Notes under the pieces: model-generated
What the model was told of the DNA's origin: nothing
Database searches by the model: none
What the model saw: the letters and a program-made list of their open reading frames with translations, nothing else
Translations under genes and position numbers: made by a program
Assembly: GCA_016928955.1 (NCBI GenBank)
Contig: JAFGJV010000004.1
Span: 259,736-323,735, forward strand
Direction of reading: 5' to 3'
Length of the DNA: 64,000 nt
Origin: Spirochaetales bacterium
Lineage (GTDB): Bacteria; Spirochaetota; Spirochaetia; Treponematales; UBA12059
Shown here: positions 1 through 64,000 of the stretch, in pieces
Layout: every line of letters starts with the position of its first letter
How positions within the stretch are numbered: the stretch's first letter is position 1

Positions 1-2
1 CT

Positions 3-971
3 CCGCGGGAAACCTACCAGCCGGGCGAGCGCATCAAGGCCCTGATCGTGGAAGTGACCAAAACCGGTCCCCAGATCATCCTTTCCCGCACCCATCCGGA
101 ATTTGTGCAGAAAATCCTGGAACTTGAGGTCCCTGAGGTCTATGACAAGACCGTGGAAGTGTATAAGATAGTCCGCGAGCCCGGTTACAGGACCAAGATA
201 GCCGTTTTCTCGCACCGGGAGGACGTCGATCCCGTGGGAGCCTGCGTGGGTCTCAAGGGTATACGCATCCAGAGCATCATCCGTGAACTCGAGGGCGAGA
301 AGATAGACGTTCTGAAGTACGAGGCTGACCCGAGGCGCTTCATCATGAACGCGCTGTCGCCGGCCGAGGTCAGGGACGTGTACATCCTTGACGAGTCCAA
401 GCGCCAAGCCCTTGCCGTTGTCGACGAGAGCCAGCAGTCGGTAGCCATAGGCAAGCAGGGCATGAACGTGCGCCTGGCCAACCGCATTTGCGACTGGAAC
501 ATAGACGTGAAGACGGAAGAGCAGTTCCGGGAGCTGGATATAGGCGCCGACGCACGCCGGGCCGCGTCCAGCCTCTTCGGCGACGAAGAGGAACTCCTGC
601 GGCTTGACGAGCTTCCCGGCGTCGACCAGCGCGTGTCGGACGCGCTCATGAACGCGGGCGTCGAGATGATCGAGGACTTCCTTGCACGGCCGGACGAAGA
701 GCTTCTGGCCATTGAAGGCATCAGCGCCGAGGACATCGAGGCGCTCAGGGCCGTCATTGACGAGAACGTGGAAGTGATCGAGGAAGAGCCGGCTGAGGAA
801 GAGGAAATCCAGGTCGAAGAGGAACCCCAGGCTGAGGAGCCCGAGGAAGAAGCCTACGAATGCCCGGATTGCCACGCCCGCATAACGCCGGATATGACCC
901 ACTGCCCGCAATGCGGGGTCGCGCTGTCCTTCGAATACGAGGACGAGGACGCGGCCGACTCGGAATCCTGA
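3..971 (+). CDS. nusA: Transcription termination/antitermination factor NusA, 5'-truncated by the window edge, with an acidic tail plus C-terminal zinc-ribbon
   Basis: Frame 3 is open from position 3. NusA S1/KH motifs are present: ILSRTHPEFV, LEVPEV, REPGYRTKIAV, GACVGLKGIRIQ, AIGKQGMNVRLA. The tail is EEEPAEEEE...YECPDC-x12-CPQCG. Confidence 0.9.
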   Translation, partial: PRETYQPGERIKALIVEVTKTGPQIILSRTHPEFVQKILELEVPEVYDKTVEVYKIVREPGYRTKIAVFSHREDVDPVGACVGLKGIRIQSIIRELEGEKIDVLKYEADPRRFIMNALSPAEVRDVYILDESKRQALAVVDESQQSVAIGKQGMNVRLANRICDWNIDVKTEEQFRELDIGADARRAASSLFGDEEELLRLDELPGVDQRVSDALMNAGVEMIEDFLARPDEELLAIEGISAEDIEALRAVIDENVEVIEEEPAEEEEIQVEEEPQAEEPEEEAYECPDCHARITPDMTHCPQCGVALSFEYEDEDAADSES

Positions 972-980
972 AGGTGAGCT

Positions 981-3629
981 ATGTCGGATACAAACGAAAA
1001 TAAACCCAAGCCTGTTCTCATAAAACAGGCCAAGCCAAAGCCTCAGGACGAGCCCGCCGCGGCGGCAACGCCCGCGCCGAGCACGGAACAGCCCGAACGC
1101 CGCAAGGTGGTCGTCGTCAAGAAAAAGCCCAGCGCACCGGCAGCCCAGCCCGCGGCAGCTCCGTCGGGGGCCAAAAAACCGGCCGCTCGCGTGGTGGCAA
1201 AACACGACGACAAGCCGGCCAAACCGCATGAGGACAAAGCAGCTCCCGATGCGGCCAAGGCCGAGCCCGCGGCGGACAAGCCGGCTGACAAAGAAGCTCC
1301 CAGGACTGCGCACAGGCCGGCTCCCTCCGATCCAAACAATCTCCGGACGACGCGTCCTGCGGGCACCGGACCGCGCGTGGTCGGAAGGGTAGGCGGGTAC
1401 CGCGCTCCGAGTGGCGCCCCCTCTGGCTACGGCCAGCAGGGCGCTGACAGGCGGGGCGGGGGATCCTACTCGGGTTCCACCGCGGGCCAGGGCGGCTACG
1501 GCAGCAGGCCTGCCGGCCAGGGCGGCTACGGCAACAGGCCGGCCGGCCAGGGCGGCTACGCCGGCAGACCCGCCGGCCAGGGCGGCTACGCCGGCAGGCC
1601 CGGTGGCGGCTACAGACCGGGCGGCCCGGGCGGCGCTGGGCCCAGGCCCTATCCACCCAGGCCCGGTTTCGGCGGTCCAAGGCCGGGCGGCGGAGCCCGT
1701 CCAGGTGGCGCTCCCGCTCCCGCTGGCGACAAAAAGCCGATGGCCAAACGCTTCATCAAGGCAAAAAAGCCTTCCTACCAGAGGAAGGAAGAGAGCCTTG
1801 AGCAGAAGCTGGTCCTGCAGCGTAAAAAAGCCAACGCGCCCAAGGCCAACCCCATACCCAAGTCCATAGACATGATGGAAACCATCTCCGTGGCCGAACT
1901 GGCCAAGAAGATGAACCTGAAGCCCAGCGAGCTGATCGGCAAGCTCATGAGCCTCGGCGTCATGGCCACCATCAATCAGCAGATCGACGCGGACACGGCC
2001 ACCATCCTGGCCAACGAGTACAGCTGCGAAGTCCACATCGTGTCCCTGTATGACGAGACCATCATAGAGAAGACAGCGGACAAGCCCGAGGACATGGACC
2101 ACCGTCCGCCCGTCGTGACCGTGATGGGCCACGTTGACCACGGCAAGACCAAGCTCCTGGACGCCATCCGCAAGACCAACGTGATAGCCACGGAATTCGG
2201 CGGCATTACCCAGCATATCGGCGCGTACCAGGTGGAAACGCCCAAGGGCAAAATCACCTTCCTGGACACGCCGGGCCACGAGGCCTTTGCCAAAATGCGC
2301 GCGCGTGGTTCGCAGATCACAGACATCGTCATCCTGGTGGTCGCCGCCAACGACGGCGTCATGCCCCAGACCATAGAGGCCATCGACCACGCCAAGGCGG
2401 CCAAGGTTCCCATCATCGTCGCCATTAACAAGGTCGACCTGCCCGAGGCCAACCCGGACCGCGTCAAGACCCAGCTGTCCGACCTGGGCCTCCAGCCTGA
2501 GGAATGGGGCGGCCAGACCATGTTCTTCGAGATATCGGCCCTGCAGAAAAAGGGCATATCCGAGGTCCTGGACGGCATCCTGCTCACGGCTGAGGTGCTG
2601 GAGCTCAAGGCCAACTACAAGTGCCACGCCGAAGGCAAGGTGCTTGAGTCCCGCATCGACCAAGGCCGCGGCATCGTGGCCACCCTCATCATAGAGCGCG
2701 GCACCCTGCGCGTGGGCGACAGCTTTGTCGCCGGCGTGTTCCCCGGCAAGGTCCGGGCCATGTTCGACGACAAGGGCCAGAAGATGCTCGAGGCCACCCC
2801 GTCCACGCCCGTGGAGGTGGTCGGCTTTGAGGGCATGCCCAATTCCGGCGACCCCTTTGAGGCGGTTGACGACGAGAAGACCGCGCGCGCCTACTCGGGC
2901 AAGCGCCAGGAGCTCAAGCGTTTTGAGGAAGCCAAGGCCGTCCGCAAGGTCACCCTGGACAACCTGTACGACACGCTCCAGGACGGCTCGGTGCAGGAGC
3001 TCAAGGTCATCATCAAGGGCGACGTGCACGGCTCGGTAGAGGCGCTGAAGTCCTCGCTTGAGAAGCTGACCACGCCGGAAGTTCGGCTGGTAGCCATCCG
3101 CTCGGCAGCGGGAGCTATCAACGAGTCGGACGTGGACCTTGCCAGCGCGTCTGACGCCCTCATCATAGGCTTCAACGTCAGGCCCACGCCCAAGGCCAAG
3201 ACCCTGGCCGACCAGGAAAAGGTCGAGATCCGCAAGTACAACGTGATATACAAGGCCGTGGAGGAAATCCAGCAGGCCATGGAAGGCATGCTGGCGCCCG
3301 AGATCAAGGAACAGGACATAGCCGAGGCCGAGGTCCGCAGCGTGTTCAAGGTTCCCAAGATAGGCGCCATAGCCGGCTGTTACGTGCTGGAAGGCACAGT
3401 CAAGCGCAACGCCGGCGTCCGCGTCATCCGCGAGGGCATAGAAATATACTCCGGCAAGATATCCAGCCTGAGACGCTTCAAGGACGACGCCAGGGAAGTG
3501 GCCGCCGGGTTTGAGTGCGGTATCGGCATAGACGGGTACACGGACGTGCGAGAGGGCGACAAGCTCGAGATATTCGAGCAGGTCCAGGTGTCAAGAAAGC
3601 TGAGCGACTCCTCCAGTGGAAAAAATTAG
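981..3629 (+). CDS. infB: Translation initiation factor IF-2
   Basis: GTPase motifs [13 protein letters not shown] and NKVD plus conserved C-terminal IF-2 domains. The N-terminal third is low-complexity (A/P/K/G-rich). It follows nusA by 9 nt. Confidence 0.95.
1485..1613 (+). repeat. Four in-frame 30-bp tandem repeats plus a degenerate fifth, inside infB; they encode (R)PAGQGGYG/A
   Basis: The string ggccagggcggctacg recurs at 1485, 1515, 1545 and 1575, an exact 30-nt period. The peptide is [43 protein letters not shown]. Confidence 0.85.
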
Positions 3630-3963
3630 GCAGCGTCGCGTGGAGGAGCAGATACGGCACGAGGTGTCCGAGCTGCTCCTCCGCGGCGACATCAAGGATC
3701 CCAGGGTTGACAGCTTCCTCTCCATCACGAGGGTGGAGGTCGCGCGCGACGGCTCGCACGCCAAGTTGTACGTGTCCACCTTCCGCGAGCGCGACGCCCT
3801 GGAGGGCGGGGTGGACGGGCTCAACCACGCCGCCGGATTCATCCAGAGCGCCATAAGCAAGCGCCTGAAAATCAGGCTGACGCCCAGGCTGTCTTTCTAC
3901 GCCGATCTCGGCATCAAAGAAGGCTTTGAGCTTGGCGAAAAGCTTAAGGGACTGGTCCCATGA
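3616..3963 (+). CDS. rbfA: Ribosome-binding factor A
   Basis: 115 aa with an RbfA-like N-terminus (RVEEQIRHEVSELLLRGDIKDPRV). It overlaps the infB end by 14 nt and sits in the conserved position after infB. Confidence 0.85.
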   Translation: MEKIRQRRVEEQIRHEVSELLLRGDIKDPRVDSFLSITRVEVARDGSHAKLYVSTFRERDALEGGVDGLNHAAGFIQSAISKRLKIRLTPRLSFYADLGIKEGFELGEKLKGLVP

Positions 3964-4853
3964 GCGATGTCCGGCGGGCCGATGGCTTCGTCGTTGTGGA
4001 CAAACCCGCAGGCATAACGTCCCACCGACTGATAGCGTCGCTGAAACACCAGCTGGGCGGCTCCGTCAAGATAGGCCACGCCGGCACGCTGGATTCCTTT
4101 GCTTCAGGCGTCCTTGTAGTCCTCCTTGGCCGCTATACCCGGCTTTCCGACTGGTTCATGGGCGCTGGCAAGGAATACGACGCCATGGTGGCCTTCGGGC
4201 GGGAAACCGACACTCTTGACCCGGAAGGCGCGGTGACGGCACAAGCGGAACCGCCGAGCCTGGACGCGCTCAATGCGGCGCTGCCACGTTTCCGCGGCGA
4301 CATACTCCAGGCCCCACCGGCCTATTCGGCCGTGCACATAGACGGCCAGCGCGCATACGAGCGGGCGGCCAAGGGAGAGGATGTCAGGCCCGAGCCCCGC
4401 CCGGTCACCATCAAGGCGCTCGAGCTCTTGTCTTTTGACGGGGCGAACGCGCGGCTCAGGATCGTCTGCTCGAAGGGCACCTACATACGGTCGCTTGCCC
4501 GTGACCTGGCCTTGGCCTGCGGCTCTCGCGCCCACCTGTCCGCCTTGCGGCGGGTAGCGTCGGGGCCCTTCCTGGCGGACGGCGCCCTGAAACCCGGGGA
4601 CGTGGGCGAGCAAGCGCTGAGAAGCCTGGCCGTTGCCGATGCCATTGGCCTAGGGCTGGCTGTCGTCACGCTAGACGCCGAACAGGCCAGGGCCTTTACC
4701 GGAGGGCTACCCCTGTACCGCCTCGCGCCGTTCAAGGACAAGCCCAAGGGGGGCGACGCGGCCGTGTACTCGGAGGGCGGCACCCTGCTCGGCATGGTGC
4801 GGGCCAAAGACTCCGTCTGGGCCTACGGCATGGTCTTCGAGGGAGCTCGATGA
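3960..4853 (+). CDS. truB: tRNA pseudouridine-55 synthase TruB
   Basis: Catalytic motif GHAGTLD; 4-nt ATGA overlap with rbfA; conserved synteny. Confidence 0.9.
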   Translation: MSDVRRADGFVVVDKPAGITSHRLIASLKHQLGGSVKIGHAGTLDSFASGVLVVLLGRYTRLSDWFMGAGKEYDAMVAFGRETDTLDPEGAVTAQAEPPSLDALNAALPRFRGDILQAPPAYSAVHIDGQRAYERAAKGEDVRPEPRPVTIKALELLSFDGANARLRIVCSKGTYIRSLARDLALACGSRAHLSALRRVASGPFLADGALKPGDVGEQALRSLAVADAIGLGLAVVTLDAEQARAFTGGLPLYRLAPFKDKPKGGDAAVYSEGGTLLGMVRAKDSVWAYGMVFEGAR

Positions 4854-5665
4854 AGATAGTCAGCTGGGACGAGGCCATGGCCGGAGGGCAGGCCTGCCTG
4901 CCGGGACTTGTTGCCGCGACCATAGGGGTCTTTGACGGCGTGCATCTCGGTCACCGGGAACTCATTCGGCACGTGCTGGACAAGGCTCCCGCGCTCGCTC
5001 CCGTGGCGGTTACCTTCAGGGAAAACCCCAAGCGCGTTACGGCCCCATCGCGCTTTATGGGCGACATCTTTACCCTCGAGCAGAAACTGGAGACCCTGGA
5101 CGCCCTGGGTATCCATACCTGCGTGCTGATTGACTTTTCCAGCAATTTCAGTAAACTGGCCGGGAACGAATTCATTTCGGCCCTCACGGGGTCGTGCGGC
5201 GTGCGTTATTTCGCCGTCGGAGCCGATTTTAAATGCGGCCACCGCCTGTCGACGGATGCCCTTGCCCTGAGCCAGCTTGCGCTTGCTCAAGGGGCCCTTG
5301 TCGATGTGGTGCCTCCCGTCATGTCGGGCGGCCATAAGGTGAGCTCGAGCGGTATCCGTATGGCCATACAAAAAGGACGCATGGACCTGGCATTCGCCAT
5401 GCTGGGTAGCCCCTACACGCTCGACCTCAGGAAGCTCGAAACGGAACGTTTGGGTACGGTCATGACCGTTCATGCCCAAGGGCGCGGATTCGTCCTCCCG
5501 CGCAATGGCAGGTACGAGGGAACGGCGCGGGGCGCGCGGAGTTCGCTCCCGTGCGCGCTGGAGGTCAAGGATGGCCTTGTCACCGCGCAGGTTCCGGAAT
5601 TGACCGAACAGCCAAGGTTCCTCGAATTCGATCCATACAGCGCTTACAATGAGCAAGGAGAATAG
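4850..5665 (+). CDS. ribF: RibF-like FMN adenylyltransferase (FAD synthetase) with a short, degenerate riboflavin-kinase half
   Basis: N-terminal nucleotidyltransferase motif [14 protein letters not shown]. The C-terminal ~88 aa lacks the G-F-P-T-A-N kinase motif. 4-nt overlap with truB. Confidence 0.8.
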
Positions 5666-5669
5666 AGAG

Positions 5670-5939
5670 ATGGCAGTTACCAAGGAAGACAAAGCCAGGA
5701 TTGTAAAAGATTTCGGCGCCACCGAGAAGGATACCGGTGCCACCGAGGTTCAGATCGCCCTCGTCACGGAGCGCATCAACCAGCTTACCGAGCATTTCAA
5801 GGTCAACAAGAAAGACACCAATGGCCGCAGGGGACTCCTCAAGCTGGTCGGCCAGCGCAGGCGCCTGCTCAAATACCTCCAGCGCACCAACCTGGAAGGC
5901 TACCGAGCCATCCTCGAGAAACTAGGCATTCGCAAGTAA
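5670..5939 (+). CDS. rpsO: 30S ribosomal protein S15
   Basis: [16 protein letters not shown]...[16 protein letters not shown] is typical S15. AAGGAG lies 10 nt upstream of the ATG at 5670; the ORF-track start at 5649 is probably too early. Confidence 0.95.
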
Positions 5940-5947
5940 GACGATTG

Positions 5948-5974
5948 CTGGCCCGGGCTACGCGTCCGGGCCAG
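5948..5974 (+). terminator. GC-rich hairpin 9 nt after the rpsO stop; candidate rpsO terminator/attenuator or processing site in the pnp leader
   Basis: ctggcccgggc / gcgtccgggccag pair over about 11 bp (one G-U) with a 5-nt loop. The downstream sequence cgtcattctt is only weakly U-rich. Confidence 0.5.
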
Positions 5975-6059
5975 CGTCATTCTTGGCGGCCTGTTGCCGC
6001 CTGCCCGGGAAGGCGCCCGCGCCTGCCGCCCCGGGATTCCAGATGGCGCGGGAGCCACA

Positions 6060-8165
6060 ATGGAGATCGAAAACCCCATGGCACATACCAGCACATACCG
6101 TATAAACGGCGAGGACATGGTCCTAGAGACCGGACACATGGCCAAACAGGCCAACGGATCAGTCTTTGGTCGCTTTGGCGGCTCGGCCGTCATAGCCACC
6201 GTCTGTTGCTCGTCCAAGGTGACCGAGGGCCTGGACTTTGTCCCCCTCACGGTCGAATACAACGAGAAGTATTACGCCGCCGGCAAGATACCTGGCGGCT
6301 TCATCAAACGCGAGACCAGGCCCAAAGACAGGGAGATCCTCGTGTCGCGCCTGATAGACAGGCCCATGCGCCCCCTGTTCGACAAGGCCTTTGGCCGCGA
6401 AATCCAGGTCGTGCCCACCGTCATCAGCGCCGACCAGGTCAATCCCCCGGACATCCTGGCTATCAACGCCGCCAGCGCTGCGGTGCACATATCCGACATA
6501 CCCTTCAACGGCCCTATTGCCGCCGTGCGCGTAAGCCATGTTGACGGCGCCTATGTCATCAACCCCAGCTACGACCAGATAGAGCGCGGAGCCCTGGAAA
6601 TCGTGGTGGCCGGCACCGAACAGGGCATCACCATGGTTGAAGGCGGGGCGGACGAGGTGTCAGAGGACCTGATGCTCGGCGCCATAGATGCCGCAAAGGC
6701 GCCCATAGCCGACATCTGCCGCCTCATCCGCAAGATGCGCGACGAGGTTGGCAAGCCCAAGCTGGCCATGGCCCCCCTGCGCGCCGAACTGGGTCGCAAG
6801 GCCGAGATTGACGCCTATGCCCGCCCGCGCCTGGAAAAAGCCCTGTACACCAAGGTCAAGCAGGAACGCGGAGCCGCCATCAACGCGGCCATCAAGGAAA
6901 CCGCCGAGCAGTTCAAGGATGTCCTTGTCGACGAGATCCAGAACAAGCTCTTTGCCGCCCTGATGGAAGACATCCAGTACGAGACGCTCCGCGCCGGTAT
7001 CCTGGACAAGGGCCAGCGCGTGGACGGCCGCGGTCTTGAGGACATACGTCCCATCACCTGCGAGATCGGCGTCCTGCCGCGCACCCACGGCGCCGCCCTG
7101 TTCACCCGCGGCGAGACGCAGGCCCTTGCGGTCACGACCCTCGGCACCGTGTTTGACGAGCAGATCTTTGACGACATAGAGGGCGACCGTCGCGAGCGCT
7201 TCATGCTGCACTACAACTTCCCGCCCTTCTCCGTGGGCGAGACCGGCCGCCTGGGAACGGGCCGCCGGGAAATCGGCCACGGCCACCTCGCGCGCAGGGC
7301 CCTTGAGCGCGTCCTGCCTACCAAGGAACAGTTTCCGTACACCATCCGCGTGGTGTCCGAAATCCTGGAATCCAACGGCTCGTCGTCCATGGCCAGCGTG
7401 TGCGGCGGCACCCTTTCGCTCCTGGCTTCCGGCGTGCCCATACGCCGCCCGGTTGCCGGCATAGCCATGGGCCTGATCACAGAGGGCCAGCGCTACGCAG
7501 TGCTGTCCGACATCCTTGGCGACGAGGACCACCTTGGCGACATGGACTTCAAGGTGGCGGGCACCGAGCAGGGCATCACCGGCTTCCAGATGGACATCAA
7601 GATAGCCGGCGTGTCCACCGAGATCATGAAGAAGGCCCTCGAGCAGGCCAAGCGCGGCCGCATGCACATCCTGGGCATCATGAACGCCACCATCTCGACC
7701 CCGGCCGCCGACATTTCCAAGTACGCGCCCAAGATCGTCAGCGTCAAGATCGACGTGGACAAGATCGGCGCCATCATCGGGCCGGGCGGCAAGAACATTA
7801 AGGCCCTGTGCGAGCAGTTCGACGTCAAGATCAACGTGGACGACGACGGATCGGTGACCATATACGGTTCCAACCAGCAGTCCGCCTACGACGCAAAGGA
7901 CGCCGTGCTCGGCATCGCCGAGGACCCGGAAGTGGGCCGCGTGTACCAGGGTACGGTCAAGCGCGTCATGGACTTTGGCGCCTTTGTGGAAATCCTTCCC
8001 GGCAAGGAAGGCCTGGTGCACATATCCAGGCTGTCCAAGACCCGCGTGGCGTCCGTGTCCGACGTTGTCAAGGAAGGCCAGGTCATACCGGTCAAGCTTC
8101 TCGAGATCGACAAGCTCGGCCGCCTGAACCTGTCCTACATAGACGCGCTGGAAGACAAGAACTAG
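6060..8165 (+). CDS. pnp: Polyribonucleotide nucleotidyltransferase (PNPase)
   Basis: Two RNase PH-like halves, a KH domain (GAIIGPGGKNIKAL) and an S1 domain (GRVYQGTVKRVMDFGAFVEILPGKEGLVHIS). Start chosen at MEIENP; the ORF track begins 66 nt earlier. Confidence 0.95.
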   Translation: MEIENPMAHTSTYRINGEDMVLETGHMAKQANGSVFGRFGGSAVIATVCCSSKVTEGLDFVPLTVEYNEKYYAAGKIPGGFIKRETRPKDREILVSRLIDRPMRPLFDKAFGREIQVVPTVISADQVNPPDILAINAASAAVHISDIPFNGPIAAVRVSHVDGAYVINPSYDQIERGALEIVVAGTEQGITMVEGGADEVSEDLMLGAIDAAKAPIADICRLIRKMRDEVGKPKLAMAPLRAELGRKAEIDAYARPRLEKALYTKVKQERGAAINAAIKETAEQFKDVLVDEIQNKLFAALMEDIQYETLRAGILDKGQRVDGRGLEDIRPITCEIGVLPRTHGAALFTRGETQALAVTTLGTVFDEQIFDDIEGDRRERFMLHYNFPPFSVGETGRLGTGRREIGHGHLARRALERVLPTKEQFPYTIRVVSEILESNGSSSMASVCGGTLSLLASGVPIRRPVAGIAMGLITEGQRYAVLSDILGDEDHLGDMDFKVAGTEQGITGFQMDIKIAGVSTEIMKKALEQAKRGRMHILGIMNATISTPAADISKYAPKIVSVKIDVDKIGAIIGPGGKNIKALCEQFDVKINVDDDGSVTIYGSNQQSAYDAKDAVLGIAEDPEVGRVYQGTVKRVMDFGAFVEILPGKEGLVHISRLSKTRVASVSDVVKEGQVIPVKLLEIDKLGRLNLSYIDALEDKN

Positions 8166-8170
8166 CATAC

Positions 8171-8237
8171 CGCGGGCCGGGGCGCGAGCCTGCCCGCGAT
8201 CTGAGTACCGCACGAGGCCGGCCCCTGGGACGGCCTC
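8171..8237 (+). terminator. Two consecutive 7-bp GC hairpins after pnp (candidate terminator or stabiliser)
   Basis: cgcgggc...gcccgcg at 8171-8198 and gaggccg...cggcctc at 8214-8237. There is no clear U-tract. Confidence 0.3.
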
Positions 8238-8257
8238 GTTCCATTAAGGAAGCGACC

Positions 8258-9571
8258 ATGTCCCCAACGGGAAACATACTCCGCTACGAACCCGCGCCGG
8301 GCGCCGTTCTCCTGGTAGACGTCATGCCGGGCTCCTCCGGCGCCGCCCTTGGCCTCTGGTTTCCCGTAGGCTCGGCCCTGGAGCGAGAGGACGAACGTGG
8401 GCTGACCCATTTCCTCGAGCACATGCTGTTCAAGGGCGCCGGCGACCTTGATGCCGACACCCTGTCCCGCACCGTGGACAGGGAAGGCGGCTACCTGAAC
8501 GCCTTCACCGAGCGGGAGACCATGTGCATCCACTGCCTCATACCGGCGGGCAAGGCGGAAATGGCCGCGTCACTGCTCCTCGACATGGCCTTCAGGCCCA
8601 GGCTTGTGGCCGACGAGTTTGAGCGCGAGAAGGACATCATAGTCAACGAGATTCTTGCATCCGAGGACGACCTGGAGGAGGCGGGACACAACCTGTTCCA
8701 CGCCCTGTGCTACCCCGAGCACGGAGCCGGGCGCCCGATAGCCGGCACGGTGGCCGACGTACGCTCCGCCAGCTTGGACGCGCTCAAAGCCTTCCACGGC
8801 GAGCGCGTCATGTCGGGTAGGGTCGTCATGACGGTGGCCGGCAACGTGGATCCGGACAGCCTTGCCGCCCTGTTCTCAAGCCGAACAGGCGGGGCCCCGC
8901 GGTCTGATGCCGTCAGTTCCGGACCCGCCGCCTTCAGGCGGAGCCGCGTCACCGCTTCAGCGCCCGGCAGCCAGGTGTACATTTTCACCGGTCTTCCCAT
9001 CATCCCCCAGCCAGCGGAAGACGAATTCTGGCTGCTCGACCTCATCGATTCGGCATACGGGGAAAGCATGAGCTCCCGGCTGTTCATGAGGCTGCGCGAA
9101 GCTGAAGGCTTGTGCTATTCCATATCGTCGGAATTCGCCCCGTCCGCCGTGGCCGGCACCTGGGGCGTGCTCGCGTCCACGTCGCCCGAACAGCTCCCGC
9201 GCTTCGCGAGCGCATACAAGCGCGAGGCCGAACTTCTGTACCGCCACGGCCTGGCCGAACGCGAGGTTTCAGAGGCGAGGTCGCGCATACAAGGCCTAAT
9301 CAGCCTGGCATCCGACGATCCCGAATACAGGATGAAACGGCTGGCCCGCAGGTACCTGTTCGACGGAAGCGCCGACTCCGTGCCTGATATGGTCGGCCGC
9401 TACCTGAACGACCGCACCCTGTCCCTGGAACGCGTCAACCACTGCATTCAGGCTAGGCTCGATCCCGACAATGAGGCTATACTGATGTACGGAAAAATCA
9501 CCAAACGGGCGGCCAAGGCCGCGGCTGAAACGTTTGCCTGCGAGCCATGGGAAGGATCGATCGATGGATAA
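8258..9571 (+). CDS. M16-family (pitrilysin/insulinase-like) zinc peptidase
   Basis: Inverted zinc motif HFLEH followed by MLFKG. An M16 peptidase after pnp is common synteny. The ORF-track start at 7808 runs inside pnp, so I use the ATG at 8258. Confidence 0.85.
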
Positions 9572-10004
9572 ACCCAGCGTACTCGTTACCCTCGATCCAG
9601 GCGCCGATACCCCGCGCTACCAAACCCCGGGTTCAGCGGGGGCGGACCTCAAGGCGCGTTTGGACGCGCCCCTGGATATACAGCCGGGCGAGCGGGCCGT
9701 TGTGCCGACTGGCATACGTATCCACCTGCCAGAAGGCTACGAGGCCCAGGTCCGGCCGCGTTCGGGACTGGCCGCCACCCACGGGCTGACCTGCCTGAAC
9801 TCTCCCGGAACCATAGACTCAGACTACCGGGGAGAAATACGCGTCATCCTCATCAACCTGGGATCCGACCCGGTTGTCATAAGCCCGGGCGAACGTGTTG
9901 CGCAGCTCGTGATCGCGCCCGTGGCTCACGCGGAATTTACCGTGGTGCCAGAGTTACCGGCTAGCGAGCGCGGCTCTGGCGGCTTCGGGTCCACGGGCCG
10001 CTAG
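9564..10004 (+). CDS. dut: dUTP diphosphatase
   Basis: Motifs [20 protein letters not shown] and C-terminal GGFGSTG. 8-nt overlap with the M16 peptidase gene. Confidence 0.9.
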
Positions 10005-10013
10005 GAGAAGCGC

Positions 10014-11294
10014 GTGCTTGGCCAAAGACGGCGGTATGGCATCCTGTGGCGCTATGTGGCGCGGGAATTCCTTCTGTCCTTTATCGTCGCCTTTCTCTTC
10101 TTTTTCCTGATCTTCTTCATTAACCAGCTTCTCTTGATGGCCAAGGATATACTGTCGCGCAAGGCCCCGTTCGGCGATGTAGCACGGCTCGTGGTGTACG
10201 CCATGCCGGCCGTCATCGCCATGAGCTTTCCCTTCGGGTCCCTGGTCGGCGCGCTGATGTCATCAGGCCGGCTAGCCAGCGACAACGAGATCCTTGTGAT
10301 GCACGCGTCCGGCGTGCCCAGGAGCGCCGTGTTCGTGCCCTTTGTTGTGCTCGGTCTGGTGTTTTCCATGGTGTCGTTCACCATGAACGACTATTTTCTG
10401 CCCCTTGGCACCATCAATTACGGCAAGCTGTACCGCAAGCTGGTAACCAGCACCCCGGCCCTTGAACTCAAACCGTATTCTGTCAAAACCTACCGCGACA
10501 CCACCATGGTCACGGGCCCCGTTGACGGACAGCGCATAGAGGACGTGGTCATACTGGACACCACCAAAGGCGGAGCGTCCCGGGTGATCAGCGCCGGTAG
10601 CGCGGAGCTGGTTGACAGGGGCGAGTCATCGGGCGTCATCAGCCTGATACTCAAGGACGTGTTCGTACAGGAAAGCGACCCGGCTAAGCCCGAGCGCTTT
10701 GAGTACTCAGAGGCCGGATCCATGGAGTACAACATACTCCTTACCAGCTTTTCTGATTTTTCCGTAGGCATAAGCCCAAGGGAGATGAGCTCCGTGGACG
10801 TGCTCAAGGAAATCCGCGTCAAGGAGGCTGCGCTACACGATCGCCAGAAGGCTCGAAGCGCGGAAATCGTCAACCGGACTTTGGCCCTGATCGGCGACTA
10901 CGCGTCGCGCTCGGCGGCGCTCGCTCCCCTGGATTCGTCCGTGGCCACGCTGAACTCTCAGGCCCTGGCCCTGAGGAACCTGTCGGACAGGCCCCTAAGC
11001 GACCGCTCCCTTGATATCTACCGTCTGGAGTATTTTAAGAAATTCTCCATACCATCGGGCGCCTTGTTCTTTGTATTCCTGGCCTTTCCCCTGGGTTCGC
11101 TGGCTCGCAAGAGCGGGCGCATGCTCGGCTTTGGCATAGGGCTCCTGGTGTCTGTGGCGTACTGGGGCCTGCTCATAGCTGGCCAGACCCTGGGCCTCAG
11201 GTCAAGCTTTTCCCCGCTCGTGGCAATGTGGGCCCCGAACGCCCTGGTGATACTGTGCTCCCTGCCGCTTTTCATCTCGCGGAGGGCGGCATGA
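10014..11294 (+). CDS. LptF/LptG-family (YjgP/YjgQ) permease
   Basis: N-terminus YVAREFLLSFIVAFLFFFLIFFINQLL, a central periplasmic domain and C-terminal TM helices. Paired with a second family member. Confidence 0.8.
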   Translation: MLGQRRRYGILWRYVAREFLLSFIVAFLFFFLIFFINQLLLMAKDILSRKAPFGDVARLVVYAMPAVIAMSFPFGSLVGALMSSGRLASDNEILVMHASGVPRSAVFVPFVVLGLVFSMVSFTMNDYFLPLGTINYGKLYRKLVTSTPALELKPYSVKTYRDTTMVTGPVDGQRIEDVVILDTTKGGASRVISAGSAELVDRGESSGVISLILKDVFVQESDPAKPERFEYSEAGSMEYNILLTSFSDFSVGISPREMSSVDVLKEIRVKEAALHDRQKARSAEIVNRTLALIGDYASRSAALAPLDSSVATLNSQALALRNLSDRPLSDRSLDIYRLEYFKKFSIPSGALFFVFLAFPLGSLARKSGRMLGFGIGLLVSVAYWGLLIAGQTLGLRSSFSPLVAMWAPNALVILCSLPLFISRRAA

Positions 11295-12385
11295 AGAGCC
11301 TCCGCTGGTCCTACAGCCTCAACGCCTACCTTCTCTCATTGTTTCTTCCCGTGTTCCTTGTGTCCGCGTCCTTCTTTGTGCTCATTCTCGAGATGGCCGA
11401 CCTCTTGGCCAACATCGTGCAGTATGTGCAGAACGACGTGTCCGTGGCCAGCATGGCCAAGGTGGCGGCTCTCTTCGCGCCCAAGTGCCTGTCCTGGGCC
11501 CTGCCCATAGCCATGCTGTTCTCGGTTTCCTTCACCGTGGGCACCCTGTTCGCCAACAACGAACTGATCGTGGTGTACGGTTCCGGCATACCGCTCTTTT
11601 CCTTCATGATGCCCGTGTTCGTGCTGTCGGCCCTGCTGTCCGCCGGCTTTCTGTATTTCGAGGACGCGGTCGTCGTGCCCACCTACGCGCAAAAGACCGC
11701 CCTATCCAAAAGCCTCCTCAAAACCGGCGAGGCGCCCGAGGACACCAACAACATCACCATACTCGCAGGCGGGGGCAAACTGGTCTGGAACATACGCTAC
11801 TATGACCGCGTTGGACTGACCATGACCGGCGTGACGATCGTGGAGCGGGACGACGACGGCGGCTTTGTATCCCGCACCAACGCCCAGACGGCCTCATGGA
11901 CCGGAGACGCGTGGAACTTCAACGGAGTCCGGCGTTTTTTCTGGAAAGACGGCTACCTGACCGACCAAGCCCTGGGCTCATGGAGCGATTCCGCCTATAA
12001 CGAACATCCGGACACCTTCAAGGGCGGCGGCAAGCCCAGCGACGAGCTCAAGCTCGCCGAGGCCAGGATCCAGATTGGCCTTCTCAAGAAATCCGGGCTT
12101 CCCAGCGCGGCGTTGGAAACCAGGTACCTCCAGCGCTACGCCTACGCCCTGGTGCCGCTGCTCGTCAGCCTCCTGTCCGCGGCCCTTGCCGGATGGTTCC
12201 GGAAAAACATCCTGCTTATGAGCCTCCTTGTCAGCCTTTCGGGGGCCGTGGTCTATTACGTATCGCAAATGATCACGTCAATAATGGCAGAGAGCGGGAC
12301 CATACCGCCGTGGGCGGGCGCCTTCCTTCCGTTACTCTTATTCCTGGCGCTCATCGCCAGCCTCTTCAAGCTCAGGCAGACATGA
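11291..12385 (+). CDS. LptF/LptG-family (YjgP/YjgQ) permease, second paralog
   Basis: Same architecture as the upstream gene; ATGA overlap with it at 11291-11294. Confidence 0.8.
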   Translation: MKSLRWSYSLNAYLLSLFLPVFLVSASFFVLILEMADLLANIVQYVQNDVSVASMAKVAALFAPKCLSWALPIAMLFSVSFTVGTLFANNELIVVYGSGIPLFSFMMPVFVLSALLSAGFLYFEDAVVVPTYAQKTALSKSLLKTGEAPEDTNNITILAGGGKLVWNIRYYDRVGLTMTGVTIVERDDDGGFVSRTNAQTASWTGDAWNFNGVRRFFWKDGYLTDQALGSWSDSAYNEHPDTFKGGGKPSDELKLAEARIQIGLLKKSGLPSAALETRYLQRYAYALVPLLVSLLSAALAGWFRKNILLMSLLVSLSGAVVYYVSQMITSIMAESGTIPPWAGAFLPLLLFLALIASLFKLRQT

Positions 12386-12392
12386 TGCCTGA

Positions 12393-14010
<1,618 letters not shown>

Positions 14011-14038
14011 TACGCGGCGGCCGCGGAGGACTCAGGCT

Positions 14039-15370
14039 ATGAGAACAAGGTTACTCGCGCTCTGCGCTTTTGCGCTCTTCGCTTGCGCGGCTCAGGTCAC
14101 GGCGGAAGACCCGGCGGACCTTGCGGAACGCCGGGAAGCGACGCTCCGGTACGGCATAGAAGGCCAGGTGATCGAGCTTTTGGACGCCTTGCGCTCGGAA
14201 AAAAACTCGGATTTTGACGAGCTGATCGCCGAGTTGCTGGAATCGTCCACGAGCCCGAAACTGGTGGTGGCCCTGCTCGACTATTTTTCCAAATCCGGCA
14301 GTTCCGCGGCTGAAGGCCGAGCGGCCGCCCTCATAGCCGGCAGGGATGAACAGGACGACGGCGTGGTGGGAGCGGCGTTTTCCTATCTTACGGCCGTGAA
14401 ATCCGGCGCGGCCCTGGACGACGCCCTCACTATCCTCAAGGACGGCGAAAAGCGTTACGAGCAGGCCGCGGTCAAGATGCTCGGGGCGGCCGGGAGGGCG
14501 GAGCATGCCGCCGCGCTCCGCCAAAAATACGACGCGTACGATTCGACACCCGCCATACGGCAGGACATACTGCTTGCCCTTGGGGGGCTGGCGTCGCCAG
14601 ATTCCTTTGACCTCCTGGCCAAGGTCGCATCCGATACAGGCGCGGGCAAGGTAGAGCGCATGTACGCCTGCTCGTCGCTGGGGAAACTCGGCGACGCACA
14701 AGCTGTTCCGATCCTGGTCAAGGCATCCACAGCCGATGATCCCAACGTGCGCGCCTATGCCGTTGAGGCCCTGGGGCGATTCCCCGGCGGAGATGTCTCG
14801 TCCGCCATTCTGAGCTCGCTCAGGGACGCGCATGTCCTGCCACGGACAGCGGCGGTAAAAGCCGCCGGAGCACTTGGCCTTTCCGACGCGGTGCCGGCGC
14901 TCGAATACAAGGCGTCGTACGATCCGGAGCGCCAGGTCCGTGAAGCGGCCATTGACGCCCTGGCTCGGATAGGCGGGGGAAGGGCATTCTCGTTCATCGC
15001 AGGTATGCTGGAGGACGCCAAGGCGGCCAGCATGTACAGGGCCAAGGCGCTTGCCGTCATCGTGACGAGTGGGGACGCGTCGTCGCGCAAACGGGCCATG
15101 GACGTGTTCGACAAGGCGGCCCTGGACAAGGACCGCAACCTATTTCAAGCCCTCGCGCGCGCCGTGCTGGTCCTGGACGGCACGGAGGCCGCCGCCTACG
15201 CCGAACGCCTTCTTGCAGACAGCGACTACACATCGCGCCTGGCTGCATTAGCCTGGGTTGAGCGAAACAAATACAAGGGCTTGGCGGGCGTCGTCAAGAA
15301 CCTGTCGGAAACCGATCCCGTGCCAGCGGTAAAAAAACGGGCGGCCGAAACGCTCGGCCGCCTTAATTAG
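14039..15370 (+). CDS. Secreted HEAT / PBS-lyase-repeat protein
   Basis: Signal peptide MRTRLLALCAFALFACAAQVTA. Repeated motifs of the type xxVRxxAxxALGxxG. GGAGGA lies 9 nt upstream of the ATG at 14039; the ORF-track start at 13853 lies inside the previous gene. Confidence 0.7.
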   Translation: MRTRLLALCAFALFACAAQVTAEDPADLAERREATLRYGIEGQVIELLDALRSEKNSDFDELIAELLESSTSPKLVVALLDYFSKSGSSAAEGRAAALIAGRDEQDDGVVGAAFSYLTAVKSGAALDDALTILKDGEKRYEQAAVKMLGAAGRAEHAAALRQKYDAYDSTPAIRQDILLALGGLASPDSFDLLAKVASDTGAGKVERMYACSSLGKLGDAQAVPILVKASTADDPNVRAYAVEALGRFPGGDVSSAILSSLRDAHVLPRTAAVKAAGALGLSDAVPALEYKASYDPERQVREAAIDALARIGGGRAFSFIAGMLEDAKAASMYRAKALAVIVTSGDASSRKRAMDVFDKAALDKDRNLFQALARAVLVLDGTEAAAYAERLLADSDYTSRLAALAWVERNKYKGLAGVVKNLSETDPVPAVKKRAAETLGRLN

Positions 15371-15374
15371 AACG

Positions 15375-15405
15375 CTGCTGGCAAAGCCGCTTGCTTTGCC
15401 AGCAG
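15375..15405. terminator. Perfect 12-bp hairpin between convergent genes (candidate bidirectional terminator)
   Basis: ctgctggcaaag - ccgcttg - ctttgccagcag. Flanks are only modestly U-rich. Confidence 0.55.
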
Positions 15406-15452
15406 ACTCGGGTTTAACTCGCATCAAATGCTGGACGCTCGGGGTGCCCGGC

Positions 15453-17480
15453 TTAGTCCTCGTCAACGATGGTTGGAAGGGGCGGGCCGGGCATTTCTAT
15501 GCAATGCAGGATCTTGTTCAACTTGGCCAGGGGCGGCACGTACCTGGAAATGCGGAAGGCCAGCTCTTTGCCCTTGGCGGTCACGATCCGTATGGTCTGG
15601 TCCAGGCAGTCCTCTATCGGGCCAGAATAATCGGGGAAAAATTCTGGCCGCGTGGGCACCACGGTGACATTCTGGCCGTCATAGTGCACGTCGGCTATGC
15701 GGGCGGGCATGGGCAGCAAGAAGACGAGGAAATCGCTGGACTTGCCGCCGAGCGTTTTCCTGCCGCCCGCGTGCAGGGTCTTGATGTTCCTGGTTCCGAT
15801 GTCCGTGCGCTGTCCGTCGACCATGAGCTCAAACCGGTGGGCGCCCTGCTGTACCACGCGCGGCGTGTATTCGTACGGTCCGCGGCGGGACAGGGACGGG
15901 GCCATGCCAATGGGCGACGCCGGGAGAACGGCGGCACGCCTGTCCGCTCCGGTCTCGCCAGAACGCCAGGACGACAGCAGGCTGGCTGCGTCCCGGCCGT
16001 CGGGACGTGCGGCCTGAGCCAAAAGTTCCTGGCTCCTGGCTGTACCGGCGTCCGGCCCGGTCAAGGTTCCAGCCTTCGGCGCGGCAGCGGCCGCAGCCCC
16101 AAGGAGCCCGGCGGCGTCTTTCCGGCCGCCGGCCGCCGCGTCGGCGAGCAGGGCCGCGCGGTCGCGTTCTGCGCTGTCCCGGGAGCCGAGTAGGGCGGCC
16201 GCGTCCGGCCTTGACGAGCCGGTGGAACCGGCCTTTGCCAGGAGGGCGGACGCGTCGCGCGCATCTGGCCGCCGTGCGTCGGCCAAAGCGGACACGCGGC
16301 TTCCGTACGATGACTGAGAATCAAGGATGGCGTCTACCACAGGCGCCTCGGCCCGTCTGTGCACGGAGCGCACGTAGCGTATTGCCATGGCTATGGCAGC
16401 CATGGCCAGTATCAGGATGAGCACAAAGGCTATGGGCTTGGCCGTGGTGCGGAAAAAGGCGGCAAGCGGCGACGGCCGGATGTCCACCTGGATTTCCGCC
16501 TTGGCCGGATACAGGCGCGTGCCGTCCGCGAACACCGGCTCCAAGACCAGGTCCTGTTCGCCCTCGGGCGTTTCTTGCGGGAGGAGTATGGACGCGCGGA
16601 GCGTGGCCGAGCCCTTTGGCGCGACCCGCGTGATTTCCTTGTGCTTGAGCACGTTCGTTCCGTCGGCCAGGAGGACGGCGACAAGCTCGAGCTTGGCCTC
16701 GTCCTCAGCAGGATTTTCCAGCCCAATGGGCAGCGTGAAGGCGCGGTCCACGGTTCCGAGCGACTCGGGGTAGGTGGCGCGCACCATGCGCACGCTGCCG
16801 TCCAGGGCCAGGGTACCGTTCTCTGGGTCGAACTCGGTTACGCCCACGCCAAGGGCCGCGGCCACGTCGTCAAGATAGTCGCCGGCGCCGGGAGCGTCGG
16901 ACTGGCCCTCAGTCCCGTCCTCGCCGCCCGAGCCTACCTGGAACGGCACCCGCACGATGCTCATGGTCCAGCCCCTGGCCTTCACGTCCGCCACCGTTGC
17001 TTCAAGCGCGGACTTCACGTCTTCGGTGGTGAACGCCGCGTAGGGCGAGCTTCCAGACGGCGCGTGCATGCCATCGGTGATCAGGATGATGTGCTTGTCC
17101 CCAAGCTCCGGGAGGTCGGCAACGTATTGGTACACGCTCTTGAGCGCGGCTACAAGGTCCGTGTAGCGGCCGAAGGGATACAAGAGATGCAGACGGGCGA
17201 GCGCGCTCTTGACGTCCGAGTCCGTGCGGAGCGTCTGCGCCAGTTCCGTCTGCGTGGTTTCCGCAAAGGTCAGGATGTGGAACCCGTCCCCAAAGCGCAT
17301 GTACTCCTTGAGCGCCCCGGAAATGACAAAGTCCATGACCTGACCGTAGTACGGGAACATGCTCTGCGACGAGTCAAGGAGGACGACCAGATCCACGCGC
17401 TCCTGCGCTGGCGCGGCCAGCGCGCCTAAGGCCAGGATGAGCACAGCGATCAGCGCCAGGTACGGACGATTCACACGCAT
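15453..17480 (-). CDS. VWA-domain single-pass membrane protein with a cytoplasmic repeat region and a C-terminal beta-rich domain
   Basis: Signal peptide followed by a VWA MIDAS-type motif VVLLDSSQSM. One TM segment, IAFVLILILAMAAIAMAI. About six A-x-L-L repeats. GGAAGGA lies upstream of the ATG at 17480. Confidence 0.75.
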   Translation of the reverse strand: MRVNRPYLALIAVLILALGALAAPAQERVDLVVLLDSSQSMFPYYGQVMDFVISGALKEYMRFGDGFHILTFAETTQTELAQTLRTDSDVKSALARLHLLYPFGRYTDLVAALKSVYQYVADLPELGDKHIILITDGMHAPSGSSPYAAFTTEDVKSALEATVADVKARGWTMSIVRVPFQVGSGGEDGTEGQSDAPGAGDYLDDVAAALGVGVTEFDPENGTLALDGSVRMVRATYPESLGTVDRAFTLPIGLENPAEDEAKLELVAVLLADGTNVLKHKEITRVAPKGSATLRASILLPQETPEGEQDLVLEPVFADGTRLYPAKAEIQVDIRPSPLAAFFRTTAKPIAFVLILILAMAAIAMAIRYVRSVHRRAEAPVVDAILDSQSSYGSRVSALADARRPDARDASALLAKAGSTGSSRPDAAALLGSRDSAERDRAALLADAAAGGRKDAAGLLGAAAAAAPKAGTLTGPDAGTARSQELLAQAARPDGRDAASLLSSWRSGETGADRRAAVLPASPIGMAPSLSRRGPYEYTPRVVQQGAHRFELMVDGQRTDIGTRNIKTLHAGGRKTLGGKSSDFLVFLLPMPARIADVHYDGQNVTVVPTRPEFFPDYSGPIEDCLDQTIRIVTAKGKELAFRISRYVPPLAKLNKILHCIEMPGPPLPTIVDED

Positions 17481-17605
17481 TGCATTTCCTTCCGGGCTCG
17501 AGCCGCCTCGCGGGGCAAGCGCCATGTTTTAAGGGGAGCGTTAGGAATGCCGCGGTGCCGCGCTTCCCCTCCTAGGCCCGCCAGCTCCCATGACGGCGGG
17601 CTCCC

Positions 17606-20290
17606 TCACATCTTGGCTGCCTTTATGTTCTTGACCACATAGGAGAATTTCCTGTCGTGGATGGAAAAGGTGAGCTTGTCGCCCAGCTTGTGGTTCAAAA
17701 GCCGCTTGCCCAGCGGGGACAGGTACGAAATAACATGGTTGGACGGATCCGACTCCCATGGCCCGAGAATGATGTAGATTTCCTCCGCGCCCTCGGTCTC
17801 GTTGTAGAGCAGCACTTCGGTTCCGAAGGAAATCTTGGACGTGTTGAGCGTGGACACGTCGAATATCTGGGAGCGCTCTATCTCGTTCTTGAGCTTGGCC
17901 ACCTTGGCGTTCAGCTCGTCCTGCTTTTCCTTGGCCGCCTTGTATTCGGAGTTCTCGCGGAGGTCACCGAGCGACAGGGCGTACGCTATCTCGCGCTGGT
18001 TGGCCGGCACGTCCTCTTCCATGATGCGCGACAGGAGCCGGGTCTTTTCCTCGAATTTGGAGGACGTGACCATGAGGCCCCTGGACACCACGGCCTTTTC
18101 CTCTTCGTCCGAAAATTTAAAGTCAGGATGCCGCTCTGCGATCCGCTTCCTGAGCTTCATCTTGACCGCAGGATCAAGATCCTTGACGTCGCTCACCAGG
18201 GTATAGATGCGCTCTATGGTGTCCTTGTCCGCAACGTCAAGGTAGGCGACCAGCCGATCTTCCTTGAAGAGGATGGAATCAACCTGCTTGTTTATGCGGC
18301 GGTTGTCTGTTGTCTCGCGGTGGTTCTCTATCTCCTTGAACGTGATGTCAAGGATGTGGATAAGGGTGAACAGGACCTTGTCGTAGGACAGGCCAAGCTC
18401 CTTGACCCAGGGTTCGTCCCACAGGTTTTTGACGACCCAGATGAACGCCTCCCGGTGGTCGCGGTAGTTCTCGACGATGGACACCACGAGCCCCTGCAGG
18501 CGCCTGGTCTCGCCGGCGTCCAGAAGGACGTCCAGGAGGCTCTTGGACAGTGCGTACGGAATCAGCCTGACGTACGTGTCGGCCCAGTCGGGCAGGAAGG
18601 CCTTGATGTGGGCCAGGTAGGCCTCGCGGAGCTTGGAGTCCTTGATGCTCAGGTAGATGCCTACCACGTCCTCTGTGTCGGCCATCAGCTCTGAGAAGCC
18701 AAGGCTGAGCACGTTCTTGAGGTAGCTGTGTTTTGACGCCAGTTCCTTGAGGAACAGATAGGAACCCACCACGAACTCGTTCACCTGGGAATAGGATTTT
18801 ACGTAGCCGTTGAAGAAAGCGAGCATCTCGGTGAACAGCTCGGAGTCGGGCTCGCCCTGCTCAAGGAACTCTCGCGCGTCTTGCACCCTGGCAAAGAAGT
18901 TCTTCTCAGCCTTGAACTGGTTGTACACCTTTTCCTCGTAGGACAGGGGCCGGTCCCTCACCAGGAACACGCTGACGGATTCGGGGGCGTTGCCAAAGCG
19001 GGAGTCCGTCCTGAGTATCTCGCGGGCCTTGGAGCTCCAGCTGGTCCACTCGCTGGCCGTGAGCACGGACGGAACGAGTTCCGCCTTGATTTTCTTAATG
19101 TCCGCCTTGTTGTCAAAGCTCTTTATGATGGTTACCAGGGCCCAGGGTATGTCCTTCTTGATCTTTTCCCTGAGCTTGTCCTTGGACCATATCGCCTTGA
19201 GAACCCATATGTGGTCCTTCTTGAGGGTGATGAGGCTGTCCACGGCCATCTTGAGGCCCATCTGGTGGTCGCGCTTCTTGGCAAAGTCTATGGCTATCTC
19301 GTCGCCCACAATGCTCTTGATGCGGCCTATGTTCCAGGTTCGGTGGAACACAAAATTGCCCACGTCAAAGGCTATGTGCTTTTCGAAGTCGGCTATGGCC
19401 TCATGGATGTTGCGGTAGCCGGCCGACAGGTTGGACAGCTTGATGTAGTCATCAACATGCGAGTGCTCGGCGTACTTGGCCTTGTATACGTCTATGAATT
19501 CCTTGCGGTTCTGGGGGTTCTTGTCGTCGTATTCTATGATGGTCTTGAGAATAGACAGGGCCACGTCCCAGTCGCCCACCGTCTTGTAGTGGCGGTACAG
19601 GTCGGACAGCAGCATGGCCGCCTTGTCCTCGCTTATGGTCCTGGCGATCTTGCGCTGGACGTGAAGGAAGAAATCTATGTCGCCGGGGGCGTTTTCTATG
19701 AGCTTGTTCCAGATTTCCTTGGCGTTGGAAAAGAGCCCCTTGTTGACGTAGCGGTGGAGCGCCTTGCGGTAATACTCCACGGCGCCTTCCATGTCGCCGT
19801 CCCGCTCCTTCTTCTCGGCTATCAGCTTGACTATGTCCGCCTCTTCCGTGTCCACGCGCACCAGGCGTTCCCACACTCCGTACATGTCGTCCGTGCGGTT
19901 GTCGTTCTCGTAGCACTCGGCCAGGCGGGACAGGGCGTTGCGGTTCTCGCCGTAGTCAAGGATGCGGCCGCAAATGAACTCGACCACGTTCCACTTGCGG
20001 TTGTCCGCGAAGATGTTGATGAGGTTCACCATGTTGGAGTCGTCGATCTGCTGGCGGTACATGCCGACGATGCCGGACAGATATAGGGCCGCTATGCTGT
20101 TCTTGCTGTGGGAAAGGTGCTCGTCGCACACCGTGCGGATCTCGTCAAGAACATGCTCTTTGGACGCCTCCTGGAACAGGGCGTCCAGTTCTTTGATCTG
20201 GCCGACCGTGTAGTTGGACAGGGTGGCCCTGGTCCACTTTTCCTCATTGAGCAGTTCCTGCAGTTTCTTCGCAATCGGCGAATCGGCCAT
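17606..20290 (-). CDS. greA: Long-form transcription elongation factor GreA (about 740-aa N-terminal extension)
   Basis: The C-terminal ~150 aa is a canonical GreA/GreB domain (LGDLRENSEYKAAKEKQ ... coiled coil ... FGTEVLLYNETEGAEEIYIILGPWESD). The rest is a helical extension. GC is visibly lower than in the neighbours. Confidence 0.85.
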   Translation of the reverse strand: MADSPIAKKLQELLNEEKWTRATLSNYTVGQIKELDALFQEASKEHVLDEIRTVCDEHLSHSKNSIAALYLSGIVGMYRQQIDDSNMVNLINIFADNRKWNVVEFICGRILDYGENRNALSRLAECYENDNRTDDMYGVWERLVRVDTEEADIVKLIAEKKERDGDMEGAVEYYRKALHRYVNKGLFSNAKEIWNKLIENAPGDIDFFLHVQRKIARTISEDKAAMLLSDLYRHYKTVGDWDVALSILKTIIEYDDKNPQNRKEFIDVYKAKYAEHSHVDDYIKLSNLSAGYRNIHEAIADFEKHIAFDVGNFVFHRTWNIGRIKSIVGDEIAIDFAKKRDHQMGLKMAVDSLITLKKDHIWVLKAIWSKDKLREKIKKDIPWALVTIIKSFDNKADIKKIKAELVPSVLTASEWTSWSSKAREILRTDSRFGNAPESVSVFLVRDRPLSYEEKVYNQFKAEKNFFARVQDAREFLEQGEPDSELFTEMLAFFNGYVKSYSQVNEFVVGSYLFLKELASKHSYLKNVLSLGFSELMADTEDVVGIYLSIKDSKLREAYLAHIKAFLPDWADTYVRLIPYALSKSLLDVLLDAGETRRLQGLVVSIVENYRDHREAFIWVVKNLWDEPWVKELGLSYDKVLFTLIHILDITFKEIENHRETTDNRRINKQVDSILFKEDRLVAYLDVADKDTIERIYTLVSDVKDLDPAVKMKLRKRIAERHPDFKFSDEEEKAVVSRGLMVTSSKFEEKTRLLSRIMEEDVPANQREIAYALSLGDLRENSEYKAAKEKQDELNAKVAKLKNEIERSQIFDVSTLNTSKISFGTEVLLYNETEGAEEIYIILGPWESDPSNHVISYLSPLGKRLLNHKLGDKLTFSIHDRKFSYVVKNIKAAKM

Positions 20291-20310
20291 GTCGGTCCCC
20301 TCTTTCTGTG

Positions 20311-21246
20311 TCAGGCGGTGTACAGTGCGTATACGTTCGCGTCCAGGAGTCTGATCTTGAGCAGGATCTCGTCGATCCTGGCCTTTTCCTCGCCGCGGTT
20401 GACGTAGTGGTCAATCATCCAAAAATACCTGTTGAGGAGACGGGGCAACAGCACCGGGCGCCTGGTGGCGTCCGCCGAAAGTTCCGTCTCCATCTCGTAT
20501 ACCGATTGGCGCAGCTTGGCGGCTTCCACAGCCTTGAGCTCGCGCTTGATCGAGAAAACCCCCATGAGCTCGCCGTACACGGGTACCCATTCCGGTATCT
20601 CGTGGGGACTGCCCGCTGACTCGGCCGCCCGCTGGGCGAGCCTGGTCAAAGCCTCGTTATCCAGGAGTTCCAGGTCTATCCGCTGGGGGTTGAGGAAAAA
20701 GGCCTCGCGGAACAGAGCCTTTGACGCCCGCGCGTCGTCCAGGAGCGCGTACAGGTCGGCAAGCTCTGCCAGCACCGCGGCGTCGTCCTTGCGTGCCTTG
20801 GCCGCAGCCTCCAGGTGTGCCAGTGCCGCGTCATAGTCGCCATAGCCCTTGCACGCGCGCCCAAGCCTGAGCGACAGCTCTGGATCCACCGCTTCCCCGG
20901 ACTGGACCAGCTGGGAGTAGCGCGAGTGGGCCAGCTTGAATGCGTAGTGCTTGAAGGCCAGAGCCGCCCGCGGCGACGGCTCGGGCAGGCGGGCAAGGAA
21001 GGACCGGAAGGCCTTCCAGCGGTTCATGACCAGGTCGCCGGCCTCAAGGTGGTCCAAGCATGCGCCAACGCGTTCGGCCGAATCGGACCACCAGCGGGCG
21101 CACTTCAGGGCGTACAGCAGCTCTGCGTCCTCAAAGTCCAGCTCAAGCGCCCGTTCCAGGCGCTCCTGAGCCCCCAGGAGGTCAAGAGAGGTGAGGGTTC
21201 TGTATGCGTCCGTGAGCAGCGCGTCAACGCCCTGGGCTTGTGCCAT
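20311..21246 (-). CDS. Helical-repeat (TPR-like) protein of unknown function, 20 nt upstream of greA
   Basis: 311-aa ORF with coding-like composition and TPR-like A/L/Y spacing (GDYDAALAHLEAAAKA..). No enzymatic motif recognised. Confidence 0.55.
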   Translation of the reverse strand: MAQAQGVDALLTDAYRTLTSLDLLGAQERLERALELDFEDAELLYALKCARWWSDSAERVGACLDHLEAGDLVMNRWKAFRSFLARLPEPSPRAALAFKHYAFKLAHSRYSQLVQSGEAVDPELSLRLGRACKGYGDYDAALAHLEAAAKARKDDAAVLAELADLYALLDDARASKALFREAFFLNPQRIDLELLDNEALTRLAQRAAESAGSPHEIPEWVPVYGELMGVFSIKRELKAVEAAKLRQSVYEMETELSADATRRPVLLPRLLNRYFWMIDHYVNRGEEKARIDEILLKIRLLDANVYALYTA

Positions 21247-21283
21247 GTGCTTTGGAATGTCCGCCTAACGTAATTTCTTCTAG

Positions 21284-21313
21284 ATTTTACAATAAATTAT
21301 CCGAACTCGTCAA
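21284..21313 (-). promoter_or_regulatory. Candidate promoter for the helical-repeat-protein / greA operon
   Basis: Minus strand reads TTGACG-N18-TAAAAT inside the only AT-rich stretch of the 167-nt divergent intergenic region. Confidence 0.3.
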
Positions 21314-21398
21314 TGAACAACGTGTGTCCGCGCTCATGCGCGCTGAGGGCTCTGCTGCGTCCGAGGCCTTGACACGCCTTGAGGCTGCTTCCCCAGCG

Positions 21399-21407
21399 TG
21401 CTAGAAT
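21399..21407 (+). promoter_or_regulatory. Extended -10 element TGcTAGAAT, 6 nt upstream of the rpe ATG (candidate leaderless transcript)
   Basis: Sequence gtgcTAGAATccaggcATG. No Shine-Dalgarno is possible in a 6-nt gap. Confidence 0.4.
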
Positions 21408-21413
21408 CCAGGC

Positions 21414-22106
21414 ATGAGACGAGTAATCGTGGCGCCGTCGCTGTTGTCGGCCGATTTTGCTGATATGGGCTCTGCCCTTGGGCGCGTGGGGGACAGCGGG
21501 GCCGAATGGGTGCACCTGGACGTCATGGACGGGCGCTTTGTGCCCAACCTAACCTTTGGACCCCAAATGGTCAGGGACCTCAAAAACCGATCAGGGCTCT
21601 TTTTTGACGCCCACCTCATGACCGTTGAGCCCGAACGCCTAGTGGACGATTTCATAGACGCCGGAGCGGACGCAATTACCTTCCATGTGGAGGCCTGCGT
21701 GCACGCGCACCGGCTGTGCCAGCGCATCCGCGCCGCCGGCAGGAAGGCTGGCGTATCCATCGTCCCGTCCACGCCCGCATCAGCCCTGGCCGAGTTGCTA
21801 CCCTATGTGGATCTGGTGCTGGTGATGAGCGTGAACCCGGGCTTCGGCGGCCAGAAAATGATACCCGAATGCATGGACAAGCTGGCCACTCTCAGGGACG
21901 AACGCCAGAAGAGAGGCCTGGATTTTCTTCTTGAAGTAGACGGGGGCATAAACGCCCAGACGGCCGCCTTGGCGCTTGAGTCGGGCGCGGACGTTTTGGT
22001 CATGGGCAGCGCCTTCTTTGACGCGCCGGAACCTGCGGCCCTGGTGGCCATGGTCCGGAAGCTCGGGGAGTCCCAGCCTCCAGCGGACGCTCCAAAGCGC
22101 CGATAG
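21414..22106 (+). CDS. rpe: Ribulose-phosphate 3-epimerase
   Basis: APSLLSADF, HLDVMDGRFVPN, MSVNPGFGGQ, EVDGG. Confidence 0.95.
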   Translation: MRRVIVAPSLLSADFADMGSALGRVGDSGAEWVHLDVMDGRFVPNLTFGPQMVRDLKNRSGLFFDAHLMTVEPERLVDDFIDAGADAITFHVEACVHAHRLCQRIRAAGRKAGVSIVPSTPASALAELLPYVDLVLVMSVNPGFGGQKMIPECMDKLATLRDERQKRGLDFLLEVDGGINAQTAALALESGADVLVMGSAFFDAPEPAALVAMVRKLGESQPPADAPKRR

Positions 22107-22208
22107 TTTCAAGGGGGATCCCGGTCCACGCGGGACGGAATCAGGATCAACCAGCAGGAAAGCGGGGCGTTCCCGCCGGGGGCGGACGCCGTGACTGGAA
22201 GGATGAGC

Positions 22209-23195
22209 ATGAAGCCACAACGCGCTGTATTTGGGGCGCTGGTTCTTGTCTTGGGCGGGGCTCTTGCCGCGGCCCAGACGGCCGGGAGCCTTGACGTCCT
22301 CAAGCGGGGCATACAGCTGTTCGCCGAGGGGCGGTACGCTGAAGCACAGCCCCTGTTCGACACCCTGTCGCGCGATACAGCGGCCGGGACCTACCGGTCG
22401 GAGGGCGCCTACTGGTCAGCCCAGTGCCTGGTGGCCGAAGGGCGGCTAGACGACGCGGCCACGGCTATAGACGCCTTCCTCAAGGCGTACCCTGGCCACG
22501 GCAGGCTGGAAGAGCTCGTGTACCAGCGCGGCCGCGTCCACCACCTCAAGGGCCAGTACGAGGAAGCCGTACAGGTATTCGCGTCGTACATAGCGACATA
22601 CCCGGACGGGGACAACGTTCCGGCGGCCGTGTTCTGGTCCGCTGAAGGCCTGTACGCCCTTGGCAAGCTGGACGAGGCAGAGCGTTTGTACACCCTGGTC
22701 ACCGATGGCTACGCGGCGTCGGTCAAGGCCGAGGCCGCCCGCTACAGGCTTTCCCTGGTCCAGTTCAAGCGACGCGAGGACGAGCTTTTGACCCTGCTCA
22801 AGTGGAGCCACGAGGAATCCCTGCGCATCATCGAGGAATTCCAGCGCCGCGAAAAGGCCTACGAGCAGGCCCTGGCCGTGTACCAGAAACGGTACGGCGA
22901 GATCAAGACAGGCACCCTGGAAACCCAAAGCGGCCTGGAAGAGGAAATAGCCGCTCTCAAGAGCTCCATGGACGACCTGGCCAAACGCCTCCAGGAAAAG
23001 GACGACATGGTGGCCCAGCTTGAGAGCTCGCTCGCGGCTGCCCGGCAATCGGCTGACAGCGCCGAACAGCTGTCCGGCTCGGTGGCGGCCGCCGGAGCCG
23101 AGGCCGAGCTCCTGGCCATGAAGGAACGGACCCTGGCCCTGATAGAACTGTATCTTCAGATCCTCCTGGGCGAGGCATCGGAGGCATCCGAATGA
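22209..23195 (+). CDS. Secreted TPR protein with a C-terminal coiled coil (YbgF/CpoB-like architecture)
   Basis: Signal peptide MKPQRAVFGALVLVLGGALAAAQ, several TPR units, then a heptad-rich tail. GGAAGGA precedes the ATG at 22209; the ORF-track GTG at 22191 is also possible. Confidence 0.65.
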   Translation: MKPQRAVFGALVLVLGGALAAAQTAGSLDVLKRGIQLFAEGRYAEAQPLFDTLSRDTAAGTYRSEGAYWSAQCLVAEGRLDDAATAIDAFLKAYPGHGRLEELVYQRGRVHHLKGQYEEAVQVFASYIATYPDGDNVPAAVFWSAEGLYALGKLDEAERLYTLVTDGYAASVKAEAARYRLSLVQFKRREDELLTLLKWSHEESLRIIEEFQRREKAYEQALAVYQKRYGEIKTGTLETQSGLEEEIAALKSSMDDLAKRLQEKDDMVAQLESSLAAARQSADSAEQLSGSVAAAGAEAELLAMKERTLALIELYLQILLGEASEASE

Positions 23196-24244
23196 GACGA
23201 TACCGAGTGACCGCCTGCGCCTTGCTGCTCCTCTGCGGTTCGGCCTTTGCCCTGGATTTCCAGTCGGGCTCCATCCGCCTGAGCGTTGACGAAAAGACAG
23301 GCCGCTTTTCCGTGTACCAGCTTGCCGAGGACCAGCGCTGGGCCCCCCTCCTGTACGACCAGGAAACCCGCACCAGCTACGCGTCCCTGTCCGTTGACGG
23401 CAAGGTGTACCGCCTGGGCGAATCGGGAGATTTCAGGGTGAGCCTTCTGTCCAAGACCGCCGACGGCTGCGTGATCGAGCACCGCTCCAAGGAACTGGTG
23501 GTCAGGCAAACCTTCACGCTGGCCAAAAGCGGTGACAGCGCGTACGGCGTCGCCATTGCATACGAACTGGAAAACGTGGGCGGCACTGCCCGCGTCGTTG
23601 GCCTGCGCGTACTCCTGGACACCTGGCTGGGAGAGAAGTCCGGCCCCCATTTTACGAACAAGAACGGACCGGTTGCCAACGAAACGCTCCTTGAGGCGGA
23701 CTCGGGACTGGAATACGTGAAAAGCGCCTCTGGCCCGACCAGCCTGTCCATACTCCTGTCAGCGCCGGCAAGCGTCCCCGATACGACCCTCCTGGCCAAC
23801 TGGAAACGCCTGAACGACGCAAGCTGGTCCTTTGACTCGTATGCGACCAGGAATTTCACCCTGTTGCCGTATTCCATCAACGACAGCGCCGTGGCCCTCT
23901 ACTACAACCCGGAAACCCTGGCGCCCAAGGCAAAACGGAACATCAACCTGTTCCTGAGCACGGCGGATCCAGAAGCGGCCGCTATCCTGGCCGGCGCAGC
24001 CGACGGGGCGACCACAGACGCCGCGGCTGGCTCTGCTACAGAACCAACCACACAGGCGACCGGTACCGCCACCGCGGCACCCAGCGAGCTGTCGTCGTCG
24101 GTCATGACCGAATTGCTGAGCGCCCGCGCCCTGCTGGCCCGCATTAACGAGGCCATTGCCGCCGGCGGTACCCTGTCCGATGAGGAGCTTGCGGCCATAC
24201 GCGAACTCCTCGCTCGCCTGGAAGAACGGGCGGCGGGTTACTGA
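23192..24244 (+). CDS. Secreted or lipoprotein of unknown function
   Basis: N-terminus MRRYRVTACALLLLCGSAFA, a beta-rich body, an A/T/E low-complexity linker and a terminal amphipathic helix. ATGA overlap with the upstream TPR gene. Confidence 0.6.
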   Translation: MRRYRVTACALLLLCGSAFALDFQSGSIRLSVDEKTGRFSVYQLAEDQRWAPLLYDQETRTSYASLSVDGKVYRLGESGDFRVSLLSKTADGCVIEHRSKELVVRQTFTLAKSGDSAYGVAIAYELENVGGTARVVGLRVLLDTWLGEKSGPHFTNKNGPVANETLLEADSGLEYVKSASGPTSLSILLSAPASVPDTTLLANWKRLNDASWSFDSYATRNFTLLPYSINDSAVALYYNPETLAPKAKRNINLFLSTADPEAAAILAGAADGATTDAAAGSATEPTTQATGTATAAPSELSSSVMTELLSARALLARINEAIAAGGTLSDEELAAIRELLARLEERAAGY

Positions 24245-24248
24245 TACC

Positions 24249-25328
24249 GTGGCATCAAATCCCTTGGACGACGCCGAGCGCCTGTACGCACGGCGTCGGT
24301 GGGCGGACCTCATCCAGCTCCTCGAGCCCCTGTCGCCCATGTACCGGGAGAACCGTCGTTTCTGCTACCTCCTTGCCACGGCCTATCTCCACAGCGAGGA
24401 CATAGGCGGAGCGTACTCGTATTTCCGTCGAGCCCAAAGCCTGGATTTCCGCGACCCCGACATTGCCGCGGGCATGGCCGCCGTCCTGGTGCGCAGGGGC
24501 GAGAGCGACAAGGCAGTTCAGCTGTATATAGACATCCTGGAGCGCTTTCCGGGCAATGCAAGGGCCACACGCGCTCTCGGCTTCTTGAGAAGGCAGGCAA
24601 GTTCTGGCGACGACGACGTTGACTCCGGCCGACTTCGCGGGCTGTACCCGGGACCCGGCTTCAACTATAGGCCGCTGGCCGTGACCGCCGCCTGTGTGGT
24701 GGCCGTTCTGGTCCTGGCCCTGGCCGCGCCCCGGCTTCTATCGATGGCGGGCAACGCCAATCCTCCGCGGCCGGGCGTAAGCGACGTGGTCCTGGCCGCC
24801 GAGGACCTGGCGGAGCCTGTTGGCTCCGGCGGCGGATTTTTGTTCGTGCTGACCGAGCGGGAAGCGGTGGACGCCTTTGACAGGGCCAAGCGCCTGTTCC
24901 TGGATTACCGCGACGAGGCCGCCCTGGTCGAGATCAACCGCCTGCGCCTGTCCAACGCGTCGTCCAGGTTTAAAGCCAAGGCGGAGGCCCTGGCCGTGTA
25001 CGCCAGGGAGCCGAGTTTCCTCTCGCTGCCCGACCGTTACGAGTGGGCTGACGTGAGCGCCCTGCCGGCACTGTATAACGGCGTCGGAGTGGCATGGAAA
25101 GGCCTCCCGGCAAACTTGGAGAGCGGCGACGGCTGGACCAGGTTCGATCTCCTGGTAGGCTACCACGACAAAAACCGGCTCTTGGGCATAGTGCCCGTCC
25201 GCTTTCCCTTTGAGCTGTCGGTGGATCCGGACTCGCCCATCGAGGTACTCGGCAGGGTGCGCCCGGGTTCAGCCAACGACGCCCGTTTCACCCTAGACGG
25301 CATAGCCGTGCACGCCTTCAACCCGTGA
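24249..25328 (+). CDS. TPR protein with one TM helix and a C-terminal extracytoplasmic domain
   Basis: N-terminal TPR units, TM segment [19 protein letters not shown], then a ~210-aa domain. I chose the GTG at 24249, 5 nt after the previous stop; the ORF-track ATG at 24156 would overlap the previous gene by 89 nt. Confidence 0.6.
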
Positions 25329-25341
25329 AAGGACGACAGCC

Positions 25342-25809
25342 TTGAAAGCCGTGGTACAGCGTGTGCGCGACGCTTCCGTTACGGTTGGCGGAACGGTGGT
25401 GGGGCGGATTTCCAGAGGGCTCCTGGTGTATCTGGGCGTGGGTCACGGCGACACCGAACGGGACGCCGCCTGGCTGGCCGACAAAATTTGCGGGCTGAGG
25501 ATTTTTGAGGACGACGCTGGCAAGATGAACCTATCGGTGGCCGATATCGGCGCGGGCGTGCTGGTCGTGTCCCAGTTCACCCTGCTGGGCGACGCCCGGA
25601 AGGGTAGGCGCCCCTCGTTCAATGACGCCGCTCCTCCGCAACTGGCCAAGGCCCTGTACGAGTCGTTCTTGGGCATGGTAGCAGCCGTTATTCCAGAAAC
25701 CGCCGCAGGCAGCTTTGGCGCCATGATGGACGTGGCCTACGTCAACGAAGGTCCGGTAACGATACTCCTGGATACTAACAGGCTGTTGACAAACAGCGGA
25801 TGCGAGTAA
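25342..25809 (+). CDS. dtd: D-aminoacyl-tRNA deacylase
   Basis: MKAVVQRV...GLLVYLGV...SQFTL..D..KGRRPSF. TTG start. Confidence 0.9.
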
Positions 25810-25852
25810 AATGAAGGCTCCTGGCAAAGTACCCGGCTTAGTAAGGAGCCTG

Positions 25853-26581
25853 CTAAGCTTCCTTGACCGCGATCGAGCGGCCGAACGGGCACCAAGACCC
25901 AAAAGGACATCCTGAACACACTGGCCTGGCCTTGCACCGCCGTTTGGCGTGGTCAACGAGCAGGGCATGGGCTTCAGCCAGGTAGGCCGGTTCTCGGGGC
26001 AGGTTGGCCTCAGCGTATGCCCTTGCACGCTCGTAGGTCGGTTTCTCGCCTACGAGGCCAAGCCGGGAGAATATCCTCCGGGCATAGGCGTCGGCCACAA
26101 AAACCGGAACTCCGTAGCAATAGAGTAGCACGCAGTCCGCCGTTTCTGGCCCAAAGGCTGTGAGCCCGAGCAGATACTGTCGTGTCGGCACAGCGCTATC
26201 TATCTCCGGCCAGCACTCGGCCAGATTGCGCACGTACTGGGCTTTGCGGCGGTAGGTGCCGGCGGGCCTAAGCAGTTCCGCCAGCTGGTCATCTGGCGTG
26301 TTCAAAATGCCCGTGGGCGACAAGATACCGGCCGTGGCCACGGCCGCCACGGCCTTGGAAGCTCCGCGCCAGGCCGTATTTTGAGCCAGGATGGCCCCCA
26401 CGGCTATTTCAAAGCGCGCGCTTGCCATCCTCCCGTCGCCGCCCGGACCAACCGGCTGGGACGGTGAGAGGAGGTAGCCGCCTTCTTTCCGTCCCTCGCC
26501 GCCGCCGCGGGACGGTAGAGGCCACCAGCCCCTCGGTCCGTAGCAATCGGCCAGGGCGCCTATCACGTGTGCCAGGTCCAT
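25853..26581 (-). CDS. Endonuclease III-related HhH-GPD base-excision repair protein with a C-terminal Fe-S cysteine cluster
   Basis: ILAQNTAW, HhH segment FGPETADCVLLY, and C-x5-C-x2-C-x5-C at the C-terminus. Start set at MDLAHV (26581), because the longer ORF would be translated through the ppdK terminator hairpin. Confidence 0.8.
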   Translation of the reverse strand: MDLAHVIGALADCYGPRGWWPLPSRGGGEGRKEGGYLLSPSQPVGPGGDGRMASARFEIAVGAILAQNTAWRGASKAVAAVATAGILSPTGILNTPDDQLAELLRPAGTYRRKAQYVRNLAECWPEIDSAVPTRQYLLGLTAFGPETADCVLLYCYGVPVFVADAYARRIFSRLGLVGEKPTYERARAYAEANLPREPAYLAEAHALLVDHAKRRCKARPVCSGCPFGSWCPFGRSIAVKEA

Positions 26582-26590
26582 GCTGCCCCC

Positions 26591-26628
26591 AAAAAAAGCG
26601 CCCGGCCGATGTTTGGCGGCCGGGCGCT
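26591..26628 (-). terminator. Rho-independent terminator of ppdK
   Basis: On the minus strand: perfect 12-bp stem agcgcccggccg/cggccgggcgct, 8-nt loop, then T7. It starts 18 nt after the ppdK stop. Confidence 0.8.
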
Positions 26629-26645
26629 TGAACATGATGCGTGCC

Positions 26646-29309
<2,664 letters not shown>

Positions 29310-29337
29310 CAGATATTATCCTCCGTTCGTAAGTGGA

Positions 29338-29366
29338 AACGTACAGGAAAGAACAACGACTGTCAA
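29338..29366 (-). promoter_or_regulatory. Candidate ppdK promoter
   Basis: Minus strand TTGACA-N17-TACGTT, followed by a leader of about 25 nt containing GGAGGA. Confidence 0.45.
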
Positions 29367-29433
29367 TAAACCGCAAGGAAAACCGGTACTTTGCGCGTTC
29401 CGGAAGGTCCTGTAGGCCAGCCTGGGCGGGACT

Positions 29434-30624
29434 TCAGAGGTTGATGGCCAGGGTGATCACGGTAAGGTCGGACCCGGACACCTGGTTGACCTGGGACTCA
29501 AACTTTATGTTGACTTTCTCGCAGGCTTCGGACAGGTAGGACAGGTAATACAGGCCCAGTTCCGTGTTTGCCTCGCCGTCTGGCAGGTCCTTGTAGAAAT
29601 CCTGGAGGCTGCGCTTGCGCAGGTCGGCGCTCTTTTTCTCGTCGAACGCCTCTTTCATCTTCTCGTACTCGGATTCCTTATTGAAGATGGTGACCTGGAG
29701 TTTGCCCTGCGTGCCTATGGACGCGCCCCGAGAGCCCAGCTTCCACGACACGTACACCAGCTCGCCCTTGCGCTTAAGCGATTCTATGACCTGCCTGCGT
29801 ACGTTCGGGTCAAAGAGCACCGAATTCATGTCCACGGCGCCCTTGAAGATGGCCTTGGCCTCACGCTTGAGGTTCGAGTTCTCGGCGTTGGTAGCCAGCT
29901 CCATGATATTGAGGGCCACGTACTCGGCAATTTTTGCCTTTTCCATGTATTCGGCCAGGCTCGTGCGTATGTCCTTGATCAGGGCCTCGTAGCCGTCCGA
30001 GCCCTTGAATTTGGTGACGATGAACCAGATGAAGGGCCGGAGGTTGTTGAGGAACTTTTCGGACAGAAGGAGCTGTATGTTCTTTTCCTCGGGCAGGAGG
30101 CTCGAGTTCTTGGATATGAACGCGTACATGGGCGCGAGGATGGACTGCTTGATCTCGGCTATGTCCTTTTCCTTTTCCTTCAGGATGTTCTGGAGGAAGG
30201 CCTCGTTGGTCTTGGTCTTGTCGTCTATGATATTGGCTGGATTCTTGCGGTTCCAGTTCCTGATCACCTCGCTGGCCAAGACGCGCTGGAAAATATAGCC
30301 GTCGTACTGGCGGTAGAGCATGGAGTAGGTGATCAGCTTGGATATGTCCATCACTTCCTGGCGTATGGTCACGAATTCGCTGTTGGATATCTCCACTTTG
30401 GACACGTAGTCGATCAGCATCATGCGCTGGAGGCTGCCCGGGGTGAAACGGTCCATCAGGATGCCGTATTCCTCCACGTTGTCCGCCAGCTTGAATTTGC
30501 GCAGGTTTTTCTTGTTGTTGATGAAAAAGGTGGTACCCACCTCGGTGAGTATCACCTTGACGGGCAATTCTATGATGGCTTTGCGTTCCTGCGAACCCAT
30601 TCGATGGACGCTCCAGGGAGTCAT
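29434..30624 (-). CDS. Unknown K/N/I-rich protein with a C-terminal GHKL(HATPase_c)-like motif pattern
   Basis: Long ORF with visibly lower GC. Candidate N-box ELATNAENSN and G-box ELGLYYLSYL, as in SpoIIAB/RsbW-type or histidine-kinase ATPase folds. Start uncertain: ATG 30624 or 30600; the ORF-track start at 30753 lies upstream of the predicted promoter. Confidence 0.6.
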   Translation of the reverse strand: MTPWSVHRMGSQERKAIIELPVKVILTEVGTTFFINNKKNLRKFKLADNVEEYGILMDRFTPGSLQRMMLIDYVSKVEISNSEFVTIRQEVMDISKLITYSMLYRQYDGYIFQRVLASEVIRNWNRKNPANIIDDKTKTNEAFLQNILKEKEKDIAEIKQSILAPMYAFISKNSSLLPEEKNIQLLLSEKFLNNLRPFIWFIVTKFKGSDGYEALIKDIRTSLAEYMEKAKIAEYVALNIMELATNAENSNLKREAKAIFKGAVDMNSVLFDPNVRRQVIESLKRKGELVYVSWKLGSRGASIGTQGKLQVTIFNKESEYEKMKEAFDEKKSADLRKRSLQDFYKDLPDGEANTELGLYYLSYLSEACEKVNIKFESQVNQVSGSDLTVITLAINL

Positions 30625-30679
30625 AACTTGAGCGGCGCCGTCCGGGCGCGCGTCATGCCCGGAACCCGGGCACGCTGTT

Positions 30680-30708
30680 AGTATACCCGAAAGCCCGATG
30701 TATGTAAA
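30680..30708 (-). promoter_or_regulatory. Strong sigma70-like promoter for the 29434-30624 gene
   Basis: Minus strand TTTACA-N17-TATACT. It gives a leader of about 50-70 nt containing two small GC hairpins. Confidence 0.55.
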
Positions 30709-30743
30709 ACGATAACGAACGTGCCCGACATCGCCCAAGCGTA

Positions 30744-30772
30744 TTGACGACACAGGCGCGCCGGCCTAAGAT
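30744..30772 (+). promoter_or_regulatory. Promoter abutting the start codon of the 30783 gene (near-leaderless)
   Basis: TTGACG-N17-TAAGAT-N10-ATG with no Shine-Dalgarno. Back-to-back with the minus-strand promoter; the two -35 boxes are 35 bp apart. Confidence 0.5.
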
Positions 30773-30782
30773 CGCCTCCATC

Positions 30783-32387
30783 ATGCCGCGCCGTGCCTGT
30801 GTACTCCTCGTAGCCGTGACCGCCCTGAACCTGGCCTGGCCGGAGGAGGGGCAGTGGTCCTTCAGCGCCTGCCTGGAAGCCGTCACCAGCCGGGGCCTGG
30901 AAACAGCCGCGGCGGAGCTGGCCCTTGGCGGCGGCGCCGTCCTCAGCCAGGAGCTGGGTATCCTGTACGACGGCGTGGCGTTTGCGTACACGACCGGAAA
31001 CGCCGACCAGCCGAACCTGGTCCTGGTTGTAGAAGCGGAAGGTGCCAGCCCCTGGTCGTCGGCCCTGTGGCTGTCGGTCATGCAGAGGCTCGGAAAACTG
31101 GATCCGGATGACGGCGGGGCCATGTTCCTTGCTACCGGTTCCCGTGACGGTCCAGCCGACTATGTTGAGCCCGGCTCATCTCCCTGGAAGGAGCATGGTC
31201 CCGTGGAGGCCGCGGCCGACGGAGGCGACCCGCTCGTTCTCATACTGGATTTGGACGGCTTCAGCGGATCACTGGCGGTCAGGGCGGAGGCGTCCGGTCG
31301 CTTGGCGCCGCGAGATGCCCTGGATACGCTCCGGACGTTTCTGGCAGACAGTGGCGTACCCCATGAGATATTCCCGGTTGAAATGCTCTTTGCCAAGGCG
31401 GGGCTCGCACAAGGCTGGCCAGACCTTGAACCCTGGCTTGACGCGGGTCTCAGGGCCTTTGCCCTTGAAGCCATACCCGACGGCATCAGCCACCCCGTAG
31501 ACCAGGCCGAACGTCTGGCCACGGCCATAGCCGGCCTGGCCGCGGTGCCCAGCCCAGCCCCTGAATCCCCAGCCTTCAGGCAGGGCGACGTCAATTACCT
31601 GGCCTATCCCTTGCCGGGTACAACCCTTATCGTGTCGGACCACGCCCTTACCGTGCTGATACTGATCACGGGAGCCGCGGCATTGGGCTTTGCTTTTTTT
31701 GCCGTTGCCAAACGCGCACCCGACCTGCCTGACAGACGGCGCAGGGAAAGGGCCGGGCGTGAAGCCCTGGCCGCCTTTGCCCTGGCCGGCGGGGCCGCGC
31801 TGGCGGCCACGTATCTGGGCAGGGCGGCCGTGGCCCTCGCTCCGTCCGCCGCCTCCGAAACCGGCCCATGGGTGCTGACCATCCGCCTTGGCGTGCGCCT
31901 TTTGTCCTTCCTTTCGGCGTACTTTGCCCTGTCCGGCTTTGCTGTCCGCCTGGGCATCCTGTCCGATGTCAGGCGGGCGACGGCGGCCCGGGCGGCATCG
32001 TTGGGTTTCAGCGCCGTGGCGATGGCATCCGTCCTGTTTTTCCCGGCAGCCGCTCCCTGGGCCTTTGCCTGCGCCGTGGCGGCCGGACTTGGCGGCGTGT
32101 CGCCCCTGAGTTCCGGCGTGCTCGTGACTGCGGCGGCGGGTGTCCTGCTGCCGTTCCTTGTGCCGCTGGCCGTTGGAAACTATCCCGACATCGTTCTGGC
32201 GCTCCTCAGGGGAGGAGCCCGCAGCGCCCTGATCCAGGCCGTGATAGCCGCGCCGTTTACCCTGTGGCTGGCGTCCGTCATTTCTGGCAAGCACCGGCTT
32301 AGGCGCGGGCGAAAGCCGGCCTTCCTGTTCGCGCTTGGCCCCCTGGCGGCAGCGGCTGTGGAATACGCCCTGGTCAGGTTCGGATAG
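30783..32387 (+). CDS. Polytopic membrane protein of unknown function with a ~280-aa N-terminal extracytoplasmic domain
   Basis: Signal/anchor MPRRACVLLVAVTALNLA, followed after residue ~290 by about 8 A/L/G-rich TM segments. Confidence 0.6.
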   Translation: MPRRACVLLVAVTALNLAWPEEGQWSFSACLEAVTSRGLETAAAELALGGGAVLSQELGILYDGVAFAYTTGNADQPNLVLVVEAEGASPWSSALWLSVMQRLGKLDPDDGGAMFLATGSRDGPADYVEPGSSPWKEHGPVEAAADGGDPLVLILDLDGFSGSLAVRAEASGRLAPRDALDTLRTFLADSGVPHEIFPVEMLFAKAGLAQGWPDLEPWLDAGLRAFALEAIPDGISHPVDQAERLATAIAGLAAVPSPAPESPAFRQGDVNYLAYPLPGTTLIVSDHALTVLILITGAAALGFAFFAVAKRAPDLPDRRRRERAGREALAAFALAGGAALAATYLGRAAVALAPSAASETGPWVLTIRLGVRLLSFLSAYFALSGFAVRLGILSDVRRATAARAASLGFSAVAMASVLFFPAAAPWAFACAVAAGLGGVSPLSSGVLVTAAAGVLLPFLVPLAVGNYPDIVLALLRGGARSALIQAVIAAPFTLWLASVISGKHRLRRGRKPAFLFALGPLAAAAVEYALVRFG

Positions 32388-32390
32388 ACC

Positions 32391-33590
32391 ATGCCCGTGT
32401 ACTTCCACATAGACCTTGACGCATTCTTTGCCTCGGCCGAGGTCTTGGACAGGCCGGAGCTTGCCGGGCAGCCGGTCATTGTCGGTGGAAGCGGGCGCAG
32501 GGGAGTGGTGTCGACCTGCTCCTACGAAGCCAGGGCCTTTGGCGTGCACTCGGCCATGCCCATAGCCGAAGCCAGGCGGCTGTGCCCCCAGGGCGTTTAC
32601 CTGCCAGTCCGCATGGAGCGGTACGCCCATTTGTCGTCCCAGGTCATGTCCATCTTTGAGGATTTCACCCCTGACGTCATCAGGGTTTCCATAGACGAGG
32701 CCAACCTGGACATGACCGGCACGGAGAAACTTTGGGGACAACCCGCTGAGGCGGCAGCCCTTCTGAAAACCAGGGTCAGGACGGACACCGGCCTCTCCGT
32801 GTCCATAGGCATTGCCCCGAACCGCTACGTTGCCAAAATAGCGTCCGGAGTCCGCAAGCCTGACGGCCTTGTCGAGGTGCCCGCCGGAGGGGAGGAAGGC
32901 TTTATGCTCGGTCTGCCCCTGGACAAGATATGGGGTGCGGGTCCCAAGACCCAGGCCCGGCTGGCCGAGCTCGGCATAGAGGACATGGCCCGCCTCAGGT
33001 CCCTGTCTGCCCAAACCCTGGAGGCGGCTTTTGGAAGGGCTGGCGGAGCCTTTCTGTACAAGGCGTGCAGGGGACAGGATCCCGGCATTTACGGCTCGGA
33101 ACCCAAAAGCCGCTCCATCAGTACAGAGACCACCTTTGAGCGTGACGTCAGGGACCGGGAAACCCTGGAATCGGTGCTTTTGGGCATGACAGAGGAACTG
33201 GCCGCCAGGATGTACCATGACGGCCACTCGTCGCGCACCGTGGTGCTCAAGCTCAGGGACGGATCCTTTGACACGCAAAGCGCCCGGGAAACCAGGGACG
33301 GGCCCTTCATATCGTCCAGGGACATCTACGAGGGAGCCCTTGACCTGCTTCGGAAAAAGTGGGACGGCAGGCCGGTCAGGCTGATCGGACTGGGCCTGGC
33401 CCAGTTGGGCTGCCAGGGCGGGCACCAAGATTCCCTGTTCGAGGACGACGCAACGCGCAGGGCCCACAAGGCGGCGGCCGTGGAGAAGGCAGTGTTCGAC
33501 GCGACGCGACGCGGCCTCGGCACGATAACGCGGGCCAGGCTCGTGAAACCCAAGAGGGAACACCCGGCCGCCCCGGACGACGAGGCGTAA
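32391..33590 (+). CDS. dinB: DNA polymerase IV (Y-family)
   Basis: YFHIDLDAFFASAEVL, VIVGG, CSYEARAFGV, SIDEANLD, SVSIGIAPNRYVAKIAS. Confidence 0.9.
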   Translation: MPVYFHIDLDAFFASAEVLDRPELAGQPVIVGGSGRRGVVSTCSYEARAFGVHSAMPIAEARRLCPQGVYLPVRMERYAHLSSQVMSIFEDFTPDVIRVSIDEANLDMTGTEKLWGQPAEAAALLKTRVRTDTGLSVSIGIAPNRYVAKIASGVRKPDGLVEVPAGGEEGFMLGLPLDKIWGAGPKTQARLAELGIEDMARLRSLSAQTLEAAFGRAGGAFLYKACRGQDPGIYGSEPKSRSISTETTFERDVRDRETLESVLLGMTEELAARMYHDGHSSRTVVLKLRDGSFDTQSARETRDGPFISSRDIYEGALDLLRKKWDGRPVRLIGLGLAQLGCQGGHQDSLFEDDATRRAHKAAAVEKAVFDATRRGLGTITRARLVKPKREHPAAPDDEA

Positions 33591-33649
33591 CACCCGCGGC
33601 AAAACCGGAGCGGTCTGCCCGCGCGCAGGCCGGAGCGTCGGTCCTGCCG

Positions 33650-34252
33650 CTACCAGCGCACGCTTACGAGGACGGGTTGTTCGGACAGATAGATGGACGA
33701 TGACTGCATGACGAAGCGGACGTTCCGATCGCTTACGGCGGCTCCGACCACATTCTGCGGAGTAGCCGGCAACGCCAGGGTCAGGCTCACGGAGTAGTCG
33801 GAAAACACCTCGGTCACAAAAGCCGCCAGATCGGCGTTACGGGGCGGCTGAGACGTTCCCAGTTCCATGCTCAGGGCCGTGCGCCCGCCCTCGCGGCTAA
33901 GGCTTGGCCTGGTGCCCGCGGATTCCATAAAAGCGACGAACGACTCAAGGGTGGGGAAAAAGAGCTTGGCCGTTACCACAAAGCGGTCGGTACCGTCGTT
34001 TTTCGCCCACGCGTCGACCCTGCCGCCCGAGCTCTCCACGCTTGCTTGGAAGCCAGCCCTTTCAGTCGGTAGGGGCAGGTACGCCGCGTTGTCGCCGTTC
34101 CGGCCCAGTTCGTCGGCCGCCAAGGACACCGTGTACGCCAGGTCCAGCGACACCGACCCGTTGGCCGCTATCCGGGCTGTCGCGTCCACGCCCACGCACG
34201 AGGACAGGAGCAGATAAAACGCCAGAAGGCCGGCGGCCAACCTATGCTTCAT
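33650..34252 (-). CDS. Lipoprotein of unknown function
   Basis: MKHRLAAGLLAFYLLLSSC is a lipobox-like signal. 200 aa. Confidence 0.6.
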   Translation of the reverse strand: MKHRLAAGLLAFYLLLSSCVGVDATARIAANGSVSLDLAYTVSLAADELGRNGDNAAYLPLPTERAGFQASVESSGGRVDAWAKNDGTDRFVVTAKLFFPTLESFVAFMESAGTRPSLSREGGRTALSMELGTSQPPRNADLAAFVTEVFSDYSVSLTLALPATPQNVVGAAVSDRNVRFVMQSSSIYLSEQPVLVSVRW

Positions 34253-34259
34253 GCCTGCG

Positions 34260-34288
34260 ATTGTAGCCGCCGGATACCGGGTTGTCCA
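34260..34288 (-). promoter_or_regulatory. Promoter directly abutting the lipoprotein start codon (leaderless candidate)
   Basis: Minus strand TGGACA-N17-TACAAT-N7-ATG. Confidence 0.5.
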
Positions 34289-34321
34289 CCAAAACGCCCA
34301 TCGCCCCGCATCCGGCGCACG

Positions 34322-34612
34322 TCAGTCAAAACGCTCGCTGGCCACCTGCGAGTCGTGCACCCTGAGGGAGAAATCCCGTTCTATCACGCCCAGGGCCTTG
34401 TGCATGACCATCTCGCCGTATTCCGCGGAATTTGACACAAGGGCCGCCCCCAGTTGGGCAAAGCGCAGGGAATCCTGGAGATCTGTTTCCGCGCAGGATA
34501 CCTTGAAGGAGCGCGTCAGCCTGTCCTTGATGGATTTGACGATGCGGCGCTTGTCCTTGATGCTGGACGTCTCCGGCAGTTCAAGGAGGATCTGGAACAT
34601 GGACACGATCAT
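34322..34612 (-). CDS. DUF503 (YlxP-like) small protein
   Basis: MIVSMFQILLELPETSSIKDKRRIVKSIKDRL... is the typical DUF503 N-terminus. 96 aa. ATGA overlap with the upstream gene; the longer 165-aa ORF-track version is an artefact. Confidence 0.7.
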   Translation of the reverse strand: MIVSMFQILLELPETSSIKDKRRIVKSIKDRLTRSFKVSCAETDLQDSLRFAQLGAALVSNSAEYGEMVMHKALGVIERDFSLRVHDSQVASERFD

Positions 34613-35577
34613 GGCAGGCGCTTGCCCAGGACCCCCGCCATTTCCTCCCTGCCCACGGGCTGGCCGCGCGCGGCGCGCGTTCCGCGCCTGAAGGACGTGC
34701 CCGCGCGGGCTGCTTTCCGCGAACTCAGGGCGTAGGCCAGGGTCAGGATCAGGGCGCACACGGCGGCGGCTGCTTCTGCTGCTCCGCTGGCCCTGTGCAC
34801 GGGCTTGGCGCTGAACCAAGCCGCCACCGTGGCGTATTCCTCGTACATGGCATCCGCCGGATGGTAGTCGGCCCCTCCCGCCACCACGGTCATTCCGTCC
34901 ACTGCCAAGGCCACGATGTCAGGATGCGTGCGCGCCGCTTCGGTAAGCGCGGACGGGTCCAGCACGGACAGCTCCCGCATGGCGCGCATAACTCCCTGCC
35001 TGCGCTCGGCCTCAGCGCGGGCATAACCCGGAAGAACGAGCGCGTCCGTGAGGGCGCAGGCCAGCAGGGCGGCCAAAGCGGCCGCGGCCAGGGCTATCAG
35101 GGCATGTTTGGATGGCAGGGCCTTTGGCGGTCTCGGATAGAGCGACGCGTACGGCCTGGCCAGGCGCAAGAGGCGCAGCGCGGACGCCGTGGCAAGCGCG
35201 GCCATCGGGCCGCCTGAAGCTGCATAGCCGCGCACAGCAGCCGCGCTGAAATCGGCCGTTGCCCACCCGAAGAGCAGGGGACCGGACAGTATGGCCAGCG
35301 GCACAGCCGACGACAGAAAGGCCAGAACGCAGGCAGCCAGTTTCGGCGCGTCCCTGCGCCGCGCGGTCAGGGCCAGGACGGCAAAGAGCTCGAAAGAAAA
35401 CACCAGGTCGAACACCATGCCGGCTAGGGAAAAATAGGCCCGAGAGCGCCACGACGCGCCGGCGGCCGTGGCCACCGAGCCGGACAGCGCGACCACGACC
35501 GATATGACGGCCAAAGCGCTCAGCACCGAGTCGCTAAACGATCTGTCCCTGAAGCCCTTCTCACGCGCTTGATCCAT
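34609..35577 (-). CDS. Membrane protein with a voltage-sensor-like four-helix region (S2-like FDLVFSFELF, S4-like LRLLRLAR) and no recognisable pore
   Basis: Hydrophobic segments at residues ~18-35, 49-72, 79-100 and 126-140 (three Arg at 3-residue spacing), 156-178, then a ~90-aa soluble insert and a last TM. Confidence 0.55.
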   Translation of the reverse strand: MDQAREKGFRDRSFSDSVLSALAVISVVVALSGSVATAAGASWRSRAYFSLAGMVFDLVFSFELFAVLALTARRRDAPKLAACVLAFLSSAVPLAILSGPLLFGWATADFSAAAVRGYAASGGPMAALATASALRLLRLARPYASLYPRPPKALPSKHALIALAAAALAALLACALTDALVLPGYARAEAERRQGVMRAMRELSVLDPSALTEAARTHPDIVALAVDGMTVVAGGADYHPADAMYEEYATVAAWFSAKPVHRASGAAEAAAAVCALILTLAYALSSRKAARAGTSFRRGTRAARGQPVGREEMAGVLGKRLP

Positions 35578-35587
35578 AAGCTACAAT
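35558..35587 (+). promoter_or_regulatory. Weak candidate promoter for the 1251-aa protein gene (short leader, no SD)
   Basis: TTCTCA-N18-TACAAT-N14-ATG. Confidence 0.3.
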
Positions 35588-35601
35588 CATATACGCGAAC
35601 C

Positions 35602-38600
35602 ATGGGAAAGAAAAGATCAATCGTCGCGCAGGCAACACTCGTCCTCATGGCCGCCCTAGCCCGGGCCCAGGAGCCCGCGCCCCTGCCCACGGAGGCACCC
35701 AAGGCCCTGTTTTCCGCCCAGCTCGGCGACGAGGAGGTGGAGGTGCGCATCCAGGGTTTCTGGAGCGCGTCCATCCTGAGTTCCGGCTCCCTGTCCCTTG
35801 GCCCGTCGGGATCCTTCTTCAATCCGGTTCCCTTCCTGTTCCAGCAGCGCCCGGACCTGTATATTCTCCTCACGTTCAGGCGGCAGTGGTGGTTCGAGGC
35901 CACGGTAGTTGACGACCTGTCGTCGTCAAGCTTTGCGCTGGGATTCTCAGGCGACGAGGACGACCAGGTCAAGGAAGCCAGGCTCGGCAATACCGGCATA
36001 GGCATGCCGTCCTATCCCTACCTGTCCTTTGGGAGCCCGGCGGGTTCGTTCGGGGCCATACTGCGGGCCGGCAACGACACGGCATCCTATGACGCCGTGG
36101 TGCGCTGGGACGGGCTGTCCTGGAGAACGCGGGACTTTTTTGGCATGTCGGAAAGCTCCGAAACGACCACGAGCCCGGTAGGATTCATCCGCGGCCGGCG
36201 TTTTGTCCTGCCAGCAGGGTCACTCACATCTCTGCGCCTGTACGATGTTGTAGGAAGCGACCAACGGCTCCTCGCCTCGGGCGAATACGCCGTGTCCATG
36301 GCCGACGGCCTTGTGCTGTTGGCGGCGGCGCCCTTGGGCGACCTGGTCGCCTACTACTCGACGGGCGGCCCGGAAACGAACGTAACCCTGTACACGGCAG
36401 GCGCCGACCTGTCGGCCAATCCCAACGAGCTGGGCAACCTGTACGCCCTATCGGGTGCCGTGCCCTCGTCCCGCCTGTACGTCAGGCCGGCTTTCAGCTC
36501 CGCTCCCAGCGCGGACTACGAGGTGCGTTCGGTGGCGCCTGGGCTGGTGGAAGTGATACCAGCGGGCGTGTACGACCCCCGAGACCCGTCGTACCGACTC
36601 CCGTTCGCCGCCGCGGCTCCCTGGACCTACGACGAGCTGCCCGAAGACAGCGTGCCGCCGTATCCTCTGGAGAGCGGCTTCCTGATAGCGAGCGCCACAG
36701 AGCGCGCGCTCGAGCGGCTGGACCTCGAGCAGGGCTCCATCCCCGGCACGGTGCAGGTGGAGCGCAACGGCCAGCCGAGCTCGTCGTTCAGCTTTGACCA
36801 GAACTCAGGCGAGCTGACCCTCGTTCCGCCGCCGCGTCCTGGAGAGGCTATCCGGGTCCGCTATGCCGTGCAGAGCCAGGACCGGAGCGACGGCGGACTG
36901 GTGTTTGGCGCCGGTGCGCGCTTTCCCTGGCTGGGTTTGGACTGGGCCGTGGCCGTGGGAGGGCGCTGGTCCTTGCCCGGGCAGGCGTGGGCCGAATCCG
37001 GCAAGCTCAGGCCCGGCTGGGCAGGCCTGTCCGCAGAGGCGGCCCGCGAGTGGGATCAGGCCAAGCTGTCCTTGGACGCCTTCGCGCGTTACGCCCGCGA
37101 CAGCTCGAGCGGCGTGTATCGCATCCAGGGTATGGAACCGGACGCGTCTGCCCTGGTACCGCTACGGCCGGATGCGGCTACGGCCCCGGATGCCCTGAGC
37201 CTTGAGCTGGCCGGCGCCCAGGATCTCTACGAAGGTTTTCCTAATACGCTGTCTGTCTTTTCAGACGGCGTGTACGGCAACGTCGCGCTGAAAGCGGAGG
37301 CCGGGGTGTCGTCAGGCGGCACGCTCGTATGCTTTGTGTCGCCCGTTCCGCTAGCGTCGTTCAAACGACTTGCCCTGTTCGCAAAAGCAGAAGGCGGCCC
37401 TTCCACGCTTGCCTTGACGCTGGACGGGGAGGGCGGGGCGGCGGTGCTGGTTCCGGCCATCACCGTGGATCCCGCCTGGTCATGGGTGAGCATACAGCTT
37501 GACCTTGCCGACGCGTCGCACCCCTGGACCGCCACGGACGCGAGCGGCACCGTGCGGGCGTCGGGCAACGCGTCCGTGGACCTGTCAGCCAGCGCGTCAG
37601 CCGTAAGGTTGACCCTTGGAGGGCTCGACGCGGGTGAGGCCATGCTGGTCGACGAAATCGTCCTCCTTGAGCCCGTGTCGGGCTTTGCCCTGACGTCGTC
37701 GCTCGCCTTCAGCGCTGGAGATGCGGCCAACAAGGACGGAGCCTATGTAGAGCTTGCGGCCGTTGGCATGGCAAGCGACGGCGCGTCCCTTGCCGGAACC
37801 CTTTCCGGTGGTTGGACCCTGGGACCGAGCCAGTGGCGCGCGGATGTAAGCCCTTCCTGGGCCGATGGCGGCTTTTCGGTAGCGGCAGGCTACACCCTGG
37901 ATATTCCGTCTCGGGACAGTCCCATACGCTTTGGCGACCGTTTCAGCGCCGCCCCGGATGGCCCCTCCTACGCCCATGCCCTGGAAGGCATCCTTGCTCC
38001 CGATGAAGTGCCCCTGCGGCTGGCCTTTGACGCCAAGTCCGAGGAACGCCTGGGCCGCCTCGCGCAGGCCTGGGCGTTCAGCGCGGGCTGGGACACGGCC
38101 GTGTCGCTTGACGCGTCCGCCTCGCTGGAAACCCAGGGCACCGACCTAGCGGCCGGAGGTCTGGCTGAGGCATGGCTTGGTTCCTTCCGCGCCTTCCTTC
38201 CGGTAGGTGAAGACATCGCGTCGTCTAGGGTCCTGTCTGGGTCCCTGTCCGCCTGGGACGCACGTATACAGGCAGAACTATCGAGCGCGTTCGGGACAGC
38301 CTCCAGCGCCGGGCCCGCGGCCATCCATGAGGCGGCTCTTACCCTGAGGTTTCCGTTGGCGCTGTCTGGGTTGGAACTGACGCCCTATTACAGGCGATCC
38401 ACGTCACGCACGATGAGTTCCGCGGCCGCCGGCTTTGCTCAGGATGTGGACGCGTTTATCCTGAGCGCGTCTAGCGCTGCCGGACTCTGGTCAGCCTGGC
38501 CGCTCGCGGATGCCCTGATCCCTGCTGGCGGGGCCGCGGCCTGGGCTGAAGGCAGCGTCGCGTCGTCGCACCGAGCCGTGGCGGGCCTTTCCCTGAAACG

Positions 38601-39357
38601 CGAGTCGGGTGCCAGGCTCCTGGACCTGTTCCTGCCGTCCAGCGCTGACCTGTCGGCGTCCAGAAACTACGCCAGCGCCGACGATTCGCTGTCGGCCTGG
38701 ACAAGCGTGGATGTGATCCTGTCCGGTTCTGCCCTGAACCTGTTTGCCAGGAACGGAAGCCGAGCCGCCTGGGACTCGGTGGAGTTCGACGAGTACGGAT
38801 ATGGCCTGGACCTGCGCCTGAAGCTGTATGACGACGGTGCCGTCCTGCCGTACCTGTCAGCGCGACACTCCATGGCCCTGGACGGTGCGGCTGTGTGGAC
38901 CCTGAGCGCCGTCAATACCGCCACCTTTGAGGCTACCCGCTCCGCTCCCGCGTGGTCGGAAGCCCTGTCCCTGTCTCTTACCAGGCGACCAGGGGCGACC
39001 TGGTTCGGCTCCCTTGTCGGGTTGATCCTGAGCCCACGGGCGGACGGACAGGCTGCCGGGCAGGATGAGGGGCAGCCTCCCGCGGAGTCAGGCAGCGTCC
39101 GGGCCTGGTTGGACGCTGCCTGGGCCGTACCGCCCGCCTTGAGGGAAACCTGGACCTTTGCGGCCCAAGCAGGGGCCACGCCCGGTGGAACGCCTTCCAT
39201 TAAGACGACCCTGTCCTACGAGACGCGCTGCGTGCAGGCGGGCGTCCTGTCCCTGGGATTCCGCGTATCCCTGGCGCCCAGCGTGTCGTTCGGATCGGGC
39301 GGGGCCACCTGGGGCGGCAGTTACGAGCTGGCCCTGGACGGCACCGTCAGCTTCTGA
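35602..39357 (+). CDS. 1251-aa secreted, probably outer-membrane-associated protein of unknown function
   Basis: Signal peptide MGKKRSIVAQATLVLMAALARAQE. A/S/G/L/D/W-rich and Cys-free by eye. The C-terminus ...YELALDGTVSF ends in Phe, like a beta-barrel insertion signal. Confidence 0.65.
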   Translation: MGKKRSIVAQATLVLMAALARAQEPAPLPTEAPKALFSAQLGDEEVEVRIQGFWSASILSSGSLSLGPSGSFFNPVPFLFQQRPDLYILLTFRRQWWFEATVVDDLSSSSFALGFSGDEDDQVKEARLGNTGIGMPSYPYLSFGSPAGSFGAILRAGNDTASYDAVVRWDGLSWRTRDFFGMSESSETTTSPVGFIRGRRFVLPAGSLTSLRLYDVVGSDQRLLASGEYAVSMADGLVLLAAAPLGDLVAYYSTGGPETNVTLYTAGADLSANPNELGNLYALSGAVPSSRLYVRPAFSSAPSADYEVRSVAPGLVEVIPAGVYDPRDPSYRLPFAAAAPWTYDELPEDSVPPYPLESGFLIASATERALERLDLEQGSIPGTVQVERNGQPSSSFSFDQNSGELTLVPPPRPGEAIRVRYAVQSQDRSDGGLVFGAGARFPWLGLDWAVAVGGRWSLPGQAWAESGKLRPGWAGLSAEAAREWDQAKLSLDAFARYARDSSSGVYRIQGMEPDASALVPLRPDAATAPDALSLELAGAQDLYEGFPNTLSVFSDGVYGNVALKAEAGVSSGGTLVCFVSPVPLASFKRLALFAKAEGGPSTLALTLDGEGGAAVLVPAITVDPAWSWVSIQLDLADASHPWTATDASGTVRASGNASVDLSASASAVRLTLGGLDAGEAMLVDEIVLLEPVSGFALTSSLAFSAGDAANKDGAYVELAAVGMASDGASLAGTLSGGWTLGPSQWRADVSPSWADGGFSVAAGYTLDIPSRDSPIRFGDRFSAAPDGPSYAHALEGILAPDEVPLRLAFDAKSEERLGRLAQAWAFSAGWDTAVSLDASASLETQGTDLAAGGLAEAWLGSFRAFLPVGEDIASSRVLSGSLSAWDARIQAELSSAFGTASSAGPAAIHEAALTLRFPLALSGLELTPYYRRSTSRTMSSAAAGFAQDVDAFILSASSAAGLWSAWPLADALIPAGGAAAWAEGSVASSHRAVAGLSLKRESGARLLDLFLPSSADLSASRNYASADDSLSAWTSVDVILSGSALNLFARNGSRAAWDSVEFDEYGYGLDLRLKLYDDGAVLPYLSARHSMALDGAAVWTLSAVNTATFEATRSAPAWSEALSLSLTRRPGATWFGSLVGLILSPRADGQAAGQDEGQPPAESGSVRAWLDAAWAVPPALRETWTFAAQAGATPGGTPSIKTTLSYETRCVQAGVLSLGFRVSLAPSVSFGSGGATWGGSYELALDGTVSF

Positions 39358-39369
39358 CGGCCGCCCAGG

Positions 39370-39399
39370 TTGACAGCTCCCGTCGGGCCTATCTATAGT
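39370..39399 (+). promoter_or_regulatory. metG promoter with near-leaderless geometry
   Basis: TTGACA-N18-TATAGT-N9-ATG in the 51-nt gap, with no Shine-Dalgarno. The ORF-track start at 39370 is the TTG of the -35 box. Confidence 0.5.
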
Positions 39400-39408
39400 C
39401 TGTCCACC

Positions 39409-41691
39409 ATGAAACGACGACTCGTGACCAGCGCCCTTCCGTACGTGAACAACGTGCCGCATCTTGGCAATCTCATCCAGGTCCTGTCCGCCGACGTGTT
39501 CGCCCGCGCGTGCCGTCTCCGGGGCTATGACACGCTGTACGTGTGCGGCACCGACGAGTACGGCACGGCCACGGAAACCAAGGCCCTTGAGGAAGGCGTG
39601 AGCCCCGCAGAGCTGTGCGGGCGCTTCCACGCCATTCACAAGAACATATACGAATGGTTCGGCATAGCCTTTGACAAATTCGGCCGCACCAGCACGCCCA
39701 GGCAGACGGAGATCGTGCAGGGCCTGTTCAAGGATCTCGACGCCGCCGGGCTCATCAAAGAGGAGACGATAGAGCAGCTGTACTGCGATTCTTGCGAGCG
39801 TTTCCTTGCAGATCGCTACGTGCGCGGCACCTGCCCGCACTGCGGCTACACGGACGCCCGCGGCGACCAGTGCGAGGCCTGCGGCAAACTCCTTGATCCC
39901 ACCGAGCTCATAGAGCCCAAGTGCTCCACCTGCGGAGCCACGCCGAAACCCCGCTCGACCAGGCACCTGTACATAGACCTCCCGGCCATCCGCCCAAAGC
40001 TGGAAGCCTGGATGAAGGACGCCAGCGTCAAAGGCTTCTGGGCGAACAACGCCATCCAGATGACCCAGGCGTGGATCCGCGACGGCCTCAAGGCGCGCGC
40101 CATAACCCGGGACCTCAAGTGGGGCATACCCGTGCCCAAGCCAGGCTTTGAGGACAAGGTATTCTACGTGTGGTTCGACGCGCCGATCGGATACATATCC
40201 ATCACGGCTACGCTGGCCGACGAAAAAGGTTTTGACTGGAAAAAATGGTGGATGGATCCTGAGAACGTCGAGCTGTTCCAGTTCATAGGCAAGGACAACA
40301 TACCCTTCCACACCGTTATCTTTCCGAGCACCCTCCTTGGGTCGGCCAAGAAATGGACCATGCTCCACCACATGTCCAGCACGGAGTACCTCAACTACGA
40401 ATCCGGCAAGTTCTCCAAAAGCAAGGGCGTGGGCGTGTTCGGTACCGACGTGATGGACACAGGCATACCCGCGGATGTATGGCGCTTCTATATATTCTAC
40501 AACCGCCCGGAGAAGAGCGACTTCACGTTTACCTGGTCTGACTTCCTGGAAAAGGTCAACGGAGAGCTCATTGGCAATCTCGGAAACCTGGCCAACCGCA
40601 CGCTGTCCTTCATCCAGCGTTTCTATGACGGAGCGATACCAGCTGGCGTGCCGGACGAAGCCTTCTGGATCCAGGTTCGCGGCCTGGAGGCCGACATAGC
40701 CGAGCGCCTGGAACGCGCAGAGCTCCGCGACGCTTTCCGCCTCGCGTTCCAGATAGCCGACCTGGCCAACAAGCGTTTCCAGGCCACCGAACCCTGGAAA
40801 GCCCGGACCACCGATCCAGCGGCGGCCGCCAGCCTCCTCTCCGACCTCTGCTACGTTCTCAGGGACCTGGCCATCATCATGCACCCCTACATGCCGGCCG
40901 CCATGGACAGGCTGGCTTCCTTCCTTGGCTGCGCCGTAGGCTCCGGCGGCCAGGACTGGACGAGGGTGGGAAAACTGGACGGGCTGTCCACCGTAAAGGA
41001 CAGCGCCGTGCTGTTCCAGAAGCTGGATCCCGTAGTCATAGACGAGCTGCGTGAGCGCTATTCCGGCTCCCAGAAGGAACGGGCCGCCCGGGAAGGGGCC
41101 AAGGCCGCCGAGGCAGCCGCGCCTTCCGGCCAGGCTGCTCCGTCCAAACCCGCTCCCGAGCCCAAGCCCGTTCCCTACGCGGACCTTCCGCTGGAGGAAC
41201 GGTTCCGGAAACTGGTAGACCTGCGCGTCGCCAAAATCGTCAAAATAGAACGACATCCCAAGGCCGACAAGCTGTACATAGAAACCCTTGACGACGGCAG
41301 CGGTACGGAGCGCGTCATCGTGTCCGGCCTGGTGCCGTTCTACAAGGAAGAGGAGCTTACGGGCAAACACATTATCCTGGTGAACAACCTGAAACCGGCC
41401 AAGCTCCGTGGCGTGGAGAGCAAGGGCATGCTCCTTGCCGCTAGCGTGTCCGGTCCCGAGGGCAAGGAAAGCGTGGAAGTGCTGGAAGCCCCGTGGGCCG
41501 CTCCTGGTACCAGGGTGACGATACCGGGCCAGGATGCCCTGGTTCCCGCCGACCCGGAAATAGACGTGGACGCCTTCTTCTCGGTTCCCCTGAAAGCAGT
41601 GGACGGCACGGCCAGGGTAGGGGACACGGTTCTTGAAGCCCTTGGCACTTCCCTGGGCACTACCACGGTAAAAAACGGAGATATCGGTTAA
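39409..41691 (+). CDS. metG: Methionine--tRNA ligase with a C-terminal tRNA-binding (Trbp111/EMAPII-like) domain
   Basis: TSALPYVNNVPHLGNL (HIGH-type), zinc knuckles CDSC..CPHCG and CEAC..CSTCG, KFSKSKG (KMSKS), C-terminal VAKIVKIERHPKADKLY. Confidence 0.95.
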   Translation: MKRRLVTSALPYVNNVPHLGNLIQVLSADVFARACRLRGYDTLYVCGTDEYGTATETKALEEGVSPAELCGRFHAIHKNIYEWFGIAFDKFGRTSTPRQTEIVQGLFKDLDAAGLIKEETIEQLYCDSCERFLADRYVRGTCPHCGYTDARGDQCEACGKLLDPTELIEPKCSTCGATPKPRSTRHLYIDLPAIRPKLEAWMKDASVKGFWANNAIQMTQAWIRDGLKARAITRDLKWGIPVPKPGFEDKVFYVWFDAPIGYISITATLADEKGFDWKKWWMDPENVELFQFIGKDNIPFHTVIFPSTLLGSAKKWTMLHHMSSTEYLNYESGKFSKSKGVGVFGTDVMDTGIPADVWRFYIFYNRPEKSDFTFTWSDFLEKVNGELIGNLGNLANRTLSFIQRFYDGAIPAGVPDEAFWIQVRGLEADIAERLERAELRDAFRLAFQIADLANKRFQATEPWKARTTDPAAAASLLSDLCYVLRDLAIIMHPYMPAAMDRLASFLGCAVGSGGQDWTRVGKLDGLSTVKDSAVLFQKLDPVVIDELRERYSGSQKERAAREGAKAAEAAAPSGQAAPSKPAPEPKPVPYADLPLEERFRKLVDLRVAKIVKIERHPKADKLYIETLDDGSGTERVIVSGLVPFYKEEELTGKHIILVNNLKPAKLRGVESKGMLLAASVSGPEGKESVEVLEAPWAAPGTRVTIPGQDALVPADPEIDVDAFFSVPLKAVDGTARVGDTVLEALGTSLGTTTVKNGDIG

Positions 41692-41700
41692 GGAAGCAAA

Positions 41701-41737
41701 CATCCCGGGACTCTGCAGTTCACGGAGTCTCGGGATG
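41701..41737 (+). terminator. 13-bp hairpin after metG (candidate terminator, no U-tract)
   Basis: catcccgggactc - 11-nt loop - gagtctcgggatg, with one G-U pair. Confidence 0.4.
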
Positions 41738-41804
41738 TCTACAATTGGATACGTTTGTACCCGGGCATTATTCATATCCGGTTTCAATCGGCACGAAAGG
41801 TTAC

Positions 41805-42896
41805 ATGGCGCTAGAGCTTGAACTTATGACAAGCAGGGCGGACAGCTCGGCAACCTTCCTCCAGTCAGCATACTGGGCGGCGTTCAAGTCAGATTTTGGC
41901 TGGAGAGCGTACCGTTTCAGGCTCGTCCACGCGGTAGGCTCGTGCGAGCTATCCGTACTGGTTCGGAGTTTGGGCATGGGGCAGAGCTTTGCCTACATTC
42001 CGCACGGGCCTGAGCTCCACGTACCGGAAGCCGAACAGACACAGATGCTGGCCGAGTTAGGCCGCGCCCTCAAGCCTCAACTGCCGCGGTCGTGCATGTT
42101 TATCCGGTTTGACCCTCCCTGGTTCCACGCTGAAGAACAGGCGCTCCCGGACAACTGTTCGCCTGTCACCCGTCCTGCGTACGGAACACCCTTGGTCAAA
42201 TCCACCGACGTCCAGCCGCCCGACACGGTGCTGGTCGACCTCCGGCCAGACGACGATGCCATCCTCGGAGCCATGAAAAGCAAATGGCGTTACAACATAC
42301 GCCTGGCAGAGAAAAAAGGCGTACGCGTTGCCGAGGAAGGTCGATCGGCCCTCGGGCTGTTTTACGAGCTGTACGAAACAACGTCGAAGCGTGATGGCAT
42401 AGCCCTGCACGCGCGCTCCTATTATGAGAAACTGTTCGAACGCGCAAATCCGGACGGCGTGCAGGGGATGGCTCACGCTTCAGAAGACCTGCGTCTTTGG
42501 GTGGCGCGCCACGAAGGGCAGGCCCTGGCGGCCATCATTACAGTCTTCCACGGAAAACGGGCCGTATACCTGTACGGCGCATCCAGCGACGAGAAACGCT
42601 CCCTGATGCCAGCGTACGCCCTCCAGTGGGCCGCCATGAAAGCAGCCAAGAGCGCAGGCTGCACAGACTACGATATGTACGGCATACCGCCGTCCGACGT
42701 GCCCGGCCATCCCATGGCCGGCCTGTACCGCTTCAAGACTGGTTTTGGCGGTTCCATCCTGCATTATGCCGGGGCCTGGGATCTTCCATACAAGGTGCTG
42801 CCGTATGCAGCCTTCCGCGTGGCCGAACAAGCGCGGATGCTCTGGCATAAAAAGGTTCGCAAGGCATTCAAACGCGGTGGCGGAGCCGGAAACTGA
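41805..42896 (+). CDS. FemAB-family aminoacyl-tRNA-dependent peptidoglycan interpeptide-bridge transferase
   Basis: FLQSAYWAAFKSDFGW, KSKWRYNIRLAEKKGV, AVYLYGASSDEKRSLMPAYALQWAAMKAAK. GAAAGG lies 5 nt upstream of the ATG at 41805. Confidence 0.8.
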   Translation: MALELELMTSRADSSATFLQSAYWAAFKSDFGWRAYRFRLVHAVGSCELSVLVRSLGMGQSFAYIPHGPELHVPEAEQTQMLAELGRALKPQLPRSCMFIRFDPPWFHAEEQALPDNCSPVTRPAYGTPLVKSTDVQPPDTVLVDLRPDDDAILGAMKSKWRYNIRLAEKKGVRVAEEGRSALGLFYELYETTSKRDGIALHARSYYEKLFERANPDGVQGMAHASEDLRLWVARHEGQALAAIITVFHGKRAVYLYGASSDEKRSLMPAYALQWAAMKAAKSAGCTDYDMYGIPPSDVPGHPMAGLYRFKTGFGGSILHYAGAWDLPYKVLPYAAFRVAEQARMLWHKKVRKAFKRGGGAGN

Positions 42897-42973
42897 AACC
42901 GCATGGCCAGCCGAGAGTGTTTTGCACCATTCAATTTTTCTGAACGTTGCTTCTTTCCATGCTCGTCAAGCTG

Positions 42974-42982
42974 TGGTACTAT
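42974..42982 (+). promoter_or_regulatory. Candidate extended -10 (TGgTACTAT) upstream of the oligopeptidase gene
   Basis: Located 66 nt upstream of the ATG at 43048. Followed by the hairpin acgcccc-ctgc-ggggcgt plus TTTT (43001-43021), then AAAGGAAG. Confidence 0.3.
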
Positions 42983-43047
42983 GCTGTTCCAGCGACTACT
43001 ACGCCCCCTGCGGGGCGTTTTCATCACATACGACAAAAGGAAGCGCC

Positions 43048-45075
43048 ATGAACAACAACCCCCTTCTTGATTTCAGCGACCTGCCCCGATTCTCGGAAAT
43101 CAAACCGGAGCATGTCACGCCGGCCATCGACGAGCTGATCACCAGCGGCCGCTCAGCCATCGACGCCATCACTGCGTCGTCAGCGGAAGCCACCTGGGAC
43201 AGCGTCGTCGAGCCCCTCATGGACGCCACCGAGCGCCTGGAGCGGGCCTGGGGAGCCGTGGGTCACATGTACGCGGTGGTCAACAGCCCCGAGCTGCGCG
43301 CCGCCTACAACGAAAACATACCCAAGGTGTCCGCCTTCATGTCCGACCTGGGACAGAACCTCGGCCTGTATGCCAAGTACAAAGCCCTGGCCGCGCGCGC
43401 CGACTTTGCGTCGTGGCCGGAAGCCAGGCGGACGACCATCAGCAACGCCCTCAGGGATTTCCGCCTGTCCGGCGCCGAACTCCCCGAGGCTGAGAAGAAG
43501 CGCTTTGCCGACATAGACTCGCGCCTGGCGGCCCTGGCAGCCAAGTTCTCTGAGAACGTGCTGGACGCCACCGACGCCTTCAGCATCCTCATCACGGACA
43601 AGACCGAGCTGGACGGCATCCCCGACGACGTGCTCCAACTGTACGCAGAGGCGGCCAAAGCGGACGGTAAGGACGGCTGGAAGATCACCCTGCAGTTCCC
43701 CTCCTTCTTCCCCCTCATGCAGTACTGCTCCAACCGCGCCCTGCGCGAGCGCGTATACGAGGCGAATTCCAAGCGCGCCGCCGAATTCGGACCGAAGGAG
43801 CAGGACAACACCCCCATCATCCGTGAGCGTTTACTGCTCATCAAGGAGAGGGCTGCCCTCCTTGGCTACAAGAATTTTGCCGAGCTGTCCGTCGTGCCCA
43901 AGATGGCCGACACGCCCGAGCAGGTGCTGACTTTCATACGCGACCTTGCGTCCAAGGCCAAGCCCTTTGCGGTCAAGGACAGGAAGGAACTCGAGGAATT
44001 TGCCAAAGCCGAGCTGGGCATGGCCAAACTCGAAGCATGGGACCTGTCCTACGTGTCCGAAAAGCTCAGGGTGGCCCGGTACTCGTTCTCCGACCAGGAG
44101 GTCAAGCAGTACTTCACCGAGCCCAAGGTAACGGCCGGCCTCTTCAACGTGGTCAAGACCTTGTACGGCGTGGACATAGAACCGGCCAACGCCCCGGTAT
44201 GGCATCCCGACGCCAAATACTTTGAGATCAAGCGCGGCGGCAAGGCCTTTGCCGGCTTCTACTTTGACCTGTATGCGCGAGAGGGCAAGCGCTCAGGCGC
44301 CTGGATGGACGTGGCCAGGAGCCGCCGCGTCAAAAACGGAACCGTCCAGCTGCCGGTGGCCTACCTGACCACCAATTTCTCCCGACCGGTGGGCGGCAAG
44401 CCGGCCTTGTTCACCCACGACCAGGTCACCACGCTGTTCCACGAATTCGGCCACGGCCTCCAGCACATGATGACCACCGTTGACGAGCTCCCCGTGGCTG
44501 GCATAGCCGGCGTCGAGTGGGACGCCGTCGAGCTGGCCAGCCAGATCATGGAGAACTTCTGCTGGGAGTGGGACATGGTCAAGGCCATGAGCGGCCACGT
44601 GGATACGGGGGCGCCCCTGCCCAAGGACCTGTTCGACAAAATGCTTGCAGCCAAGAATTTCCAGAGCGGCATGTTGACCGTACGCCAGCTGGAATTCGGC
44701 CTCTTTGACATGCTCCTCCACACCGAGTTCGACGCCGGTGGGGGCGACTGGCTCAAGCTCCTGGACGAGGTTCGCAAGGAAGTTGCCGTCAACTTCCCCC
44801 CCGAGTACAATCGCTTCCCCAATTCCTTCAGCCATATTTTCGGCGGCGGCTACGCGGCCGGGTACTACAGCTACAAGTGGGCAGAGGTTTTGTCTGCCGA
44901 CGCGTACAGCGCCTTTGAGGAAGCCGGCGGAGCCAACCCAGTCACCGGCAAGAAATTCCTGGACGAGTTCCTGTCCAGGGGCGGTTCCAGGCCCGCGGCC
45001 ATGAGCTTCCGCGCCTTCCGCGGGCGCGATCCCAAGATAGACGCTCTGCTCAGGCACAGCGGCCTGGTAGGCTGA
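43048..45075 (+). CDS. prlC: Oligopeptidase A (M3 family)
   Basis: N-terminus MNNNPLLDFSDLPRFSEIKPEHVTPAIDELI resembles OpdA; zinc motif HEFGH. The ORF-track start at 42745 overlaps the previous gene. Confidence 0.9.
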   Translation: MNNNPLLDFSDLPRFSEIKPEHVTPAIDELITSGRSAIDAITASSAEATWDSVVEPLMDATERLERAWGAVGHMYAVVNSPELRAAYNENIPKVSAFMSDLGQNLGLYAKYKALAARADFASWPEARRTTISNALRDFRLSGAELPEAEKKRFADIDSRLAALAAKFSENVLDATDAFSILITDKTELDGIPDDVLQLYAEAAKADGKDGWKITLQFPSFFPLMQYCSNRALRERVYEANSKRAAEFGPKEQDNTPIIRERLLLIKERAALLGYKNFAELSVVPKMADTPEQVLTFIRDLASKAKPFAVKDRKELEEFAKAELGMAKLEAWDLSYVSEKLRVARYSFSDQEVKQYFTEPKVTAGLFNVVKTLYGVDIEPANAPVWHPDAKYFEIKRGGKAFAGFYFDLYAREGKRSGAWMDVARSRRVKNGTVQLPVAYLTTNFSRPVGGKPALFTHDQVTTLFHEFGHGLQHMMTTVDELPVAGIAGVEWDAVELASQIMENFCWEWDMVKAMSGHVDTGAPLPKDLFDKMLAAKNFQSGMLTVRQLEFGLFDMLLHTEFDAGGGDWLKLLDEVRKEVAVNFPPEYNRFPNSFSHIFGGGYAAGYYSYKWAEVLSADAYSAFEEAGGANPVTGKKFLDEFLSRGGSRPAAMSFRAFRGRDPKIDALLRHSGLVG

Positions 45076-45112
45076 GGCTCGGGACTTTCCTTTAGGCTTT
45101 TTTGAAGGTATG

Positions 45113-45152
45113 AAAAAGGCGCGGCCCCTTAAGGGACCGCGCCTTTCCTTTT
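45113..45152. terminator. Bidirectional rho-independent terminator between convergent prlC and the 5S gene
   Basis: A5 - ggcgcggcccc / ggggaccgcgcc-type stem (9 bp plus 1 mismatch, TTAA loop) - TTTCCTTTT. Confidence 0.7.
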
Positions 45153-45165
45153 AGCACCGCTTCTG

Positions 45166-46827
45166 TCAGGCCTCAATATTGAGCGTGAGGTACTCCCAGA
45201 ATTCCTCAGGGAAGGGTTCCGGCACGGGCGGGGGAGGCGGGGGCAGGCTCGCCTGGTAGTCCCGCACTCGCACACCCCGCAGATACCGGTCTGCCACGCT
45301 GGGGAACAACTCCAGAAGGAGTTCGTCTTTCTCGTTCTGCGCAAGGCGAGCCCCGCCAGCTTCCGCGATCTCGGGATTCGGCTGCTTTTTGTACGCGCTG
45401 GTGTCGTACGGCGTCTCGTTCCGGACGCCGGCTATCCTTTCCCTGAAGGCAGGGTCTATGGGAAAGGGCGTCTTCCCGTAGGAACCCTTAACCAGCTCTA
45501 TGAAATTCTTGGACACATTCGTGTAGAAGGGCTTGCCCTGGGCCCGGTCGACCACGCAGTTGACTGCCTGCACGCCAACTATCTGGCTGGTGGGCGTAAC
45601 CAGGGGCGGCACTCCACAGTCCAAGCGTACTTGGGGCACGGCATGCAGCACCTCGTTGAGCAGATGCTCGAGCTTGGCGTCTTTGAGCTGGGCCATCATA
45701 TTGGTGTACATGCCACCGGGTATCTGGGCCTGCCGCACGATCTCGTCAGGCTCGGGGTAGTTGAACAGAGCCTCGATGCGCTGGCACAGCCTGAGAGCTT
45801 CGTCGGCTTTTCCAGCGGAAGCCGCTTCAACGGCCCCGTCCAGGAGGGCAGAAAGTTCCGGCCCCGGTTTGTACGAGACCAGGTCCACGTCCGGCGGGAG
45901 GCGCTTGTACTGGTCAAAAGACGCCAGTTCCTCCCGTATGCCCCTGAGCTCGTGGTTGACGCGGCCCACGGCTGCCCTGTCCACGCCGGTATCGATGCCC
46001 AGCCTGTCCGCCAGGAGCTGGATGATCTCGTATGCCGGCGCCGCGGGGCCACCGGAGAAATTCATGATAACGGTGTCTACAATATCAACCCCATTGACCA
46101 TGGCCATGAGCACGCTGGCCGTACCGAAGCCGGGCGTACAGTGCGTATGCAGGTCCACCGGTATGTCCAATTCGTTCTTCAGGGCCTTGATAAGCCTGGC
46201 GCTGGTAGCCGGATCGATGAGACCGGCCATATCCTTGATGGTGATCATGTCAGCGCCCAGGGCAGCCAGTTGCTTGGCCTTTTTTACAAAATACGCCACG
46301 TCAAAGATCGTGCCCGGTATGCGCCTGCCCTTGAAAAAGGCCTTGAACCTGTCACCCGTGGTAAAGTGAGGATCGACGGTATAGCACACGGCGCAGTCCG
46401 CCATGCCTCCGTTTTCCTTGACATAGTTTATGGTGGATGTCATATTGTCGATATCGTTCAGGGCATCAAACACACGCATGATGTCGATGCCCGACCGGAC
46501 GGCATTGCGACAGAAACCTTCTATTACGCTGTCCGGATAGGGGGTGTATCCAAAGAGATTGCGACCCCGGGACAGGGCAGTCAACTTGGACGAGCCCGCC
46601 ATGCCGTCACGTATGCTTTCAAGCCTGGTCCACGGGTTTTCACCAAGGTAGCGCATGACGGAATCCGGGACCGCGCCCCCCCATACTTCCATGGCGTAAA
46701 ACCCCGCCTGTTTGTACAGGGGCAACACCCGGTCGACCTGGGCTTGGGTCATCCTGGTTGCGAATTGCGACTGCTGTCCGTCCCTCAGTGTGAGATCCCG
46801 TATGCGCACCGTGGCTGGCATGTACAT
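45166..46827 (-). CDS. 5S/OadA/PycB-type carboxyltransferase subunit (HMGL-like TIM barrel) without a biotinyl domain
   Basis: IRDLTLRDGQQS, EVWGGA, DMAGL, HTHCTPG. It ends in a proline-rich linker (PPPPPPVPEP) but has no AMKM biotin motif. AGGAGG lies upstream of the ATG. Confidence 0.85.
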   Translation of the reverse strand: MYMPATVRIRDLTLRDGQQSQFATRMTQAQVDRVLPLYKQAGFYAMEVWGGAVPDSVMRYLGENPWTRLESIRDGMAGSSKLTALSRGRNLFGYTPYPDSVIEGFCRNAVRSGIDIMRVFDALNDIDNMTSTINYVKENGGMADCAVCYTVDPHFTTGDRFKAFFKGRRIPGTIFDVAYFVKKAKQLAALGADMITIKDMAGLIDPATSARLIKALKNELDIPVDLHTHCTPGFGTASVLMAMVNGVDIVDTVIMNFSGGPAAPAYEIIQLLADRLGIDTGVDRAAVGRVNHELRGIREELASFDQYKRLPPDVDLVSYKPGPELSALLDGAVEAASAGKADEALRLCQRIEALFNYPEPDEIVRQAQIPGGMYTNMMAQLKDAKLEHLLNEVLHAVPQVRLDCGVPPLVTPTSQIVGVQAVNCVVDRAQGKPFYTNVSKNFIELVKGSYGKTPFPIDPAFRERIAGVRNETPYDTSAYKKQPNPEIAEAGGARLAQNEKDELLLELFPSVADRYLRGVRVRDYQASLPPPPPPVPEPFPEEFWEYLTLNIEA

Positions 46828-46860
46828 CCTCCTGGGCGGCTTTATGAGGCCGCGTCTTTC

Positions 46861-46866
46861 ATTATA
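46861..46866 (-). promoter_or_regulatory. Perfect TATAAT (-10) for the 5S carboxyltransferase gene
   Basis: Minus strand ...gtacTATAATgaaag..., 33 nt upstream of the ATG. The -35 is weak. Confidence 0.35.
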
Positions 46867-46936
46867 GTACTATGGCAAGGGCTTGTTGTGGAATCACCGA
46901 AACCATACCAAGTTGTTTTGATTAGTAAAATCTATA

Positions 46937-46962
46937 TTTCATTATTTTCATTCTTATTTCAT
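46937..46962 (+). repeat. Three TTTCAT direct repeats, 9 and 11 nt apart, inside an AT-rich island
   Basis: Repeats at 46937, 46946 and 46957. They lie between the divergent promoters of the 5S gene and the kor-mcm-mmd cluster. Confidence 0.4.
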
Positions 46963-46981
46963 ATTTTACGCAGATAGCGCT

Positions 46982-47010
46982 TTGACACTTTTTGTAGAGT
47001 ACGATATGCT
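46982..47010 (+). promoter_or_regulatory. Candidate promoter of the kor-mcm-mmd cluster
   Basis: TTGACA-N17-TATGCT, giving a leader of about 90 nt before the ATG at 47108. The ORF-track start at 46982 is the TTG of the -35 box. Confidence 0.5.
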
Positions 47011-47107
47011 AACGCCAAGTTCCGCATTGGGCGATTCGATGCCTGTTGTGCACGGCACACTGGGCCCTCGATGCGACCCGAGCGGGCAAAACCGTGAGTG
47101 TAGGACC

Positions 47108-47380
47108 ATGAGCGAACAGAAGAAAGCCTTTGAGCACGTCATCCGGGAACGGTGGTGCAAGGGATGCAATATCTGCGTCGCCTTCTGCCCCAAGCAGGTA
47201 CTCGTTCTCCGCAACGGCAAGGTTCACGCGGCCCATCCCGATCAGTGCATCGGCTGCCGTATGTGTGAGCTGCGCTGCCCCGATTTCGCCATCGAGATCC
47301 GGGAAAAGGGTTCCGCGGAGTCCCTGGGACGGGACGCTTCGGAAGTGGACTACGCCATCAAGCCGGAGGCCCACCAATGA
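47108..47380 (+). CDS. korD: 2-oxoacid:ferredoxin oxidoreductase delta subunit (2x[4Fe-4S] ferredoxin)
   Basis: CKGCNICVAFCP and CIGCRMCELRCP. ATGA overlap with the alpha subunit gene. Confidence 0.8.
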   Translation: MSEQKKAFEHVIRERWCKGCNICVAFCPKQVLVLRNGKVHAAHPDQCIGCRMCELRCPDFAIEIREKGSAESLGRDASEVDYAIKPEAHQ

Positions 47381-48510
47381 CCCAGGCCAAGCTCATGCAG
47401 GGCAACGAGGCGTGCACGCTCGGCGCTCTGGCCGCCGGACTGGATTTCTACGCCGGTTACCCCATCACTCCATCAACCGAAATTGCCGAGCTGTGCGCCG
47501 AGGAGCTGCCAAAAGTAGGCGGAAAATTCATCCAAATGGAGGATGAGATCGGCTCCATAGCGGCCATCATCGGCGCTTCCCTGACAGGGCGCAAGGCCAT
47601 GACCGCCACCAGCGGACCTGGCTTTTCCCTCATGCAGGAGAATATCGGCTATGCCGGCATTGCCGAAGTGCCCGTGGTCATCATAGACGTCCAGCGCGTG
47701 GGCCCGTCCACCGGCCAGCCCACCTCCCCGGCCCAGGGCGACGTGATGCAGGCCCGCTGGGGCACGCACGGCGACCATCCCGTGGTAGTGCTGGCGCCAG
47801 GAAACGTAAAGGAATGCTTTGAGCTGACCGTCAAAGCCTTCAATATAGCTGAAGAATACCGCCTTCCCGTGGTGGTGCTCACCGACGAGGTGATCGGGCA
47901 CATGCGCGAGAAGGTTGTTCTGCCCGAGCTGTCCGAGCTCAAGGTTTCCAACCGCGTTCAGCCGCAAGCTCCCGGCGGCTACAAACCCTATGAGGCCGAT
48001 CTGGACGGCGGCGTGCCTCCCATGGCGCGTTTTGGCCAGGGCTACCGCTACCACGTAACGGGTTTGTTCCACGACGAGACGGGGTTCCCGTCCAACAAGG
48101 GCGATGTTACCGACCGCTTCCTCAGGCGGCTACAGCGCAAGGTGGAGAAGGCAGAACCGGCCATACGCGACTACTTTACCGAGTCCACGGACGACTGCGA
48201 CACACTGGTCGTCGCCTTTGGCTCGTCGGCCATGTCCTCCCTGTCTGCCGTGCGCCAGGCCAGGGCCGCAGGCATCAAGGCCGGCCTCTTTAGGCCCAAA
48301 ACCATATGGCCCTTCCCGGAAGAAGCGCTCCGAGAACTCGCCATGAGGGTCAAACGCATCATCGTGCCCGAGATGAACCTTGGCCAGCTCGCGCTGGAAA
48401 TCGAGCGGGTTTCCGGCTGCAAGGCTCCGGTCACCAGGGTGTCCAAGGTCAACGGAGAGCTCTTCAAGCCTGAGGAAATCCTGGCCGCCATCAGGGGAGA
48501 CGCCAAATGA
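47377..48510 (+). CDS. korA: 2-oxoglutarate/2-oxoacid:ferredoxin oxidoreductase alpha subunit
   Basis: MQGNEACTLGALAAGLDFYAGYPITPSTEI is the typical N-terminus. 377 aa. Confidence 0.9.
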   Translation: MTQAKLMQGNEACTLGALAAGLDFYAGYPITPSTEIAELCAEELPKVGGKFIQMEDEIGSIAAIIGASLTGRKAMTATSGPGFSLMQENIGYAGIAEVPVVIIDVQRVGPSTGQPTSPAQGDVMQARWGTHGDHPVVVLAPGNVKECFELTVKAFNIAEEYRLPVVVLTDEVIGHMREKVVLPELSELKVSNRVQPQAPGGYKPYEADLDGGVPPMARFGQGYRYHVTGLFHDETGFPSNKGDVTDRFLRRLQRKVEKAEPAIRDYFTESTDDCDTLVVAFGSSAMSSLSAVRQARAAGIKAGLFRPKTIWPFPEEALRELAMRVKRIIVPEMNLGQLALEIERVSGCKAPVTRVSKVNGELFKPEEILAAIRGDAK

Positions 48511-49367
48511 GCGACACGATGAAATATTTCAGGGAAAACCGCCTGCCGCATATCTGGTGTCCCGGCTGCGGCCACGGCACGGTGACCGGAGCCCTTGTGC
48601 GGGCCATAGCCAAGCTCAAGCTGGACAAGAACAAGGTCGTGGTGGTATCGGGCATAGGATGTTCCAGCCGGGCACCGGGCTACCTGGACTTTGACACCCT
48701 GCACACCACCCATGGCCGCGCACTGGCCTTTGCCACAGGCATTAAGCTGTCCAGGCCGGACCTCAAGGTCATTGTCATGACCGGCGACGGCGACGCCACG
48801 GCCATAGGCGGCAATCACTTCATACACGCGGCCAGGCGCAACATAGACATCACCACCATCGTGATGAACAACAACATATACGGTATGACCAGCGGCCAGT
48901 ACTCGCCCATGACGCCTAAGGGCATGCTCGGCACCACAGCGCCCTACGGCAACGTGGAACGCAGTTTCGACCTGGGTAAGCTGGCCATAGCGGCGGGAGC
49001 CACCTACGTGGGCCGCGCCACCAGCTACCACGTCACGGTCCTCCAGGACCTGATCGAGAAGGCCCTGCTCAACAAGGGCTTTTCCGTGGTCGAGGCCCTG
49101 ACCCAGTGCCCCACCTACATGGGCCGCAAAAACAAGCTCGGCGGCCCCGTCGAGATGCTCGAATGGTTCAAAGCCCGCGCGGTCAACATTAAGGCCGCCG
49201 CTGTCATGACGCCGGACAAGCTGGAAGGCAAATTCCTCATAGGGGAGCTGTACAACCAGCCCGAACCGGAGTACACGGCCGAATACTCGGCCATGGCCGA
49301 CCAGGTGCGGCGCAGATTTGACGCTTTCCAGGGAGGGGTACGCGGATGCGAACAGAATTCCGACTAA
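48507..49367 (+). CDS. korB: 2-oxoglutarate/2-oxoacid:ferredoxin oxidoreductase beta (TPP-binding) subunit
   Basis: WCPGCGHG, GIGCSSR, GDGD..IGGNH. Confidence 0.9.
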   Translation: MSDTMKYFRENRLPHIWCPGCGHGTVTGALVRAIAKLKLDKNKVVVVSGIGCSSRAPGYLDFDTLHTTHGRALAFATGIKLSRPDLKVIVMTGDGDATAIGGNHFIHAARRNIDITTIVMNNNIYGMTSGQYSPMTPKGMLGTTAPYGNVERSFDLGKLAIAAGATYVGRATSYHVTVLQDLIEKALLNKGFSVVEALTQCPTYMGRKNKLGGPVEMLEWFKARAVNIKAAAVMTPDKLEGKFLIGELYNQPEPEYTAEYSAMADQVRRRFDAFQGGVRGCEQNSD

Positions 49368-49876
49368 GCGGCTCTGGCGGACAGGGACTGCTCCTGGCCG
49401 GCATCGTACTGGCCGAGGCTGCCATCCTGGAAGACAAAAACGCCGTCCAGACCCAGAGCTACGGCCCCGAGGCCCGGGGCGGCGCGTCCAAGGCCGAGGT
49501 GGTCATATCCGGCGAGGATATCGACTATCCCAAGGCCACCGACCCCGACTACCTCCTGGCCCTGACCCAGGAATCGTACAGGTCGTTTGGCCCCCTCATG
49601 GGCAAGGGCACTATCATCGTCGACTCGTCCGTAGCCTTGAGCGACGATATCAAGGCTCGCACCGTGTCCGTGCCCATCCTCCAGGCAGCGGCCGATGACA
49701 TCGGCAAGAAGGTGGTGGCCAACATAGTCGCCCTGGGAGTGCTCGCCGGTGTGTCAGGCATCGTCGGCCACAAAACCCTTGAGGAAGCCGTGAAGAAACG
49801 CGTGCCCAAGGGCACGGAAGACCTCAACCTGAAAGCCCTGGCCAAGGGCTTTGAGCTGGCCTCCGCGGCCACGTGA
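49346..49876 (+). CDS. korC: 2-oxoglutarate/2-oxoacid:ferredoxin oxidoreductase gamma subunit
   Basis: FRLSGSGGQGLLLAG...QTQSYGPEARGG. Confidence 0.85.
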   Translation: MRTEFRLSGSGGQGLLLAGIVLAEAAILEDKNAVQTQSYGPEARGGASKAEVVISGEDIDYPKATDPDYLLALTQESYRSFGPLMGKGTIIVDSSVALSDDIKARTVSVPILQAAADDIGKKVVANIVALGVLAGVSGIVGHKTLEEAVKKRVPKGTEDLNLKALAKGFELASAAT

Positions 49877-49908
49877 GCCGCCCATACCCTGTACCATAGG
49901 AGAACGAC

Positions 49909-51576
49909 ATGAGCGACATGGACGCCATCCAAAAGGGCGCGGACGCGTATGACGCGGGCGTCAAGAAGAGCCTGGCCAAGTTCGCCGAGCGCAAGGAACG
50001 CTTTGTCACGGGCTCCAAAAGCCCCGTGGAGCGTCTGTACACGCCTCTCAACAACGCCGGCCAGGACTACGTCAGGGACATAGGCTTTCCGGGCGACTAT
50101 CCGTACACGCGCGGCGTCCAGAACACCATGTACCGTGGGCGCCTGTGGACCATGCGCCAGTACGCAGGTTTCTCCACCGCCGAGGAGTCGAACAAGCGCT
50201 ACAAGTTCCTCCTGGAACAGGGCACCACGGGCTTGTCCGTGGCCTTTGACCTGCCCACCCAGATAGGCTATGACTCCGACCACGCCCTGTCCCAGGGCGA
50301 GGTGGGCAAGGTGGGCGTGGCAATAGACTCGCTGGCCGACATGGAGATTCTGTTCAACGGCATACCGCTGGACAAGGTGTCCACGTCCATGACCATCAAC
50401 GCTCCGGCGTCCGTCCTCCTGGCCATGTACATAGCCGTGGCCGAGAAACAGGGCGTCAAGCCGGACCAGCTGAACGGCACTATACAGAACGACATCCTGA
50501 AGGAGTACGTGGCCCGGGGTACCTACATCTTCCCGCCAGAGCCGTCCATGCGCCTGATCACGGACATATTCGCGTACTGCTCCAAGGAAGTTCCCAACTG
50601 GAATACCATATCCATATCCGGCTACCACATACGGGAAGCCGGCGCCACCGCGGCCCAGGAAGTGGCTTTTACCATAGCCGACGGCGTTGCCTATGTGGAC
50701 GCCGCCATCAAGGCCGGCCTGGATGTTGACGACTTCGCGCCGCGGCTTTCGTTCTTCTTCAACGCCCACAACGATCTCTTTGAGGAAGTGGCCAAGTTCA
50801 GGGCAGCCCGCCGCGTGTGGGCCAAGATCATGAAGGAGCGATTTGGCGCCAAGAGCCCCAAGAGCTGGATGCTCCGCTTCCATACCCAGACCGGTGGCTC
50901 GACGCTGACCGCCCAGCAGCCCGACAACAACATCGTGCGCGTGGCCATCCAGACCCTGGCCGCCGTGCTCGGCGGCACGCAGTCGCTCCACACCAACTCC
51001 AAGGACGAGGCCCTGGCCCTGCCCACGGAGGACTCCGTCCGCATAGCCCTGCGCACCCAGCAGATCGTTGCCTACGAGTCCGGAGCGGCCGAGACCGTAG
51101 ACCCGCTGGCCGGCTCCTACTACGTGGAAAGCCTGACCGACCGCATCCAGAAGGAAGCCGAGGCGTACATAGCGCGCATCGATGACATGGGCGGCGCGGT
51201 CAAGGCCATCGAACGCGGCTACGTCCAGCAGGAAATCCAAGACGCCGCCTACGCATACCAGATGGACATAGAGTCCGGCGAGCGCGTGGTGGTCGGCATG
51301 AACAAGTTCCAGATCAAGGAAGCCCCGCCCTCAGGACTCCTCAAAGTGGATCCCAAGGTGGGGGAGGACCAGGCCAATAAACTTAGGGACCTCAAAGCCA
51401 AACGAGACAACGCCCGCGTCGCCTCGTCGCTCGAGGCCGTCAAGCTCGCGGCCACGGGCGGCGACAATCTGATGCCGCCCATCCTGGACGCTGTCCGGGC
51501 CTACGCCACCCTGGGCGAGATATGCGACGTACTCCGCGGTGTGTTCGGCGAGTACCAGCAGAAGGTCATCCTTTAA
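49909..51576 (+). CDS. Methylmalonyl-CoA mutase, catalytic (N-terminal) subunit of a split enzyme
   Basis: [40 protein letters not shown]. 555 aa with no B12 domain. Confidence 0.9.
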
Positions 51577-51632
51577 CAGGCGGTTGAACAGCATCGAGTT
51601 TTTCAACATTCTGTTATGAGAGGAACGGAAAC

Positions 51633-52034
51633 ATGGAACGGAAAATACGCGTACTGGTTGCCAAACCTGGCCTTGACGGCCATGACCGAGGCGCCAAGGT
51701 GATTGCCCGGGCCCTCCGCGACGCGGGCATGGAAGTGGTGTACACGGGCCTCAGGCAGACGCCCGAGCAGATTGTGGCTGCCGCACTGCAGGAAGACGTG
51801 GACGTGATAGCCATGAGCATATTGTCCGGCGCCCATAACCACCTGTTTCCGCGCGTCATGGATATCCTCCGCGAGAGGAATGTGCAGGATATCCTGGTCA
51901 TAGGCGGCGGGGTCATTCCGGACGACGACATACCGGCCCTCAAGGCCGCGGGCATAGCAGGCGTGTTCACGCCCGGCACGCCAACGTCGGCGACCATAGA
52001 CTTCATCAAGAACAACCTCAAGCGCAGCGTCTGA
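51633..52034 (+). CDS. Methylmalonyl-CoA mutase, B12-binding (C-terminal) subunit
   Basis: [21 protein letters not shown] carries the DxHxxG cobalamin-binding motif. Confidence 0.9.
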
Positions 52035-52039
52035 GCGCC

Positions 52040-53149
52040 ATGAGCGACGCCCTCTCCCTGGCCGACCGGGCACGAACCGGCGACGTGCGCGCCCGAGCGC
52101 GGCTCATCACGCTGATCGAGCGTGACGATCCCGAGCGGCTCGGCGCGCTGTCCGCCCTGCGGGCCAGCGCCCGGGGCTCGGCGCATGTGGTGGGCATTAC
52201 CGGCCCGCCGGGAGCCGGCAAGAGCACCCTGACGGACAAAATAGTGTCAGAGCTCAGGTCCAGGGGACGGACCGTCGCCGTTGTTGCCATAGATCCGTCC
52301 AGTCCCTTCACCGGCGGTGCCCTCCTGGGCGACCGCATACGCATGAACCGCCATGCCACGGACGAGGGCGTGTTCATACGCAGCCTGGCCACCCGCGGCC
52401 ACCTTGGAGGGCTGTCGCGCGCCACGGGCGAGACCGTGAGACTCCTTGACGCGCTGGGCTATGACGACGTCATTATAGAGACGGTGGGCGTGGGCCAGTC
52501 CGAGGTGGACATAGTCCGCCTGGCTGACACCGTTGTGCTGGTATCCGTTCCCGGCCTGGGCGACGACATACAGGCCATCAAGGCCGGCGTCATGGAGATA
52601 GGCGACGTGTTCTGCGTCAACAAGGCCGACCGGGACGGGGCGGAGCGCGTGGTTAGGGAGATACGCTCCATGCTGGAAACGGCCGTGATGAACGGGGCGG
52701 CCACGCGCTTTTCCGAGCTCTTTGCTGCCCTGGCCGACCGTAAGCAGGCCGCGCGGGAGCCAGAGAACGCTGATGCGCGCGCGCATTTCAGCCAGGGGGC
52801 GGCGCACCACATAGCGGCCGATGGCCACGGCAGCCTGGAGCTGCCGCCGGTGGTGGCCACGGTGGCCGAAACAGGGCAGGGCGTCAGGGAACTGGTGGAC
52901 CACATCAAGGCCCACGAGGCTGGACTCGAGGCCACGGGCCTTTTGGCCAAGCAGAGGCGGGCCAACCTGGCCTGGGAACTGGGTACGGAGGCGGCTGGCA
53001 GGCTGGTCGGCCTCCTCGAGCACGAGGAACGCCGCGAGGAAGTGGCAGCACTGGCCGACGCGGTGCTGGCCCGCTGCATGGATTTTCACGACGCTGTGGC
53101 CGGGGTGGAGCGATCGCTCGCCGAGGCCATACGCTCAAAGGGTAGCTGA
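52040..53149 (+). CDS. meaB: Methylmalonyl-CoA mutase-associated GTPase MeaB/ArgK
   Basis: P-loop GITGPPGAGKSTL, then ETVGVGQSE and NKAD. Confidence 0.9.
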   Translation: MSDALSLADRARTGDVRARARLITLIERDDPERLGALSALRASARGSAHVVGITGPPGAGKSTLTDKIVSELRSRGRTVAVVAIDPSSPFTGGALLGDRIRMNRHATDEGVFIRSLATRGHLGGLSRATGETVRLLDALGYDDVIIETVGVGQSEVDIVRLADTVVLVSVPGLGDDIQAIKAGVMEIGDVFCVNKADRDGAERVVREIRSMLETAVMNGAATRFSELFAALADRKQAAREPENADARAHFSQGAAHHIAADGHGSLELPPVVATVAETGQGVRELVDHIKAHEAGLEATGLLAKQRRANLAWELGTEAAGRLVGLLEHEERREEVAALADAVLARCMDFHDAVAGVERSLAEAIRSKGS

Positions 53150-53171
53150 GCTCGCACTGAGGAGGATAACG

Positions 53172-53573
53172 ATGATCGGAAAGATCGACCATATCGGCAT
53201 AGCCGTGGCCAACCTGGACCAGACCCTCAAGCTGTACACGGACGTGCTGGGCATGAGCCTGCACGGCACCGAGACGGTGGCCGACCAGAAGGTCAAGGTA
53301 GCCTTCCTGCCCCTAGGCGACTCCGAGCTTGAGCTTCTTGAGTCGACGGACCCCGAGGGGCCCATAGCCAAGTTCATTGCCGCCAAGGGCGAGGGCATAC
53401 AGCACATAGCCTTCAAGGTGGACAATATAGAGGCCGCGCTTAACGAGATGCGGGCAAAGGGAATACGCCTGATCGACGAAAAACCGAGGTACGGGGCCGG
53501 CGGCGCCAAGATCGCCTTCCTGCACCCAAAATCCACAGGCGGCGTTCTTGTGGAACTCTGCCAGCGGGACTGA
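53172..53573 (+). CDS. mce: Methylmalonyl-CoA epimerase (glyoxalase/VOC fold)
   Basis: IDHIGIAV...LELLE...GEGIQHIAFKV...AFLHPKSTGGVLVEL. GGAGGA lies upstream of the ATG at 53172; the ORF-track start at 52821 lies inside meaB. Confidence 0.9.
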   Translation: MIGKIDHIGIAVANLDQTLKLYTDVLGMSLHGTETVADQKVKVAFLPLGDSELELLESTDPEGPIAKFIAAKGEGIQHIAFKVDNIEAALNEMRAKGIRLIDEKPRYGAGGAKIAFLHPKSTGGVLVELCQRD

Positions 53574-53617
53574 CAAGGGTGACGCTCTAAAAGCCCAATG
53601 GTTCGTAGGGCGTCCCG

Positions 53618-53693
53618 GCGTTTTCGGCCGAAAACGCGATGTTTTCTAAGGAAACCCTCTAAAAACAAAGGTTTTTAGAGGCTCCCAAGGAGC
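53618..53693 (+). promoter_or_regulatory. Three inverted repeats in the 128-nt mce-mmdA spacer; the last one includes the SD
   Basis: gcgttttcgg/ccgaaaacgc at 53618-53637. AT-rich ctctaaaaac-aaag-gtttttagag at 53657-53680. gctcc-caa-ggagc at 53681-53693, overlapping AAGGAG. Confidence 0.4.
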
Positions 53694-53701
53694 TTGCCAA
53701 C

Positions 53702-55246
53702 ATGGAAGAGAAACTCAAGCAACTGAAGGAGCGCCGGGACGCGATACTCGCGGGCGGCGGCCCGAAACGCGTCCAGGCCCAGCACGACAAGGGCAAGATG
53801 ACGGCCCGCGAGCGCCTGGAAGCCTTTCTGGACCCGGGCAGCTTTGTGGAGATAGACGCCTTTGTGGAGCACCGGGCCGTTGACCTGGGCATGGACAAGG
53901 TGGACGCACCCGGCGAGGGCGTGGTCATAGGCTACGGCACCGTTGACGGCCGCCTGGTCTATGTGTTTGCCCAGGACTTCACCGTAATAGGCGGCTCCCT
54001 CGGCGAGATGCACGCGGCCAAGATATGCAAGGCCATGGACATGGCCGTCAAGGTCGGCTGCCCCTGCATAGGCATCAACGACTCCGGCGGCGCCCGCATC
54101 CAGGAGGGCGTAGACGCTTTGTCTGGCTACGGCGACATCTTCTACCGCAACACGCTGGCCTCGGGCGTCATACCGCAGATATCCGTGATCATGGGTCCCT
54201 GCGCGGGCGGCGCCGTGTACAGCCCGGCCCTGACCGACTTCACCGTGATGGTCGACAAGACCGCAAACATGTTCATCACCGGCCCCCAGGTTATCAAGGC
54301 CGTGACCGGCGAGGACGTGAGCGCCGAGGGCCTGGGCGGAGCCACCGTGCACTCGGAGATTTCCGGCTGCGCCCACCTGATGTTCGCCACCGAGGCCGAT
54401 ACCCTGGCCGGCATCCGGAAGCTCCTGTCGTACCTCCCGCAGAACAACGTGGAGGATGCCCCGCTTGCCCATACGGCCGATCCCGTGGCCCGCGAGCTTC
54501 CCGCCCTGGCGGACATCATACCTGACTCGCCCAACAAACCCTACGACATCCGCGACGTCATCAAGCAGGTGTTCGACGACGGCGACTTCTTCGAGATACA
54601 GAGCCTGTACGCCATGAACATCGTGGTAGGTTTCGCGCGCCTGGGCGGAAGGTCCGTAGGCATCGTGGCCAACCAGCCGCGCATCATGGCGGGCGTCCTG
54701 GACATCAACGCATCGGACAAGGCCAGCCGCTTCATCCGCTTCTGCGACGCCTTCAACCTGCCCCTGGTCACCTTCACGGACACCGCCGGCTACCTGCCCG
54801 GCGTGGGCCAGGAGCACGGCGGCGTCATACGCCACGGGGCCAAGCTCCTGTACGCCTATTCGGAAGCCACCGTGCCCAAGCTGACCGTGATCGTGCGCAA
54901 GGCCTACGGCGGCGCCTACATTGCCATGTGTTCCCGCCATCTGGGGGCCGACCAGGTGTTCGCCTGGCCAAGCGCCGAGATAGCCGTGATGGGCCCAGAC
55001 GGCGCTGCCAACATCATCTTCAAGAAGGACATCGACGAGGCGGCTGATCCGGCGGCAAAGCGCAAGGAAAAGATCGACGAGTACAAGCGCAACTTTGCCA
55101 ACCCGTACAAGGCGGCCGTTCGCGGCTACGTGGACGACGTCATCGATCCCGCCGACACGCGCAAGCGCCTTGCCGGCGCCCTGGCCATGCTCCTTGGCAA
55201 GCGGGAAAGCCGCCCGGCCAAGAAGCACGCCAACATGCCGGTTTGA
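53702..55246 (+). CDS. mmdA: Methylmalonyl-CoA carboxyltransferase (12S / decarboxylase alpha subunit; propionyl-CoA carboxylase-beta family)
   Basis: KGKMTARERLEAFLDPGSFVE, GGSLGE, DSGGARIQEG, DTAGYLPGVGQEHGG. Confidence 0.9.
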   Translation: MEEKLKQLKERRDAILAGGGPKRVQAQHDKGKMTARERLEAFLDPGSFVEIDAFVEHRAVDLGMDKVDAPGEGVVIGYGTVDGRLVYVFAQDFTVIGGSLGEMHAAKICKAMDMAVKVGCPCIGINDSGGARIQEGVDALSGYGDIFYRNTLASGVIPQISVIMGPCAGGAVYSPALTDFTVMVDKTANMFITGPQVIKAVTGEDVSAEGLGGATVHSEISGCAHLMFATEADTLAGIRKLLSYLPQNNVEDAPLAHTADPVARELPALADIIPDSPNKPYDIRDVIKQVFDDGDFFEIQSLYAMNIVVGFARLGGRSVGIVANQPRIMAGVLDINASDKASRFIRFCDAFNLPLVTFTDTAGYLPGVGQEHGGVIRHGAKLLYAYSEATVPKLTVIVRKAYGGAYIAMCSRHLGADQVFAWPSAEIAVMGPDGAANIIFKKDIDEAADPAAKRKEKIDEYKRNFANPYKAAVRGYVDDVIDPADTRKRLAGALAMLLGKRESRPAKKHANMPV

Positions 55247-55258
55247 CGGAGGCGCGCC

Positions 55259-55585
55259 ATGGATGTATGGACCATTACCATAGTCGGCGTGGGGACGGTA
55301 TTCCTTGCCCTGGTCGGCCTGTCCCTCATGCTCGGCATGTTCAAGCGCCTGTTCCACGGGCGTAAGGACTCGGCACCGAGCGCGGCTACCGCTGAAGCTC
55401 CCAGGCCCGCGCCTGCGCGGGCCGCGGACGGAACCCTGGTTGCCGTGATCAGCGCGGCCATAGCCGCAGCTACCGGTGGCCAGCCCGGCTCGTTCCGGGT
55501 TGTGTCCGTGCAGGCGTCCGGAGGATTCTCAACCCCCGTCTGGGGTCACATCGATAGACTGACGCGGACCGGAAGCGGCCGCTAG
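55259..55585 (+). CDS. mmdD: OadG-like small membrane subunit (decarboxylase delta/gamma-type)
   Basis: Single N-terminal TM ([25 protein letters not shown]) plus an A/P-rich tail. It sits between the alpha and biotin-carrier subunit genes. Confidence 0.7.
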
Positions 55586-55602
55586 ACGCAACGAAAGGGA
55601 GT

Positions 55603-55995
55603 ATGAACATGCTGAAGAAATATCGCGTTACCGTGAACGGCCAGGCGTACGACGTGGCCGTGGAAGAGTTGGGCTCCCAGACATCCGCTCCGGTGGCCTC
55701 GGCTCCCGCGCCCGTGGCAGCCCCGGCCGCGTCTCCCGTCCCATCGGCCCCATCGGCCCCGGCCGCCCCGAGCTCCGGCACGGCCGGCTCGGTCAAGGCT
55801 CCCATGCCGGGCACGGTGCTTGGCGTCAAGGTGGCGGCTGGCCAGCAGGTCAAGCGCGGCGACGTGCTCCTGATCCTGGAAGCCATGAAAATGGAGAACG
55901 AAATCACGTCCCCCGCGGACGGCACCGTGTCCCAGGTCCGCGTGCAGGCGGGCACCACCGTCAATACCGGCGATCCGATGATAGACATCGCCTGA
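55603..55995 (+). CDS. mmdC: Biotin carboxyl carrier subunit
   Basis: A/P-rich linker, then [15 protein letters not shown], the biotinyl-lysine motif. Confidence 0.85.
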
Positions 55996-56016
55996 AGGGG
56001 GTAACGGGTACCGCAT

Positions 56017-57177
56017 ATGTGGCAGAATATCCTGGAGTTCCTCCAGTCTACAGGTTTCGCGGCCTTCGGCAACAGCTCCATGATGGTGTTCGGCGTTATT
56101 CCCGGCGAGCTCATCATGATCGTCGTCGCCTGCGTGCTCCTGTACCTAGGCATAGCCAAAAAGTTCGAGCCCCTGCTCCTTGTGCCCATAGCCTTTGGCA
56201 TGCTGCTGGTCAACCTGCCGCTGGGCGGCGTCATGGCCGCACCGCTGGGAGACACACCCGGGGGCCTTGTGTACTACTTGTACCAGGGCGTGAAACTCGG
56301 CATATACCCGCCGCTCATCTTTATGGGCGTGGGAGCCATGACGGATTTTGGCCCGCTGATAGCGAATCCACGAAGCTTGCTGTTGGGCGCGGCCGCGCAG
56401 ATCGGAATCTTCATCACCTTCCTTGGGGCCACAGCCCTTGGCTTTGACCTGAAATCGGCGGCTAGCATAGGCATCATAGGCGGCGCGGACGGCCCGACGG
56501 CCATATTCGTCACCTCCAAGCTCAACAGGGACCTGCTCCCGGCCATCGCCATAGCGGCATACTCGTACATGGCCCTGGTGCCCATCATCCAACCGCCCAT
56601 CATGAAGCTCCTGACAACCAAAAAGGAGCGCATGGTGGTGATGGATCAGTTGCGCGACGTGTCAAAGACCGAGAAGATACTGTTTCCCATCGTCGTGACG
56701 ATTGCGTGCGGGCTGCTTCTGCCATCTGCCGTGCCGCTTTTAGGAGCGCTGATGCTCGGCAACCTGTTCCGGGAAACGGGCGTGACCGCGCGACTTTCGG
56801 ATACCTCGCAGAACGCGCTCATGAACATCCTGACCATCTTCCTGGGCGTTTCTGTGGGCGCTACCGCGGCAGCGGAACGGTTCCTCCAGATAGAGACGCT
56901 CAAGATCATCGCCCTGGGACTCGTTGCCTTTGCCATAGGAACGGCGAGCGGGGTGCTGTTCGGCAAGATCATGTACCGCACGAGCGGCGGCAAGGTGAAC
57001 CCGCTTATAGGCTCAGCCGGCGTGTCCGCAGTGCCCATGGCCGCCCGCGTATCGCAGGTTGTGGGCCAGAAGGAAAACCCCGGCAACTACCTCCTGATGC
57101 ACGCCATGGGCCCGAACGTGGCCGGAGTCATAGGAAGCGCCATAGCCGCCGGCGTTATGCTGTCCTTCCTCGGCTGA
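56017..57177 (+). CDS. mmdB: Na+-transporting decarboxylase beta subunit (OadB/MmdB/GcdB family)
   Basis: 386-aa polytopic protein with [23 protein letters not shown] and [13 protein letters not shown]. Confidence 0.9.
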
Positions 57178-57191
57178 TATCTGCGCGCACC

Positions 57192-57227
57192 AAAAAACGG
57201 CGCCCCCATTCCGGGGCGCCGTTTTTT
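57192..57227. terminator. Bidirectional rho-independent terminator closing the mmd cluster and the convergent thioesterase gene
   Basis: A6 - cggcgcccc / ggggcgccg stem (10 bp, 6-nt loop) - T6. Confidence 0.85.
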
Positions 57228-57250
57228 ATCCCTGCCTTAAGCCGCTGTCG

Positions 57251-57730
57251 TCAATTCGTCGGCTTGAAAGCGTCCTTGCCCGGATACAGGAATTTACGCT
57301 CCGCTATGTGGGCGGGCACTATGGCGTAGGCCACGTCGGACTGGCTGCACAGGGTCCCGTGTCCGTCATACAGGCTCACCGTCATCACGGCGCGGCGGCC
57401 GTCATTGTTGGCAAGGGCGGCCTTGAGCGTTATGTGACCGTGGGCTATGTACACGGGCGACAGGTAGCGTATGGACAGGTCCGCCGTGAAACCGGCCGTA
57501 CCGAGCTTGGCGAACACATACCAGCTGGCTATCTCGTCGTGCAAGGCGGCCTGGACGCCTCCGTGCAGGACGCCGTTGAAGCCGCAGTAGTCGGGCTTGG
57601 GCTTCCACTCGCTGACCACCTGGTCGCCCTCGTCCCTGAAGGTCATGGCCAGGCCTATGGGGTTGTCCGGGCAACAGCCGAAGCAACGGTAGCCGTCGCC
57701 GCCTATAAAGGGATTGGCTATATCGTGCAT
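57251..57730 (-). CDS. PaaI-family hotdog-fold thioesterase
   Basis: MHDIANPFIGGDGYRCFGCCPDNPIGL...NGVLHGGVQAALHDE. GGAG lies 8 nt upstream of the ATG at 57730; the ORF-track start at 58063 lies inside hflC. Confidence 0.8.
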   Translation of the reverse strand: MHDIANPFIGGDGYRCFGCCPDNPIGLAMTFRDEGDQVVSEWKPKPDYCGFNGVLHGGVQAALHDEIASWYVFAKLGTAGFTADLSIRYLSPVYIAHGHITLKAALANNDGRRAVMTVSLYDGHGTLCSQSDVAYAIVPAHIAERKFLYPGKDAFKPTN

Positions 57731-57747
57731 GAGGATCTCCACAGCGC

Positions 57748-57789
57748 AAAAACTGAAACCCGACCGGGCGTTGGCCCGGCCGGGTCGGG
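57748..57789 (-). terminator. Candidate terminator of hflC
   Basis: Minus strand: cccgacc...ggtcggg stem followed by TTTCAGTTTTT. Confidence 0.45.
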
Positions 57790-57791
57790 AA

Positions 57792-58772
57792 TCAGCGGCC
57801 GTTGGGGCCGTACAGGTAGTCGAAGTAGTCCATGTCCGTGGACAGGGTTTTCTGGAAAGAGGGCAGGGTAAGCCGGTACGACTCGACGGCGCGCCAGAAC
57901 TCGTAGAACGAGCGGTCGCGTCCGTATGCCTGGGCGTATATGCCCGCCGCCTCGGCGTCGGCCTTGCCCTTGATGGTCTCGGCCTCGGCGTACGCCTCGG
58001 ACAGGCGCGTGCGGCTGTCGTTCTCAAGCCGGCCCATCCACTCGGCCTTCTTGCCCTCGCCAAGGGCGCGGAACGCCTGGGCTATCTGGCTGCGCTCGGC
58101 TATCATGCGCTGGTACACGCTCTCGGTCAGCTCGTTGGAGTAGCGTATCTGCCGGGGGATCACGTCTATGATCTCTATGCCGTACTCCGGCGCCTGCTCC
58201 CTGGCCAGCGAAAGCATGTCCAGGCTCAGGGCCCTGCGGCCCTTCTCTATGCGGTCGTAGCTGGTCTGGACGGTGGTGAGCGAGCGCAGGGCTTCCGTGC
58301 TCTCCAGTTCGCTTGACGAGAAGGCCTCGGCCACGTTGTCCGTCATGATGGCGTTGGTGTTGCGGACGGCTTCCCTGAGGTAGTTGCCCGTAATAACGGT
58401 GCGCACGGCGCTGTCTATGATGTCGGACAGCCAGCGGTACGCGCGGTCCATGCTGGTCAGGCCCTTGTAGAACTTCTCCGGATCGGCGATGCGCCAGCGA
58501 GCGGTCACGTCCACCCATATGTACTGCTGTTCTTTGGTGAGTATGCTCTGCGGCTCTCCGTCCCAGGCTTGCACCTTTTTGGAGTAGGTCACCACGTTGT
58601 CGGTGAACGGCGTCTTGAATTTGAGCCCGGCGCTCGTCTCGACTTTGCGGATTTCGCCAAAGCGGAGCACCAGGGCCTGCTGTCCCTCATCAAGGACATA
58701 GAAGGGTCCGGTCAGAAGGAGAAGGCCAAGAATGGCCACAATGACGACGAGGGTAATAATCAGCTTCTTCAT
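57792..58772 (-). CDS. hflC: Protease modulator HflC (SPFH/band-7)
   Basis: N-terminal TM followed by an SPFH domain. 4-nt overlap with hflK. Confidence 0.85.
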   Translation of the reverse strand: MKKLIITLVVIVAILGLLLLTGPFYVLDEGQQALVLRFGEIRKVETSAGLKFKTPFTDNVVTYSKKVQAWDGEPQSILTKEQQYIWVDVTARWRIADPEKFYKGLTSMDRAYRWLSDIIDSAVRTVITGNYLREAVRNTNAIMTDNVAEAFSSSELESTEALRSLTTVQTSYDRIEKGRRALSLDMLSLAREQAPEYGIEIIDVIPRQIRYSNELTESVYQRMIAERSQIAQAFRALGEGKKAEWMGRLENDSRTRLSEAYAEAETIKGKADAEAAGIYAQAYGRDRSFYEFWRAVESYRLTLPSFQKTLSTDMDYFDYLYGPNGR

Positions 58773-59746
58773 GGATTCACCCCGCTTCCCGAGCCAAGGT
58801 TCTTAAGCGGTATGAAGTTGCCCAGCTCGCTGTCCACCAGGTCCACGCCGGTGGCGTCCTTGAAAATGTCTTCCATCATTTCGTAGTACAGGCGTTCCCT
58901 GGTCACTTCCGGAGCCTTGACGTATTCGGCGTACACGGCCAGGAAACGCGCCACGTCGCCCTTGGCCTTGTTAACGCGTTCTGACGCGTAGCCCTCAGCT
59001 ATCTGCACCACGCGGTCGGCCTCTCCGTCCACCCTGGGCATTTCCTTGTTGTACGCTTCCTTGCCCTCGTTGATAAAGCGGTACATGTCCTGCTCGGCCT
59101 TGTTGACGTCGTCAAAGGCGGCCTGCACGCCCTGCGGTGCCACTATGTTCTGGAGCTTGACGCTGACCACCCTGATCCCGACCCCGTAGGTCGTGAAGTT
59201 TTCGTTCATGATGGACAGGGCGTCGTTCTCTATCGCCGTGCGCGCGGGGCTGAGCACGCTGAGGATGGCCTTGTCGCCTATCAGCATGTTGAGGACGGAC
59301 TGGCTTATGTCCCTGATGGTCTTGTACTTGTCCTCCATCTGGAACAGCCAGGCCACCGGATCGACGATCTTGTACTGGATGATCCATTCCACGTCGACGA
59401 TGTTGAGGTCGCCCGTCAGCATGGTGGACTCCTCGTTGTACACGGCCGAGTCGTCGTACTGGGTTCGAATGTCCGCCCGCTCCGTGCGGAAGCCGAATTC
59501 CTCGGAGTGGACGATTTCCGTCGGGACTATGTAGCTGCGCTGTATGCCGAAGGGCAGCTTGAAATGCAGGCCGGCGCTCTTGGTGCCCGTCACCTTGCCA
59601 AAAGTCGTCACCACCGCCGTCTCGGACTGGTCCACCATGAAGAAGCTGGTAGACAGAAGCACGAGGGCGGCCACGACGATCAAGCCGATGATGACGGTTG
59701 TTACGCTAAAACGACCGCGTATCGGCGTGACATTACGTTCAGCCAT
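58769..59746 (-). CDS. hflK: Protease modulator HflK (SPFH/band-7)
   Basis: TM plus SPFH domain (FMVDQSETAVVTTFGK...). AAGGAGGA precedes the ATG at 59746; the ORF-track start at 59797 overlaps the upstream gene. Confidence 0.85.
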   Translation of the reverse strand: MAERNVTPIRGRFSVTTVIIGLIVVAALVLLSTSFFMVDQSETAVVTTFGKVTGTKSAGLHFKLPFGIQRSYIVPTEIVHSEEFGFRTERADIRTQYDDSAVYNEESTMLTGDLNIVDVEWIIQYKIVDPVAWLFQMEDKYKTIRDISQSVLNMLIGDKAILSVLSPARTAIENDALSIMNENFTTYGVGIRVVSVKLQNIVAPQGVQAAFDDVNKAEQDMYRFINEGKEAYNKEMPRVDGEADRVVQIAEGYASERVNKAKGDVARFLAVYAEYVKAPEVTRERLYYEMMEDIFKDATGVDLVDSELGNFIPLKNLGSGSGVNP

Positions 59747-59789
59747 CCTTTCCTCCTTACGGGTTCCAAAGGTACCGTGGGCGGACCCG

Positions 59790-60794
59790 TCAATCAAGAC
59801 AAATATCGTCCGATTTTTGTTCGTTTAAAGGCGACTCGGGCGTGCATGCGCCCTCGCAGGCCTTGGCGGCTGCCGGACCGAACATGTCCCGTATCAAGGC
59901 CTGCGCGTTCGGCGGAAGGGGAGCCAGCACGGTACCCGGGCTATCGGCGTCAGACCACGCGGGGCACGACAGCAGGACGCAGTGGAGCAGGTAGCCGCCG
60001 CCCCGGGCCGAGCCGCCGTATTTTGCGTCGCCGGATAGGGGATGGCCGTGTATGGCCGCCTGGGCGCGTATCTGGTGGGTGAGGCCGGTGACAAGCCGCA
60101 GGCGGACCAGGGTGCGTCCGCCGGACGATGCCAGGGGCGTCACCAGAGTCACGGCCCTGCGTCCCCGCTCCGATTCCACCGTGGCGCGGCGGTCCTCGTC
60201 TCGCGCAAGCTCGTCTTCCCAGCGCGCGGGTTCTGACAGGATACCGTCAAGGACGGCCAGGTATTCCTTGACCAGTTCCCCCGCCCTCAGGGACGAGCTG
60301 AAGGCGCGCGCGCCTTTGATGCTTGCGGACACGGCCACGGCCCCGGACGTGTTGCGGTCCAGCCTGTGCAGGGGTGCCGGCCTGAACGCCAGCGACGACG
60401 CCATCCTGTCCCCGAAATGGGCCCGGCACAGCTCGTCCAGGCCGCCGGGGCCGTGGGTCAGCATGCCCCTGGGCTTGTTCACCACAACGATATCGGCTGT
60501 CTCGGCCAGGACCATGCCGGCAAGGGCAAACGCCGACGCTCCAGCGCCGTTGTCCGGCCGGCCTCCGCTGTTTGGACCCTGCTCAGGGAACGGTAGCCTG
60601 AGCGTTATTTTGGCACCGCTCTGTACAAGGGTGGCGGGCGACGCTTTTGCCCCATCCAGCCTGATGCCGCCCGACCTGAGCAGTTTGTAGATGGCCGACA
60701 AGCCAAGTTCTGGGAGGAGCCTGCGCAGCAATCTGTCCAGCCTGCGCCCCGCGTCGTCGGGCCCGGCCACATAGGTTCTCTCGGTACGAGCCAT
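59790..60794 (-). CDS. RluA-family 23S rRNA/tRNA pseudouridine synthase with an N-terminal S4 domain
   Basis: GRRLDRLL (S4), VVNKPRGMLTH, HRLDRNTSG (catalytic Asp), GLTHQIRAQ. Confidence 0.85.
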   Translation of the reverse strand: MARTERTYVAGPDDAGRRLDRLLRRLLPELGLSAIYKLLRSGGIRLDGAKASPATLVQSGAKITLRLPFPEQGPNSGGRPDNGAGASAFALAGMVLAETADIVVVNKPRGMLTHGPGGLDELCRAHFGDRMASSLAFRPAPLHRLDRNTSGAVAVSASIKGARAFSSSLRAGELVKEYLAVLDGILSEPARWEDELARDEDRRATVESERGRRAVTLVTPLASSGGRTLVRLRLVTGLTHQIRAQAAIHGHPLSGDAKYGGSARGGGYLLHCVLLSCPAWSDADSPGTVLAPLPPNAQALIRDMFGPAAAKACEGACTPESPLNEQKSDDICLD

Positions 60795-60800
60795 GAGTCC

Positions 60801-60809
60801 ATCCTAACA
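60801..60809 (-). promoter_or_regulatory. Extended -10 (TGtTAGGAT), 6 nt upstream of the pseudouridine synthase ATG (leaderless candidate)
   Basis: Minus strand cccTGtTAGGATggactcATG. Confidence 0.4.
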
Positions 60810-60887
60810 GGGGCGGGAAAAAGCTGAAAGCGGTATCGCGGCGATGGCGTACGCGGCGAGCTCCGAGTGATTTCCATCCGCCCCCGC

Positions 60888-60916
60888 TTGACACGGACAG
60901 GCCATTCGCCGGAAAT
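60888..60916 (+). promoter_or_regulatory. Candidate promoter abutting the DUF212 gene start
   Basis: TTGACA-N17-GGAAAT-N7-ATG. The -35 is perfect and the -10 is weak. Confidence 0.35.
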
Positions 60917-60923
60917 TTCAGCG

Positions 60924-61403
60924 ATGAACGGCGAACACGCATCCGGCCTGCAAGACCTGTTCAGGAACCCCATGTTCCTGTCGGCCATACTCAGCCTCTT
61001 TGTGGCCCAATTCGCCAAGGCTGCCATAGGCATGTTCAAAGCCAGGCCCTGGCGCCTGAAGGACGTGTTCGGAACCCTGTTGTGGCGCACGGGAGGCATG
61101 CCGTCCAGCCACAGCGCCCTGGCCATATCCCTGGCCACCGCTGCCGGCTTCTCCGAAGGCATGGGGTCCAACCTCTTTGCCCTGTCCCTCTTTTTTGCCC
61201 TGGTGGTCATCAGGGACGCCCTGGGCGTACGGCGAGCTGCCGGCCTCCAGGCCAAGGCCCTGAACTCCCTCGGTACGCGCGCGTCCAGGCGGCTCGGCCT
61301 TGTGTTCAGGCCGGTCAAGGAAATCCACGGCCACACCCCGGGACAGGTACTGGTAGGCGGGCTCCTGGGCTTTTTCATAGCCCTGGCCGTATCCACTCTG
61401 TAA
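60924..61403 (+). CDS. Divergent PAP2 / DUF212 family membrane protein
   Basis: GGMPSSHSALAISLATA, RDALGVRRAAG, GHTPGQVLVGGLLG. Confidence 0.75.
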   Translation: MNGEHASGLQDLFRNPMFLSAILSLFVAQFAKAAIGMFKARPWRLKDVFGTLLWRTGGMPSSHSALAISLATAAGFSEGMGSNLFALSLFFALVVIRDALGVRRAAGLQAKALNSLGTRASRRLGLVFRPVKEIHGHTPGQVLVGGLLGFFIALAVSTL

Positions 61404-61409
61404 AGCCGC

Positions 61410-62822
61410 ATGCACAATTCCACGGCCGCCGGGGCCGCGCACCGCCTGCTCAGCATGCTCTCCGCGGCCATCATCGTCGCCCTTGGCCTTCCGGCTCTAG
61501 CCCAAACCGGCCTTGCCGCCGTGGCGGTGCCCGCCCTGGACTATGCCCGGGCCGTGGCCCGCATACAGGAAGCAGGCGGCGTTACCTCCGCCGAGCTCAG
61601 CCTGCCTTTGAGCGATTTTTCCTCGCTTAGCGTGCAGCCCCTGGACGCCGTATTAGAACGCCTTGGGCAGGGCGATCCCCGCGCCACGCCCCTGACCGAC
61701 GCCATGCAGAAAGCCTTCCATGTAGACGTTGATGGAGCAGCCTGGATAAACGCCTATGTAGCCCCGTCCCGCCTGACACGTCTCAAAAAGGCCTTGGCTG
61801 AGGACAACATACCCTTTCTGGCCACCCCCGGAAGGCGCTCCCTCTCCCGGCTGTTCTTTTTGGCTCCCCTGGGGCTGGCTCTGTACGGCCTCCTGAGAAA
61901 ACCACGGATGGACAAGCTCTACAGGATCGTGGGTTCCCTGCTCTGGCTCCCCCTTTTGTTCGTGCCCGGCGTGGATGCCGCAGGCGCGGCGGCAGCGCTC
62001 ACAACCATGTTTCTGGCACTGAGCGCCCGCCACCCGCCGCGTGTCGACGGCGCCGGTCCCGGAGTATCCCCCAAGGAAGCGCTCAAAGCCGTCTGGCCCT
62101 ACGCGACGGCGCTCGTCATCCTGTGCCTGTCGTCGCCCCTTGTGCTCCTTGCCCTGACGCCGGCCGCCGGCGCTGCCCTTCTGTTCCTGCGCCATGGTAA
62201 AAAAATCCTTGCCTGGGAACGACGACGAAACGAGCACGCCCTTCCGTCCTTTGTACCCATAATGCCCGGCAGGCAGGGCGGAAAGCTGGGATGGGTACAC
62301 CGTTCCTTCCTGCTGGCCGGCACATGCATCCTTCTTCTTGGGCTGGTACCCGCGGAGCGTTCCGCCACCAACGCGGATACAGGCAGCCTTGCCCTGGAAT
62401 GGCAGGACGTGCCAGCCGGCGGGCACGATCCTCTGGACGCCCACGTTTCCTACCAGGCGGCCCTGACCTGGGGGCGTTTGGGGGAAGCCAGCTGGGGTTC
62501 GACCACGTATACCCTGCCTGCCGGCTTCAGCGTGGACAGCGAGGGAAGGGCCATCTCGCTTTCGGATAGCGCCAAGGCCACGGCCCCGCCAGACGCGCTT
62601 TACGGCTCGCTCGGGCCCGTTCTGAGCAAGGGCCGGGTCGTCCGGCCCGTCTATGTGGCGCCCGGCACGAGCTTTCGCAGCGTCTATCGGCTTGATACGA
62701 TCGGCGCGTTGCTTTATATACTATCCCTCGTACCCGTGGCGCTCGCAGCCCTGGCCTCCCGGCGGGGTCGTGGGGCGGGCGCCCGGCCAGGAAGGCACGT
62801 CGGAACGCATGTCAAGCGCTAA
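61410..62822 (+). CDS. Polytopic membrane protein of unknown function
   Basis: Signal-like N-terminus, a ~110-aa soluble segment, about 5 TM helices, a ~130-aa extracytoplasmic segment and a terminal TM. Its 3' end overlaps the rnfC-like start by 14 nt. Confidence 0.55.
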   Translation: MHNSTAAGAAHRLLSMLSAAIIVALGLPALAQTGLAAVAVPALDYARAVARIQEAGGVTSAELSLPLSDFSSLSVQPLDAVLERLGQGDPRATPLTDAMQKAFHVDVDGAAWINAYVAPSRLTRLKKALAEDNIPFLATPGRRSLSRLFFLAPLGLALYGLLRKPRMDKLYRIVGSLLWLPLLFVPGVDAAGAAAALTTMFLALSARHPPRVDGAGPGVSPKEALKAVWPYATALVILCLSSPLVLLALTPAAGAALLFLRHGKKILAWERRRNEHALPSFVPIMPGRQGGKLGWVHRSFLLAGTCILLLGLVPAERSATNADTGSLALEWQDVPAGGHDPLDAHVSYQAALTWGRLGEASWGSTTYTLPAGFSVDSEGRAISLSDSAKATAPPDALYGSLGPVLSKGRVVRPVYVAPGTSFRSVYRLDTIGALLYILSLVPVALAALASRRGRGAGARPGRHVGTHVKR

Positions 62823-64000
62823 GAGCTTCAAATACGGGGGCGTCGAGCTTACCCAGCGTCGCCATTACGACCATGAACCGCTGGAAAACGCCTTTCTCCC
62901 CATCAACGCCTACATACCCCTGCGGGAACTGGACCAGGAAGCCAAAATCATCGTCACGGAAGGCATGGAGGTGCGTGAAGGCCAGCTCCTTGCCCGTGGC
63001 GAGGCCAAAGGCTCGGCCAATGTCCATTCTTCCGTCCCCGGGTACGTGCGACGGATCATACGCACGGACGGCGAGCGCCCCGCCTGCGTGGTGGTGGCGC
63101 TGGCCGGTTCGTTCAGCATCCTCGGCAAGCGACCGGAGCGCTATCTCTGGAAATCCCTCAACCGCGCCGACTTCATACACATCGTGCAGGAAAAGGGCCT
63201 GGTCCAGACGTCGACGGGCAGACCCCTCCACGAGCTTCTGCACGCCTGCCACGACGGCGACGGGCAGACCCTTGTGCTCAACGCGCTCGAGATGGATCCA
63301 TGCCGACGGACGGAGGAGGCCGTGCTGGTATCGCGGCTACCGGATGTGCTTGACGCCCTGGCCATGCTCCAGAAGATCCTGAAACCAGCGTCCGTGACCA
63401 TAGCGGTGGACCAGAGCTTTCCGCAGGACGAGAAGGCGACACTTGAGCGCCAGGCAGCCGAACGAGGGGCCAGCGTGGCCGTGTTCAAGCGTCGCTTCCC
63501 CCAGGACATGCCCGTGCTGATAGACAGGGCCCTCCGCCCCGAAGGCGCCGCCGGAGCCCCCTCCTTTGTCGTGGAACCCACCACTGCCGTGGCCCTGCAT
63601 GACGCGGTCGTGGCCAACAAGGCCCACGTAGAGGTGTATGTCCATGTCGGCGGCGGCGCCGTCAAGGCTCCGCGGGTGCTGAAAGCTCGCCTTGGGACGC
63701 CCATCGGCGAACTGATCGAGGAATGCGGAGGGCTGACCGGCAAGCCGGACCGAGTCGTGCTCAACGACGCCCTGCGAGGCCCCCTGGCCTCCAGCCTGGA
63801 CGTTCCGGTGGGAAAGACCACGCGGGCGGTGCTCGCCCTCACGCGCGAGGAAACCAGAAGCGCCCGCGAGCTGCCCTGCGTCCACTGCGGAGCCTGCGTG
63901 AAGGTATGCCCAGAAGGACTCCGCCCATACATGATCCAGAAGCTCGCCGCCTCCGGCCGCGCGGCGGAGGCTGAAGCAGAGGGCCTCAGCCGGTGCATCC
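62809..64000 (+). CDS. rnfC: Divergent RnfC-family protein, 3'-truncated by the window edge (not in the supplied ORF track because no stop is reached)
   Basis: Frame 1 is open from the ATG at 62809 to the window end. My translation begins MSSAKSFKYGGVEL... (RnfC_N-like). It also contains ...KARLGTPIGELIEECGG (SLBB-like), ...DVPVGKTTRAVLAL, and CVHCGACVKVCPEG ([4Fe-4S] motif). Confidence 0.75.
   Translation, partial: MSSAKSFKYGGVELTQRRHYDHEPLENAFLPINAYIPLRELDQEAKIIVTEGMEVREGQLLARGEAKGSANVHSSVPGYVRRIIRTDGERPACVVVALAGSFSILGKRPERYLWKSLNRADFIHIVQEKGLVQTSTGRPLHELLHACHDGDGQTLVLNALEMDPCRRTEEAVLVSRLPDVLDALAMLQKILKPASVTIAVDQSFPQDEKATLERQAAERGASVAVFKRRFPQDMPVLIDRALRPEGAAGAPSFVVEPTTAVALHDAVVANKAHVEVYVHVGGGAVKAPRVLKARLGTPIGELIEECGGLTGKPDRVVLNDALRGPLASSLDVPVGKTTRAVLALTREETRSARELPCVHCGACVKVCPEGLRPYMIQKLAASGRAAEAEAEGLSRCI

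What the first reader, a model, noticed from the sequence alone, without database searches (positions are those of the whole stretch)
46982..57177. One transcription unit joining 2-oxoacid:ferredoxin oxidoreductase to the methylmalonyl-CoA pathway and a Na+-pumping decarboxylase
Seen in the sequence: eleven same-strand CDS with ATGA overlaps (47377, 48507), a 22-nt overlap (49346) or gaps of 5-128 nt. They are preceded by TTGACA-N17-TATGCT and closed by a textbook A6-stem-T6 terminator (57192-57227).
Motif-level calls: a 2x[4Fe-4S] ferredoxin plus KorA/B/C; a split mutase (555-aa catalytic chain plus a 133-aa DxHxxG B12 chain); the MeaB P-loop GTPase; a VOC-fold epimerase; and mmdA-D-C-B (12S carboxyltransferase, OadG-like peptide, EAMKM biotin carrier, OadB-type Na+ channel subunit).
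Established knowledge: each family is well characterised. Mutase, epimerase and Mmd together make up the succinate-to-propionate route.
Inference: placing a KGOR-type enzyme in front of that route predicts 2-oxoglutarate -> succinyl-CoA (+ CO2 + reduced ferredoxin) -> (R)/(S)-methylmalonyl-CoA -> propionyl-CoA + CO2 with Na+ export. The ferredoxin could be re-oxidised by the Rnf-like gene 5.6 kb downstream, a second potential Na+ pump.
Entry steps (glutamate dehydrogenase or transaminase) and exit steps (CoA-transferase or phosphotransacylase) are not in the window. I do not know whether this exact gene order has been described, and the substrate class of KorAB cannot be read from motifs alone.
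Basis: partly seen in the sequence, partly recalled or inferred. Interest (0 to 1): 0.6.

Follow-up and report, generated by a model that had tools for sequence, protein, structure and literature searches.

The report
Spirochaete 2-oxoglutarate-to-propionyl-CoA gene cluster
An uncultured spirochaete carries twelve well-known genes in one row that could turn 2-oxoglutarate (from glutamate) into propionyl-CoA while pumping sodium; the pathway is already known, and only its packaging in one apparent operon in this bacterial group is new.

Summary
There are twelve same-strand genes, not eleven: korDABC, split mcm, meaB, mce and mmdADCB. korD starts at 47108; 46982 is the -35 box. The terminator folds as described. 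The promoter-like site recurs, in sequence or position, upstream of korD in five related spirochaete loci.

Every family call holds. The mutase carries the methylmalonyl-specific residues. KorAB scores with Kor/Oor enzymes, not Por/Vor/Ior, and has Arg where two solved 2-oxoglutarate enzymes do. MmdB keeps the Na+-pump residues.

The same order is present in six other Spirochaetota loci; one of them lacks mmdB and another carries a divergent copy. An Oscillospiraceae MAG assembled the same gene set independently. Most other kor loci lack mcm or mmd genes nearby.

It opens transcarboxylase and oxaloacetate-decarboxylase readings.

Flux direction, Kor substrate and single-transcript status cannot be settled from sequence. 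A strongly structured 128-nt gap sits before mmdA.

The route glutamate -> 2-oxoglutarate -> succinyl-CoA -> propionate has been proposed before, and kor next to methylmalonyl-CoA pathway genes has been reported in Cloacimonadota. This is a new member of a known kind, of modest interest.

The parts
45166..46827 (-). Divergently transcribed OadA / transcarboxylase-5S / PycB-type carboxyltransferase, 553 aa, with no biotinyl domain.
   Evidence: HMGL-like plus PYC_OADA domains; NF006761 scores 424 bits against a cut-off of 402. There is no MKM motif, and the protein ends after a Pro-rich tail. The best solved relatives are 2nx9 OadA, 5ks8 PycB and 1rqb 5S. The gene is conserved in the same position in L002, L003, L004 (cut by the contig end), L005, L026, L083 and L084.
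46982..47010 (+). Sigma-70-type promoter-like site, TTGACA-N17-TATGCT.
   Evidence: TTGACA-N17/18-TAnnAT lies at the equivalent place upstream of korD in L002, L003, L004 and L005, and TTTACA-N17-TACACT in L026.
47108..47380 (+). korD: 90-aa ferredoxin subunit with two [4Fe-4S] clusters.
   Evidence: Fer4_7 and Fer4_21 domains. The best NCBIfam hits are OorD and PorD_KorD, both below their cut-offs. The ATG start was read, and a 90-91 aa product is called in L001 and L002.
47377..48510 (+). korA: alpha subunit of a 2-oxoacid:ferredoxin oxidoreductase.
   Evidence: POR_N plus PFOR_II domains. NF006412 scores 574 bits against a cut-off of 411. Solved relatives: 1yd7 405 bits, 8ys5 291 bits, 6n2n 249 bits. 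The YPITP motif is present.
48507..49367 (+). korB: beta subunit that binds TPP and one [4Fe-4S] cluster.
   Evidence: TPP_enzyme_C domain. The best NCBIfam hit is the 2-oxoglutarate FOR beta model, 297 bits, below its cut-off of 364. The best solved relative is 8ys5_C. Arg55 aligns with the Arg of 6n2n_B and 8ys5_C and with Lys49-beta of StOFOR. The cluster cysteines are present.
49346..49876 (+). korC: gamma subunit.
   Evidence: POR domain. NF006323 scores 201 bits, below its cut-off of 235. The same 22-nt overlap with korB is seen in L002, L083 and L084.
49909..51576 (+). Methylmalonyl-CoA mutase catalytic chain, 555 aa.
   Evidence: MM_CoA_mutase domain, 785 bits; TIGR00641, 837 bits. Tyr85, Ala112, Arg203 and His240 correspond to P. 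shermanii Tyr89, Ala, Arg207 and His244.
51633..52034 (+). Mutase B12-binding chain, 133 aa.
   Evidence: TIGR00640 scores 174 bits against a cut-off of 57. The DGHDRG motif is present.
52040..53149 (+). MeaB G-protein chaperone of the mutase.
   Evidence: TIGR00750 scores 328 bits against a cut-off of 241. The P-loop GPPGAGKST is present.
53172..53573 (+). Methylmalonyl-CoA epimerase, 133 aa.
   Evidence: TIGR03081 scores 167 bits against a cut-off of 115. The start codon and ribosome-binding site were read.
53574..53701 (+). Structured intercistronic spacer with several hairpins. One is terminator-like (53618-53637, followed by GAUGUUUUCU).
   Evidence: Minimum free energy -54.4 kcal/mol, z = -4.9, with 0 of 200 shuffles as stable. 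The terminator scan lists it. The sequence is not conserved: the spacer is 14 nt in L026, 22 nt in L019 and 130-352 nt in L002, L003 and L004.
53702..55246 (+). mmdA: carboxyltransferase specific for methylmalonyl-CoA/propionyl-CoA (12S/PccB type).
   Evidence: Carboxyl_trans domain, 695 bits. TIGR01117 scores 886 bits, below its cut-off of 999. Solved relatives: 1vrg 756 bits, 1on3 (12S) 670 bits.
55259..55585 (+). mmdD: OadG-like membrane anchor peptide.
   Evidence: PF04277 scores 56.8 bits against a cut-off of 27.
55603..55995 (+). mmdC: biotin carrier.
   Evidence: Biotin_lipoyl domain. NF047903 (MmdC) scores 137 bits, below its cut-off of 200. The EAMKM motif is present.
56017..57177 (+). 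mmdB: Na+-translocating carboxybiotin decarboxylase beta subunit.
   Evidence: TIGR01109 scores 508 bits against a cut-off of 191. In the alignment to 6iva OadB, Asp203, Tyr229, Asn373, Gly377, Ser382 and Arg389 are all conserved.
57192..57227 (+). Intrinsic terminator that could act in both directions: A6, 9-bp GC stem, T6.
   Evidence: z = -5.3.
62809..64000 (+). RnfC-like gene, cut off by the window end. It is context only and not part of the cluster.
   Evidence: RnfC_N, Complex1_51K (at threshold) and SLBB domains. TIGR01945 scores 182 bits, below its cut-off of 246, on a partial protein.

Best explanation
This is a vertically inherited catabolic locus of a high-GC, Treponematales/Rectinemataceae-like spirochaete MAG.

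A conserved sigma-70 promoter precedes twelve tightly packed genes. Together they encode a module centred on succinyl-CoA:
1. A four-subunit Kor/Oor-type 2-oxoacid:ferredoxin oxidoreductase (delta-alpha-beta-gamma, three [4Fe-4S] clusters, TPP) oxidatively decarboxylates 2-oxoglutarate to succinyl-CoA and reduces ferredoxin.
2. A split B12-dependent methylmalonyl-CoA mutase, served by MeaB, converts succinyl-CoA to (R)-methylmalonyl-CoA.
3. The epimerase makes the (S)-form.
4. The MmdADCB complex transfers the carboxyl group to biotin on MmdC. MmdB then decarboxylates carboxybiotin while exporting Na+, leaving propionyl-CoA.

The most likely physiological use is fermentation of glutamate-family amino acids to propionate by a peptide- and necromass-fermenting anaerobe.

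A conserved, divergently transcribed, biotin-less OadA/5S-type carboxyltransferase probably uses the same biotin carrier. It would add either an oxaloacetate-decarboxylase or a methylmalonyl-CoA:pyruvate transcarboxylase activity.

Shown: gene content, order, family membership, catalytic and specificity residues, conservation of the cluster and of its promoter.

Inferred: the Kor substrate, the direction of flux, co-transcription, sharing of MmdC, and the link to Rnf.
For: - Family assignments, several above curated cut-offs.
- Methylmalonyl-type residues in the mutase.
- KorAB lies in the Kor/Oor clade and has Arg55-beta, as the two solved 2-oxoglutarate enzymes do (PMC5020499).
- MmdB keeps every residue aligned with Asp203, Tyr229, Asn373, Gly377, Ser382 and Arg389 of OadB.
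- Overlapping or closely spaced genes, a flanking promoter and a terminator.
- The promoter is conserved across relatives.
- The same gene order occurs in L002, L026, L083 and L084, in L004 with a divergent MmdB, and in L003 without mmdB. KorA identity to the window is 72-84%.
- An Oscillospiraceae MAG independently assembled korDABC-mce-mmdADCB-mutAB.
- Only 8 of 44 kor loci with at least 7 kb of downstream sequence have any mcm or mmd gene nearby, so the linkage is specific rather than generic.
- No CoA-transferase or succinyl-CoA synthetase gene is in the operon, which leaves Kor as the only encoded source of succinyl-CoA.
- An IclR-type regulator, typical of substrate-inducible catabolic operons (my knowledge), sits at the locus in three relatives.
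- The same route was proposed for P. faecium from expression data (PMC7568257).
- The cultured family member Rectinema cohabitans expresses glutamate dehydrogenase and peptide transporters (PMC6052044).
Against: - Kor reactions are reversible, and the substrate cannot be read from sequence. KorB, KorC and KorD all fall below the curated cut-offs of the specific 2-oxoglutarate models.
- The Sulfolobus relatives in the same clade also use pyruvate (PMC5020499).
- The window contains no glutamate dehydrogenase, transaminase, phosphotransacylase, kinase or CoA-transferase gene.
- The conserved 5S-like gene, together with L003 lacking mmdB in the cluster, favours a transcarboxylase reading in at least some relatives.
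- The structured 128-nt spacer with a terminator-like hairpin may uncouple mmdADCB from the upstream genes.
- For Cloacimonadota the opposite direction, succinyl-CoA to 2-oxoglutarate, has been proposed for a similar linkage (PMC13082233).
Confidence: 0.5

Rival explanations
1. This is a succinate-pathway (Wood-Werkman-type) propionate fermentation of sugars or lactate. MmdA (12S), MmdC (1.3S) and the divergent 5S-like protein form a methylmalonyl-CoA:pyruvate transcarboxylase, and MmdB/MmdD give an optional Na+-pumping outlet. Succinyl-CoA arrives from succinate through a CoA-transferase encoded elsewhere. Kor runs reductively as an anabolic branch (succinyl-CoA + CO2 + reduced ferredoxin to 2-oxoglutarate to glutamate), as in Bacteroides and rumen anaerobes.
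For: - The biotin-less 5S/OadA-like gene is conserved in every spirochaete locus that has upstream sequence.
- It matches transcarboxylase 5S (1rqb) at 232 bits, and MmdA matches 12S (1on3) at 670 bits.
- L003 keeps 5S, 12S, an MmdD-like peptide and 1.3S, but has no mmdB in the cluster.
- Reductive synthesis of 2-oxoglutarate from succinyl-CoA is documented in Bacteroides (reviewed in PMC11304471).
- Pyruvate phosphate dikinase is in the window at 26646-29309.
Against: - An anabolic side branch would be an odd occupant of the first four, translationally coupled positions of a catabolic operon.
- The window and the 10-kb flanks of six relatives hold no fumarate reductase, fumarase, malate dehydrogenase or CoA-transferase gene.
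- MmdB with intact pump residues is kept in most relatives.
- The Oscillospiraceae cluster has kor and mmdB but no 5S gene.
Confidence: 0.25
2. The pathway runs in reverse. Propionyl-CoA is carboxylated, either by Na+-gradient-driven Mmd or by transcarboxylation from oxaloacetate, then converted to succinyl-CoA and reductively carboxylated by Kor to 2-oxoglutarate. This would serve propionate assimilation or syntrophic propionate oxidation, as recently proposed for Cloacimonadota.
For: - PMC13082233 reports kor next to mce in Cloacimonadota and proposes succinyl-CoA to 2-oxoglutarate.
- All enzymes involved are reversible in principle (established knowledge).
- A 5S-like transcarboxylase subunit is present, as in the mmc clusters of syntrophic propionate oxidisers (PMC6046458).
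Against: - No propionate activation gene, and no succinate dehydrogenase, fumarase or malate dehydrogenase gene, is in the cluster or its flanks. The Pelotomaculum mmc cluster does carry such genes.
- Driving Mmd backwards costs Na+-motive force.
- No biotin carboxylase (ATP-dependent carboxylation) is encoded in the cluster.
- Rectinema-type spirochaetes are described as fermenters of peptides and sugars (PMC6052044).
Confidence: 0.1
3. The oxidoreductase is not specific for 2-oxoglutarate. It oxidises pyruvate or 2-oxobutyrate, or is a broad-range OFOR, like the 'Por' inside the Pelotomaculum mmc cluster. It would then supply acetyl-CoA or propionyl-CoA and reduced ferredoxin rather than succinyl-CoA.
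For: - Only the generic alpha-subunit model is passed. The Oor/Kor-specific models for alpha, beta, gamma and delta are all missed.
- The Pelotomaculum mmc cluster contains an OFOR assigned to pyruvate.
- A B. fragilis kor2 mutant was not rescued by glutamate, which points to other roles for Kor-like enzymes (PMC11304471).
Against: - Scores against the PorA, PorB, Vor and Ior models are 4-6 times lower than against the Kor/Oor models.
- Arg55-beta matches the two solved 2-oxoglutarate enzymes, whereas D. africanus PFOR has Ile there (PMC5020499).
- kor is repeatedly and independently linked to mcm, whose substrate is succinyl-CoA.
Confidence: 0.1
4. The locus is not one transcription unit. korDABC-mcm-meaB-mce and mmdADCB are separated by partial termination, processing or an internal promoter in the 128-nt spacer. 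The two halves would then be expressed at different levels or under different conditions. This is independent of the metabolic readings above.
For: - The spacer is far more structured than shuffled controls (z = -4.9) and includes an 8-bp stem followed by a U-rich tail.
- The spacer varies from 14 to 352 nt among relatives and is AT-rich in L004.
Against: - No promoter-like site lies in the spacer.
- The U-tract is weak (GAUGUUUUCU).
- The spacer is only 14 nt in L026 and 22 nt in L019, so co-transcription is the default in those relatives.
- The only strong terminator lies after mmdB.
Confidence: 0.3

Closest known systems
Na+-translocating methylmalonyl-CoA decarboxylase, mmdADCB of Propionigenium modestum (and mmdADECB of Veillonella parvula)
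   Same: The subunit set and the A-D-C-B gene order match. The order in P. modestum is from my knowledge of the literature. There is a carboxyltransferase, an OadG-like anchor, an EAMKM biotin carrier, and an OadB-type pump subunit with all aligned Na+-pathway residues.
   Different: Here the four genes sit at the end of a longer row behind kor, mcm, meaB and mce, and next to a biotin-less OadA/5S-like gene. MmdA and MmdC fall below the NCBIfam equivalog or subfamily cut-offs. No MmdE was seen.
mmc gene cluster of Pelotomaculum thermopropionicum (PTH_1356-1369)
   Same: It is one large cluster that joins a 2-oxoacid:ferredoxin oxidoreductase to the epimerase, the mutase and a biotin carboxyltransferase system of the methylmalonyl-CoA pathway (PMC6046458).
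   Different: The Pelotomaculum cluster has a transcarboxylase without a pump subunit. It also carries succinyl-CoA synthetase, fumarase and malate dehydrogenase, and its OFOR is assigned to pyruvate. It serves syntrophic propionate oxidation. The spirochaete cluster has MmdB and MmdD and none of the C4-dicarboxylate enzymes.
kor-mce linkage and the proposed variant methylmalonyl-CoA pathway in Candidatus Cloacimonadota (ISME J 2026, PMC13082233)
   Same: Kor is encoded next to methylmalonyl-CoA pathway genes, an Mmd Na+ pump is present, and Kor is proposed to connect succinyl-CoA with 2-oxoglutarate and glutamate.
   Different: It is a different phylum, and the authors propose the opposite direction (propionate to succinyl-CoA to 2-oxoglutarate). 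I did not inspect their gene order. The window's full 12-gene colinear arrangement with the mutase and MeaB is not described there.
Four-subunit 2-oxoglutarate:ferredoxin oxidoreductases (OorDABC/KorDABC type; solved examples 8ys5/8ys6, and the two-subunit Magnetococcus OGOR 6n2n)
   Same: The delta-alpha-beta-gamma subunit architecture, the YPITP motif, the beta-subunit cluster cysteines and a conserved Arg at the distal-carboxylate position all match.
   Different: The enzyme is below the curated cut-offs of the OorA, OorB, OorC and OorD models. Its closest solved alpha chain is the uncharacterised Pyrococcus furiosus 1yd7. Its substrate is untested.
Glutamate to propionate by direct oxidation via succinyl-CoA and methylmalonyl-CoA
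   Same: The sequence of reactions is the one the cluster encodes. It was proposed for Phascolarctobacterium faecium, where korDABC and glutamate dehydrogenase are up-regulated (PMC7568257). From my memory only, not checked here, it was also shown physiologically in amino-acid-fermenting anaerobes such as Thermanaerovibrio acidaminovorans.
   Different: In P. faecium the paper lists korDABC as a four-gene cluster of its own and does not report it joined to mmc genes. The gene layout in the other organisms I did not check. Here all steps from 2-oxoglutarate to propionyl-CoA are contiguous.
Transcarboxylase of Propionibacterium (12S, 5S, 1.3S), and oxaloacetate decarboxylases with a separate biotin carrier (Archaeoglobus type, from my knowledge)
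   Same: A biotin-less 5S/OadA-type carboxyltransferase, a 12S-type carboxyltransferase and a small biotin carrier are all present at the locus.
   Different: The 5S-like gene is on the opposite strand, outside the operon. A membrane pump subunit is also present. No complex has been shown.

Membership tests
2-oxoglutarate:ferredoxin oxidoreductase (KorDABC/OorDABC type) | Four subunits: alpha (POR_N + PFOR_II), beta (TPP-binding), gamma (POR domain), delta (two [4Fe-4S] clusters) | tested here: met
   Pfam hits for all four subunits, with adjacent and overlapping genes.
2-oxoglutarate:ferredoxin oxidoreductase (KorDABC/OorDABC type) | Cofactor and cluster motifs: YPITP in alpha; CxxC, GCS and CP cysteines in beta; two CxxCxxCxxxCP motifs in delta | tested here: met
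   Read directly in the alignments and sequence.
2-oxoglutarate:ferredoxin oxidoreductase (KorDABC/OorDABC type) | Groups with Kor/Oor enzymes rather than Por, Vor or Ior enzymes | tested here: met
   KorA scores 574 bits (generic Kor-type model, passing) and 408 (OorA), against 97 (PorA), 92 (VorA) and 65 (Ior). KorB scores 297 (2-oxoglutarate FOR beta) against 57 (PorB). This compares HMM scores and is not a phylogeny.
2-oxoglutarate:ferredoxin oxidoreductase (KorDABC/OorDABC type) | Passes the curated equivalog cut-offs of the 2-oxoglutarate-specific models | tested here: not met
   OorA scores 408 against a cut-off of 579, KorB 297 against 364, OorC 105 against 216, and OorD 57 against 93.
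2-oxoglutarate:ferredoxin oxidoreductase (KorDABC/OorDABC type) | Basic residue in the beta subunit for the distal carboxylate of 2-oxoglutarate | tested here: met
   Arg55 aligns with Arg in 6n2n_B and 8ys5_C and with Lys49-beta of StOFOR, whose K49I mutant loses 2-oxoglutarate activity (PMC5020499). This is suggestive only, because the K49R mutant of StOFOR preferred pyruvate.
2-oxoglutarate:ferredoxin oxidoreductase (KorDABC/OorDABC type) | Measured preference for 2-oxoglutarate over other 2-oxoacids | not testable with these tools
   This needs an enzyme assay.
Methylmalonyl-CoA mutase (B12-dependent, split type) | Substrate-carboxylate residues Tyr89 and Arg207 and catalytic His244 (P. 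shermanii numbering) | tested here: met
   Tyr85, Arg203 and His240 align with those residues. The Y89F (5req) and H244A (1e1c) mutant chains in the PDB mark the columns.
Methylmalonyl-CoA mutase (B12-dependent, split type) | Absence of the 2-hydroxyisobutyryl- and isobutyryl-CoA mutase signatures (Ile/Phe for Tyr89, Gln for Arg207, Asp117 of HCM) | tested here: met
   In the same alignment 4r3u shows Ile, Gln and Asp where the window protein has Tyr, Arg and Ala. This holds even though 4r3u is the best-scoring chain overall.
Methylmalonyl-CoA mutase (B12-dependent, split type) | B12-binding chain with DxHxxG, and an adjacent MeaB chaperone | tested here: met
   TIGR00640 scores 174 bits and the DGHDRG motif is present. 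MeaB TIGR00750 scores 328 bits against a cut-off of 241.
Methylmalonyl-CoA mutase (B12-dependent, split type) | Distinction from ethylmalonyl-CoA mutase | not tested
   No ECM reference sequence was compared. Only context (mce and mmdA adjacent) argues for methylmalonyl-CoA.
Methylmalonyl-CoA epimerase | VOC-fold protein that passes the equivalog model | tested here: met
   TIGR03081 scores 167 bits against a cut-off of 115.
Na+-translocating methylmalonyl-CoA decarboxylase (MmdADCB) | OadB-family beta subunit with the residues implicated in Na+ translocation | tested here: met
   TIGR01109 scores 508 bits against a cut-off of 191. Asp203, Tyr229, Asn373, Gly377, Ser382 and Arg389 of 6iva are conserved. 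The functional role of these residues is from my knowledge of OadB mutagenesis.
Na+-translocating methylmalonyl-CoA decarboxylase (MmdADCB) | Carboxyltransferase alpha subunit that passes the mmdA model | tested here: inconclusive
   TIGR01117 aligns end to end at 886 bits, below its cut-off of 999. PccB and 12S chains score equally well.
Na+-translocating methylmalonyl-CoA decarboxylase (MmdADCB) | Separate biotin carrier with the biotinyl-lysine motif, and an OadG-like delta subunit | tested here: met
   EAMKM is present in a 130-aa Biotin_lipoyl protein, although the MmdC equivalog model scores 137 against a cut-off of 200. PF04277 scores 56.8 against a cut-off of 27.
Na+-translocating methylmalonyl-CoA decarboxylase (MmdADCB) | Na+-dependent decarboxylation in membranes | not testable with these tools
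   This needs vesicle assays.
Methylmalonyl-CoA:pyruvate transcarboxylase (12S/5S/1.3S) | A 5S-type pyruvate/oxaloacetate carboxyltransferase without a biotin domain, a 12S-type carboxyltransferase and a small biotin carrier, all at one locus | tested here: met
   L003 has these but no mmdB in the cluster.
Methylmalonyl-CoA:pyruvate transcarboxylase (12S/5S/1.3S) | Physical 12S-5S-1.3S complex and transcarboxylase activity | not testable with these tools
   This needs biochemistry.
Operon (single transcription unit) | Same strand, short or overlapping junctions, one upstream promoter, one downstream terminator, and order conserved in relatives | tested here: met
Operon (single transcription unit) | Continuous transcript across all junctions | not testable with these tools
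   The structured 128-nt mce-mmdA spacer leaves this open.

The most novel reading that the evidence does not exclude
The locus may encode a modular biotin machine. One carrier (MmdC) and one Na+-pumping membrane core (MmdB/MmdD) would be served by two interchangeable carboxyltransferase heads: MmdA for methylmalonyl-CoA and the biotin-less OadA/5S-like protein for oxaloacetate. The same parts could then act as methylmalonyl-CoA decarboxylase, as oxaloacetate decarboxylase or as a soluble transcarboxylase. Because kor is joined to this machine in one regulon, both glutamate-derived (C5) and aspartate-derived (C4) carbon would end in Na+-motive decarboxylation. That would be a compact energy-conserving scheme for amino-acid fermentation, not yet described in Spirochaetota.
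Probability: 0.15. Interest if true: 0.55.

Novelty: new member of a known kind. Interest (0 to 1): 0.3.

Why it matters
Rectinema- and Treponematales-like spirochaetes are common, mostly uncultured fermenters in aquifers, digesters and dechlorinating consortia. The main genome paper on the cultured member of the group says nothing about propionate or the methylmalonyl-CoA pathway (PMC6052044).

If the operon works as proposed, these organisms could make propionate from glutamate-family amino acids. They would conserve energy at the Mmd step, and perhaps a second time at Rnf.

The colinear cluster is also a convenient, self-contained target for heterologous expression of a route from 2-oxoglutarate to propionyl-CoA.

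It does not overturn current understanding. Every enzyme family is well characterised, and the pathway has been proposed before.

Tried and rejected
- Rfam scan of the whole window at gathering thresholds found no riboswitch or other RNA family. In particular there is no cobalamin riboswitch ahead of the B12-dependent genes.
- The korD leader (47011-47107) is only weakly more structured than shuffled sequence (z = -2.0). I did not treat it as a regulatory RNA.
- I tried twice to read the Magnetococcus OGOR structure paper for its specificity residues; it is not held. I used the Sulfolobus OFOR paper and alignments to 6n2n and 8ys5 instead.
- I considered that the mutase might be a 2-hydroxyisobutyryl-CoA mutase, because 4r3u is the top solved hit. 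I rejected this on active-site residues.
- I considered the promoter match to be chance (2 found, 3.2 expected). Comparison with relatives reversed that view.
- I looked for conserved catabolic neighbours in the 10-kb flanks of L002, L003, L004, L026, L083 and L084: glutamate dehydrogenase, CoA-transferase, phosphotransacylase/kinase, fumarate reductase. None was found. The flanks hold housekeeping genes (MetRS, FemAB, oligopeptidase, HflKC) and variable genes.
- A candidate IclR operator palindrome (ATTCCG-N5-CGGAAT) occurs in L002 only, so I dropped it.
- Literature searches for a description of this cluster in Spirochaetota or Rectinema found none. The library is incomplete, so this is not proof of absence.
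The counts are therefore a sample, not a census.

Full report
**Source organism.** The window is 62-64% G+C. Its KorA is 100% identical to a protein that NCBI holds as 'MAG: Spirochaetales bacterium'. The next relatives, at 72-88% identity, come from Spirochaetes, Treponema and Rectinemataceae MAGs. A 894-aa GreA fusion typical of spirochaetes also lies in the window. The locus therefore belongs to an uncultured, Treponematales/Rectinemataceae-like spirochaete.

**Observation.**
- korA/korD and korB/korA overlap by ATGA at 47377 and 48507.
- korC overlaps korB by 22 nt at 49346.
- The remaining gaps are 32, 56, 5, 22, 128, 12, 17 and 21 nt.

Three corrections are needed.
- The list contains twelve genes, not eleven.
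- Coordinate 46982 is the TTGACA hexamer, which is also a mechanical TTG ORF start. The ferredoxin gene begins at ATG 47108 and encodes 90 aa, the size called in related contigs.
- mce begins at ATG 53172, behind a GAGGAGGA ribosome-binding site.

The terminator at 57192-57227 is as described and folds far better than shuffled sequence (z = -5.3).

The promoter-like match is not significant on its own: 2 found against 3.2 expected. However, TTGACA-N17/18-TAnnAT recurs 100-160 nt upstream of korD in L002, L003, L004 and L005, and a weaker TTTACA-N17-TACACT in L026, inside spacers that otherwise do not align. I take this as good evidence for a real promoter.

**Gene identities.** Pfam and NCBIfam confirm every call.
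- The oxidoreductase has the full delta-alpha-beta-gamma set with the expected cofactor motifs.
- MeaB, the epimerase, the B12 chain, MmdB and KorA (generic Kor-type alpha model) pass curated cut-offs.
- KorB, KorC, KorD, MmdA and MmdC have the right best hits but fall below the cut-offs of the specific models.
- MmdB aligns with the solved OadB (6iva) and keeps Asp203, Tyr229, Asn373, Gly377, Ser382 and Arg389.
- The A-D-C-B order is that of Propionigenium modestum (my knowledge of the literature).

*Mutase.* The best-scoring solved chain is 2-hydroxyisobutyryl-CoA mutase (4r3u, 583 bits), ahead of P. shermanii MCM (1req, 530 bits). This reflects the shared split architecture and not the substrate. 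The PDB mutant chains 5req (Y89F) and 1e1c (H244A) mark the key columns. At those columns the window protein has Tyr85, Arg203 and His240, like MCM. It has Ala112 where HCM has Asp117. HCM itself shows Ile, Gln and Asp at these positions. Ethylmalonyl-CoA mutase was not compared.

*Kor.* HMM scores place KorA and KorB with Kor/Oor-type enzymes and far from Por, Vor and Ior. The nearest solved chains are a Pyrococcus 2-ketoacid enzyme (1yd7), a 2-oxoglutarate synthase (8ys5) and Magnetococcus OGOR (6n2n). KorB Arg55 aligns with Arg in both 2-oxoglutarate enzymes and with Lys49-beta of the Sulfolobus OFOR. Replacing that lysine by Ile abolishes 2-oxoglutarate activity, and D. africanus PFOR has Ile there (PMC5020499). 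This is supportive but not decisive. The specific Oor models are not passed, and Sulfolobus enzymes of the same clade also use pyruvate.

**Conservation.** A capped scan of GTDB species genomes with a KorA alignment returned 80 loci from many phyla. tblastn with the window proteins gave the following picture.
- All four Spirochaetota loci with enough sequence carry the mcm and mmd genes behind kor. The only other Spirochaetota locus returned, L005, ends 188 nt after korA.
- Among 44 loci with at least 7 kb downstream, only 8 have any mcm or mmd gene nearby.

Two closer relatives (84% and 80% KorA identity) show the identical 12-gene order and the same wider neighbourhood: MetRS, FemAB, oligopeptidase on one side and HflC/K on the other. 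The locus is therefore stably inherited in this lineage.

An Oscillospiraceae MAG from a Hadza gut sample has korDABC-mce-mmdA-D-C-B-mutA-mutB. The gene set is the same, but the order differs and the mutase is of the heterodimeric type. This is an independent assembly. Recurrent linkage of kor with mcm is the best available argument that succinyl-CoA is the shared metabolite.

*A conserved divergent gene.* Directly upstream and divergent (45166-46827) lies a 553-aa OadA / PycB / transcarboxylase-5S-type carboxyltransferase. It has no biotinyl domain and no MKM motif. It is conserved at that position in every spirochaete locus with upstream sequence, sometimes with an IclR-type regulator between it and korD. 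Together with MmdA (12S-like) and MmdC (1.3S-like) it completes a transcarboxylase set. Together with MmdB, MmdD and MmdC it could instead form an oxaloacetate decarboxylase with a separate carrier.

In the Rectinemataceae representative L003, the cluster ends after mmdC. No mmdB match was found anywhere in the 17.4-kb stretch held for that locus, and the next gene is a convergent hydrogenase-like chemoreceptor. An MmdD-like peptide is still there. Na+-pumping decarboxylation is therefore not the only output compatible with the locus.

*A structured spacer.* The 128-nt mce-mmdA spacer is strongly structured (z = -4.9) and contains a terminator-like hairpin. Its length ranges from 14 to 352 nt among relatives, and its sequence is not conserved. 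Co-transcription is likely, but attenuation or processing at this point cannot be excluded.

**Context.**
- An RnfC-like gene begins at 62809 and is cut by the window end. The other rnf genes cannot be seen. Opposite-strand hflKC and a pseudouridine synthase gene lie in between, so the link to Rnf is only a plausible idea.
- No Rfam family was found, and no B12 riboswitch.

**Mechanism.** Kor makes succinyl-CoA from 2-oxoglutarate. The mutase with MeaB and the epimerase convert it to (S)-methylmalonyl-CoA. Mmd decarboxylates that to propionyl-CoA and exports Na+. Four points favour this reading:
- Kor is the only source of succinyl-CoA encoded in the operon.
- It occupies the first, translationally coupled positions.
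- An IclR-type regulator accompanies the locus in relatives.
- The lineage is known for peptide and necromass fermentation (PMC6052044).

I put this reading at about 0.5. The rivals are:
- a Wood-Werkman-type fermentation with Kor as an anabolic branch (0.25);
- the reverse direction, as proposed for Cloacimonadota (0.1);
- a different Kor substrate (0.1).

Whether the twelve genes form one transcript is a separate question. I give about 0.3 to a functional break before mmdA.

**Comparison with the literature.**
- The Pelotomaculum mmc cluster already joins an OFOR to the epimerase, the mutase and a transcarboxylase (PMC6046458).
- A 2026 study reports kor beside mce, and clusters containing Mmd, in Cloacimonadota. 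It proposes a succinyl-CoA/2-oxoglutarate link (PMC13082233).
- The route glutamate to 2-oxoglutarate to succinyl-CoA to propionate through korDABC was proposed for Phascolarctobacterium faecium (PMC7568257).
- I found no description of this cluster in Spirochaetota.

**Verdict.** This is a real, conserved and neatly organised cluster of ordinary enzymes. It is a new member of a known kind of cluster, in a phylum where it has not been discussed. The extra carboxyltransferase deserves a biochemical look. Interest is modest (0.3).

Noticed in passing
L003:15242-17335 (-): A 697-aa protein combines two 4Fe-4S motifs, an [FeFe]-hydrogenase large-subunit domain and a methyl-accepting chemotaxis signalling domain. 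It looks like a hydrogenase-like chemoreceptor. It sits convergent to mmdC, exactly where mmdB lies in the other spirochaete loci.
   Followed up: no
L002:8403-9134, L003:4929-5660, L083:8576-9304 (all -): An IclR-family regulator lies between the OadA/5S-like gene and korD in three relatives. It is absent from the window, L026 and L084. A palindrome ATTCCG-N5-CGGAAT near it occurs only in L002.
   Followed up: partly
window 61410-62822 (+): A 470-aa ORF with no Pfam or NCBIfam hit follows a DUF212/PAP2-like gene (60867-61403) and overlaps the start of the RnfC-like gene by 14 nt. It may be co-transcribed with rnf.
   Followed up: no
window 35569-39357 (+), 31269-33602 (-), 29434-30753 (-), 34609-35577 (-): Several long ORFs have no family hit. 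In DNA of 63% G+C some may be shadow ORFs rather than genes.
   Followed up: no
window 17606-20290 (-): An 894-aa GreA fusion protein (NF011309, 1045 bits), an architecture typical of spirochaetes. It supports the taxonomic assignment.
   Followed up: no
L019:9796-11382 (+): In the Oscillospiraceae cluster MmdB is 528 aa, about 150 aa longer than the OAD_beta profile, which implies a large insertion.
   Followed up: no
window 52040-53149 (+): MeaB is 369 aa and aligns to the MeaB profile with about 40 extra residues in the region 212-290. It is also the least conserved protein of the cluster among relatives (50-60% identity, against 72-82% for its neighbours).
   Followed up: no
L004:10255-11538 (+): In the Treponema sp. 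locus the OadB-family subunit is only 31% identical to the window's MmdB, while the other cluster proteins are 49-79% identical. This suggests replacement of the pump subunit in that lineage.
   Followed up: no
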